From assembly GCA_965153455.1 (NCBI GenBank), contig OZ234493.1, forward strand, positions 13,382,213 to 13,446,212: a stretch of 64,000 nt of DNA. The letters run 5' to 3'. The notes beneath the pieces are model-generated. The model did not search any database, was not told the DNA's origin, and saw only the letters and a list, made by a program, of their open reading frames with translations. This DNA is from Sphagnum compactum. Its lineage: Eukaryota. The position numbers and the translations under genes were made by a program. Shown piece after piece: positions 1 to 64,000 of the stretch. The stretch's first letter is position 1. Each line of letters opens with the position of its first letter.

Positions 1-988
1 ATTTTATGATTATAGTGGATTGGTGTATGATTAGAATTAAATTGATGTCATGTTAATCTAATAAAAAAATCAATAATAAATTGGATATAATATAAATGTC
101 CTTTTAAATAATTTGACTCCTTGTTTTAACTGTAATTTTCATCTTAAAGGAATCAAAAGGAATGTATTAAACAATGTAATTGACTTCAATTTTCTTTCAT
201 GGATTAGTAATGCATACATTTATATTTGGCAATGTTCATATAATGCATTTGATTAAATAATATACGATATAATATTTTTTAAAGTTATAGAATCCATTTT
301 GAAAGGGCTACAAGGAAAATGATTCCTATTTTTTGCCATTTGGTTCATTTTTTTATTCATTAGGTTTAGAATTTGTGGCCCCAAGTGTTGACAACATGTG
401 TAGGATATTTTCATGTAAGAAAACATGTAAAGTTGCATATAAAAACTTGTTTATTCATTTTTGAAATTTATAGTTTTTTACAAAAATATTTATACATAAT
501 TACATATGCATGTGAAAAATCACCACCACCATGCAAATTATCATAATTTGAATTATCCAATATTTTCACTTAAACTTATTCCATAAAGATTCTATATTTG
601 GAAAATAGCAAAAGAAAAGTCTTTGAGTCATGTGTCCAAAAAGGGGTACCTTGATTGTGAATATGCTTTCAATAGTAGTGTTGTGTTTGTGCTTGAAGCT
701 TTTGCAAATTTTGCGAAAGCTCCATTGTATGTATTTCAATAAATTGCATTCATTTTCCAAATGCATTAAAGAACTTGATGTGATACAATGAACACTACTT
801 AGGACAATCATTTGCATTATTGGTGTGCAATAATCTAATTGATTGTTGCTTGAAGTTGTAAGATGATGGCAATGATACACATGAACTTCAAGTTGGTTTG
901 GTGATGGAGATGATACACAAGCACAAAGGACTGTTACATTGCATTAAGGTTTAGGATCAAGGATGGTGGGGATGTTTAGGTTGTCTCA

Positions 989-1268
989 ATTTGCGCGAAG
1001 GATGTTTGAAATTGATTCATGTTACATAGGGCCATCCAACGAAATGACATGTGATGGTCAATGTACCCTTCATCCCATGGATGCCATAGCAACCATTGTG
1101 TGTTACATGGGACATATTAAATAACATGATTTGCGTGAAGGATGTTTGAAATCGATGCATGTTACACAAGTCCATCCAATGAAATGACATGTGATGGTCA
1201 CTGTACCCTTCATCCCATGGATGCCATAACGACCATTGTGTGTTACATGAGACATATTAAGTAACATG
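989..1268. repeat. Tandem duplication, 2 x 140 bp
   Basis: ATTTGCGCGAAGGATGTTTGAAAT... at 989 recurs as ATTTGCGTGAAGGATGTTTGAAAT... at 1129; both copies end in ...ACATATTAA(A/G)TAACATG. Confidence 0.9.
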
Positions 1269-2399
1269 CCTATGTGGTAATTATGTGAACGAGGATGGGG
1301 GTTTTGGAGGGGAGGTCCATTATGGTGATGTCATGCTGTGGTGGTGGTACTTTTGTCTAACGCATTTACAATCTTAGGCCTGTTTAATATTGTTCGTAGA
1401 ATAGAACCCCAAAAAGATCTAGTATCCATCTATAAAATTTGCAAAATTATTTCCTACATTGTGGGTATTGTTTCCTTTGGAGGCGGCCTCTATGTATTTG
1501 CAAGTTTATTGTTGACCGGGGATGTCACCCATCCCCAAATTACTTTTATACTACGGTGTTTAAGATTAAGGGGGTAAACGATTGAATAATGAAGGCAAAT
1601 TTTAATGTTTAATGTATTAATTGTAGGTAGGGTAAAGCAAATATCCGGTGCTCAACTCATTGAATCAAGGATAAGGCAGAAGATTTGAATAACTATAACG
1701 ATTCTAAGGGACTTGTAAGAGCCCTCACTATTTTAGGAGGATTTCTAAAACCTACAATAAAATGCATATTTAGTACTTTAATGGATTCAGCACTAATTTA
1801 AACCATTTAAAATATTGACAATTAAGAAAAAAACATTGCACAAAATGTTGAAATTTTGGAATTTGGTGACAACAAAGTGATCAAAGCTTGTTCACCTTGA
1901 AATTGATGAAATCATAGTAAACTCCATTAAACAAAGCACCCAGCTATGTGGAAAGGAAGGACAAAGAGAGAGGACCCAAGTCCAAGTCAAAAACGCACAA
2001 ACCCAAAGGTAGTCAAAAGGGGCAAAGGAACAAATTATGTTCCACAACCCCCACCAGTTGCAAGAAGCATATCAGAGAAGGATAGAGAAGAGAAAACTGA
2101 AAGCATAACAAGCCTCGAAAAACCCTCATTTGCAATGATGACACACCTCAAAATAAAAGACAACTTTCACTCTTTTCAAAACTAGCGACACTCTCTGCCT
2201 GTAGAAAGCATATAAAACTGCCAAAGGAGGCCGATTGGTGCCCTTAACTAACCATACCATGCTCATGCATCCGTGAAATTAGGTCTATCATTCAATGCAA
2301 ATTAAAGTAACAAAACACTACTCACAATCATATTCATTACATTCAACTCTGGCAGGTGCTGGGCTTTGTTGTGACTTCTACCCGACACAGCAAACTGTG

Positions 2400-2511
2400 A
2401 AAATATGCCTGGCCAAAACCATTTTGCTGCACCAAACCAGTATATTTTCAGTTTACTTCATCTAATTTTCATTTGCCAGGTCGCATACTGAGCACTGGTG
2501 GAATTGCTCTG
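2400..2511 (+). mobile_element. Degenerate 3' end of the Tourist-like MITE family seen intact at 39114-39484
   Basis: GCCAAAACCATTTT...CTTCATC...CATACTGAGCACTGGTGGAATTGCTCT aligns by eye with the right end of the 39114 element (GCCAAAACCATTTT...CATACTAAGCACCGGTGGAGATGCTCT). Confidence 0.7.
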
Positions 2512-3591
2512 ACGAGTTTCACAGAATTGCTCTGACGTGTTATACATAATTATCACATGTTAACGCCAATTTTCTGATGATTGATATTGATATGCTCAAC
2601 TTGTTCTCATTCCCACATTTGCAGCTTCTGTTTGGCACAAAGTTGTACTCTTGTGCCCTACATAGCTATTTTAAGGAAAAATTACTATTACCCTAATTCG
2701 GGAGTGATAGAAATATGTATATCGTCTGGTGATAACCCAGGAAAAATAAATAGAACTTCAAAGTTCTTAAAGAACATTAGGATGCAGTTCACAAGTTTAA
2801 ATGACCAACCAGTGTTTCTGCTTTCCAACTCAACTCACATCATGTATTTCAAACCTTATTTCTAATGGACATAAAAGGAATGTCTTGAACCATTTCAAAA
2901 ACTTTCAAAAGAAGAAAAGCATGCTATAGTAGCCAGGAACCTGGATTGTTCATGAAGAGATGTTGCTGATGCCTGGTTTCATAAAATGATAGTCAAAACA
3001 CTCTAAACACCATGTGATCCATTGATATCTTCTGGGCAAGAGAAAGATTCACCTGCGATAGAACACCTGGTCTGCTCTCACATCCTTATGTTTTCTGACC
3101 ATTAATGTGCAATTTTTTTAACAGCAGCAATTAGAACTCAAGCTTTGAATACTGTAATACTTGTATATTGTGAGAGTACACTGGGGAAGCACAAGTCTGA
3201 CAAGTGATGTATGTTCAATTTAATAGCTCCAAAGATCTTGAAAAGGCAAGCTCACAAACTGTGATTCTGTCACATTGATGAAAGCGTAATTAATTAGGAA
3301 AAATCATAAGATTTTGAGCTCCACAATTAGAGGCTGCATGAGGTCAAGTCACCTTTGTGCTCATGACAAGGGAAATTGTCTTTAATTCCACACCAAGGAT
3401 GAAAAGAAATTAGAGAAATGGAAGAGAAAAGGCTGATAGAGAGGTCTTTCAACTCAACCAAACAACTTGCTCAAAGAGCAAAATACAAGACCAGAATAAC
3501 AGTGACAAACTACATGCCAAAGATCAACAAACTGGGCAAGCAGCAAAGGTTCATTAATAAATCTAGTCCTCCAACCTTTTCAGAGAAGATT

Positions 3592-4500
<909 letters not shown>

Positions 4501-4585
4501 GGTTACGGATGATTGCACACTAGCTCCAGACTATTCCTTCTTCGCTGCGTGCGATGGCCGCCACCCCTGCACCTTCTCCTCTAGC

Positions 4586-4799
4586 GCCGAGAGGGAAGCA
4601 ATAGTGTCGCTTTCATGTATTTATACGTTTCGACTGTATGTACCCATGCATGTCCATCCTCATCAGACCAAAGAGTTCTGGGATTCGTGGACCGGTAGAT
4701 TTTTCTTTGACGGCTACGATTTGTCCGTATTTTAGAAAACCCTAGTGCTACGATGTATGCATGTCATAAGCATGTTAGGGTTAGGGTTAGGGTTAGGGG
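4586..4799 (-). promoter_or_regulatory. RPS27a promoter: TATA box, pyrimidine-rich start region, telobox and (TTAGGG)4
   Basis: Minus-strand TATAAAT at 4625-4619 lies about 25 nt upstream of CTTCCCTCTC. AAACCCTA at ~4737-4744; TTAGGG x4 at ~4775-4798. Teloboxes are typical of plant ribosomal-protein promoters. Confidence 0.65.
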
Positions 4800-4825
4800 C
4801 TTTCTAATGGAAAGATGTCCTTAAA

Positions 4826-5313
4826 ATGATGTCAGTTTCAAATGAGCAGATACTTCTTGATGAGCTCGAGAATGTGAGAACCGAGATGGCAAAGATCGTG
4901 GAGAGTGAACGAGGGCCTGCTTCGGGAGACGCTGGAAAGGGAGAGTGCGTCCATCAGACGCCAAGCAATGGAAGTGTGTGCCAACAATGGAAGCGAGATG
5001 ATGATGAGCATGCTTAGTAAAGGTGACGTCCAAAAGCGTTTGCAAACTGAAAGAGACAAAAGTCCTGCTAATGACGGATGCACTCAAGCGAGAAATGGAG
5101 GGATTGAGATCGGAGCTCGGTGAAGCACGGGTGCGAAACCAAAGCTTCAATGCATTACCTTCAACTCTTGTTCACAGATCAATGCAGAATAGACGACCTT
5201 GGATAGAGTAAAACCTAAAGCTTGAATGTGTGGTGTCGCAGGAAGGTGCAAAGGATCTGGCGCGTGCTGTGTCGATGGTGGAACGAGAGAAAGAAGAGGC
5301 CGCTGCGTCAAAG
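4826..5313 (+). pseudogene. Frameshifted fragment of a coiled-coil protein gene, divergent from RPS27a and truncated by the adjacent foldback-like element
   Basis: Heptad-like E/K/R-rich peptides continue across three frames (ILLDELENVRTEMAKIVESER / LLRETLERESASIRRQAME / LKREMEGLRSELGEAR). A further exon-like piece follows GTCGCAG (EGAKDLARAVSMVEREKEEAAASK) and ends at 5313, where the A-rich repeat begins. Confidence 0.55.
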
Positions 5314-8300
5314 GTAAACAAAAGTAACAAAAAACTTACAAATATTTAAAAAATAACAAAAGGTGAAACCCCCCCCCCCCCCCACACACACAAATAGTTG
5401 GACAACTCACATTTAATAGATTGTCCACATTTTTTTAAACACACAAACCCTTTTTCTTTACCCCACATTCCTTCGAAACAAAAATCTCCCCAACCCCCTC
5501 ACCCAAATAATTGGACAATTAACATTTAATGGATTGTCCACATTTTTTAACAGGTAATTACACCCAAATAATTGGACGATTAACATTTAATGGATTGTCC
5601 ACACTTTTTAAAAGGTAATTACACTCAAATAATTGGATGGTCCATATTTAATGGATTTATCCACACTTTTTAAAAGGTAACTAAATCCACAATGACCAGG
5701 TCATCTGTAAAAAGTAAATTAAAATTACAAACAATGAAAAAAATTACAAAAAATGAAAAAAAGTTTAGAATAACTCCCTACCACTTCACTCAAACTATCT
5801 GTCGTTACATTGGGTCTTTTGGATCAAAATTGTCAACTACCTCCATCCCTACGAGTGTAATGGTAAAATCATATGTATAGGGAAAATTAAACACACCATG
5901 ACAATCAGAAACCTCGAAAATGGGGGTAGGTCACTTCAAAATCCCAAAATAAAAAAATGAAATTAAATTGTAACACCCATGTAACCTTAAACCTTAAAAT
6001 CTGTTTTTTTTATAAACTAAATACACCATAATAATCAGAACCTTCAAAAATTGGGGGGTAGGTCACCTTAGAATCTCAAAATAAAAAGTGAAATTAGGTT
6101 GTAACACCAATGTAACCCTAAACTTTAAACCTGGGCCAATTATTATGCGCATGATGCATACCAGATTGTGCAAGTTGCAGGATTTAATGGAACGTTGGAA
6201 ATTGATAACATATGATATGCTTAGTAATCGCTCTTCAAACATCAGGGTTGAGATTATTGTTCATACAAAGATGGTGATTAATGGATGTCGACTTTGTAAT
6301 GAATTGGATTTATTATGGATTGGAAGCCTAAAAAACGCATTAGGTGGGCTTTTTGGTATTAGGTCATGTGCCTTGGACAAGTTTTTATATTGGTGTTGCT
6401 TCTACATATCAACATTTGCATCATAGGTTCATGGAAGAGATGAGTATGCATCATTTATTCATGTACAAAATGCTTACATTTTTGTTCGCCAAATTATTGT
6501 GTGGATTGGCAAATTCATGGAGTGTTAATTGTAGCAAGTCTATGATTGGTTTGAAGTTATAACTAAAGTTATAACATGGTAGTTGGTGGATAGGGAACTA
6601 TAAAAGTTTGAATATGATGGTTGGAAATTAGATTTACCTCAAGGTTAACCATTGATTCAGAATTTTTTAAAGCATGCCAAGTGGTTTTATTTAATATAGT
6701 TAGAGACCGTATTATTCTACGGTTGATGTTGATGAAGGCCAATGGTCATGGGTATTTGCTAAATAAGCGGATTTATGACAATCGTGTAAGTGTTGTTCAT
6801 CACTATATTCGTTTATATGGGGCTAATTAGAGAGATCATGTACATTCCATTGAATAAATTTATTTTTCAAACATTATTTTTATTTGAGTTTAAGAAATAA
6901 TTTTAGTTACTAAACTACAAAAAAAAACCAAAAAAATAAAATAAAATTATAAACAATAAAGAAATAACAAAAGTGAAAAATGTTTTAAAAAATTGCCTAC
7001 CACTGCACTTAAACTACCTACCATTACACTGGGCTTTTTGGGGTCAAAATTGCCTATTGCCTGCGGCCCTATGACTCTAATAACAATATCATATGTATAA
7101 GGGGTACGTCACCTCCAAACTTTGAAATTTTATTAAAAAAAAAAAAATCAACCATAAATTCCAAAGCCAAATCATCCAAATATTCCAAATGGTGAACAAT
7201 TAAGGAAAGTAAACACACCATGACAATCAGAACCCTCAAAAATGAGGGGGGGGGTACATCATTTTAAAATTCCAAAATAAAAAATGAAATTAGGTTGTGA
7301 CACTTATGTAACCCAAGATCCCAAAAAAATTATATATTCCAAATCATACACTTTCAAATAAAAATAAACATACCATTAAAATCACAACTTTCAAAAATAG
7401 GGGGTTCTTCACCTCCAAATTGTGAAATTCTATAAATTTTTAAAAAAATCAACGATCAACTCCAAAATCAAACTTTCCATATCTTCTAAACGGTGAACAA
7501 TTAGAAAAAAATAAACACACTATGATTGAACCTTTTGAAAATGGGGGGTAAGTCACCTCAGAAGTCCTAAATTAAAAATTGAAATTAGATTTGGAACATC
7601 CATGTAACTTTTAACCTTACAAAAAAGTAACAAAAAATGAAAAAATAAAACCCACAGCCCTTTCCCCCTTCAAAAGTAAAAACAAATAATAAAAAATTTA
7701 AAAAAATTCATGCCCCTTTCCCTTTTCAAGAGTAAATAAAAGTAACAAAAAATTTACAAATAATAAAAAAATAACAAAAAGTGAAAAAATAAAACCCATG
7801 CCTCCTCCCCTTTCGAAAGTAAAAATAAATAACAAAAAATGAAAAAAACCCATGCCCGTTTCCTTCCTCGAGAGTAAACAAAAGTAACAAAATTTTTAGA
7901 AATAGTAAAAAAAGTAACAAAAAATGAAAAAATAAAACTTGCACCCCCCTCCCCTTTCAGGAGTATAAATAAATAACGAAAAATGAAAAAAAACCCATGC
8001 CCTTTTCCCTCTTTAAGAATAAACAAAAAAAAAAAAACTTATAAATAATTTTAAAATAACAAAAAATGAAAAAAATTCATGCCCTTTTTCCCTCATCAAG
8101 AATAAACAAAAATAACCAAAAAAATTACAAATAGTAAAAAGGTAATAAAAAGTGAAAAATAAAAACCCACGCCCTTTCCCCCTTCAAGAGTAAAAATAAA
8201 TAACAAAAAATGAAAAAGAACCTATGCCCCTTTCCCTCTTCAAGAATAAACAAAAGTAATAAAAAATTTACAAATAACAAAAAAGTAATAAAAAGTGAAA

Positions 8301-9321
8301 AATAAAAACCCACGCCCCTTTCCCTTGCAAGAGTAAAAAAATTAACAAAAAATTAAAAAACCCATGCCCCTTTCCTTCATCAAGAATAAACAAAAGTAAT
8401 AATAAACTTACAAATAGTAAAAAAATAACAAAAAGTGAAAAATGAAAACACACACCTCCTTCCCCCTTCAAGAGTAAAAAAAAAACAAAAAACTTACAAA
8501 TAGTAACAAAGTAATAAAAAATACAAAAAAAGAACTTGGAAATGTTCACAACTGGAATTTTTGTTTTAAATGCACACAAGTGCAACATGAATACATCATA
8601 TGCAAAAAGACAAACCAAAATGTGAACAATGGAATGTGCATCATGTGTAAAAAATGGAAAGAATGAAAGAAATTTCAAATGAAAAGCATGAAAAAAATTT
8701 AAACGAAAAAAACAAAAACCAAAAGCATGAAAAAATACCTCACTACATTATGTATGAAGTTCCAACATGTTTCACCCCCACAAAAGGGGATCATTAGTGG
8801 AGTGCTTCCAAATGAATACAATGAGAGGTATTTATACCCAATAATGTCATGCTTTTGGAGGAAAGAGGGATGGGGAGCAACAAGGAGTATCCTATACATA
8901 TGATCTTGCCATTACACTCATAGGGATGTAAGCAGTAGGCAATTTTGACCCAAAACACTTAATGTAATTACAAGTAGTTTGAATGTAATGATAGGCAATT
9001 TTGTAAACCTTTTTCATTTTTTGTTACTTTTTTTACTGTTTGTAATATTGTTTTATTCTTTACATATGACTTGGTCATTGTGGGTGTAGTTCCTTTTTAA
9101 AAAAATATGAACAATCCATTAAATGTGGATTGTCTAATTATTTGGGTGCGAGGGGCTGTGGGCTAGGAAGATTTTTGTTTTATTTTTTGTTTTGAAGGAA
9201 AGGGGGGAACAAAAAGGAAGAATGTGTTAAAAAAAATGTGAACGCTTCATTAAATGTGGATTGTCCAACTATTTGTGTGGTGGGGGGGGGGAGAGGGGGC
9301 ATGGGTTTTATTTTTTTCATT
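5314..9321. mobile_element. ~4-kb foldback-like (long-TIR, MULE/FB-type) non-autonomous element
   Basis: Left arm 5314-5882 and right arm 8890-9321 are imperfect inverted copies. For example CCACACAAATAGTTGGACAA (~5385) vs TTGTCCAACTATTTGTGTGG (~9261), and ACAATGACCAGGTCATCTGTAAA...TAATGGTAAAATCATATGTATAGG vs CCTATACATATGATCTTGCCATTA...TTTACATATGACTTGGTCATTGT. An internal direct copy of arm sequence lies at ~6950-7100. Confidence 0.75.
7620..8525. repeat. A-rich tandem array of ~60-bp subunits (higher-order ~120-bp unit) inside the foldback-like element
   Basis: Repeated AAAAAATGAAAAAATAAAACCCATGCCCCTTTCCCCTTCAAGAGTAAA motif. It explains the spurious F/L-rich ORFs on the minus strand. Confidence 0.9.
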
Positions 9322-11149
9322 CATCAAATGATTCAACATGCACATTAATGTGTGCCATGATTTTTTAAGTGAATCATCATATTTAAATCATTTACATTAA
9401 TTGAATGATGACTAGTCCATAACAATTCATCATAAATCACATATAAGCCATCATTAAATTCATATTAACATAATAAGTTACATGTTTTAAACCTTTAAGT
9501 AATTACATTATTATCAATTACTTTTTATTTATATCAAAGTATAACAACGTGCCCAAAGGTGCACACAAGTTCCAATAGTTACTGATTTATTTGATGTTCA
9601 AATGCAAATGAAACTTGGACACATTAATCTCATAACCTTGTTTTTTTCAACTTTTAAAACAACTTCTATTATTGGTTGAATTTTTTTTCATCAATTTAAG
9701 AAATATTTTATCATTTTTAAAGATTATTACTTCTAATTGGGTTTAATCAATATAAGACATTAAAAAAAAATGTTATTTGATGAAAACGATAACTTGCAAA
9801 ACATTAAACTTTGAAAGAACGAATAATCATTCCCATTACATTTCTAAACAATAAAAATGGTCCTATGGGTGATTAATTTGATTTCACCAATAATGAAACA
9901 TTTGTGAATCTTTTAACATACCAAGTTTGAATGATAATCATATTTCAATATCATTGATTTGATTATGTATAATATAAAGATAAAATCAAAGTTTTAGTTA
10001 TATTTTAAGTTTGATGTCCATCCTAATGGTTGAGATGTTAAATATTTTGTAATTAAAATGTGTGTGAATCAAATCTGTTTAAGACGACCATACTTCTTTT
10101 AAAACAAAAAAAAATGTTAAGTTATAATATTAGAAGGATTAGTTGTTAATTGAAATAAAAGGATATGTAAAACTTGATGAACATCAATTCGAAAATCATA
10201 TGGAATGTGATGGTATGAATGGAACAAGTTAAACACAAATGGAAAACATGAATGATGTCTATAGATGCAATCTATGTCCATGTTGACCTCTACTTATTAT
10301 GAAAGAGGAAAACATGAAAACATGGTAAAGTTAAAGGTAACATTGCCCTTGAAGTACATCATTGCTTATGAATGGTGCATGAAAGTTGGTAAAATGTTAA
10401 ACCCCCTTGCACTAAATAGACGATCGCAAGAAAGGCAAAAAAACGCAGGGTTGCGAAGGAGAAGATCGTATGACAAATATTGGAAAAGCTTCTAATCAAT
10501 ATGGTGGGCAAAACGAAAAAAAGGTTGATGAACTAAAAGAGAATGAGGGGACTAGCCGAATTAAATTTGGAAGGATAGGAATGATGGGTGGATGGATGTA
10601 AGCTAATGCACAGCTAGGCATAGGGGTAAAACTAATTATTGGCTTTCCATTGGTTACCTGTTGGGAGGGTTGAGATGCTTGGTGATGCTTTGGGGATACA
10701 TAACCCATAAGATTTACCATGCCTATCTTCAACCTAACATATTTGGTTCAAATTCGAGATAATAAATTTTGATTTGGAAAACTTCCACTTGAAAAACCCT
10801 TTTAATCCCCCCCCTCAAACCTTAAAAATATTGCCCTAGAAAAAGATTACTTACAAACAAAGCAAAAAAATTAGAAGAGGACATATGGAAACAAACTCAC
10901 AAAAACCCAAAGAATGAGTGAAAATAACAAATGAACCCAGCTGCAGATTTGCCACTATTCGTGTGTGCGTGTGTGCCCTTGTTCAAGGGCCTTGCTCACC
11001 TACTTTACTTTGCCCTTGTTCCGCTTTGCCTCACCCTACCTTAGCTTGTCTGCTCTGCTTTGCCCTTGCCCCACTTTGTTTTGCCCTACCTTGCTTTATA
11101 TGAAAAATCTTGTACACCCATAAAAAAAGTGAGTTCTTTAAAATGATAA

Positions 11150-12700
11150 TTAACCATTTTTTTTGTTACAATAATTAAAAAAATAAACTTGGGTTCTTAA
11201 GGATAGCTGCCACAATTTGGTCCATTTGTAACAACTATGAATGGGTGATTCTTCATATGAATATCTGTTGCTCTCTGTTTATGAACAATTGAAGGTTTCC
11301 AAACAAAGGTTGTCATAACATTTTATCAAGACCCCAAGGTTTCAATTTTCTCAAGCCTCCCCTAATATTTGCCCCAAGCCCCCAAAATCCTTGTCCAGTA
11401 AGGAAAATGGGGTTTGTAAAACTTTGGCACTGTAAAAACCAATTATTGTCAACTTGTATTATGGAGTGCCTATGTATACGAGGTTGGGTTTACTAAGTTC
11501 TGTGTTGTATTTGGCCATGATTCGTCACTTGGTGTTAAACTCCAGACCAACAACTTGGCTACAAAGGCTTTAGATTGGGCCTTTGAGTCTGTTATGCCCA
11601 GCCCTCCATGAGCATCTTCACTTTACTTTAGCCTTTTTCATTTCAATGCCATCTCCCCAAAGTAGTTTTTTATCACTCCCCAAAGTGCACACATTTTGGG
11701 ATTGGGGTTTTAGCAAGCAATGAGATAAGGCATAGAAGCCAACATAACTTGGTTAGCCATTATAACCTTGCTAACAAAATATGCCTTCCTATTATCCTAG
11801 ACAACGAGTTTAATTTTTTTGGAGGACGTCAATTTGTCAAAATTAGCTTGAAATAGAGGTAGAAGTCCACCAAGACCTTTAGGTATTTAGCTCCTTTCCC
11901 CTATGGAATCCAATTTAAGCCCACGTCTAAGCCTTGGTCCCAAGTTTGTAGTTGTTTGGTTGCTTAGATGGCAACAAATTTTCTTGAGTTAATTTTTAAT
12001 CTAGAAGTGGAACAAAAAACATCTAAGACAACCTTGAATTTATCTATGTTTTCAATATAGCACTTAAGTAAGGTAGATAGTTGTGTCATTAGCAAAGGAT
12101 TGGTCCCTAAAAATCCCTCCCCCTCCCCTTGAAAAAGATAACCCTCAATGTCATATTTTTTTATTATACCCATGACATTTATCAATGAGAATGAAAAGGT
12201 AAAGAACGAAAGGGCAACCATAGCGACTACAAGTATGGTGACTAGGGAGATTTGGGTTCAACGTGTATAAGTTGATCAATAATGCATTGAAATTATTGCA
12301 AGTTTGATTTTGGAGTTGGAGAAACATGTTCCCACACAAGAGTAAGCAAAATGCTACTAGGGCAATTTAACTTTAGTATCAGCTTTTTTCAAAAGCTGAA
12401 ACTACTTTTCCAAGGCATATGGCCATTTTAGAAGCACATTTTGGGCCCAGATCTCCATTGGCAATTCTAGTATGTTGGTTGGGTCATTGATAAAACCTTG
12501 TTGTGTTCGACCAGCAATCCCTTTTTTACAAATTGATGACACAAAAATCGTTGCCTCCACATGATTGCACATGATTATGGGCAAGACTTGAAACTATTGG
12601 GATTTAAAACCACCAATTATGCAAGTGTTTTAAAATAGTCAACATTTACACTGTTATGGTGTTGGGTATTGTGAAAGACAAACATACCTTTTCCAACCTT
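11150..12700 (-). mobile_element. Degenerate L1-type LINE ORF2 (reverse transcriptase) remnant
   Basis: The minus strand gives FEKADTKV (cf. DFEKAYD), RYGCPFVLYLFIL (cf. RQGCPLSPYLF), FANDTTIYL (cf. FADDT) and LDVFCSTSRLKIN (cf. LxxFxxxSGLKIN), in the correct order, with stops and frameshifts. Confidence 0.85.
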
Positions 12701-14784
12701 CACGAAGGAAATGTTCCATAATGAATTTGGACCTTGTTGTGCATATGGGAGCTCTAACTGGCCCTGCTTGTCAATGGTGGTGATGTGGAGTTACACTTGG
12801 AGTAAGTTCAGCTCGGGTTTCATTTTTGTTTGGACATGTATGTTTTATGTGTTCTCCAATTGAGTATTGGGTGCAGGACAAACTTGAGCTCCAATGGGTA
12901 GCAGCCTTATGGGGTTAGGGTTCGAATCCCCTTCAAGCTATATATTCAGGTTTAAGTGTCTCTATGAGTTTTAGATTGAACATTTCCAATTTTGAAGCTT
13001 CCAATTAGGATTTTCCAAGTCCATTTGATCAAAGGGGTTCAAATTTGGATGGGCTTCAATTTGTTGGCAACACTTTCTAGGCCTTTGCAGAGTTTTGTAC
13101 TGGTGTGGGATTGGAGTGAGTGAGAAAGAAATTAAGTGAATGTGCATTTAATTACAAGGCTTGATGTCCACCCTTTAGTTCATGAGTTAGGTATCTGTTG
13201 AACCTTGCTTGTGTTTGTTTTCTGTTGTGATCTATGGTTATAACTAGAATCGGGTTGCATCTTGAAGTTGTAGTTTCAATGCTCTAGTTACCCTACGTTA
13301 TTTTTTCCAACATTTGGTTGCATTGGTTGCCTATCTTCAAAATCAGTGGCAATTGGTGAGCTGGAGTCAAGGAACCTTTTCTGGTTGACAAGGTTTTATG
13401 GTTTGTTTGCACTGTGCAGGTTTGTGGAATTGAAACCCATATACTGGAACATAATGTTTTGGGTTGCACTCTTCTGGAGACTCTGTTTAGTGTATAAAAT
13501 GCAAATTGTTGACTTATTTTCAACATTGCAACTTTTAATACCAAGTTTGTTTGGTAGGTTTTATGGACAGGCAATTGCTTCACAGATTGTCCGGAGGGTT
13601 GCTAAGTTCATATGATCTAACTGGTGGAGTATAAGGTAGAGCATATGTTTCTGCATAAGGCAAAGCAAGAGCAGAATGACCAATGCCTGCTTGGGATAGC
13701 CCTTTTGGTAACCCCTATAATAAAATCAACATGCAATCAAGGCACACCAGCCAGCAACCCTGGCTGGGCTGGGGTACTGTTGGACTCAAGGCCATATATG
13801 TATGTACGTGATCTGTCTTGTGAAATGCAGTTCCATTTCCTTTCATCAACTGTTACTTGCTTCTTTACAAGTATCAGTTCTTTTGCTGGATTTCTTGCAA
13901 TCCACAAGAGAACCAATTCTGGTCGGACAACAATACACTTTTGAATATACGTTGCTAGTTTGCTTTGACACATTGACTACTAGTTACAGATTTCCGCTTG
14001 GGGAAGTCATGACTGCTTATTTCTTCCACACTTATGTAGTCCTCAAGCACATTAATGGATTTAGGAACTAAACTGCTTGGGGAAAAATAACCTCACCTGG
14101 TACTTTCTTGCATGATAATGTAGATGGCTGAACTTCAATGCTTTGCCCCTGGCATGTTTTGCCCTTGGCATGATGACACTTTGCACACAAGGTGCGTCAC
14201 CTGGAAAAGCCAGTAAATACTTGGAGCCTACAAAAGAGGTAGCACTCACTGTAATACCCTTATGCTGCACTTGTAGGTCTAAGAACATTTGTCACTTTAA
14301 TTTTGGGAAATGTCATTGCTTGGGTTCAAGATCAAATTGCAAAGTTTCACCTTCAAACAAAGACAACAGAAGTAAGATCCTGAGCTGTGATTTTTTTTTT
14401 AATTGCATTGCTTGTTGAAATTTGATGCAGCTAGCTTGGACATGTTTTCTTTTCAATTGGTTTTCATTTTGGATGCTACAAAAATTGCATTGAATTATGG
14501 CTGGGTAATAGTTGGAGGAGCGCATTCTTTGTTGATTGGTCTCTTGTTTTTCCAGTTGATTGTTTTGACTCTAGGGTTTGTTCCAATTTTTTTGGATCTC
14601 CTAACTGTTTACCAAATAGACTTTACATAAATCAACGAAGCATAACCAGAAAAGCTGAAGGGATCCAAGTGGAATAAGGCTTATGTCTTTGCAGATTATC
14701 TGTTACTGAAGTTTCAACAGGTTGAAAGGGGCATTTCTCATTAGCCACTTGATCTGAGGTACTGAAATTGGTGTGGATGCAAAA

Positions 14785-14850
14785 GCAATGTTGGTGGACT
14801 TGTTTCTGGCAGATTTGGATGACTTGTCTGACAATGAGGTGCTTCATGAG
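14785..14850 (+). pseudogene. PRP31: Isolated first-exon fragment of U4/U6 snRNP protein PRP31
   Basis: AMLVDLFLADLDDLSDNEVLHE resembles the plant PRP31 N-terminus (MATLxDSFLADLDELSDNE) and is followed by a GTTAGT donor. No downstream Nop-domain exons were found. Confidence 0.65.
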
Positions 14851-17515
14851 GTTAGTCACTATGCTATCATTCTAGATGATGAATGCACCATGTGCGAGAC
14901 TTGGAGAAATACTATAAGAAGTACCTCAAGTGGTTCAACCTTCAAAGCTAACATATACAAAATTTGTTTTGGCATTTCCCAATGCTAGACGAGGCTCTGA
15001 GATTGAAGAAGTAATGTTATTGTTTCTGTATTTGACACATTGATGTAAAACACCCCTTGGACAAATCCTACTTGTATTTCACTAGTCAGTGTTCTGTCTT
15101 CCCTGGCAATGCTCAATTGAGAATTTGTTAGACCTAGTTCTTGATTTGCACAGACTATACATCGAACCTTATAGGGTGAGAAATAAGTTTGTCATTTTGG
15201 ATAAGCACTAGTTGTGTGAAGCAGCATGGAAGCAAGTGATTTGCTTAGATTTGTGTGTGTAGGGAATGGATATAGGGAGGGCTATGGAACGCTGGAACAG
15301 GCTGGTAATGGCAAATTATGGGTATCCATTGGCCAGAACAAATTGGCTACTAAGGTTGTAAAAAACTAAGTGCTTCCTGATTGTATTTGAACATTTAGCC
15401 TCTCCGCAGGTTGTGGGTTGAGTTCCCATTAAGTAGGTTCAGCAAATTATTTTCTCTCTGCCAAACATGGCAAGAGATGTTTTTTGCATAGACTATAATG
15501 AATTTTTACTGTTCTTAGACATATTCAGTCCATTCTGTGATCTATCCTACAAGTGGGCACTGTGCAGTGTCGTTTACATGTTTTGTTGTTCATTTTCCCA
15601 GGTTCAAGGAAAAACACTATGGTAGCAGTGGTGCAATGTCAAGGCTTTCATCCAGTCTTGCCTTCAAACTTGTCCAGGTTTGCACTTTTGTTCTTGCAAA
15701 AATTTATCCTTTAGTTTTGCAGCTTTTGAAAGTTGTTATGACAACATGGTTTTCTGATGAAGGCTAGTATCGATTAGCCCTCATCAGTCTTTGGGGTTTC
15801 CAAATGTTACTAGTTTAAAAAGTCACACACCACCTTCAACAAAAAAAAGTAGGGAAAGTTTGATACTTCTTGACACAATCGAAGCATAAATACACATACT
15901 CATATAATTGCAGAAGTATGCAATGCTCCATGTCATCATACTACATGACTGTGGTGACACTGGCAATGGGTTCATGCAAACCTAAGTCCTAATTAGGCGT
16001 GCAATTCTGATTCAAAAAATGGGTTTTTGTTAGTCAGCAGTTGAATCTTGTTTACATGCATCACTTTTTAAAATCTAATTGGACTAAAGATGTGGAGATG
16101 CGACATGTCTTCCTAATCGACTGTAGTTCTGGAAAGCCGAATGGGGTTTATTGCACCATATCTATCAGCCTTTGTTGAGAGTGTGGTGGCTGCAAAACTG
16201 ATGGGTGTGGTTGGTGGCTTCTTTGCACTGTCTAAAGCTTGAGGCATTTCTAAGTGTTGTCAATAGCAATGATAATAGCCACATTGTGCATATTCCTTGG
16301 GAAGCTGAGTGAGGGATTGGGAATGCATTGACAAAAATTGGCATGCAACACTTCAAGGTTGTTTTTGAATTTATGAGTCTCAAACGCTCTGGCATGAAGA
16401 CATTTCTTGTCAACATGTCACTTGGTAAGGCGTCATTTTGGACAATGTGTGAATCAAAGCTCTTTCCATATACAATGGTGTTTATCTTATTTTGGTTGGT
16501 ATTCTTTTATGTCACTTATTTACTATTAATATTTTGTCTATAGTTGGTATTGGCAAGCCAATAATTGCTATACCTCTTTTGTGCTAACTTATGTCATGGT
16601 GGAGGCATCCTGTTGTTTTTGCTGCTATAGATTTTTGTAACCATTTTCCATGGGTTTTGAACAAACTATTACTTATAGATATACCCATTGGAAACAACCA
16701 ATGGTGATTGAAGGTAGCTAGATGTTGCAATCCAGGATACTTGTGCGACACGCACAAGGTTTATGACTATGCTTATCCTTGTCTATGGAAATGACACAAG
16801 ATTGGCTTAGTTGTTATTTGTATTGTTGTGCAGTTTCTCTGTGCAGTCACATTGATATTTTCTGATCAAAGTGTGGTCTGCAGTGGCCTTGATTTGAATG
16901 TAATTTTCCTCAACAGAAAAAAGATGTCAATAGCATGAGAAATTATAAGTAGTCAAAATTTGAGTTCAGAGGTTGAATCTCCAAATTTGAAACCCTTGTC
17001 ATGATTTTTCAAATCTCTCCATCTTCCAAACATTTTCAAGGGCATGTCATGTCTTACCCACATTGATATGATTGTCTTGACCTTTGCAGAGGAAATTTTG
17101 TGTCAAATTGTGATATAATAGTTTGCATTTCAAAACATCCAACTGTTTTTTCAATATGGCACACTCATGAGTCCTCTTGCACATTCTAGTGTCCTATCCA
17201 TTATGGTTGTAAGGTGAGAAGCTTTTGTGCTTAAAATAGCAATCCCCATTAGAATGTACTTTGGATTGCCTCTCTACTTACTTCTACTTGAGTATTTGAA
17301 TTGCAATGGCACTATCATTAAGACAATTTTCACAATTGATGTTCAAATATGGAGAGTAGTGTGTAACTAAGTTGATGAACTGTGAGCCCAAGCCCCTCTC
17401 TACATATATAACATTCTGTACAACCTTACTAACTGCATCTTTGAACGGGTCTGCAGTTCTACTTAATTGAGAGGGTTAATGTGTGAGCTTCAAGCAAAAA
17501 CAAAACCAGCTCAAA

Positions 17516-20500
17516 TCACAGGTCAAAACTGACTGAGTGATAGCTAAAACCAACTTTATATGTGTTGTAGTAAGTGGTGTTGAAAGACCGGCAATTTTCA
17601 GCAACACTTGTCTGAAGGGTTTCTGGTCCACAAACAAGTACACCCACATTCCCACCTGCTCTTTGTCGCTTCGCACATGCTTCAAATAACTCTGCCAAGT
17701 CATGAAGAGCAAGTAATGGGCATATCATTATCAATCAGAAACAAAGTGAGACGGTTACCTTCTTATGGGTAGGTGTTTTAGGTACATGCTATTTGTTAAC
17801 AACCATACAGCAATGCAATGTCCTGCATAATGAAGATGCAAGAAATTATAGCATTTTAACAGACATTGCTGCATCTCTCTCTTTTGAGACCTCAAAAGGC
17901 TCCTCAAAAAGGCTTCATAAAAGTTGACATAGGTCACACTTCATTGCATCAGTCACCAAAGAAAGACCCACAAATGTTTGATCAGACTTCAATGAAGGCT
18001 TTGCCAAAATCTCATAACTTCAATTGAGTGCTAAGAAAATGCAATGCAGGAATTGAAGTAACTTGAAGGAGGCACACTAATTGAAAGTGGTAAGTGAAAT
18101 GTGTTGGGAGAGGGTGAGACAGTACCTTTTAAGTCAGGTCTGTGCCCAAACTGTGTATTAGAAGGATGGACAAGTTGATCGCCACACTCATTAGCAACTG
18201 TAGTGATATCTTCATCTGCATCCAAAAGTGGCTGAGTGCTCTTTGAGTCACCTTCAGTCTTCTGCTTGCTAAATTGGTACCAAATGCTCCACAGTGCAAT
18301 AACACTGCCGCCAAAACACACAACTCCAAGTATAGTGCTCATGATGTTGAAGAGACCCCTTGCCCATAATGGAAGAGTATTATAGCTGTGATGGTAAAAG
18401 CCTTCATAAGAATAAACTACCAAATTTTCCAGAAACAAGTACCCAAGCATTGAAGCTATCAAACCCAGTCCAACCCACAAATTACTACTAGTCCCAACCA
18501 AAATTGACATTGGTCTTTTTGAGGCCTCAAAATCATAAAGAGATGAAAGGATGCGGGATTTCTTGAACATGTCACACTGTTGACGATCTGTAGTTTGAGG
18601 CCCACTTTCCAGTGGAACAGGTTCTGCTTCTTGGGTGACAAATGTGTGAACTTTGAGGTTGAACTTCAGATCATACTGGGGACAAATTGATGAGGGAGAA
18701 ACAAGATCAAGGAGTTGAAGCTCCTCAGATTTCTTTACTGCCCAGATTAAGGTTACATCTGTTGGAAGATGGTTCTGCTGCCTCTGATACCGTTGCAGCA
18801 AATCTCTTATGATGGCCACAAAGGGAGACACGCCAATTCCTCCCGCCACCATTAAAAGGGTCTCATACCTGCAGACATCATACGTGTCATTTCCTCCCTT
18901 GAGCATGCATGCTAAATCCCACAGCAATAAACAGTATTGATCTCAAATTCAAAACAAGCTGCCAGCTAAAACTTTGGTTGCAGAACTCACTGGAGAAAGT
19001 AATCAGATTCATGACCATATGGCCCCTCGACTGCAACTTGCTGGCCAAAAGGGCATGGTCCTCTGGTCACTGCCGCAGAGACAGCATCCTGCAATTGGTG
19101 AGTCCATTCTCCATACGGCTTTATGAGCACCTTCAGTCGATCATCCCCGTCATATGGACTTGATGACACACTGAAAGGGTGCCATTGGAGTGATGAAATC
19201 CCAGGCACATTTATGAACACAAAACTCAATGCATGGTATTTCAGACCTGAGAATGCCACCAATAAGAGAGTGAGTTTGCAACTGTAAAAAGATGAGCAAG
19301 CTATAGTTCTCAACTAACCACATGCCAAGATAGATATAACTTGCTTACCTTGTGGCTTGGCCAAAACCAGTTCATATGTGCCACATGGTAGCAGCTTCAC
19401 AGATAAAACACCGACAGCGCTTCGTGATTGGCAGAACCGAAGAAACCGGTCAAAGGCAAAGAGGAAAAACCCAACAAAGGCGATGGAGAAAAGGAAGTCT
19501 CCTACATGCAGAGCCATGAAAACCATAAACACAATGTACAGCTGATGTGTGTAGAAGAATAGCTCAAAAAACTTCTGACGCACCCACCCTAAGGATGTCA
19601 CCCACATCATTATCCCAGCAACCAACGAGATCACTCCAGGTAAATTTGCAATTTCATATGGCTCCCATGACAGCAGCTGCAAAATGCACAAAATTTGCAC
19701 CTGGACCTTAGAGGACTTCCTGGCAATATTGCCATGTGTGGACAATTTTATTCCAACAACAAAACTTGTTTTTGGGCCTGCTGGATTTTGGTCGAGAACT
19801 TTTCTCTGCTCAACAAAGAATCAGCAATCAAAGCCACCATGCAGCGGCCCATGCAGAAAGTGAATGGTGATGCAACATACCCGTGCAATGAGATGGCCTT
19901 CAAAGTACCAGGGAATGATGAAGAAGAGACCATGCAGCGTGAAAAGAATCATCACAAAGTGACCCAGCCACACATGGTATTTGGTAGCATGTTCAAAAGG
20001 GATGTCTATGGAGCGGAAAAGCACAGAGCCACGCGATACTGGCAAGAAGAGCAGATTCAAGCTGATAATGCCAATAAAGCCCAACCGCACACCCACCAAC
20101 TTCACCTTACGTCCCCACCTAAAAACATACATTGCAACAAAAGTGGTTTTAATTCTTGTAAATCCAATTTGAAAACAGCAACATTCGAAAACGACAAATT
20201 CAGATAGTTTTTTTTTTTTGGGGCCCCCTCAAGAGAGTTTAACTGCGGCAATTTAGACTACTCTGCATGTTATACTTACACTGTTTCATAGGATTCTCTT
20301 GGTTCAGTTTCAGCTGCATGAAAATCACGAATCATATAGTTGACTACCATCCACGTGAAGATAGCCATAAAAACTGCAATCCAAAGAAGCTCAGCAGCTG
20401 ACATAACACCTAGCAAGCCTTCAACAACTACAGGCTGGTTCTGTAGGCTTGATCTTCCTCTCACCTTCTTCTTGATTGCCCTGCATACCACAATCAACAA

Positions 20501-21292
20501 CCTCTGTACCCAAATCACAGAATACAACACAATCACCATATTTCCAAAACTTTGATATGATTCCAGATACAAGTATCACAATCGGAGTATTGACAAATGG
20601 AGATAACCTTTCTGTTCTCGATTTCTTCTGCATTTAAGAAACTAGACAATTTTGTACAGTATAAGTTCTTTTCCTCAACAAAATCTGACAGAGGAAACCA
20701 AAGTACATATCTAGTTGCAAGATGCTTGAGATCCACACACATTGAACAGTTTATTAACCCTGAATATTTTTGCAAGAACCCCATGTGTTGCTGAAAGGAG
20801 AGCAGAGTACTTGGTCTTATTGCGCGAGGAAGACATAGCAAGACTGATGATGGCAAAAATCACCAGAACCAGAAAAGGACCTCCAAAGAGCAAAAGAAAT
20901 GCACCTGCACATGTTCCAACAATTTGCAAGCATCAGGGCCTAGCATTGGCATGAAACTTTGATAGACCTGAATACATCATTGCAGCTCTTGCAGATGGAT
21001 ACTTTTGATGAGGAAACTCCGAAACAGGGCTACTTTGGAATTTCTGTGTCTTACCAGTCAATCCCAGTGGATATTCCCTCAAATGTTCCAGCAGCCATAC
21101 TAGAGTCTCGCGACTGATTTGTGTGGAAAATGCTGCAATAAAAGCAACTCCACAAAAAAGAACTGCACACATTGTCACTCGCACTGCCCATTCAGCCACT
21201 GTCAATCCCATTTCCCTGGTTGTCTCCCGCTGTTGCTCCGCCGTATCCTCCTTCTTCAACAAAGGCTCTTCTGCCAAGTTTACTTTCCGCAT
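17516..21292 (-). CDS. FRO: Ferric reduction oxidase (ferric-chelate reductase), FRO6/FRO7-like, ~757 aa; exons 21292-21055, 20904-20811, 20480-20280, 20118-19881, 19676-19349, 19246-18991, 18868-18126, 17691-17516
   Basis: All seven introns are GT-AG with matching phases, and the exons total 2274 nt. Motifs: [11 protein letters not shown], heme histidines (YHVWLGH, LHG, THQLY, LHVG), FAD site [22 protein letters not shown] site [17 protein letters not shown], and C-terminal YHSVSFDL. Confidence 0.95.
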
Positions 21293-21945
21293 ACTTGTGT
21301 GCTTCAAAGTACCCAGGAAAAAAACAAAGAAAAAAAGAAGAGAGAACAGAGACTAAAAAGCTAGCACAATTGTTTTTCCTGTCTTCGTACAATTGACCAA
21401 AGCTTCAGGAGATTGCTTGATCACTTTCCTTCCCTCTCTTCCAAACCCCAATTCAAGCCCAAAATTGGACCTTTTGCAAGCAGGTATCAAAGAACAAGCA
21501 TGCTGGTCTGGTTGTGCCAAACTTGCAACCAACTTCCCTTCCCTAAAACCATGATCAACACAAAACCCAACAAAGCAAAGAACAAAACAAAAGGGCAGAA
21601 CACTGTATGTGTGCGTGAGTGTGTGTGTTTGTATGATTGTGTAGCAATTTGCAAACCAACTTCAGCAAAGAAATTGCAGCTGAACAACACTGCAACAGTC
21701 TGTTGTGCACCAAATTTGCAACTACAAAATCCCTGATTAAATTTAGCCCGACAAAAAACCAACGACAACAGCAACAACAACAAGACAAATGACACAAGAA
21801 TCAGAAATCATGTGGTGAAAAGTCTTGGGTTTGGGAAGAGAGACAGAGGAGAGTTAAGAGAGAGGAATCTATGGAAGGCTTTAAAGTAAAGTTTCAAAAA
21901 TTGCAGTGGAGTGAGTGGGAGTGCAATCGGCAAGAATATGCGTTT

Positions 21946-21949
21946 GTGG

Positions 21950-21991
<42 letters not shown>
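21946..21991. repeat. Compound (GT)n(GA)n microsatellite, probably in the FRO 5' region
   Basis: TGTGTG...GAGAGAG run, i.e. a CT-rich tract on the FRO sense strand. Confidence 0.85.
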
Positions 21992-21992
<1 letters not shown>

Positions 21993-22459
21993 AGAGGGAA
22001 TTGGGAAGCGCAGCAACCACAGAAAATAAAGAGAGAGGGAGGTCGCATTGCTGGTGCTACATGCAACCAACACGCAAATGAAAAATCAATCACCCACCCA
22101 ACTTACAATTTTCCTTTCCTTTTTGGTCCACAAATTCCTCATCATTCTTCCTTCTCCATAACCCCCTCCCCCCTCCCCCCCTCTCTCTTTTGGGCAACTT
22201 TTTAGATTCTTTTTTCTTCCACCTTTTGGGATCAATGGTGGGGAGGGAGGGGGGGGAGGAGGGGGATTTTTTGCATCTTTTTGTTTGACCTAAGAAATTT
22301 CTTATGATTTTGTGTCTTGAAACCAAACACAAAGGATTATTGTGGCCCCAAAAAAAAAATGGCCTTAGTTTTGCTCGATTTCGAAGAAAAAATTTAATTG
22401 CCAGATTTTTACAACAGGTTCCTCCAGCAAGTAGGTAGCCAAAATTTAAATCAACCATA

Positions 22460-22700
22460 GGAAGATGTAGAAAAAGTGACCATCATCACGAGGAAGATTT
22501 AGCCAAATCTGGCTATAAACCAAATAGGAACTACTAATCTTTAGTCAACATTCTATATTTTTGGCTACACTCTAAAAAAAAAGATTTATAGAAATCTGGT
22601 GATCCCCTCCCCCCACCCCCCTCTTTAGGTGATTGAAAAGCTCCAAAATTACTTAACTTTTGAATTTTGAATTTCACTTTTTGGCAAAATTTCACACAAG
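22460..22700 (+). repeat. Dispersed repeat family (GGAAGATTTAGCCAAAT...GGCTAC), copy 1
   Basis: Shares AGGAAGATTTAGCCAAAT(C/T)TGGCTA, TTTTTGGCTAC and TAGAAATCTGG with 41190-41455. Confidence 0.7.
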
Positions 22701-23359
22701 TCATATCTCACTTCCCCCCCCCCACATGGCCCTTTTGGGTTGTACAGCGTTGGTTGCATGGAATTTTTTTTTTTCCAAAATATGTTTTTGTCTTTGAAAT
22801 TATGTGGCTCATGTATCGAAAATTTAAGAACTCAAGACCATTATGTAAGTTGTATTTAGCATCTAATTTTGCTTTTTGTTTTAACTATTAGAATATCTAA
22901 TATTGCCAGGTGATCTATTTAGTCATTTGCCTACTTTTTTACTAACAAAAAGCTTCAATTGAAGTTGTTGGGTAAATTGTGCCACACTTTTTGTTTCAAG
23001 GATATATTTTCCTCTCCTATTCACGTCTCCTCTTAATTAGATGATGTGCCTCCCGAGTTCAATTTTTTTTTTAATGTGTGTGCAATTTATTTTTTTGAGG
23101 AACATGTCAGGAACTTGAGAACTCTTTGCTTTCGACCCCCCCCCCCCCCCCCCCCCAAAACAACAACAACAACAACAACAACAAAAAAAAAAAAAAAAAA
23201 CTTGCATAGAAAGTTCACTGTTCACTGTCCACTGTCCAAGTGGAAAGTGACCTCCCCCCCACCACAAAGAAAAAAAGGGAGGCCCTCTCCAACTAATTAG
23301 GAAGGGCTATTTTTGGTCTAATTTTGGACCAAAAATAGTGGCAACCAATTATAGGAATA

Positions 23360-23654
23360 CAATTTCCATGCACCCAATGAGAACTCTAACTGTCTTTTTG
23401 GGCCAATGAGCCAATTTGATTGGCCCATTGCAAAAGAAAATTGAAACTTAGACGCTTCCCAATACTGAAGATTCTATGGACAGGTACATGCATCCCCCCT
23501 TTGGCCCAGCAGCTATGTAGGTGAGAAGGGGAGGACTAAGCGAGGTCCTATTGGGCACACCCTTGCAGAACACATTGGGAACCTATGGAGCATATTGGGA
23601 ACTTGAAAGGAACATGTTGGGAACAAATGAAGAATGAACAAAATCCTCCTCCCC

Positions 23655-23685
<31 letters not shown>

Positions 23686-23822
23686 ACACACAAAACTTAA
23701 TAGAAAAAAATCAAGGCATTTTGAGTGCATGCTGAGCCTTCCCATTGGCTGCATGAAATTTCTATGTTCCAAAACTGTTTTTGACCTGGGCTAATACCCC
23801 CATCATAAACTCGGGGTACTTA
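23360..23822 (+). repeat. Dispersed repeat family (ATTGGGAAC-rich), copy 1
   Basis: CCAATGAGCCAATTTGATTGGC...CATATTGGGAACTTGAAAGGAACA...CTAATACCC is shared with 54490-54895. Confidence 0.7.
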
Positions 23823-23840
23823 TTCATTCATGTACATTAA

Positions 23841-24057
23841 GGGTGCATTCACACTTGATGTTAAGTCAGTGTTAAATGAAAATCTAGGTGGCATTCCTAG
23901 GTGTCACCCAATGTTTAAATGGGCGATAGCTTAATGTTAAGTGAATGTTAGCTTAACGTAAAATGTTCATGGTAAGTAAGTAGGTGTAAGTCCTAAATGA
24001 CTAGCATGGTGTTAGGGGACTCAACACTAGAGTCCCTAATCAAGGGTGAATGCACCT
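23841..24057. mobile_element. PIF/Harbinger (Tourist-like) MITE, 217 bp
   Basis: TIRs GGGTGCATTCACACTTGAT / ATCAAGGGTGAATGCACCT, with TAA on both sides. Confidence 0.85.
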
Positions 24058-24060
24058 TAA

Positions 24061-25129
24061 GGCCCACTTTACACTAGGAGTTCAGGCTGAAAAAGACAAT
24101 TTTTTTAATCTACCATTTTATTATGGCCATGAACTAGTTAGATAAAGTGAAAATAATTTGTTTCTTGCAATTAAGAAGGAAAGAAAATTGTGCAGTACTT
24201 TTGTTTCAACCAAAATATTTTCATGCACATTAAGACCCACTTTACATGAAAAGTTAAGGATGAAAATCTATTAAAAAAATTAATCTACCATTTTATGGTC
24301 CACTTGACCTTAAGAAAGAAAAAGGATACCTATTAACTTGGGAGGTCAATTTGCAGTCGTTGAGGTCAATGTTGTTGTAATAAAATATTGTTGTTTTGAT
24401 AAAACTCATACCATAGAATCAAAATAAAATTTTCAATCTTATTATATATATTTATAATTTCATCTTTAAAAAAAAATTCGTTGAATTTTTGTGCTTGTTA
24501 ATGAACGATGGAAGGAATTTTAATTTTTTAATTTGGGATATGGAAGATATTCAAGTGTTGAATGCAAAAGGTGTGTCAAATGTAAGTTCTATTTCATTAT
24601 AGCCTTTAATTCACCTCTTCAAATGCATGTAACTACAAGAGCTAATTTGTTTAGCTTGACCTCAAATTGCCTTTTCATGAAATCGCTTGTCAATTATAGC
24701 TTCATAAAAAATTTCTCTTGTTGCTTTATTTGTTTCCATAATGAAAACAACCATCATTACCATTGCACTATAATGTCGATGAAATGCAAATTATTGCAGT
24801 GCAACAATTGCAGATATAACATGTTGAATCGTCATGAAAAACATAAGAATTACAAAAATCTTGTGTCTATGCTCATCCACAATGGTATGGTTTTTAGGGT
24901 TTAGCTTGAGAAAAGAAGCAAAGATGAGAAAAGAATGATACCAAGAAAGAAAGAAAACATATGAAGCATTGAAGCATTGGTCCCTACTTTTTGGCCTTAA
25001 TGATTTTAAACTTGAATTCATTGGTCCTTAAACAAAAAAATATTTTATTAATAACTTGGGTCCAAAAAACGAGCCAAGAAATGCTCAAATTTCCCATTAT
25101 TGGCCCCAACTCATAGTGTAAAGTGGGCC
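24061..25129. mobile_element. Non-autonomous PIF/Harbinger element, ~1.07 kb
   Basis: 22-bp TIRs GGCCCACTTTACACTAGGAGTT / AACTCATAGTGTAAAGTGGGCC (1 mismatch). TAA TSD at 24058-24060 and 25130-25132. Internal partial repeat of the left end at ~24232. Confidence 0.85.
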
Positions 25130-25975
25130 TAAGTGCAATAACCAATTATCAGCAGCATTTTCTTTAGTGCAACATTTTGTCAAAATGTGAAAAATAAAAT
25201 AAATTGTGAATAAATTTTCATAATATTTTTATTTTTACCTTAAAAAAATTGCCAAAAATTGATGAAAATTTTGAAAAAGATTCAACACATTTGGACTTTG
25301 TTTTTAGTTTGGTAGCAATTTTTTAACTAGGTTTTTTTAGTGTTTAGACAATTTCTAAAAACATGTTGACCTTTAATGTTAAATCCCTCTTGGGATATTA
25401 ACAAGTGACACAACATCTGAAATTTGAAAAAAAAAAAGAAAAAGAAAATCATTGATCACCATTGCTGAATATTTTTTATATTAACATAATTATCAAGCTG
25501 AAAAATACATAAATTTATCACTTTTATTACTGAACTTGATTTTTAAAATAAAATAATTATTGGACACCTAAGAGCCAAATCAGATAATGTACTAGGGCAT
25601 TCATTCTAAAGTTTGGCACATTCAAATCCAAGCAAAACAAACTTGTTCAGGAATATATGATGGTGCAACACAAAGTAAGGTAAAATGAGAGAAAAATTAT
25701 ATATATATATATAAACAAGGATGAAAATCCATTCACCAAAAGTACAATACATGTCAAAGCAAATATAAACACACGAAAGGAAAATCGAGATCATCAAAAG
25801 AGTACTAATGAAGTGAAAGACATAATGCTAAAAGGACATCCTTTGTCACAAATCAGCTAGTGATGGAGGTGCATTAGCTAATATGTGTAAAATGAAAAAT
25901 TGTAGCAAACATCTTATAGTTTATGGCATTACCCACTTTCAATCTCAAGTTTTGGCAGCTTCCTAAATCAAGTAA

Positions 25976-26760
25976 AAATCTCATAACTGAACAATCCCAA
26001 TTTTCAATACATGTCCATCAAATCATATATATTAATTCAGTAAGTCCGTCTGTCTGTGACGGGGGTTTTGGGGGGTGGAGGAGGGAGAGGCCAGTGAAGT
26101 AGCGGGCAATGCCCAACACTATGTCTGTCTGTCTGTCTGTGACAAGGCTTGGTCTGTCAGTTTGTTTTGGGCACGGGCGGGAACTGGGCACGGACTGGGC
26201 ATGGACTGGGCACGGGCACGAGCACGAACTGGACTGGGCACGGACTGGGCACGGGCACGAGCACGAACTGGACTGGGCACGGACTGGGCACGGGCACGAG
26301 CACGAACTGGACTGGGCACGGACTGGGCACGAGCACGGGTGGGCTGGGCTCGGGAGAGGGGCATGGCATGGGCGGACTGGGCACAAGCGGACACGACATG
26401 GGCAGACTGGGCACGGGCGGGCACGACATAGGCAAACTGCGCACGGGCACGGACGGACTGGGCACGGGCACGGACGGACTGGACACGGGCTGAGCACGGA
26501 CGGGCTGGGCACGGGCGGATTGTGTTCGAACGTCACGGGTACCCACTAGTAATTAATTAATTTTGAAAAATTCATTTCAACACATGAAATATTCCTAAAT
26601 TTTCACTATTTTTTTTCACTATTTTTTTTGATAAAATCTCATAACTGAACAATCCCAATTTTCAACACATGTCCATCAAATAATTAATTAATTTTGAAAT
26701 TTTCATTTCAACACATGAAATATTCTTAAATTTTCACTTTTTTTTTCACAATATTTTTTG
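25976..26760. repeat. Tandem duplication of a ~130-bp unit; the first copy is interrupted by a Helitron
   Basis: AAAATCTCATAACTGAACAATCCCAATTTTCAA(T/C)ACATGTCCATCAAA at ~25976 and ~26633. The second half, TAATTAATTAATTTTGAAA..TTCATTTCAACACATGAAATATTC, is at 26550 and ~26681. Confidence 0.9.
26023..26549 (+). mobile_element. Non-autonomous Helitron, 527 bp, with an internal GC-rich 39-bp minisatellite
   Basis: Begins 5'-TCATATATATT and ends CCCACTAG-3'. Inserted between A and T with no TSD. Subterminal palindrome GTGTTCGAACGTCAC. The empty site CATCAAA^TAATTAATT is present in the neighbouring repeat copy. Confidence 0.9.
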
Positions 26761-28519
26761 ATTTGCAAGAAATAATTTTTGAAAATCTCAACATTTCTGA
26801 AAATAATATAATTAGTGTCGAATTGGCCAAGGTACTAGGGTAATCCCCCCGACGAACAAAGGAGCATAATTCCTGATGAAGGACCAAAACTGCCTCCCGA
26901 GAGAGAGACGACAGAGAGAAATTTCATTTGATAAAACCCACTCTTCATAGTGTTAAACAATCCAGTCAAAAGGGCTTAACTATGTGAGAGAATTGGATCC
27001 CAGACCAAGCCCATCCATCTGGAACTGGATCCAACCAAGAATCCCAGTTTTGAACCCCAGTTTATGAACCCAACCCAAACCCTGCATAGGTAACCCTGGA
27101 TCTACTTGTAGAGAGGAGAACCACAAGCTCTGTTGAAAAGGCAAGAAGCACCAAATACTGCTTTGGAGCCTTTAACCCATGTGCTGGTTTGTGCAGATAT
27201 TAACCAGACATGGGTTATATAGTCTTATAGTGTACTAATATACACAGAGGGTGTTCAATAGGCTTTTGTGTAGGTGTGAAGAAAAAAATGTTATGACCCA
27301 ATGAAATTGCTGGATTTGGGGGGTCTGATTTTTTTTTCCCCCTTAATTATCTTGAGTGAACTAATACTTAAATGTGTAGTAGGGTTTAGTAGGTTTGTGA
27401 GAATTTTAGAGGACCAATGAAATAGACCATTATTTTCAATTTCGGCACAAGAGGGTTGTGTATAGGCTATAGATTTATCTTTCAGGCCAATGGGATTGCT
27501 GGAGCTGGTGGTTTAAAATGATTTTCTTAGTTATCTTAATTGAAGTAACAGTTCAATGTGTAATAGCTAATTAATTACAAGTGAGGTTCTTGCACATCAT
27601 TACTTGTGAATTTCTAAAATTAAAAAACTGCCCAACCCTAGTCCCACCTTGGTCAGAATACTCGAGCCAAGAATATTCATAACCGCCTCTTGGAGCTACC
27701 TCCTACCCTTTTGCCCCTTGGTTAACTCTTACCACCTACCTCCTAATTGCCTCCTACCACCCACCCCAATAGCTACCTAATAACTCCTATTCCCTTCCTT
27801 GTTTTATGTTGTGACTATGTTTTGCACAAAAGAGTAGTTCGCCTATAAGCAATATATGTTTTTCAAGAATGTAAAATTTATGCATTGATATCTAGAACTC
27901 GTTGACTCTTCGTGCTATGCTACTAATCTTGTTGTCCTCTTCGCGTTGTTGTTGTTTTTTTGCGTTATTGTTGTCCTCTTTGCGTTGGTGTTTTCCTCTT
28001 CGCCTTACTATTATCCTCTTCAACTACTCTTGTATTTCAAATACAAGGTTTTTCATGCCGCTATTCTCCTCTTGCGTTGTTGTTACTGTTGGTGTGTTGT
28101 TATTCGTTGAAGAATCTTGTACTACCCCTTGCATTCCTTCTTGCAGGAATTGGGAGTGGTCAAAAGTCGAGAATCAAAAATATGTATTTTTTGGTAAATA
28201 TTTTCCCCTTTGTTTATTTTCATTTTTTCATTTTTTAATTTCATGTCTTTTATTTATTTTTTTGTTTTAAATTTTTTGGCTTTTGGTTTATGATGCAAAG
28301 CTTGTTATAAATTGTTTTGGAGATAAACATAAACCCTTATACTTTTGACATTTTTATCTTTGTTTACTTGTTTTGCAGTATTCTTTTTTTGCTTACTTGT
28401 AAATGTTTTGCATCATATTTAATTGTGCATAGGAGCATTATGATCATATTAGACAACAAACCCCTGTATTTGTTTCCTTAGTTTCTCCACCATTTGGCCT
28501 TGTAAAACAATTGTGAAAG

Positions 28520-30910
28520 ATGGAAGGGTTAAATGAATTCAATAATCAAACAATGCAAATTGAAGAATATATAATATGCATAAATGATGAAATTAAAGTT
28601 AATCAAGTAAGGGAAGAAAAATAAAATCCAAGTTTGCAAATTGAAATAAGTAAAATGTTAGGAATATCTGATGAAAAGAAAATTAAACAAAGTTTGCAAC
28701 AATTGCAAACTCAAAGAAAAAAATGGCGTCTTCATAATAGAAATGCACTTTGTTGGTCTTTTTATTATGTTAATGATAACTCGAAAGTAAACTTGGATGT
28801 TCCTCAAATGATGCGTTGTTTATTGTGTCATTTTCAATTTGTTGTTTTTGTGAATCCAAGAAAATAGTTAAGGAAAGGTCTAGTAACATATTATAAAACA
28901 AGTGGCATAACATGTTTGTAAAAACATTTTGATGCAAATCATTCAGCAATTTATAAAATGTTTCTAGAAGAAATTAATAATGAAGGGAAAGAAAATGTTG
29001 AAAGACGATAGTAAAAAAAGGTCTCTTATTTCCAATTCTTCCATATTTGAATTTTTTGCTTCAAAAGATCCGTTTAAAAAGGATGATGTGGAACAAAAGA
29101 TATTTGTGGAAAATCTTGCACTTTTAATAATGAAAAATCATTTGCTTTTGCAATTTGTGGAGAGTGTGGTTAAAACGTTTAGTGTTACAATTATGTCCTT
29201 GTGTACAATTCCCTTCTCAAATTTTTTTTTCAAACACTGTTTTGCTTGAATTGGAAAAAACCAAAGAAACATATGTTTTGCCTTTGCTAAATGATAAAAG
29301 TTGTGCTACTGCCAGTTTTGATTTGTGGATGTCGAAGGGTGCACATGATGTGTTTGTCTTGGTCATAAATATTTTGGGATTTGATTGGAAACCAAAACAT
29401 GTTACTCTTGGTTTGTTTGAAGCTGCTAAAACTATAGGACAAGTGTTGGCTAAAAATCTTATTGAACTTTTAGATGCATATGGCTTGAGAAATAAGATCA
29501 TAACATATGTGAAAGATGAAGGTTCAAATTTAAATACATTGACTAATGCTTTGAAGTCTGTTATTAAATGTGAAACTTTAAGTTTGGAAGAAAGCTTTTA
29601 GGGAACCTGTTTTGGTTGTTTTTTTTCAAAACGTGCCAATATGCCACAATTGATGACAAAGTTTATAAGAACTTGAAATATGTGTATATTAAATCTACCC
29701 AAGAAAATTTGTAGAAATGCATTACTTGGCCAAAGAAATCTGGTAAAGGTTGTCAAGAATGAAATAAAGCTTGCATTGAAGCTGGTTTAAAACCTAGGAA
29801 ACTAAACACTCCAATGAAAACAAGGTTAGTTTGGTTTTTAAACATTTAATTTTTTGCTTCATTTTTGCAAGTTTATTGTTTTTAGTTTATTTTAATTGTA
29901 AGATTTTTTTGTTGATCCTTGATGTATTTCTGCAGGTTTGCAAATAAAATCATCCTATTTCAAAAAACATTATAATTTAAGGCAACAATTGTCCTAGTAA
30001 TAATAGACACACTGTAGTGAGGTTTATTGGTCGTGTCCTTCCACCTTTAACTTGACACATATCTCAAATAATTGTTGATGTTTTGTTTTCAGTTATAAGT
30101 GCTTATGTGTTGAACTAATCTTGTGGGCATTGGTTATTTTCTAATGCTTTGAATGTAACAATCACTATGAACCTAAAACATAAAGAAAAATCTAGAATTT
30201 CATTTAACGTACAGGATTTAATTGATGATGATTTTGTTCTAGCCCAAGAATTATCATTGCTTGCATCTAACATTAGAAGAGAAGTATGTGGCATTGTAGA
30301 TGGTTTTCTTTCATTTTTTAAGAAGTATGAAAAAAATAAAGCACATAACATGTTGTCTTTGATGTTAAACCCTAGATTTAAAAATCTTAAGTTGGTTTCA
30401 TCTCTTATTGATCGAGAGCAAGTTGTTTCCATTGTGGAAGAGTATGACCAACAATCTTTATTTCGTATGCTTTTGAGATGCTACCACATCTTCCACCCTA
30501 TGGTAAAATTTGGACCTATGGCAAGTATGCAAACTGATGAAGAAAATAACTTGGACATTTTTGAGAACTTTGTTGTAACTAATGAGCCATCAAAGGAGGT
30601 GGTGAACAAAGAGTTATTGATGTTCAAAAGGTTTCAAGTTGATTTCAAGGAAACTAAATGTCCTTTAAAGTGGTGGGCAAAACCCGAATTTCTATTTCCA
30701 ACTATGGCATTTCTTGCTCATAAAACTCTTGGCATTGTTGGTCCTTAGTTAGAAACTAAAAAAAAAAAATCATTGGCTAGAATTTTTGCAAATTTGAGGA
30801 GATGTCATTTATAATCAAATAATTTATATAAGATTAGTTTTGTTAGTAAAAATTGGCCTAGTGATCTTAGTGTGAGTTGTACTTCACCTTCTAGTTTGAT
30901 AGAGTTGATT
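28520..30910 (+). mobile_element. hAT transposase pseudogene (BED finger, DDE domain, dimerisation domain), with one intron at 29825-29935
   Basis: LCWSFY...MRCLLCH (BED finger), ASFDLWMSKGAHDVF, KDEGSNL, PMKTR|FANK across a GT-AG intron, LMLNPRFKNL, CPLKWWAK...FPTMAFLA..LGI and VFVSKNWPSD. Many stops and frameshifts. Confidence 0.9.
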
Positions 30911-33900
30911 GAAGGTTATTGAAACAAAAAAAGGCTAACATTTCTATATGCCAATATCTCCATGCATTTAAATTCCCATTAATGTTTTTGAATAAATAAA
31001 CACTTGTAAGATTTATAAACGCTTGAGTTCAACTATAGTACAACATATGCAAAAACATTTAAAACATGTAAGTAATTTCCCCTATGAAAAAAAATTAAAA
31101 AAATCACCACTATCGCACTTTAACATCCATAATTGGGTGAATGAATTTGTTCCACATGAATGAATTTCACCCAAATGAATGGAACTGATGATATTTTTTA
31201 CAAATCTTTTAATGTTATGTCATTGGTTAGAATCTTAAAAAGGATTCAACATTAATTGATGACATGTTTTTAGAACCTATCTACATAGTAAAAAATAATA
31301 ATTCAAATTTGTTATAAAATTACAATCAAAATTCAAATGTGTTGAATTTTTTTTCCAATTTTTTAAAATTTGACTATTTGCTTCAAGAAAAATGGGAATG
31401 TTGGGACTTTTTTATTTCATATTTTGGCAAAATTTTCCATACAAAAAATCGTCAAGTGTGACTTAATGGATATGCATTAATGTTTCTTCAATATCGACCA
31501 ACACAACCATGCGATGTTTGTTATGCACTTCCCAAATCTCACCATGGGTTGAAGAAATCAATGAATTTTTTCAACTACCAAGCTTCATCTTCACTTTTGG
31601 AACCAAATCACAAGTGTCAACAAGTTTTTCCATCCAAAAGTTGTTTAATTAGATTGTTAACAATTGGATGATTTAAACTTTTGTATATCTTTAAAAATTA
31701 AAATTATATAAGTCTAACAAAACATTGATGATGCCTTCATTTTCCACTTAGAAAGTTAAGGGTTGGGAATTATGCAATTTGATACATCATGAAGTCTCTT
31801 ACATATTAAGTCTTTCAAAACTTTCATAATGTCACTAAAGGTGAAACCATGCTTGCACATGGATCATCAACAATAGAAATTTCAAATAGGAAATCACTTT
31901 TGACAAATAGTATGAGAAATGATAAGGACTTGGTGACCAAATAGGGTTTAGAATGGTTTATTGATAAACAATTTATTGGTAAGATGCAAGTAGAATTTGA
32001 AATAGAATCAATCTTAGTTGTTTAATGGTTGTTGCTAGGTTTTTTCATAAAGTTGTTGATTCTTTAATGTTGAGGCTATATAGTCTTGGTCATGCAAGTG
32101 AAGACTTGACATCCCATACTTATTATTTGTTGAGGTGGGATGTAACTAGAATTTTCCAACTATGGTGATTCATGGAGCCAACTAACTTGCTAAATTTTGC
32201 AAATGATATTATTTAATGAATTCTTTGTTGTTTTGCTTACAAGTGAGCTTTATTTTTTAGCTTTTTTGTTGCATGCAAATGAATTTCAAATTTTTATTTT
32301 TCTTTGATTATTATACTCAACCTGCATTCATAGTTTTTAGCAAAGCCAAATGGAGTTACACTCACACTCTCTACAATAATGCTTACCCAAATTCATAAGA
32401 ATATTTAATAGATACTCTTGTGAAACCATAAAGAAATTGGCTTACAATTACATTGTACCATTTTAAAATGTCTAAGTATAAATAATGAAATTAGGCCAGA
32501 AGTAATTAATTACAATTCAAAATAGAAGGATAAATTACAACCTAAAAATTTATGTTAAATAATTAAGAAATTTCTAATTTAATAATTTATTTTTGTAAAA
32601 AGTCAAAGTGGGGTGTCTCACAATATTTCAAAATTCACCCTACCTACTCGATGAAATAATTATTGTTGATTTACAACCATAATGTAAGCAAATCTAGAGG
32701 TTATATATTGCAAGGCATTTAGAAAAGACAACTCCATTCTACTCAAAGGATTTCAATCATCCATCACACCTAGCTAAAATGTGACCATTTTAGTTGAAGG
32801 CTTGTGTTGGTTTAGGAAGCTCATGTAGCCATGTTAGGAATCTTATCTTTTGCAAAACAAAGAAGTTGCATTATATTTATTCATAATAGATGATTTTCTC
32901 TCAATACCACAAATGTCAATTAAGTAAATTATTGGAAATTATTGGAAATAGAAAAGATGTGCAATGTGCTTCTCTATTCAGTGATATTTGTAAAATTGGT
33001 TTGCATAAATTCAACAACCTAGGAAATTGAACCTTTGCATGGATGTGAAAGGCAAATAACAAAATATGTTTGCTTTGACAATATAAGAATATATTCATGT
33101 ATATTGTATAGGAATATTAGTAATCTACTAATTTATTATGCATCCCTAACACTCCTACATGTTTACTCGTGTTCCATATGTCCAAGTCATAATAATGTTA
33201 TGTTTTTATAAGGTTTGACTAAGTAGCATTTTTAGATTAGTTACAAAGAACTATAACTTTATCCTAGTGACAAGGAATTCATTTAGGGAAGATTTTTTCA
33301 GAATTCATCATGTGGTCATCCTCACGGAGAATTCCAAATGGATTCATCTTGAACAATTCCAAATTTCATCCAAAATTGAAGACAATTCAGGTAGTTTCTT
33401 TGTATTATACATTAAGAACAAACCTTTGTTCACATTGCACATGCTTTCTCTCCTTCTTGTTTTTTTTTTTTTTTTTTTTTTTGTGTCAATCATTATTTCG
33501 AACAAAAACTTTGTTATCCAAGGGACAAAACTCATTTGGTGTCCAAAGGACAAAGTGTGGGGTTCAACTATCTAAAACAAGGAATTATGCAAACATATGA
33601 AAAACAAAGGGCATTGAAATTGAGGTTCCCGACGTAGGATTTTGTTTTGTTTTATGCATGACGTTTTGGAGCACAATGTCTAGCATATTTGAACTTGCTA
33701 ACCAATGATGATGCGCCTCCCCATGTTTGTTCCTTTCTAAACATGAACTTTTGATGAAAATGAAATTTGCATAAGGGATTGAATCTTTATATCCTTCCCA
33801 CATTGAGTTACCATTCAACTACTTATACGTTTCAGATGAGCTAAAGGGTCAACATTTTTCTCTACATGGATAATCTTGTCCTTGGAACGAAGAGAAGTAG

Positions 33901-35507
33901 TGTGTCAAACAACTTGTGAACGCATATTGGCTTAGAGCTAAAACCAATTGACTTGGTGTGCAAAGGGTTCATTGTAAGCCAATTGCGACTCATCAAATGA
34001 TTGTTCATGTCCTAGGTTAATCAAATTTTTTTGACCTAAAGCCCTTCAAAACAATAAGAGGTCTCTCTTGAACAATGAAAATATCCCATGACACATAATT
34101 TGTGCAATTTGGTACCTTATTATCAAAGAGGGAAAGTGAATTAATGTGTCAAAAGTTCCTTGTCTATTGTTTAGAGTGACCATAATCTTGCAATTTTTGT
34201 CACTCCAAATCTTCCATATTTAATATTGAAGGTTCTCGACCTATTAGGGGAATCAAGGAATGTCATTAAAAAAAAAATTTAAATGGCAATATTGTGACAA
34301 TATGTGTAGTAGCCACATCTTGTGTAGTAGCTAAAATCATGATGTGGCTACTACAAGAGATGTCTGTCAATGGCATATAATTGGAAATCGCAGGTACCCA
34401 TCAAAACATTTATGCATGTAAATCAAAGACGTCCTGTTGATTTTTACAATGGGCACCTTCATTGCAATAGCAGAAAGAATTTGCAGAATCTTTGCTTTAG
34501 GTCGGCCTCACATCCCACGTTTCCCTTCTGTAGGAAACAAGATGATGTTCAATCTTGCAGCAGCTGGGTGTTGGAACTATGGGCAAAAGCAGCCAGACAT
34601 TATTTATGGTCAGGCACTTCCCAAAGCATCAACGATGTAAGATGTGAATGCAACAAAATCCTTTGCACATTCTGCTTTGAAAATGTCACGAAGAACTCTT
34701 TCTCCCCCCCCCCACCCTCTCTCTGTGCAATATGTGTATTCCAAGCTTCCATGTCCATCAATCATGGTGTAAGTGCGGTCATTAGGGCAGAGACCCTTGT
34801 GACATTCATGGAGCACAAATATGAAGTCCCAGCTTTTGCAGTAAACTTGTGTTTCCATAATGCAATTTCTGAAGGGTCACAAGGGTATGTGGATTTTGCC
34901 AGAGATGGGATTCCACAAACACAAATGCAGCTTCCATGGCAATCAACAAGCTTTGCAAAACACAATTTCCTTTTACTGCAAAGTTCTTTCCTTCATTTGA
35001 CAGGAGACAACAAGCTGCATGTGTACGATTCTCCTTTTGTGGAGACAACAACAGAAATTTGTCTCTGAGAAATCCTCCGCAGTTAGTGCTCATGCAAGAA
35101 AAGACCCAACAAAAATTGCAAAAAAGGACAGGACAATTGTTTCCTTGATCTTACAAAACTGATGATACAAATTGCGGTGCAAAGTTTGTTGCTGTTTTGC
35201 AAAAAAAACCTTTACACAAGAACCACTTCTAAATTCAAGCCTGAAATTGGTTTTGAGCTTTGGATCAGCTGCACTCATCATCTTGTTCATCAGAGTGTGG
35301 ATAGCAGCAGTTTACATTCTTACTATTTGCTGAAGCTCGGGATCAATTTCTTGGCATGCCTTTCTACATGTTATGAGTTTTTCTACTTCTTGTTGCAGGT
35401 GGTGCTAGCAGACATCGTAGTGTTGTTGCTGGCAGTGCGTCAGAGCATTTTTGCTCCTGATTTGCAAACTTTTATACATATTGTACATGATTTCTCCTTC
35501 AGCTTCT

Positions 35508-37730
35508 CTAGTCTACAAGCTGAAGCTCCTGGTACATGGGACCAGCAATGGCTTGCTGCATCACAAGCATAGGGTTGATCTCTCCATCGTTCTGCAAGAA
35601 AACCTTGAGCAAGTTTTTACTGAATCCAGACACCATAGCCACGCCCTTCTGGTTCTTCACAACAGGTGTACTCCTGGAGTCTCGCAAGTTCCAGAAAACA
35701 ATTTGGGGTGGATGATCTCCATAGCCAGCTTTCTTGAACTTGTTGCAGATGACCATGTAGTCTGTGGCTTCCCAATCGCTGCCAGCCTCTCCCTGGGTGG
35801 CTTGGTCAAATTCCATATCGCTGAAGACGAACAGACGCTTGATCATCTTCTCGGGAGGGAGAGAGTGCAGCACCGCCTTACTGAGGATGATGTCGAAGAC
35901 GGCTTGGAAATCGGTGTTCATACCCCAATCCATAGACTTTGTGAAGCGATGTCTCTCGGCGATCGTTTCTCCCTTCACCAAGTGCAGTTGCGGCTGCGAG
36001 CTGAAAGTCATGATGTGATTCTTCCATGGCTGCTCGCACAAATCGGATACCAACAAACCCAATGCAATGCAAACCTCCATCGGAACCCCAGCCATGCTCC
36101 CGGAGACGTCGCAAACTGCCATACAATTGCTCAATGAGCCTTGCTTCTTCATGTCCTCCACCAGCCGTTTCCACTGCAGCTCCGACACCTTCCCTGCTTC
36201 ACCTTGGTCCTCTTTCTCCACTGCCTCCTGCACGATCTGGTGCGGAAGCAAAGCCCCGGCCGCTAGCTTCGCTCTGCCTGCTGTGACATCCTCTAGGAAC
36301 TTCTTGAACCTCTCTGGGTCTTTCTTCTCGAAGATCTCTTTGTAGTTCTTCATGGCAACGGATGCTACTCTGTTGTAAGGAAGCTCTTCCCATCTCTTCG
36401 CGCTCATGTACACTTCAGGAAGCTCGAGACATCTTCGCAAAGGGACAAGCACCTCCTTCCGTAGCCTGTCGCGCACACGGTAGGCGTAGTGTGCATCCTC
36501 GAGATCTGCGTACTCTGGGAACGAGGATTTGAGGAATAGGCGACGGGCGATGCTCTCGCACATGAGTGTGCGCTTGTCGTAGGATTGATCCAACGAAGGC
36601 GCCCACTTCGCAGCGAGACTCAGATCGAATTGCCTCTTCTCCGCGAGCGCTAGCACATCTTTCGCCAGCTGGTCCGCGAAGATCTGTGCAGCTGCCGAGT
36701 GCAAGAGCTTGAATCTCGAGTCCTGGGAGTATTTCTCGACGGCTCGCTCCGCAAGCTCGGCTGTCACGATCCGCCGCTTCTTTCTAGCTTGCTCTTTCAT
36801 GGCCGCATCCTTGACCTGCTGGGCGGCAATTCTCTCGGCTTGCGGGAGAAGAGTTCCATCCGCCTTCGCAGCTCTAGCTGCAGCACCCTTCCTACTCTTA
36901 TACGCTTCCCTCGGAGCTCCTTTCCCACAAGTGAGTGCATAGGTTCTCATGATCTGCTTGTAAGCTCTGATGTTTCCCGCGGCCTTCTCCTTAGCTTTGA
37001 GCTTGAACTTCCCAAAGCGTACAACTTCATTATGCTCCTCTTTTTTAAGGAGCCGGAGCTGGGTTTCTTGGGGACCTTCGACAATCCTGAGCACCAGCTC
37101 CAGCAGATCCTTGTAGTATCCAAAAGCCGGGATGCAACCCAAGTTCGCAAGTAGAGTTGAGGGATGATGGTGGTATAGCCACAAAGCCGCCGTGTAGAAG
37201 CTCTCCTTGTCTGATTTCCCCGTCCCTCGTACCGCACGCAGCTGGAAGACGAGCTTCAGAGCCGTGCTAGCGTCCTCCTTCCATGCAAGCTCCAGAAGCT
37301 CCGTCACTCTCTGCGAGCTTGTACTTGGAACCACCTGGAAGAAGAAATCAAGGCATGCGTTTCCGGATTCTAGAAAAGTTGTCGACAGATTTTCCGTCAA
37401 TCCCAGTTTGGGTAGTTGTCCGGAATTATTTTCGCGCGTGCTCTCGCCCTTGAGCATCTCCAAAAATGGCTCATGGGGCAGTTCCTCATCATCATCATCA
37501 TCATCATCATCCTGTCTCACCTCGTTAGAGTTCAAGTTTTCTTTTTCATGAGATTCCTGATCCTTCTTCGGATTCTCCCGCACAGTTTCTGATTCAAGAG
37601 ACTTTTGTAGTGCGAGCGACTGCAACAGCTGCTGACGATCTAGCTCCCCATGCAGGTCAGCTGGTCCAGCGCCCACATGAACTGCAGCAACTGGAGGACC
37701 TACTAGTGGCAAAGCTTCAACTGTTGCCAT
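35508..37730 (-). CDS. DUF2828-family helical plus vWA protein (At5g13210 / mimivirus L728-like, TROVE-like), 740 aa, coding region uninterrupted
   Basis: Long GC-rich ORF, probable start ATG at 37730 (MATVEALPL). Motifs: GLTENLSTTFLESGNACLDFFF, ALKLVFQLRAVRGTGKSDKE, FGYYKDL, SLAAKWAPS, LPYNRVASVAM, AGALLPH, MIDAS-like VCDVSGSM, TDFQAVFD, FSDMEFD, IVFWNLR and VSGFSKNL. Confidence 0.9.
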   Translation of the reverse strand: MATVEALPLVGPPVAAVHVGAGPADLHGELDRQQLLQSLALQKSLESETVRENPKKDQESHEKENLNSNEVRQDDDDDDDDEELPHEPFLEMLKGESTRENNSGQLPKLGLTENLSTTFLESGNACLDFFFQVVPSTSSQRVTELLELAWKEDASTALKLVFQLRAVRGTGKSDKESFYTAALWLYHHHPSTLLANLGCIPAFGYYKDLLELVLRIVEGPQETQLRLLKKEEHNEVVRFGKFKLKAKEKAAGNIRAYKQIMRTYALTCGKGAPREAYKSRKGAAARAAKADGTLLPQAERIAAQQVKDAAMKEQARKKRRIVTAELAERAVEKYSQDSRFKLLHSAAAQIFADQLAKDVLALAEKRQFDLSLAAKWAPSLDQSYDKRTLMCESIARRLFLKSSFPEYADLEDAHYAYRVRDRLRKEVLVPLRRCLELPEVYMSAKRWEELPYNRVASVAMKNYKEIFEKKDPERFKKFLEDVTAGRAKLAAGALLPHQIVQEAVEKEDQGEAGKVSELQWKRLVEDMKKQGSLSNCMAVCDVSGSMAGVPMEVCIALGLLVSDLCEQPWKNHIMTFSSQPQLHLVKGETIAERHRFTKSMDWGMNTDFQAVFDIILSKAVLHSLPPEKMIKRLFVFSDMEFDQATQGEAGSDWEATDYMVICNKFKKAGYGDHPPQIVFWNLRDSRSTPVVKNQKGVAMVSGFSKNLLKVFLQNDGEINPMLVMQQAIAGPMYQELQLVD

Positions 37731-38233
37731 GGTCGAAGAAGCTCTTGAGACAGAATGCAGAATCTCCGGAAATCCTGTCGCAACAAACAAAAATCCCTCT
37801 ACGTTTCCCTTTTCAATTCTCGACTACCTAGCTAGCTAATGGAAATCCTCTCACACAACAAAAATTCCCTAGGTTCCCCTTTTGAATTCTGTACTCCCTA
37901 GCAAATGGGGACCACTCCAGAATTGCCGGTAAAAGCTGAGACGCTGCAAAAACCAGCTGAAAAAACGACTATGGAGGAGGAGACAAACAAATTTACAAAT
38001 TACAAATGCGAGACGAATCTCCAAGCTTGAACGATGCAGGAAGTGCGCATATGCCGAAAAACTGGCCAACGGGGAAGAATCAGGAAAAAACACTCAAGAG
38101 GAAGAAGAGAGTGCGCGATGGAATTGAGAGAGACACCGCAGAGTGAGAAGCAGGGAAGAAGAACACGGCTATTTATGAAATGAGCAAGCAGCACTGAAAC
38201 GCACGCGCAGTGTGAGTGAGTGAGTGAGTGAGA

Positions 38234-38287
38234 AGCAGTCAAGTCGGACAGTGTTGGCGTGAGGAGCAGTCAAGTCGGACGGTGTTG
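38234..38287 (-). promoter_or_regulatory. Duplicated 23-bp motif containing a W-box (TTGACT) and a CCGAC core, upstream of the DUF2828 gene
   Basis: AGCAGTCAAGTCGGAC(A/G)GTGTTG at 38234 and 38265, about 60-110 bp upstream of a TATA-like CATAAATA (minus strand, ~38170-38177). Confidence 0.45.
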
Positions 38288-39113
38288 AGGAGAAAGGAAA
38301 CTTGGGACGCTTTCCTTGGGACGCAAGAGTCGGTTTTGGGTTTCAGGAAAAAAAAAAGGTTCTAATATCAGTGTTTTGTTTTTGGGCGATTTTTTTTTCA
38401 GAAAAACAAAACCCAAACACGAAAACATTTGTGGTATAAATAAAAGAGATTTTCGCCAATTTTCAAATAAAAACAATTGAATTAGCCACATCTGGACCTA
38501 AGCACTTCCTAGGTAGCCAGCCACTTGTAATAGTAGCACTTTTGAAAAAAAATGTTAAAGCCCACTTTAGGATAATCGCCATTTAATGCTAATTAATGTT
38601 GGGGTTCCTCGCCAGTGTCTCTACTTAAGGAGTTTGAAAACAAAAGCCTGATAATTGTAATCTAAAGATATATATATATTTCTGATACTATGCATATTAT
38701 TAATTTATGGGGGTTTTATATTTATGATCTTGCAAGGAGCTTTGGCAGGTATTTGTGATATTATTCATATAAATCTGGAGCTTCAGGTATTTATCTAAGC
38801 TTGACATATCTATCTGTGAACCGATTTAGGTTGTTGCTTTGAGACACCTGCAGCATCCTCATCTCAATGCAAATTCTTTGCTATTTATGGTTCTTTTTTT
38901 TTTTGTTTGGAAACCATGTGAGGATTTGGAGGTTTTTTTTCCAAGAAAACCAAGATCGCAAAGGAGTGTCACCTGACGATGAGCTAATTTAGTGTCAAGA
39001 GCTAATTAAGTAGCCTATGTTTTCCTTTTGTTTCCATCTTGGAAAAAGCTCCACCTGTCCAAATTCTTTTAATAGGTGATCCCAACTTCTTGTTCCTTTT
39101 CATACTTACTTAA

Positions 39114-39484
39114 GAACATCTCCAATGGTGCTCAATATGTGACCCTCTGAAAATATTTTTCACATCCAAGTTTATTTATGTATCATTTGCAACCCCACCC
39201 ATAGAGCTGAAACTTGGACAGCAAATAGGTGGGGGATTACTAATAGCAAACCACCTGGACCAATCATTATGATGGGCCAAGGAGCAACATTGAACAGTCG
39301 TTAGATCATATTTATTACACTCCTTTCTGTAGGTGCACAGCTACTGCGCCTTTCACCGGCCACCGCAACGTGCTGAATTATGCTGAGCCAAAACCATTTT
39401 CCCGAGCCAAACCGGCGAATGTTGGATTTTCTTCATCAACTTTTGCTGTGCAGGATCACATACTAAGCACCGGTGGAGATGCTC
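39114..39484. mobile_element. Tourist/PIF-Harbinger MITE, 371 bp
   Basis: TIRs GAACATCTCCAATGGTGCTCAATATGTGA / TCACATACTAAGCACCGGTGGAGATGCTC, with TAA on both sides. Confidence 0.88.
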
Positions 39485-41189
39485 TAAGGCTACCTGCTAC
39501 TCATATTATTGGCAATTTTGGTTGAAATGTTCAAAGGAACTTGGGTCTTGGGAGCAGTATTTTTCTTTTTCAGTGGTGAAATGTAGCCACCTTTCTTTCT
39601 CCCCATAAAATAACAACAGAAGCATCAATATAGTATAGTGTGACATGGTGTGATTCATATTATTAATTAGTTTGGAGGGTGTGGAACCTCAACATATTTT
39701 TCCTTGGGGTGATAGACCTCTCTGATTGGTTCATCACCCAAAAGAAAATCAACTCTTGACACATTGACACACTCCTAACTTAGAAATTGTCCACACGGCC
39801 TACAAATTGGCATGGATTTAAAATTGAAAAACTTTTTGTAAATCTCTGTGCAAAAGACAACTTCTATTTACACTATGCATGCAACTCTTTCATCTCTCCA
39901 TAGCACAAAGAAGAATTCACAATTGAACTCTATAAGCAAGTCCTATTCACACATGGGCCAGTGACACAAGCCACACTAGCTGAACTTGAAGTTGGGAATG
40001 TACAAAGTGAAACATGAACCAAACCAAACAAAACACCACTCTTCATTGAAGACCCTTCTGTTATTGTACTCATTCACTTACTAAAGTTGTTGAAGGGCGG
40101 AATTGTACCATGGAATGGTCAAGACCAGTGTTGTGTGGTTCTTCTTTTTTGAGAGAACCTTCAATCTGGGTTCTGATTCTTTAAACAAAATTCTAGAAGT
40201 TCTTCAAGTGCGTTTGAGTTTGGTTCTTTGGAGTTTAAAAACCTACAGTTTCCGATTTTGACACATTTTTTCAAATTCTCAAACCTTCAAGCTCCATTCA
40301 AAACCAGGTCTGGTTCCATGCAAACATTACACACTCCCCTATATTAGTTAAGGTATAAATAGAAAGTTTTATATCAAATTAAAATAAAGGTCTATATAAA
40401 TATGAAGTTCAACAACTAATAAAAATTAAATAATTAAATATGAAATTGAGCCTACTTGTCAACTTTTCTACTAAAAAAATCAACTTGCCTATTAAAAAAA
40501 TGTGCCCGTATTTTTTAGAGTGTTTTTCTCGGTTCCAGTTTCAGGTCTGAATTTAGCAAAATAAATAAATAAATAAATAAATTTCCAATGTTTGATTCCT
40601 GTGCCAGTTTCAACCAAAAAAAATTAAAATGTCCAAAAATATAATCTTCAAAAAGTCCTCTTAAAGAAACCAAAATCCTTCCAGATATTATAACTCTATA
40701 ATTAATCTCAAGTTTCAACACACAAGCCAAAATGTCAACTTTAAAAAATCCTCAATAATAAAAATAGACCTATTATTATCACCTAGGGGCCTATAAAAAT
40801 CCCTTAAGCTACTATACTCTATAATGAATCTAAACACAATATCCTTAAGGGCCTTGGTAGTAGGCAAGGCCAACAAAAGTGCACCTGGCACTTTGGAGGA
40901 AAGCTTTTGAGGAGCACTCATCTGACATACACTGCTGGTAATATCATTCCTTAAAAGCATCAGAAATCAATTTCCATTCCACTTCCTCACATTAAAAATT
41001 CACTACTCTGCTTATGAAACTCCTTGACTATACTCACTTTCTCATGTTTATGACATCCAGTTCTACAAAGATCTGTCAATTCTGAATAAACATCATCTTA
41101 AGTACTAAGAATATCTCTCAAGACTTCTACATAATATACACACAAAAACACTCCACAAAACTTTTTCACTTTGCATGTAATGGTTTTTT

Positions 41190-41455
41190 TTTTTTGGGTC
41201 AATTTTGGTGATGTAGCCAAAGTGGTGATGATACATAGGAAGATTTAGCCAAATTTGGCTACAAGCTAAATATGAAAGTAAAATTTTTACAGCATTTTTG
41301 GCTACCTACTTTAACCATGTGTAGAAATCTGGCAAAATTTCTTAAATTTTTTATCAAAATATGGCTATTGAAAATCTCAAAAAAAACACTTGATTTTAGC
41401 ACTTTTAATTTTTAATTTCGCTCCTTTGGCTCTGCATAGCCAACCGAAAAAAAAG
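41190..41455 (+). repeat. Dispersed repeat family (GGAAGATTTAGCCAAAT...), copy 2
   Basis: GATGTAGCCAAAGTGG...AGGAAGATTTAGCCAAATTTGGCTAC, similar to 22460-22700. Confidence 0.7.
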
Positions 41456-42316
41456 GCTGCTCGAGAGCTCAAAGCAATATTAACAAAGAATCTTGGGTGG
41501 AAGTGGATTGAGGAAAACTAGATCAACATAGAAACTGGCCCTTAGCACACCAAACTACAATGTGCATTTTCTTGCATGGACTTATGAATTTTATGTACTA
41601 GGGTCACTAAAGACTTATAAGTAGGTGTTGCCAAGGGCTTTTGTGAGAAAATCTGACAAGCAAGTGCAAGAAAATTCCTTTAATGAAGTTCAAAAGAAAG
41701 ATGCAGAGTTTGCCAATTACGTACGAGATTATGTCTCTTTGATATCCAAGCTTTGCCTCATTTTGAAGGTGGATAACTGCTCATAGCTTACATGACAGCA
41801 ACAGATCAGCAAGGATGAAAATAAGAATTAGGGTCTAAGGTTTAAGTTTCACCCTGAAAAAACAGAGAATAGGAAGGTAAAACAAAACCCGAAATTGACA
41901 AGCTCTTTATACAAAACAATAGTCATATTCAAACTTCAAAGACCTTCAAACAACGACATATATGTTCTTGATTTGAGCCTTCAAACAGCAACATGTATGT
42001 TATTCACCACCTACTGTAACATCTGCAGTCAGTTCATTTGCCTGCAATGGGTGGAGGGCAAGGTGAAACATTCACCATTCTACTGAGTTTCTGTCACAGG
42101 ACTGGCAAAACCAGGAGAATTCAGCCATGATGCTGGCTAGCTTAACGAAACCTAAAAGAAGAATGAGAAGACAGTAAAACCCGAGAGGGAGGAGGAATTT
42201 GACAAAAAACCTCGAATCCATGTATTTGGTTATGACTGCATACCTGCTTACATGACATGTACAAAAAATGCAGCCCAACAAAGCTCCAATCTGGTCTTGT
42301 TTTGAGGTTAACAGCA

Positions 42317-42614
42317 TGAATTGTGATCTCCATCCCTCCTGAAAGAAAAGAGGTTGCGAGACTGGTCATTCCAAACATACTGAGGAAAACAAAAATAGCC
42401 ACACTGAATCAACACACTGAATTGTGATCTCCATCCCTCCTGAAAGAAAAGAGGTTGCGAGACTGGTCATTCCAAACATACTGAGGAAAATAAAAATAGC
42501 CACACTGAATCAACACACTGAATTGTGATCTCCATCCCTCCTGAAAGAAAAGAGGTTGCGAGACCAGTCATTCCAAACATACTGAGGAAAACAAAAATAG
42601 CCACACTGAATCAA
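42317..42614. repeat. Near-perfect tandem triplication, 101-bp unit
   Basis: TGAATTGTGATCTCCATCCCTCCTGAAAGAAAAGAGGTTGCGAGAC... starts at 42317, 42418 and 42519; the copies differ by only 1-3 substitutions. Confidence 0.95.
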
Positions 42615-43409
42615 TCCTTTGTTTCCAAAGCCTTTGGCTGCATGAGGAAAAAACTGGAGAGTGTTTTGTCTTTATTGATCTTGTCAGCAAGAATACGACA
42701 CATTTCTAGCCTCTTGTCAATTGTGTTTCTAAACAATTGCTTCTTCATTTCAATGTGCATTACCAATGTAACAAGAATTTCTAAGGTAGCTATTGCAGAA
42801 CCCCCAAGTATCAAGCACAAAGTGCTGACATCCAAGATAACTAAACCATATCAAATCTCCCACGTAAAAAAAATTTGATATTGATAAAACCCACAAAACC
42901 AGCAATTAGATCCTGCTGAAAATATGCTTTGAGTGGAAATGCACTGAACTGAGCTTGTTGGAGGGGGGTGGGGGGGATTGAGTGACCTTGAGCCATGGAT
43001 ATGTGTCTGTGTTGGACTCTTACGAACATCCCACTCTCCTAAGCTTGGCATTGGCGAGATGTTCACAGAGGTACAGGATTCAGGCAGTTTGTAGTAGGTG
43101 AGTGACAACTGCAACAGGGGAACAGAAAAGAAGAAGAAGGGAGAAGGTGCTACATACACAAGAGTGCAGACAATGATGGCAATAAGGGCAATTTGGATAG
43201 GTGCACAGTTGTGGAAGAGATCTTAAAAAAAAAGGCTGCTGCAACAGACCTAACCCTTCCTTTGTGTGGTTTCCTGAGACCATGGAAGTCAATTGCAGGA
43301 GTAATCCTTGGTACAAGTTGTGCTGATCCTGTGTTTAGAGCAGAGCTCCACCCATACTCGGCATTTGGCCCTGCAACTGTATTTCTCTCATCAAAGAGTA
43401 CTTATTTAC

Positions 43410-43658
43410 AGATTCCAACCCCCACCCATAAACATGAACCTGGGACAGTAAAAGGTCAGAACCTACTAATAACAAATCACCTGGACCAAATCAATATATG
43501 TGACCAATCAAGAGCAGGTGTTAGACTGTGCTGGGGCATTTGCTAGCCTCAGCATATTGAACAGAAATGCTGAGTCACAGCCATTTTTCTGGGCCTGTCA
43601 GGCAAATTTTTTCTGATCTTCATCCAAAACATGTTGTGCAGTGTGTTGGTGGAGATGC
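43410..43658 (+). mobile_element. Degenerate copy of the 39114 MITE family
   Basis: CAACCCCCACCCATA...ACTAATAACAAATCACCTGGACCAA...GCTGAG..CCATTTT...GGTGGAGATGCT matches the internal and right-end sequence of 39114-39484. Confidence 0.7.
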
Positions 43659-44099
43659 TGTTGGAGAGCCCAGGATCTCCTCTTTGTTGTGTTTGTAGAG
43701 ATCATCATAGAGGCTGGCTATATACTTTGTTCTTCATCAGAAATGTGCAATGCAGAAGATTGGGCGATTGGTATGGGGGTGCATTTAGTTCAGTTAGAGA
43801 GTTTGTTTGTTTAGTTTTTTTCCCCCCCACACTTTCCTTTGCACTTGATTCACTCTGGTACATCTTTCAGATGCTATCCAAAGCTCAGTTGGATTCGCAG
43901 ACCACTGTTGCAGATCCAATCAGCTAGGTATTTTGATCTGATCTATTTTGATTGCACAAGGACTATTCTCAATCTGGAATAATGTGTCTACTTCCTTGCC
44001 CATGATTTGGTGCATGAATGCATGATCACCCAATTTGTCATCAAGATGAGTGCACTGTCTCTCAGTGTTTTGACAAGGAATTTTCTGTTTGGACGCAGA

Positions 44100-47000
44100 T
44101 AGAGGAGCATCAGAGAATGTCATCTTCTGCTTCATGAATCAACAAGATGAACATTCCAAACCTGCATGTCCACGAGTGAATGATAAGGGACAAAAAAATT
44201 GGGTGTCTGTCAAGGTCACTCCCAGAAACACAAGTGCCATGCAGACATCTCCACCTTTGTCTGTGAGGCCATTGATAACAGCTTGGCCTGCACCCTCCAC
44301 ACCAGAGTCAGGAGGAACCAAGCTCATTCCCCTGTAAAAATCTTTCTCTCCTCCCTCTTCTGCCTATGCTGCATCCATTGCTCCAGCCTTGAATCCATTT
44401 GTTGCACCCACTGCCCCCCCCCCCCCAAAACTGCAGCAAACAAGGAAGGAGCCACTACTAGCTTGGATTCTGGCAATGATGGAAGGACACAAGTGGCCCA
44501 AGCACAAGCCCCTGACCATGATACTGCTGGTGATGCGGACAGCATTCAGGCTATTGAGCTGCCACCCTTGGCAGGACGACCTAGTGTCATGAATGTCATT
44601 GTAGTTGCAGCTGAATGTGCACCCTGGTCAAAAACTGGTACCATGAAAAACCTATGTTAGTATTCTGATTTCTGCCTTACACAGCTCCTCTGTATCTGTG
44701 TACATTTTTTGCACTATGTCAACTATAGGTTAGAAAGAAGCAATTTCCTCTGACAGTGTCACCGTGATGAGTGAAGGTAACTGATTGTTTCTGTTTACTT
44801 CTGCAGGAGGTCTTGGTGATGTTGTGGGATCTCTACCTAAAGCATTGTCATGCTGTAGTCACAATATCACAGTAACTGCTATCTTGTGCCGGCACCCTAG
44901 ACAGAAAGGTTTAGTACAGATTGAATGCCATGAATATATAGCAAAAAAGAACACTAGGAGTCAGAATTGTTCCAGTGAAGCTGAAAATCCCATTACTTGG
45001 TCCAGTAGAGATAACCAGAATTGTGTGCTACATATTGTCTGAAGAGTTGAGAGTACAGCCCATATCCTTTAAGCAAAATACACATATATGCTGAGCAATT
45101 TCTGGGACTTCATATTGAGTCAAATGATCCTGCAGTGCACTATCTGAACCCTAAAGAGGAATGGAAAGATTGTTGGAACAATTGTACTGCTTCATGAAAA
45201 TCTGGATATCTTCCTTGCAAGTTTCACTGTGTTCAGGGTTTTGTTTTGGGAGCAGGTGGTGGCTCCTCAGTACACCAGTTATGCTGATGCTTGGGAAACT
45301 GGCATTTGGAAGATCTACAATGTTTCAGGACAGGTATCAGAATCTCACCCATATCTGCATCTCATGGTCATGCAGATGCTTCTACTCCAATGTGCTTCTA
45401 AGTGAAGTACTGATATAGGGTCTCACTTTCTCAGGAGGGTTACAGCTCCACCATTGCTTCACATTTACTGGTCATCTCTGTGTGTAAGGTCTGCTTTCTC
45501 ATTGTATTACTTTGTTGGTTGGTCTTTCCACAATATCTAGTCATTGCCTCACACTCTGCCTCTCGTCTTCCTTTAGTTTTCTGTTCTCAAGTGGGTAGAA
45601 CTCTGATTAACTGTGGCTGTACATTGGTGGCAGGATATGGAGGTTGGCTACTTTCACACCTTCAAAGATGGGGTGGACTTTGTGTTTATTAATTCATCAA
45701 TCTTCCATGCTGTTGCTTCTAACATTTATGGTGGTTCTCACGAGGTACCCACTGAGCCCCTTCTATTGACCATGCTTTACATGAAATTGTGATCAGCACA
45801 AGTGCACTTCATGTAGTTAGTGGCAACTTGTTTTGCATACTGTCTATCTGGCAACAATCCTGGATTCCAGATAAAACTCTGTTGAGCTTTGTTGAATGCT
45901 ATAATGAAACAGAAGTTACTGACCATATACTACTACAAGGGATAATATTTTTCTCCTCAAGTGGGAAGGTCATGGTCAAGATGCATGGAGGAGGTGTTAA
46001 AACGTATGATATTGCTCTGCAAAGCTGCCATGGAGGTGAGACCACTCATCTGGCAACTGATACCTGGGTGCGGGTTTAGGGTTTAGTGGTTAGGGGTTAG
46101 TGCAACTCCTTGTGGCTGGACTTGAATGAAAACCTGGACCTTACTGATGCTGTGTTAACTACAGGTGCCTTGGCACGTACCATGCAGGGGTGTCTGTTAT
46201 GGAGATAGCAATTTGGTCTTCATAGCCAGTGATTGGCACATGGCCTTGCTACCAGTATATTTGCAGGTGTACTATCGAGACAATGGCTTGATGGAATTTT
46301 CTCATTCCATCCTTGTTATCCACAATATGGCTCCTCAGGTTTGCTCTTGTAAATCCCATCCTACCCATCAGGACTGAACTAGTGACAAATGTTGAACCCC
46401 TATTGAGTTCTTCACATGTCCAGTTCATCTACAGGGCTCTTGAAACATCAAAGCAGAAAGAATCACAGAACAGAACCAAACCACAGAGAGTTTGGATTTT
46501 GCTGGAGGAAGTGGATTGCATTGTTTGTTTCTTAGCATCACTATGAAGAAGTTGTGACCCAGAGAGAGCATATACAGTGATGCAGAAGTCAATCTACAAA
46601 TGTGTTGGTGACATGCATTTGGACCTGAACTTCTTGCCAAGAAAATGCATATGCTCTGGCTCATTACATAACCACATTTCGAGATAGAGATGGCATTTGC
46701 AGAGTCATAGACCAGTGTCGGATTATGCAAAACTTGGGTTACCAGGCCATTATGCAGATAAATTCCATTTATTTGATCCGGTTGGAGAACACATGAATAT
46801 CTTCATGGCAATTTTAATCACAACTATTGCATTGTGACTGTTAGCCATGGGTATGCCAGTGAATGTCAAACACGAGAGGGAGGGTGGGGATTGGATGCTG
46901 TTGTTCAGGATCACAACTGGAAGCTGAGGGGGGTTGTGAATGGAATTGATGACACTGAGTGGAATCCTGAGTTGGATCCTTGCCTTGAGAGTGATGGCTA

Positions 47001-47656
47001 CCACAACTTATTCTCTTGACACCTTACCTCGTGGCAAACCTGCAAGCAAGGCTGTGCTTCAGAGGGAGCTGGGGTTGCCTGTGTGCAATGAGGTGCCATT
47101 GATTGGGTTCATTCAGCATCTTGATTATCAGAAGGGCGTGGATTGGTTAGCAGGGGCAGTGCCATGGATGATGGGCCAAGATTTGCAGCTGGTGATGCTG
47201 GGTACAGGCTGCAAAGACCTGGAAGATATGTTGCATCACTTTGAAGGTTGCTACTGTGATAAAGTGTGTGGATGGGTGGGGCTTTCCTTTAAGACAGCTC
47301 ACCATATTACTGCAGGTGCAGATATCCTATTAATGCCATCTTGTTTTGAGCCATGTGGTCTCAATCAGCTGTATGGAATGCGCTATGGGACTGTTCCAGT
47401 TGTACATTCAGTAGGTGGCTTGCAAGATACAGTGCAGCCTCTTGACCCATTCACAGATTCTGGAACGGTCTGGACTTTTGACAGGGCAGAGGTTGGTGGT
47501 TTTACTGATGCGCTTGGAAATGCAACGTGGACATACTGTGACTTCAAGAATAGTTGTATTGGCATACAGCATCACGGAACGTCACAGGATCTCAGCTGGG
47601 ACCATGCAGCTCAGCAGTATGAGGAAGTGCTATTGGCTGCCAAGTACTCCCAGTAA
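44100..47656 (+). pseudogene. SS2: Soluble starch synthase II (GT5/GlgA family) pseudogene with introns retained; 5' end uncertain
   Basis: Exons read PPLAG..VMNVIVVAAECAPWSKTG | GGLGDVVGSLPKAL | VVAPQY..SGQ | DMEVGYFH..DGVDFVFI | EVLKRMILLCKAA | VPWHVPC..DWH.ALLPVYL..VIHN | final exon 46703-47656 ([47 protein letters not shown]). Frameshifts at ~46825 and ~47005, and many conserved Arg residues are lost. Confidence 0.92.
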
Positions 47657-48229
47657 TGCATACTATCTCATCTAGTTTGGCCTACTCCAACATGAGGTGA
47701 TACCAAACTATCATCAGGAGGTTGATGAAGGTGTGTGACCTGAGCTGCTACGGAATTCTGAAACCTTAAAAACAGAAGTTGTACAGCCCAAAATCTGGAG
47801 AATAGAATATTAGGATTAAATTGGGCAATCGGTAGTGGATTCTCACAACTGAGCAATTTTGCCTATCATATTTCAACTACCTGCACTGAAACTGTGTCTG
47901 CCTGAAATACAATTGTGGAGAGTGCCAGAAATTTACGTGATTGAAGGGCAACTGCTTGGTCTAAAGGGTTTCTGGGCTATTTCACCCATGTCAAAGCAAC
48001 GTGACACTTATCACTTGTTGACACAGTAGGTTGGTCGTGGTGGTTTTCAGGGTGTGAAGAGAAACAAGCAGAATTGTATTTCTATGAGATCTCCTCAAAT
48101 ACATAGTAAGTACTTGGAGGCCCCTGTGGTTTGCAGATTTATAAAACTTTGGGAAACTTTGGATGGGTTCAAGCTCAAACTGAAGGAGCAGTTTTTCCCC
48201 ATAAGAGAACATGATATAGTTCTCAGATT

Positions 48230-48540
48230 CAAAGTGCTCTTTCTCTTGCTCTCACTGATCAGGTTAGGTTAGCTTCACCCATTCTTTTTCACTCTGCTTC
48301 CTAGCTTGTTTGCTAAGGTGGATCTAGGGGTTGCAATTCAACAACAGAGGATCTGCAAGTGTATTTATCAGGTCTTTCAAGGGGCTTGAGTGTCTGGAGG
48401 GATGTGAACTATTTCAAAAGCTGAAGAAACTGGATGGTTACAGGGATGACAAATGGGCAAAAGTGTCCATAGGAGCCGCAAGTGGTGGAATGGTGATACC
48501 GAAAGCGAGTGTTTTGAGTTGTTGCAGGGTTTGGAATTGA
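48230..48540 (+). pseudogene. Possible leucine-rich-repeat gene remnant
   Basis: FTLLPSLFAKVDLGGCNS (cf. LPxLxxLDLxGC) and LECLEGCELFQKLKKL in adjacent frames; short and frameshifted. Confidence 0.3.
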
Positions 48541-49125
48541 GCGGGCTATGGTAGGTGTTGTTGTAATGGGGCCATTGTAGTGGTTACAAGGTGTGATCAC
48601 CTCTGTGTTCTCAATGTAGTTTGTGTTGTTTTGTGTGTTTTCCAAATGTGTTTTGACATTGTCATATGTACATAAACTTTAGTGCAACCTAATGAAATGA
48701 ACGAATCACCAGTTGTATCTTGAGCAAACAATACATAAACATTTTTTCGCTGAGATAACACATTTTACACTAAAAACCACAGTTTGCCAAAGAATTCTCA
48801 AAGTACCTAGTGAAGATTTGTGTCATTGAAAACAAAAATCACTGCCCCCGATACCTTGTTGAGGGCAGAGTGGGATCACTGCCAAACAAATTTTGTGACT
48901 TTGTGAATGAAACCTCACTCCTCCCATGCAATTAAACTACGGGTCTCTTACAATCTGGATTTGGGAATTTTTGGCATTTGTGGTCTCTTACACATGATTC
49001 TAAGATTACTCTTTTTTTTTTTTTGGAAGCCCATTATTTTTTTTTGGGTTTCTTTTATATATTGACATTTGCTGAAATTGTTGAAAATTTTGTTTATTGT
49101 CCCAACCATTGACAGGTAACAGGAC

Positions 49126-50070
49126 CAGTGTGGGGTGGGCATTTTGCAACGGGTATTAACCGGGTATCAGACCGGGTATATGCATATATACGCCTGTGTT
49201 GGGTCTTACTTTTTCAAAAAAAAACACAGACCCTCTCCCCCCTCCTCTCTCCTGCCCCGCATTTTCTGAAAGTTAACACCACTGTCCCCACCTCATAATC
49301 AATGATGTTAAAATTTCAAGCATCCATAACCAGACCCTAACCGAGGAGAATAACTACAAGGTAAGGCGTCTCTCAAAAAACCTGGATCAATAACCGTATC
49401 ATACCCGGATTGTGCTACCTTCAGATTGAAAGGCAAAAAAAAATAAAATCTTCAGGTTCTCTTAGTAGCTGCCACAAATAGTCAATATGCGTCCTCAGTT
49501 GCGATCGGTGCTTGTACCATGGGTTTAGGGTTTAGGGTTTAGGGTTTCAATTAACAAATTAGGGTTTAGATTTAGTAACACATGTGCTCAAGCTTGCAAA
49601 CCAATAGTGTTGTTTTAGATTGTCAAGAGCTTTTGCCTCATAAGCTTAAAAGATTTAAGACTAAGAGCTTGCCTCATAAGCTTAAAAGATCTAAGACTAG
49701 TCGTTTGTCAAAAGCCTTAAAGACTTGGCAAGGACCTGGCTTTGTAGGACATTGTTGAAGACCCGACATATGTTTCTAAGGGGGTCTTCCAAAAAAACCT
49801 GGCTAAAGAAAGAGTCTCTTTTAACCCATTTGGGTTTCTGTTAAAGAACCAGACCTTATATATCTGGTTAATCACATACTCTAACCCTCGCCCTCACCTC
49901 ATAACCACCCACCCCTCTTTGGGTTTCTAACACCTGGACCTGACCAGCTCTTTAATAAATCTCCTAAAAATAAAAGAACGAGACTTGAGCGGTTCTTTAA
50001 AAAATAAATTATTCTCAAATACCCAGACCTGACTATTATTATTTTTTAAACAAATACCCGCCCCACACCC
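49126..50070. mobile_element. Candidate non-autonomous hAT-like element, ~945 bp
   Basis: Imperfect TIRs CAGTGTGGGGTGGGCATTT / AAATACCCGCCCCACACCC. No clean 8-bp TSD. Contains (TTTAGGG)3 at ~49523 and a ~37-bp tandem duplication at ~49633-49699. Confidence 0.55.
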
Positions 50071-50089
50071 GTAAAGACAACCAAGTTTA

Positions 50090-51680
50090 TTCTTGCTTCA
50101 TAACAAGGTCGTCCCAATACCAAGAGCAAGTTGGTATGACAACTTGTGCTAAGTTGGGTTTCGATTTATGCATATGTGGTTGAAGATTGATAGCCATTTT
50201 TTTATAAAAAATTTGATGTTATCCTTGAAATGGGTTTGTGAATAGGGTCATTTCAAATTTTCTAAAGCTTATTTTGGTGGATGTTGTGATGTTCTTTGGT
50301 GATTTGACTTAAGAAACAATGACATCAAAGTTGGTATCTTTTGGGGCTTAAGAGGGTTGGTTGTGTTTCAAGGTGTTAGAACAAAGGTCATTATGGTGCA
50401 ATGGAAATACTAGAATTCATCCTTTACGATTGATGTACATTGCATGAACCACTACACCAATTTGGAAGGGAAAATTCTATTTAGGTCAGGCATCGTTGGG
50501 AAGATTGAAGATGTACTACAAAGCTAGTATGCTTACTTCTCTCTTAACCCAAATAGAACCAATTTGTCAAACTAGTTGACATCACAAAAATACGGGAATA
50601 AATTCTTAAGAACATTTAAACAATAAATTCTAATCCTAATCATGAAAAGTGTTGAATGAATACAAAGTTTTAGTTTTGATAATGGATCAAAGATTTTGCT
50701 ACAATCATACAAGTTGTTTACAACCTTCAATTTATTTGACTTGGAGTTGATGTTGGGATTGTCTTTGGTGACACCAATGCTTGTAAAGTTAAATTAGTTT
50801 ATTAAGTTCTTCCAATATCAAAAGTGTTTCCTTTGTGATTTTTGTTTAATTTATTATAAAGTAGTTGTATAAATCTCGTATATCCTCTTGATACATTGAC
50901 CCATGTATGATATGTTCAATGGGCATCAAGAACTTGTTGGTGGCACAAATGTGGCGGCACATAAGTATGAACAATTGTTGGCAAATCTCTATTATGATGC
51001 ACAATCATTGTCCTTAGATAAAACAAATATGTGTTTGTGCCCCAAGTTTATTTCCAACCAATTATCAATGATATTGCAAGGCAAAGTTTTGACGGAATAG
51101 TCAAGCTTATGATGAGCTTGACAAATTGATTCCTTGCACAAGATATGGTGGATGCTTTAAGATATGTGATCCACTTGTATTATTGACAAAAATTCTTGTG
51201 TGAGGAGATATTTCTTGTTAATTTGACTATGTTGAAAGGGTTTTATTGTTAACCTAAGAAACTTGGATAAACCCCAACATGGATCCCGATTCAATACTTG
51301 ATTTGCGGATTTTGTACTTGCAATATTTTTTCTTCAAGATCACAATGAAGTTCAATTCCCCAATGGCCTTGGAATTAGCCCATGGATTTAAATCCACAAT
51401 GTAAAGAAGCTTTACTTCACTACACTATTATGTGCATGTCTTAGTAAATTCATGAAATTGGTTCATGCTATGGTTCACATTATGAAATTCTTGGAAGAGA
51501 AAAGGATTTTATCAACCTTGACATTCATGGAACCAAGGCTTTCGATCATATGGTTTGAGCATTTGGATTTGGTAGTTTGTATGCATGCACAACCAATTTC
51601 TATTGTTGATAATTTTCCTTACCATGATGCCATCATAACTTGGACCAAAGACAAAATGTGAAAGGGTATTTTAGGTTGAA
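50090..51680 (+). mobile_element. Degenerate hAT transposase (ZNF862/ZMYM-like type) remnant
   Basis: DVHCMNHYTNL (cf. HCxAHRxNL), Q.LYAYFS, EEKRILSTLTFM (cf. EDERxFSTLxFMK), EHLDLVVCM...FPYHDAI..W; heavily disrupted. Confidence 0.75.
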
Positions 51681-54489
51681 CATGAGTACAATTTTGGATG
51701 TAACATTGTTATGTAAATAAGAAATTAATATCATGAAATATCATGGCTACCTTTGTGGTCCAATCCATGTCAACTTTGCATACTTGCAAACCCTAATTTT
51801 CATTGCATTGTAAATGTTGGGTGTGCTCGGCTCATCTTCTAGCATGTACATGTTTTGTTGTTACATCAATGGTGTTTGATTTTTCATTTATTTGTGTAGT
51901 GAAGTTGGATTTAACAATGTATTACAACTTACAACATTAAAGTTCATATTTTGCATTAAATATGACTAGCTTTCTATGTCGAGGGTGTGTGGGTGAGGTA
52001 TGAAGTGACAAGTGCATGTTGAATCCATAAGAAGGTTTTCAACCTCAAGCAATTCTTAGTTTCCATGATGTCAACAAGTTGTTTAATTTTTGAGGAAATT
52101 TCATTGTTGGGTAGGTATTTGATTTTGTCAATAATACTTGGTTTTGGGTTTTTAATTATTTTAGAATTAAAGAAATTAATTTCAGTATTTTGAAAATAAA
52201 AATAAAAATCAAAGAACCACCGATACATAACCCTGATTCAAAAAAGATTCGAAAAAGTCAAATAACTACCCAAAAAATGCCTTGTGAATAAAAGAAACCA
52301 CTTATGGGCTCACACATATGTGATATCATTTATTTTCTTCTTTTGTGTGATTCAAAAAACCATTTGCATGCTTGAAAGTATGCAATATAATTTTTTCTTC
52401 TTCTTTTATGTGCGTCCAAAAAACTACTTGTGGGCTTGCAAATATGCAATCCTTTTAAATACTTAAAATATATTAGAATTTAAAATAAGTTTGACATTTT
52501 CAAACCTTTGTAATATCAAAATTTATGTCTTGAGACTTTTTTAATTTTGGAACTCGTAATATGTAATGTAATTTAAGTTTGCTAGTGACAAAAAGGTTCA
52601 TTTTTATTGGACTGGATTTTTTAATCATTTATATATTTAAAAACCCTCAAATAAAAAATTGGGTATTTTCAAAATTTTGAGTTGTTTTGCATATTGAAAC
52701 TAGAACCACCAGTTGTACAACTAAGACCCAAAACCAGTTCAATTTGAAATTAAGTTTCAAATTTGCAAGTTTTTGAGTTGTTTTGCATATTAAGACCAGA
52801 ATTGCCAAATTTAGGTTTTAATCCCTATATTGCCAAATTTAATTCTTCGTTCAACTAAGGTGTAGGGTCCTAAGTCTACCTAGGTCATTTTCATTTAATA
52901 AACTTATCTAGATTCTTTTTTTTTATTAATTGATGACGCTAAATTTTTTTAATACGATCAACATGATCGTACATACAAAAGAATGGGGGAAGATATGGGG
53001 TGTTCAATGAAAGGGGGTTCAAATGTTCAATGATGAGTGAATTAAATCATATTAAAATTGAGAGCTTAAGATCTTTTATCTTTGCAATTGGAATATGAAG
53101 AAATTTTGTAAAGCCCTAGTTGGCGCACCCATGAGGTTTTTTAATGACTAAAATCAGACTAAAAGTGATGAATATATGGGGTTGCTAGAACTAGCGAGGG
53201 TTTAGGGTTATGGGTTTGAAAACCCAGACCAGATGGACCATTGGGTAAAAATCAAGATCCTCGCATACCTCTCCAAGAGGCTTAATTTTTTAATATATAG
53301 ACTATAGCCTAAATATTCCTGTCAAAGGAAAAAGGTCATCAATGTACTTAATTTCACAACCGCCTTAAAAGGGGAAAAAATCAAATAAAAATCAATGTAC
53401 AATAGCCAATTTTGCAACCCCTAAACCCCCCTTACATTTTGCAACCCTAAACCCCAAAACCCCCTCAAATTTTGGAACCCTAAACCCCTTAAATCTCCAT
53501 ATGTTGTTACAATTTTGTTCCCTGTATAAATCACCTCTAAAAATGTCCAAGAGTGCTATTGTAGTCACCACATAAGCCAATTGCAAGAATCATGAAAACA
53601 AACACTGTTATAGGGGGTTTAGGGTTTATGGAGCTTTCAACTAGGAAGGGCTTGCTCTTTTACCAGTTCCAGCACCATGAAGCTAAAGAGGGGAAAATGC
53701 ATTAATGGGGCAGCATTTCAATGGCCCAGGGGCTCCCCAACTCTGGAGAAAGAACAAAAGAACAAAGAACCTCCTCTGGACTCTGGGGGAGCTTCAGTAT
53801 AGCAGGTTATATTATGAGAGGGAAGGGGGGGGGGGACTTTCAGGTTGTCATAATAAAGAGTTGATGCAGGTTTTGATTTAGGTTTTTGTGTTATGATTAG
53901 GGTTTGGATTGGATCCAAAGTAAGGGATTTTCCAAACCACAGTGGAGTGGGTTTTTTTTGTTGCTTTTGTTGTATGGAGTCTGTAATATGTATAGGTATT
54001 GTTATTAGGTACTTGTCCATGTGCAATCTTGTGTCATGGATTTTCTGTGCCTGAAGTAGATCAGTTTTTGATTATACAAATGTCAGTTTGTATGTATGTT
54101 AACTCTGATCCTAAGAGCTTGTGATGAGTGAGCTCCCCCCCCCTCCCACCCAGATCTACTACACAAATCAAAATCCATTTCTCAAGATAGAGAAAAACAC
54201 ACATGATCTGTCAAAGCTGCCATGACTGAAAAGCTTTCTGGTCACAGAGAAACCAAAGCCTAACTGCCTCTCTCTCATAGTCTCCTCTTGGGTTGGAACT
54301 AAGGTTGCTTAAGTCCTTACAAATCAAGGCAATTTGGATGTCGACAATGATATAATGGCAACTGTGATAACAATAACAAACCAAAATTTAGTGCAAGTTT
54401 TGACCATTGCACTTGAAGCTAAGGGCATGGGTACCTATTATGATCCATATTAATTAGTTGAGAAAACATATATATATATAGATATATGT

Positions 54490-54895
54490 TTGCAATGAGC
54501 CTATTCGATTGATACATGGGGAAAACAATTTTGAAACTTTGAAGACTCCCCCAACATAGAAGTATGCAATCGAAACATATGAATCTATATTGGCCGGACT
54601 ATAAGTTCCAAGAGAACAATGTTGGGCAAAGCATATGGTACAAAGTGAGGTGCTATTGGGAACGTGTCGAGCAAGACATTGGGAACATGGTGAATATATT
54701 TGGATCACATTGGGAACTTGAAAGGAACACATTGGGAACCCAAAAAAACCAAAAAAACCCAACACCCACATACCCTCCCCAAAAGAAAAAAAGAAAACAA
54801 CTGGGTCTAATGGGTGCATGTTGCTTGCATTGCTTCATTGGATGATATTCTCCAACTGTGTTCATCACTACTGTTTGCCTAGCCTAATACCCACC
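54490..54895 (+). repeat. Dispersed repeat family (ATTGGGAAC-rich), copy 2
   Basis: CAATGAGCCTATTCGATTG...CACATTGGGAACTTGAAAGGAACACATTGGGAAC...CTAATACCC, similar to 23360-23822. Confidence 0.7.
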
Positions 54896-57414
54896 CCTTC
54901 CAAGGATGTAGATGTAGATACCCATTTTCAAGAAGCTTTCAAGAAGCTCTTACAATAATAAGTGTCTCATTAATCTCATGTAAGCAGCCATCATTATGCA
55001 TTGTACATACCCTAATAAAACTCTGCACTCTTGGCTTTTGGGGGGGGGGGGGAGAGAATGGGTCATTGAGTGAGTGAGTGAGTAGTACAAACCTTGTCAT
55101 AAAATCAACTTAGAATCCTATTATTGTTTTACAACAACCTCTGTTTTTTTGCAACTGAACCAGGTGGGAAGAAAAACAGCACTTTTTTTCTTTTCAGTTT
55201 GATAACATCACCTGAAAATTTATTGCTACTACAAATACAATCCAGTTTGCATGCAAGGGATATTTAGGTATCTACTCTACCTTGCCCTCTCTAGTAGTAT
55301 AGACTATATCTACCTTTCATTCATGATCTCTATCTAATCCACCCAAGACTTATAACCAAGTCTTTAAGGACACCCACCACTTTCAGTGTGTTTTGTCTTA
55401 CATTGCAGATGGACCTTTTCTCATGAGTGCACAGCTCCCACACAAGACTCATAATTAACTGGACCATGGTTTGTATCAGCCATTTCTTTTGTGGTAATTT
55501 TTTTTGCAATTTTTGCAAAAAGCTTTTTGAGAAAAACCTTGGAAAACCCATGTTCTTTCCAGCAAAAAATGTCACCTTTTCTAAATTAAACATAGAGATA
55601 CATAGGGCATATTTATTAATTATATAGGGCATATTTAAGTGATTCACACACTAGCCAAATTTTCATTTAGAGCATGCACAATGGTGTGTTGTAAACAACT
55701 CTACATCGAACGCATAGAGCATATAGCAATACAAAGTGGGCCACAATGCACCCCACTTGCAGGCTGGCTTTGCAAATAAGTGATATAGCCCATCAAAATT
55801 TCCTCAAGCCCAAAAACACCATGGAAAGTAGAGGTCTAAGGGTTTTGCTTTGTACATTGCAATCAATCACAACAACAATGGCTTGGATTGAAGATGGGAG
55901 CAAGACAATGATTGAAGGTGGAGTGCAACAGTGATGACCTTGATTACAAGTTGGAATGCAACAACAATTGCTTTGATTGAAGGTTGAAGGGTTGCCATGG
56001 AGCATTGCAATGGGAAAAACTATGTGTGAAAGAGGAAAGGGAGTTTTGTTGAAGGTTTCTTGTAATATCTCAAGATCCAATCATAAGGAATGGCCAACAA
56101 TCACTTGCAAGCCCTATGCTCCAATCACAAGCCATAGGGTGAAGCAAATTGACCTAGATTTGAAGTTTAGAAATGAAATGGGGGATTATTACGCACAATG
56201 TAGCAAAACTTGTGGGTTGTTTAAACTTAGTGCTTGCATTGAATGAATTTGGAACTTTGCTTGAGGGTGCCTTATAATCAACCTTGTAGTTAAACAAGTT
56301 CAAGCACCCCAAAAGTGCATCATTATGTTTCATTGGTAGTTGATTATTTCTAAAAGACATGCCCAATTGGGTTGACACAAATAACAACACAAACAAAACA
56401 CCTTTGACGAATTGTTCAAGTTGATTGCTTATGTAATCGCATTACAAGGAACCAACAATGCACTTTTATGAGAATCTTAGAAAGCAATGGGTGAGCCAAC
56501 CATGTTGATGTGGTAGAACATGATTGGTTTTTCAAGGGAAATATCATTGATTCCATGATTTATAAGTCAATATAAATTTTTTTTCTAAAATTATAATCTT
56601 CAAAGTGTTTCAATATATTACTATGTTAGTGTGTATTAAATTTTTCTCAAAAATATGTCATTTTCAAAAAAAATAATGTCCTTAATTTTGAGAGTTTTTG
56701 AAATAATGAAAACACTAGTTACATTGTTTTAAATTTTTTTGGGGGTTTTATACAAAAACATTACATTGATTACAAAATAATCTAGATATGTAACCATAAT
56801 GTATTCTGAATGTTGTAGATATAAATAAGTCTAAAACTTTCAACAACTTAAGTTACCACCTAAAACTATGAAATTTTAATCAATGGTTATAGTTGTTTTA
56901 ATACATATTAGCATAATTGAACCCTTGCCGATAACATGGTGAAAGGGTTTGAGCTAGATTGTGAATCATGGAATCTTTGAATGATAGTGAAAATAAGCAC
57001 ACAAGTGGCCACAAGCTATCAAAGTGATGGAAAAAAAAATGTAAAAATTAAAGAATGTGCCCTACATTCACAAGCGAAGGCCACCATTAATATGGCAATG
57101 ACAATTTTGATGAAGTTTGAAAATTTTAAAAACTAATTGACATCGGCCTTTTTCACCATGTCCAATGGTAATTAATTTCAACATAAACACAAGAGTACCC
57201 TAATATCACATGGCTCTAATGTCACTTGGTTGAAAGTAATAGGTTCATCACCATGACAACCAACATTAATACGATAACCACACCCCAATCAAATCTAAAT
57301 TTGAACATAAATCCAACACCTCAAGACAACAATCTAATTCCATATGGGAAGGTGTAACAAGTCAAGTGTAAATTTTGTAATTTTATTGAAGGATGAAGGG
57401 TGAAAATCCTTTAA

Positions 57415-57654
57415 GGTGTACCACACAGGACAAAAAGGGCCTAGTCCTTTTTGTAGTTTTTTTTTACACTATATTTTGATCCCCATAAAAAATAATGAAT
57501 AAAAAATTTTCAAAATTTTCAAAAGGATTATATTTTAGACCATTACAATTCTTGATTTCATCATAATCATCCATAAATGTGTTTCTACATGGTAAAAAAA
57601 GGATTAGGTGAAAAAAACAAAAAAGGGTGATTTGTGACAAGATTTTGATACACC
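57415..57654. mobile_element. 240-bp MITE flanked by TTAA
   Basis: TTAA|GGTGTACCA ... TGATACACC|TTAA; the symmetry extends a further 2 bp into the flanks (CTTTAA / TTAAAG). Confidence 0.55.
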
Positions 57655-57767
57655 TTAAAGAATTTGGACCCTAAGATAAGCTTATGGTGCCAAATAGATT
57701 TTTTATGGAGACATGCCAACTAAACAACGTGGTAACTATTAAATCTATGGGCATGGCATTAGGGGAA

Positions 57768-58291
57768 TACTACATCACAAACTTGTAATTTCATGACTTA
57801 ATAATGGAAATTGTATAAAATTCATTCATTCATAATTCATATGTTTTACACATTAATATCGTGCATTGAAAACACATTTGCGCATGGATTTTTAATAAGA
57901 TGCAAAATACATGTGACATTTGTTCATTCATAAGTTTGTACTTCATTTGTCAACACATTCATCCATGTGTCAAACATATTTTCAACACATGATATTGGTG
58001 TGTAAAATGTTCATCCGTCAACACATTTATCCATGTGTCAAACATGTTTTCAACGCATGATATCGACATGTAAAATGTTCATTTTGTCAACACATTACCC
58101 ATGTGTCAAACATGTTTTCAATGCATGATATTGGTGTGTAAAATGTTTATCCATCAACACATTCATCTATGTGTCAAACATGTTTTCAACAAATGACATT
58201 GGTGTGTAAAATGGACAAATTACCTATGAATGAATGAACTTCGCACAATTTTCATTATTAATTCGTTGCATATTAAATTTGTGATGTACAT
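57768..58291. mobile_element. Small CACTA-like/foldback element with ~65-bp TIRs and internal 68-bp tandem repeats
   Basis: TACTACATCACAAA...AATTCATTCATTCATA is inverted as TATGAATGAATGAA...TTTGTGATGTA. Four copies of TCAACACATTCATCCATGTGTCAAACATGTTTTCAA..CATGATATTGGTGTGTAAAATG at ~57950, 58018, 58087 and 58154. Confidence 0.7.
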
Positions 58292-61200
58292 TTTGAAGAT
58301 GAATCAACTTGTATTCAATGAATGCTTGCATGTGCAAAGGGGAAATGATTCTATTTGGCAATAAATAGTTAAAGGTGTTATGGTGGAAAGGAAAAAAAAC
58401 TTGTTCAATATGTGTTCATCTTTAATTGTTTTTTCAAAATAGCCCCATGACTGAACATGAGCAAATGCAATATTAGTTTGCATTCCCCAAGGTGCCTAAT
58501 ATAATTGTACCACCCATCCAAACATCGAATCATAAAAGCACATAATTAGGGCAAACGAAAAAAAGTTGATTTCGAAAATTAAATTCGGTGTTACTACTTT
58601 GGTGAAGACCCAATAAGTACCTTGGTTGAACCATGTTAATAGGAGCCATCGGCACCTTTGGAATCACATTGTGACAAGTTTTTTTACATTATTTTACAAT
58701 GCTTAAATAACACTTAGACAAATTTTTACAATGTTTCACTATGATTTCTAAACCTGAAAAACACTATCATAGGTTTTAAAACATGTTGAAAAATATTTTA
58801 TATTTATTGAATTACTTTTAAATTTATTTTGATGTTAGATTGATGTATTAAAAAGATGGGCATACAAACAATTTCCACGTTATTTTAGTTTATGAATCTT
58901 TCAAAAATGTAAAAAAAGGATTGGTTACACCCAAGGTGACTCTTATTAGCATGGTTTGACCCCTTACCTAATTGGGATCCATTGTACGCCCCATAAAACC
59001 AACATTGTAATGCATAGTTTGGCTTTTATGCCAATGGTTTTGAAATTGGGATATATCTTTCAATCATTTTATGCGTACTTTTCTAGCTCTTTAAAGTGTC
59101 ATCTTGAATTCATGTAATTTGTTGAGATTGTGAAATTAAAGGGATTTCAAGTTTTTTGAAATGTGAAAATGAAATGGATTAACATGTTGGAACATTTGAA
59201 ATGGGTTTGGAAATACTATAAGATTCTAATTACTACGTTGGTGACTAATATAATCTTCATGAAATTAACCAAGGCCAATTTGGTGAATTTAAATGCCATC
59301 GATATAATCTTAGGTCCATGTGTTTTTCTTATGTTTGAAGTCTATCAATGATTTGATAAAGTTTACACAAGCAAAAGATGTTTTCACTTATGATTACATT
59401 ATAGGTGTAAAAAATTGTTTAAAAGATTTGTACAAAATGCATAGTGATCTAAACAGTTCATTATAATCTTAAAGCTTTCTTAAATTTATTAACAAACTAG
59501 GGTACAAACTAGGGTCATATTAACACCAAATGTGTTAGTTTTGACATCAATGTTGTTTCAACCTTAGCCAAGTCTAAAAGTCACTCTCATCCTAGCCCCA
59601 TTCCAAATATCTTGCACATGCTTGTAATCTTGAAATGTATGGAGTTAGGGAAAACGTATTTGGTTGCATTTCATTACAACATTAAAAATTGACAAAGTAT
59701 TTACCCCTAATACCTTTCAACAAGCCCAAGGGGACAACATACATATCTTAATGTCACATTGATTTAGGGTCAACCTAAGGTCAACATAAGGTCAAAATAA
59801 TTACGCTTTTACAAGGGTAAAATTAGTTAACCCAACAGTGACCAACATTCTATATATCACCATAAAAGTTGGAGGATTGGGTTGACTGGGTGGACTTGGA
59901 TCATAGTCCATATGACGATTGAAGTTTAATTGCAAGAAGAAATTCAAATTGTCAAAATGTGATGATTGCATATTGGTTGGCATCTTTGGTGAAAGCACAT
60001 TAAGGTGGAGTAATTTTAAGCACATGTGGAAATCCATAATTGTCCAAATTAATATTGTGGAGGCATGATACCTTGAATCACATTAACCATGTGAAAAGGT
60101 GTCGTTAGGCATACATCATTAGGACTTTGGCAACCTTAGTTTAACTTATCAAGATATTATATTTGAAAGATGAACATGTAAATTATTAGATTTAATGAAT
60201 GTATGAGTTTTGAAAAAAAACATATTTCAATGTACATCTTACTATTTGGTAATCAACATTATCTCAAATTGTCTTCATTAGTATCAACATCATCACACCA
60301 TATTAACATTGAATCTTTTATTCATTAACGAGCATTATATGAAGGTGCATTGAATCCATATTCATTTATTACGGACTATTACAAGTTATTTGGTAATGTA
60401 TTAAAAGACTTATATGTCATGGCGAATCAAAATTTGTTCATGAAATACTTACAATGTGATTGTACGATACAAAAGATTATTATATTGAATCCTTTTTCAT
60501 CTTAATCATTTTTATGTATCTCCATGACCAATTATAAATTGCTAAATCCTACAAAATTTGAAGGATTTAGTTACAACATGTCATGGATTGTTTAATGTGT
60601 TTTCATATTCTTCATGGTTTGATTTTCAAAAAATATAAAAAAATAGAGTTATCCTTAAAATCATACCCAATGCAACTCTTTTTTGGTACCCTTTTCATTG
60701 TCACCCCCTTTTTGTTGTTATCTATAAAGTCCAAAAACATTGATCAAATAACAAAACTCAACATAAGATTGTTGAATTTTGCTATGATTTACATCTAATG
60801 ATTATGTGGTGGAAACCATCCTTTGGTTGTTTATTTCAAGATTTGCATTGAAAACCACATCTAGGACTTGACTCCTTTTATAATTTGTGGAGGTGCAAAA
60901 AATAGTTTGATTTTAACTGTGACACCAAATGCAAATCAATTAAACAATTTTATGTTCACCAAACCATTTCAACCATTTTTGGACCCCTAATGAGTAATTC
61001 CATCCTTTTGTCTGGGGTGCTTTATGATTAACTTTAATGGATTGAAGTGGATTTGGGTCTTAGTTCCTATAATGACTAGAGATTAATCTTTTTAAAAAAA
61101 ATCTTGTCCATACATATGTGACAACTAAATTTTTATTGACATTTCAATGGTCAAGATTTACTTATTTATTTAACTTTGGTCAAGATTGAAACATTGTTAT

Positions 61201-61990
61201 GACATGGACGAGGATTGGGCCTATGTGGCTAACATTTTAACTTATCCAAGTGATGACTAAATTTCAGTTGCCATCTTGATAGTTTGGATTTTTTTTTAAG
61301 TTGATTTTTTTTCACAAACAACATTTTGGTTGCTATCTAGCCTAGGGTGTCCATAGGGACAGGACTTAGATTCGCCCCAATTTGAGTCCATGTGGCAATT
61401 AGACTTTAGTTATGAATAGGAAAAAAATATCTTAAAAAGTTTTGACTATTGAATTGGTGATTAAATTTAGTCACACTACATCATCTATATGTTTTAGATT
61501 TTTTGAAAGTGTTTTTTGGATTGGAATTTGGTCTTCACATGGACCAAGATGGATTGGGTGGATACTTTGACCAAATGACATTATTGTACACCCAAAGAAC
61601 TTGGTACATTTGGCATTTGGATTTTTAAATCGTTTTTAGGGCACATTTTGGATTTGCAAATGTCTATTTTCAAGCTATAAGTGAAGAGTCAAGCTTCCAG
61701 GGCCATTACAAAGCCTAAAAATGAAAACCCAATCATTAAGTTGTGGAATCAACTTGTTAAAACAACATGTTTGTTGTTTGTCTTTCTTAGATCATGAAAC
61801 TTGCTAAAATGGCCATTGTTTATGTCATTGGGCTTGTGGAGATGAAAGAATGTTTTTATGAAATCCAAGTTTTGGAATCAATTGGTAGAGCATTTGAATA
61901 TTCCTACATGCATGTTTGCTAAAGACTTTTTCATTAACTTTCTCTTTCCAAGCTACTATTACAAATTGGAATGATGGAAACAAGGTTAAA
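58290..61990 (+). mobile_element. Fragmented hAT (ZNF862-like) transposase remnant, split by nested insertions
   Basis: 58970-59480 reads IGIHCTPHKTNI...QSFYAYFSSS.K.HLEF...NVKMKWINML (cf. NVKTRWISM). 61650-61990 reads NPIIKLWNQL...KLAKMAIV.VIG.VE...MKSKFWNQLVEHLN...W. Confidence 0.7.
58622..58962. mobile_element. Candidate Harbinger-like MITE
   Basis: GGTTGAACCATGTTAATAGGAGCCA vs inverted TGACTCTTATTAGCATGGTTTGACCCC followed by TTA; the left terminus is degenerate. Confidence 0.5.
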
Positions 61991-64000
61991 ATGTGAGTTA
62001 ATGCATGATTTCTAATATTATAATTGCCACTTTCTTTTTGTGAACTTCAGGTTGTAGTTGTTTGTTGTTTTCTTACTAAACTAGTTGCAAGTTGATGTCA
62101 ACAAAAAATTGTTGTAAGATGTGCAAGTTTTCTTTAAGAATCATTTGCACATGACGAGCTACCATATTCCAACTTGCAACATTTTTCTATAAGTGTTTGA
62201 ATTTTTTTGTATTAGATTTGCATTCTAATATGGTTTCAACCTTAGTAATTTTGTTTCTATGTCTCATCAAGAATGATTGATGGATGTGTTGGCAATTAGT
62301 TGCAAGGATATAATTATAGTTGTGTTTCTCATGGGTCACATTGCATAATCATGTTTTGTTTATGCATGTCTCTTGAGGTAGGTGGATTGTTGATTCTCCA
62401 CAAGAGAACAAGCCAAATTTCGCTACATGTCAAAGTAAAGAGGAGAAATTTATTGAAACCTTGCTATGTACTAATGAGTTGCAAGAACCTATAGTCTAAA
62501 AATGACAACCTAAATCCTTTTTTTCTCCGAAATGTGGTGCAAAAATGGGGGATTTTCCCATAAAACCCTTTGTAGAAGTCACAAGCCCCTTTTTTTTTGG
62601 GTCACCAATTGATGAGGTGAAAAAAAAGACATGGGGTTCAAGTCCTTACAAGGTGCTTAGACTTAGTAATCAGCACTTACATTTTAAAAAATTACTTATA
62701 AAGACCACATGTTGCACAATTGCATAATAACATAATTGTATGTGGAACATCTAAAACCTGAACACTTCTACACATGTAGATTCTCACATTCCCTTGCCAC
62801 TCATGCTACATATTTAGAGTAGTTATAAAAAGAAACAAGCCTCTAACCTTTAAACAAAGGCAATCAAGGAATTAAATGTTCCTGAGACTTTTGAATGTTC
62901 CATTGACTTAACCCATTGCCCCACCATCATTCACCCATATGACAAATTCTTGAAATGTGGACCTCCCTCTAGTGCCAAACAATTTAACTAGGCTGACCCA
63001 TCATGGATATATTATGCCCTACAAAAACTTCATTAAACCTTCGTCTAAGCATCTAGGCTATCTTGTTTGTGGGAAGTCATTGTTATCACATGTCGATCTA
63101 ACATATGAAATCAAACATCACCCTTTTGGACAAGAGTACTTCTTCGAGTAAGGTAGAACTGTAACAACATCATTAAACATAACGACCACTACCACCACCA
63201 CCGTTTGTACTTACTTTGTTTTAGAGTAAACACAAAGTATGAAAGGAAAAAAAAAAAGGGGTGCCATTACATGTGTACCTAAACCGTGAAGTACACATTA
63301 TCACTTGCACATGGAACATGAACAACCCCAACTACAATCTCATTCAAAATGGGCTTATTATACCTATTGAGTAAACATTAAGACTGGTATATAACAAATA
63401 GCACTTGCGACCTCAAGTCTCATACTACTACTTAGTACTACTCAATGGCCATAGTCCAATGTACATGTTTTTTTGGGCAAACAAAATAAAACCACCTTTC
63501 TATATACTTATAATCCTTATTGGGTACTTAGTACTTACTACTATCAAACATAGTTTTTTTTTTAAAGTACTCATTTCTTTGTTGTTTGTGTAACCACAAA
63601 GATTTGAACAACTGCTACTACATAGGTACTAAGTACTAGTTACTACTTGTAACCCATTTTTTGTTGGTTGTTGAATCCAATTCTTGATGTCTAATCTCTT
63701 GAGAACCTAGAGTTTAGAAATGACCATTTTGTGTTCATCATAAATGCTGCAAGTTATGATTTTGAGAGTTCATAATGATGCATGATTGGTATGTGGTGTT
63801 GGGGTTAACGCCCAAGAAATTATACTCATAAGGGAACAACAACAACTTCTTCTCTAGGTACCTCTTGTATGTGAGTTTGTCAATGCATTGAATTGGATGG
63901 GGTCCTTTATTAGGTATACAAGAACTTCTTGGGGATTGTTCCATCACATTATATACCCTACATTCAACACATTATATGTTTTGGCATCCCTTGTAGGCTT

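Follow-up and report, generated by a model that had tools for sequence, protein, structure and literature searches.

An old starch synthase II pseudogene of a Sphagnum-like moss: probable loss of CGN arginine codons to ordinary CpG decay

Duplicated pseudogenes in CG-methylated genomes decay by the conversion of CpG to TpG and CpA, and their CGN arginine codons are hypermutable; vertebrates provide the classic cases. RIP of Neurospora and MIP of Ascobolus are fungal processes. MIP leaves no mutations, and RIP is, to our knowledge, known from fungi only. We know of no description of heavy germline gene-body CG methylation in model bryophytes. The logic of CpG decay has also been applied to human genes (excerpts of PMC3184784). 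In plants, TE-like methylation of genes, at CG as well as at CHG and CHH, is distinguished from gene body methylation that is confined to CG (part of PMC8995044), and the CMT and DNMT3 of mosses are treated in PMC6453930 (in the portion available). A literature search found no Sphagnum methylome among the matches listed, no paper on evolutionary loss of CWG in moss, and no occurrence of 'methylat' or 'CpG' in the Sphagnum genome paper.

The locus described here lies in the window, the whole stretch of 64,000 nucleotides that was analysed. It is a dead, duplicated (non-processed) pseudogene of starch synthase II (SSII), copied at the DNA level. The complete intron-bearing pseudogene of this Sphagnum-like moss occupies positions 42995-47656 of the plus strand, and its start at about 42995, located by tblastn, replaces the start at 44580 given in the preliminary description, which had confined the gene to 44580-47656. 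Residues 1-735 of the intact protein P0002 of Sphagnum jensenii, which serves as the reference for residue numbers, are covered by tblastn on the locus, which retains the full set of eight exons with the introns between them, including the SSII-type N-terminal arm. The parts of the locus are as follows.

42995..43252, plus strand: exon 1 remnant, with ATG start and a stop at codon 16 that follows a short deletion
43222..43704, strand not given: repeated element in intron 1, overlapping the last part of the exon 1 match
44099..44637, plus strand: exon 2, the N-terminal arm up to KTG of the KTGGL motif, with several frameshifting insertions
44807..44871, plus strand: exon 3, SRRGH>SCCSH
45256..45333, plus strand: exon 4, APRY>APQY, Arg287 CGA/CGG>CAG
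45634..45744, plus strand: exon 5, 87% identical by tblastn to residues 308-345 of P0002, GT donor and AG acceptor kept
45991..46035, plus strand: exon 6, with the sole surviving conserved CGN arginine codon (residue 350, CGT)
46165..46338, plus strand: exon 7, part of Glyco_transf_5 (PF08323, 31.7 bits, 46159-46374), Arg407 CGT>CAT
46703..47656, plus strand: exon 8 and stop codon, end of the GT5 domain followed by the GT1 domain
47657..48539, plus strand: 3' flank that still aligns with those of the functional paralogs and with which the traceable part of the duplicated segment ends

The exon translations match the Glyco_transf_5 and Glycos_transf_1 domains (Pfam PF08323, PF00534 and PF13692), the latter two Pfam families at 47018-47653 in exon 8. 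All of the best 120 protein matches are SSII or GBSS2 proteins of land plants, and among them the closest, at 78-81%, are P0002 and P0003 of S. jensenii and the JGI 'starch synthase' P0001. The seven introns are at the same positions as in the paralogs, with an identity of about 75%, and the GT..AG borders are kept in all six that were checked. The earlier view of the locus as an intron-retaining, DNA-level duplicate of an SSII gene is thus borne out. Two functional paralogs, L001 and L005, were used for polarising the changes; both are public metagenome contigs of Sphagnum and come from outside the window's genome.

The SSII enzyme-coding frame is not intact at this locus. Exon 1 retains 35% identity to residues 1-91 of P0002 (tblastn) and contains an in-frame stop; in the alignment with L005 and L001 a 4-nt gap lies ahead of this TAA codon, and further insertions are present. 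The repeated element of intron 1, which has a DNA word depth of 334-1582 compared to 33.5 in single-copy bins, occurs in the alignment only in the window sequence; neither functional paralog has it. Exon 2, the boundaries of which were taken from sequence reading and the splice table, requires two frames and contains one stop in the tblastn match; compared with the paralogs it has gained insertions of 2, 2, 1 and 17 nt. In exon 8, one nucleotide is deleted after position 46825 and one is inserted near 47007; the stretch that they enclose is out of frame, with a stop about 10 nt past the deletion.

These lesions could be assembly errors in a working, expressed SSII gene. The intact borders of the six checked introns and an open stretch of 212 codons at the 3' end would agree with such a gene, as would the public annotation of S. 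jensenii, which calls a 458-residue protein, the 'unnamed protein product' P0003, at the orthologous locus. The deletion after 46825, however, is repeated together with the out-of-frame stretch in the independent metagenome contig L038 (95% nucleotide identity), which also has many of the same arginine losses, and the deletion, the translated out-of-frame stretch and many of the arginine losses recur within P0003. Of the RNA reads from the paralog, 38 of 38 have one more C following 46825, the base lost in the pseudogene. DNA contigs of related species, which cover the locus and differ from it by 1.5-3%, leave the frame broken; the stop in exon 1, the several frameshifts in exon 2 and the replacement of 18 arginines at invariant positions would also have to be accounted for. 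None of the 552 placed polyA reads, from about 12% of one run, is at least 99% identical to the locus. The lesions are therefore real, and a working gene with assembly errors is extremely improbable. RNA read depth drops to zero in intron-only bins. The metatranscriptome contigs that match the locus show no splicing and are 95-97% identical to it; they may represent DNA or another species. P0003 corresponds to this same pseudogene in a second genome, where it is filed as a protein, and should serve as a caution to annotators.

The eight arginine-bearing motifs listed in the preliminary description as changed are all present in the translations. They contain nine arginine positions (residues 276, 277, 558, 589, 608, 620, 633, 660 and 698 of P0002), each of which is encoded by CGN in L001 and L005 and by TGN or CAN in the window. 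Two of the motif changes need correction. The arginines of the motif given as ARRGH>SCCSH have indeed been lost, although the functional Sphagnum motif is SRRGH and not ARRGH. The change of DWHT to DWHM is present, but its codons (ACA>ATG) do not fit a simple CpG event. The codon test was made on the 24 arginine codons whose type is shared by the two paralogs, 19 of them CGN and five AGR. The CpG has been lost from 18 of the 19 CGN codons (10 to CAN, seven to TGN, one to AAT) and none of the five AGR codons has been lost (Fisher p=1.4e-4). For comparison, the pseudogene keeps 441 of 517 paralog-conserved residues other than arginine (85%), versus 1 of 19 CGN arginines. The changes affect both strands (10 CA, seven TG), in agreement with their earlier interpretation as CpG transitions. 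Exon 8 accounts for 12 losses of the CGN>TGN/CAN type. In exon 3, Arg276 has changed from CGC/CGG to TGC, Arg277 from CGT to TGT and Arg280 from CGT to AAT. Among the positions listed, RNA of the same organism confirms the paralog letter at three CpG sites: the paralog reads show C at 44851 and 44854 (17 of 17 reads) and G at 45269 in exon 4 (18 of 18).

Substitutions were tabulated by context, as had been proposed earlier, with the metagenome copies in the place of the paralogs. The table contains the expected enrichment at CG and lacks the one at CHG and CHH. On the pseudogene branch, CG sites underwent 19 transitions out of 40, compared to 95 out of 1078 for C in other contexts (odds ratio 9.4, p=7e-10), bearing in mind that the three lineages are nearly equidistant and were polarised without an intron outgroup, so that some 'pseudogene-branch' changes could belong to another branch. 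CpG transitions constitute just 19 of the 370 substitutions on the branch, and the decay cannot be called 'wholesale'. In the comparison with RNA reads, the pseudogene has T or A where the paralog has C or G at 108 places, with the reverse at 90; this weak asymmetry agrees with a minor contribution of CpG decay to the total change.

Could a general GC-to-AT bias, or a shift of codon usage after relaxation, have produced the same result independently of methylation and with no deamination of 5-methylcytosine? The window as a whole is rich in AT (GC 0.37), the CpG reading is drawn from sequence, and on all three branches C>T at non-CG sites mildly exceeds A/T transitions (odds ratio 1.33 for the pseudogene, 1.19 and 1.27 for the functional branches). 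Nevertheless, CG dinucleotides are specifically affected, and on both strands. Within 44580-47656 the CpG o/e is 0.14 (20 CpG in 3077 nt) and the products of deamination are in excess, with an o/e of 1.47 for TpG and 1.60 for CpA. Furthermore, CpG is kept in some neighbours, such as the DUF2828 ORF at 35508-37823 (o/e 0.76), and such a mosaic points to regional methylation rather than to a uniform bias. A methylation-independent cause is very unlikely, and 5-methylcytosine would presumably be the agent of the CpG decay.

The preliminary description went further and proposed that the duplicate was methylated as if it were a transposable element, with hints of CHG and CHH besides CG, and inactivated by directional mutation of the RIP/MIP type; in its full form, this proposal has the duplicate sensed as a repeat. 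In its favour, the loss of CpG is nearly complete, and a regime of this kind exists in this sort of genome: CWG (CAG/CTG) in the AT-rich intergenic DNA of the window has a Markov o/e of 0.15, the lowest among the 32 trinucleotide classes. Three younger Sphagnum SSII pseudogenes, L013, L017 and L018, carry a strong CHG signature (pooled transitions 56/261 at CHG versus 51/836 at CHH, p=1.4e-11). Intron transitions at CHH are also somewhat more frequent in the pseudogene (43/279) than on the functional branches (29/261 in B, 16/252 in A). The other evidence is against the proposal. On the pseudogene branch, CHG transitions (24/265) are as frequent as those at CHH (71/813, p=0.90), the non-CG odds ratio quoted above resembles those of the functional branches, and CWG is not depleted, its Markov o/e being 1.08 in the pseudogene, 1.12-1.16 in functional gene bodies, and 0.94 and 0.82 in the pseudogene flanks. 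There is no RIP-like preference for CpA: the four CAN classes (11/133, 13/138, 9/95 and 13/118, or about 9%) change at much the same rate as the CTN classes (12/128, 3/41, 7/64 and 7/85). The introns of the pseudogene have accumulated 197 substitutions, compared to 161 and 161 in the functional copies, and its branch dN/dS of 0.39-0.47 argues that the copy was not struck at birth. The introns of the functional copies are equally CpG-free (o/e 0.05 in A and 0.09 in B, versus 0.07 in the pseudogene), which makes a new methylation state unnecessary for explaining the decay. Inactivation by deamination is likewise not supported. In short, the sequence bears no sign of transposon-like treatment of the locus, and an attack of this type is very unlikely.

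The live genes themselves suggest the preferred explanation. The functional paralogs have 19 CpGs in common and all of these are within the tested CGN arginine codons. Over about 1950 nt of exon, the pseudogene has 19 CpGs and the live genes have 26-34; so few separate live from dead copies because the live genes are nearly CpG-free outside their arginine codons. Throughout the SSII family, expressed copies included, CpG appears to change to TpG or CpA far more quickly than other sites, which would be the signature of germline CG methylation of gene bodies. In live genes, conserved CpGs would persist only where they form the first two bases of a CGN arginine codon, because the protein is under selection. 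With selection gone, these CpGs would decay like all the others, turning Arg into Cys, His and Gln, while AGR codons and CWG would persist. Loss of selection on fast-mutating CpGs would suffice, with no RIP/MIP-like or transposon-like attack. The locus is thus very probably an old SSII paralog, first constrained and then dead, whose CGN arginine codons were lost to ordinary decay of methylated CpG after selection had ended.

The age of the copy is in keeping with such a history. The dS values are 0.40 between the pseudogene and functional copy B, 0.39 between the pseudogene and A, and 0.38 between A and B, so the copy seems to be about as old as the split of the paralogs (dS about 0.4). That all three values are near 0.4 is a poor fit to two successive duplications. 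In the exon 8 tree, from which L038 was left out as too short, the pseudogene, B and the A clade come out as a three-way split with no preferred order. The younger whole-genome duplication of Sphagnum has a Ks peak of 0.406 (part of PMC9946827). The 3' flank is 68-76% identical (blastn) to sequence downstream of L005, L007, L001 and L013; tblastx and blastn of 3-kb flanks detected no shared flank beyond about 0.9 kb on the 3' side and none upstream. Most simply, the copy would be the remnant of a duplication, either segmental or of the whole genome. The dN/dS on its branch, 0.39-0.47 compared to 0.08-0.26 on the functional branches, suggests that it was not dead on arrival, although a long period of relaxed selection could also be reflected in this value. 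The pseudogene was probably once functional: as an old paralog that arose at the DNA level alongside the two functional SSII genes, it would have experienced purifying selection for a time before function was lost.

P0003 resembles the window copy in its Arg>Cys/His/Gln changes, in its translated out-of-frame stretch and in a 76-95% amino acid identity per exon. It differs in having His at residue 277 (Cys in the window) and Gln at residue 398 (Arg in the window), an indication of independent decay. Residues 398 and 477 are CGA in the window versus CAA and TGA in L038. To judge from these differences among the three copies, CpG decay is apparently still going on. Since the split from L038, 19 events have occurred in the window copy and 25 in L038 (1055 nt), too small a number for a test of non-CG contexts. 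The younger SSII pseudogenes, with a pairwise dN/dS of 0.87 against the parent, look dead from birth.

The moss genome may contain two regimes of decay, one restricted to CG, in gene bodies (the live SSII genes and the old pseudogene), and the other acting on CG and CWG, in AT-rich intergenic DNA and in the younger SSII pseudogenes. The fate of a dead copy would then be set by its chromatin domain and not by duplication as such, and germline CG methylation of gene bodies would be heavy in peat mosses. This idea is tentative, and we give it slightly less than an even chance. The SSII family represents a small natural series, made up of two genes that are alive, a single old pseudogene in genic surroundings and several that are young. 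Within it, decay at CG only can be separated from decay at CG and CWG by sequence alone, and this comparison is worth more than the locus itself. If the pattern is true genome-wide, many Sphagnum gene bodies would have strong germline CG methylation, and past chromatin states could be read from k-mer depletion.

Among the known systems, the locus resembles the CpG-decayed pseudogenes of vertebrates. The introns are kept, disabling lesions are present, CpG transitions affect both strands, arginine is replaced by Cys, His or Gln here and by a stop in a related copy, and the CpGs of live genes occur only where they are selected. The differences are that the host is a moss and that live and dead copies are distinguished by a handful of CpGs. 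With RIP and MIP the locus shares its duplicated DNA and its C>T/G>A changes, but a CpA preference and an excess of neutral divergence are lacking, selection acted after duplication, and the functional partners are intact. The C>T signature at CHG (CWG) expected of TE-like methylated plant genes and pseudogenes is found in L013, L017 and L018, along with CWG depletion in intergenic DNA, whereas the window pseudogene has decayed at CG only, without loss of CWG. The locus is a new example of an ordinary phenomenon, and its sequence reads as the textbook loss of CGN arginine codons by CpG hypermutation.

The starch synthase II (SSII) copy is a real, old and unprocessed pseudogene that bears a clean footprint of CpG decay. 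In the translation of 44400-47700, exons of SSII type are visible, and so are all motifs quoted in the preliminary description. Eight exons were mapped by tblastn with P0002, an intact 736-aa Sphagnum jensenii protein, and they extend from 42995 to 47656, so that the gene is wider than first described. The introns are retained, and GT..AG is intact in all six that were checked. The exon translations match Glyco_transf_5 and Glycos_transf_1/Glyco_trans_1_4 (Pfam). The open 3' stretch 47018-47653, used as a protein query, matches land-plant SSII/GBSS2, the top three being P0001, a JGI 'starch synthase' (81%), P0002 (79%) and P0003, a 458-aa S. jensenii 'unnamed protein product' (78%).

Features of the window
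3592-4062: ubiquitin-S27a
7622-8500: direct repeats, five overlapping copies, ~140-227-nt spacing, 62-80% alike
about 18-20 kb: ferric-reductase-like gene
35508-37823, - strand: DUF2828 + DUF7788 ORF, intact, 771 codons, single exon
43222-43704: ~480-nt repeat in intron 1 of the pseudogene (word depth and alignment)
1-2000, 8001-10000, 30001-34000, 50001-52000, 56001-64000: AT-rich intergenic bins low in CAG/CTG (CWG)

These genes are of ordinary kinds. Domains of retroelements were absent from the ORFs scanned, which were 10 of the 22 in the window with at least 130 aa. The intron 1 repeat is missing from both functional paralogs. Its DNA word depth is 334-1582 compared to 33.5 in single-copy bins (~10-50x), and its inverted repeats are weak (18 nt, 78% complementary). 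RNA reads of other copies of this repeat map to both strands.

Exon 1 carries a short deletion followed by a stop at codon 16, several insertions shift the frame of exon 2, and in exon 8 a single nucleotide is deleted after 46825 and another is inserted near 47007. The 46825 deletion is shared by L038, a metagenome locus 95% identical in DNA. P0003 turned out to be a gene model on the same pseudogene in S. jensenii: the arginine replacements are common to both, and, relative to window 44239-47653, the model skips the broken parts and includes a translated out-of-frame stretch. The orthologous pseudogene has been filed in public annotation as a 458-aa protein. Between 36 and 40% of the locus 31-mers are present in DNA runs of three other organisms. 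In one polyA RNA run with the same organism label, 552 reads matched at ≥80% likeness (classes 0/16/128/408), none of them ≥99% alike to the pseudogene. These reads fall on exons only, 19 of them span the GT..AG joint 46033>46163, and the C absent after 46825 is present in 38 of 38; they therefore derive from functional paralogs. Metatranscriptome contigs also overlie the locus, but with 95-97% likeness and no splicing they may be DNA or belong to another species.

A P0002 scan of public metagenome contigs gave 44 loci, which were grouped by tblastn.

SSII loci in Sphagnum metagenome contigs
L001-L004, L015: SSII-A, intact, 99% to P0002
L005-L007: SSII-B, intact, ~90% to P0002
L021: SSII-B group, partly spliced transcript
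L013/L014; L017-L019/L022; L029/L030: three groups of A-derived pseudogenes, at least three further loci
L038: ortholog of the window copy

The MAFFT alignment, which spans exon 2 to the 3' flank and excludes exon 1 and intron 1, gave identities of 0.757 (window-B), 0.751 (window-A) and 0.789 (A-B).

The loss of CGN arginine codons is confirmed, far beyond chance. At 19 positions both A (L001) and B (L005) have CGN arginine; in the window one of them is still Arg, and the others read as Cys (7), His (6), Gln (4) and Asn (1), the dinucleotides being 10 CA, 7 TG, 1 AA and 1 CG. In contrast, arginine is kept at 5 of 5 positions encoded by AGR in both paralogs (Fisher p=1.4e-4). Conserved non-arginine residues are kept at 441 of 517 positions. 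The paralog C or G at 44851, 44854 and 45269 is borne out by same-organism RNA reads. The CpGs at 44854, 46276 and 46873 decayed independently following the lineage split. Residue 277 is TGT (Cys) in the window and His in P0003; at residues 398 and 477 the window retains CGA, and L038 has CAA and TGA.

Branch changes were counted where A and B agree and the window differs. A column was used if none of the three sequences had a gap in it or in the two columns on either side; sites differing between A and B were dropped. The window branch totals 370 substitutions.

Transitions/sites by context: window branch; younger A-derived pseudogenes (pooled unique events)
CG: 19/40 (47.5%); 21/49
CHG: 24/265 (9.1%); 56/261
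CHH: 71/813 (8.7%); 51/836
A/T: 97/1427 (6.8%); 42/1425

CG sites exceed other C/G sites on the window branch (odds ratio 9.4, p=7e-10). CpG transitions make up 5% of the change, yet they explain 18 of the 94 replacements of conserved residues. The preliminary description proposed TE-like methylation with RIP/MIP-like and non-CG decay. Its suggested comparison by context, made here with the metagenome paralogs, bore out the CG excess and gave no CHG/CHH enrichment. CHG and CHH do not differ on the window branch (p=0.90), the context counts reveal no CpA preference of C>T, and the odds ratio of non-CG C>T versus A/T transitions is 1.33 (p=0.07), compared to 1.19 on the B and 1.27 on the A branch. 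The one point in favor of non-CG decay is an intron CHH excess (43/279 in the window, 29/261 in B, 16/252 in A; intron substitutions total 197, 161 and 161). Overall, RIP/MIP-like and non-CG decay is not supported at this locus.

TE-like decay does fit other family copies. In the younger A-derived pseudogenes CHG exceeds CHH (p=1.4e-11), the excess being concentrated in CAG/CTG; their functional sister branch has 1/147 CHG transitions in exons and 0/83 in introns. The CWG C>T signature is strong in L013/L014 and L017-L019/L022. Pairwise dN/dS of L013 against its parent is 0.87, and the L018 copy begins at residue 352, next to a flank poor in CWG (Markov o/e 0.13). Across the window, CWG o/e is 0.06-0.23 in many AT-rich 2-kb bins and 1.0-1.8 in genic bins. 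The low bins hold 48 CAG/CTG in 18 kb (Markov-1 o/e 0.15), the lowest of 32 trinucleotide classes (next CCG/CGG, 0.55); because they were selected by low CWG, only this specificity is informative. Such stripping of intergenic DNA looks like long-term CHG-methylation decay. The Markov o/e is 1.08 in the SSII pseudogene and 0.94 and 0.82 in its 3-kb flanks.

No special process is needed to explain the CpG decay of the pseudogene, because live genes are under the same mutation pressure. CpG o/e in introns is as low in A (0.05) and B (0.09) as in the pseudogene (0.07), with exon values of 0.31, 0.24 and 0.17. All 19 CpGs conserved between the live genes lie in these CGN arginine codons, and B itself has lost several CGN arginines, at residues 440, 462 and 646, and at 547 in L005 alone. 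Selection alone preserves the arginine CpGs of the live genes. The near-CpG-free introns of these expressed, intact genes (L001:1597-5788, L005:1458-5845) suggest heavy germline CG methylation of their bodies; in the 1.6 kb upstream of SSII-A, CpG o/e is 0.62. It is 0.76 in the DUF2828 ORF, far above the SSII genes, so that CpG depletion is mosaic across the window's genes.

The window copy, A and B form a three-way split without resolved order in the exon 8 tree, and dS is 0.38-0.40 in all three pairs, close to the Ks peak of 0.406 that PMC9946827 gives for the younger Sphagnum whole-genome duplication. On the pseudogene branch dN/dS is 0.39-0.47, compared to 0.08-0.18 for B and 0.16-0.26 for A, indicating that the copy was under constraint during part of its life. 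The phenomenon itself is known; the host is new.
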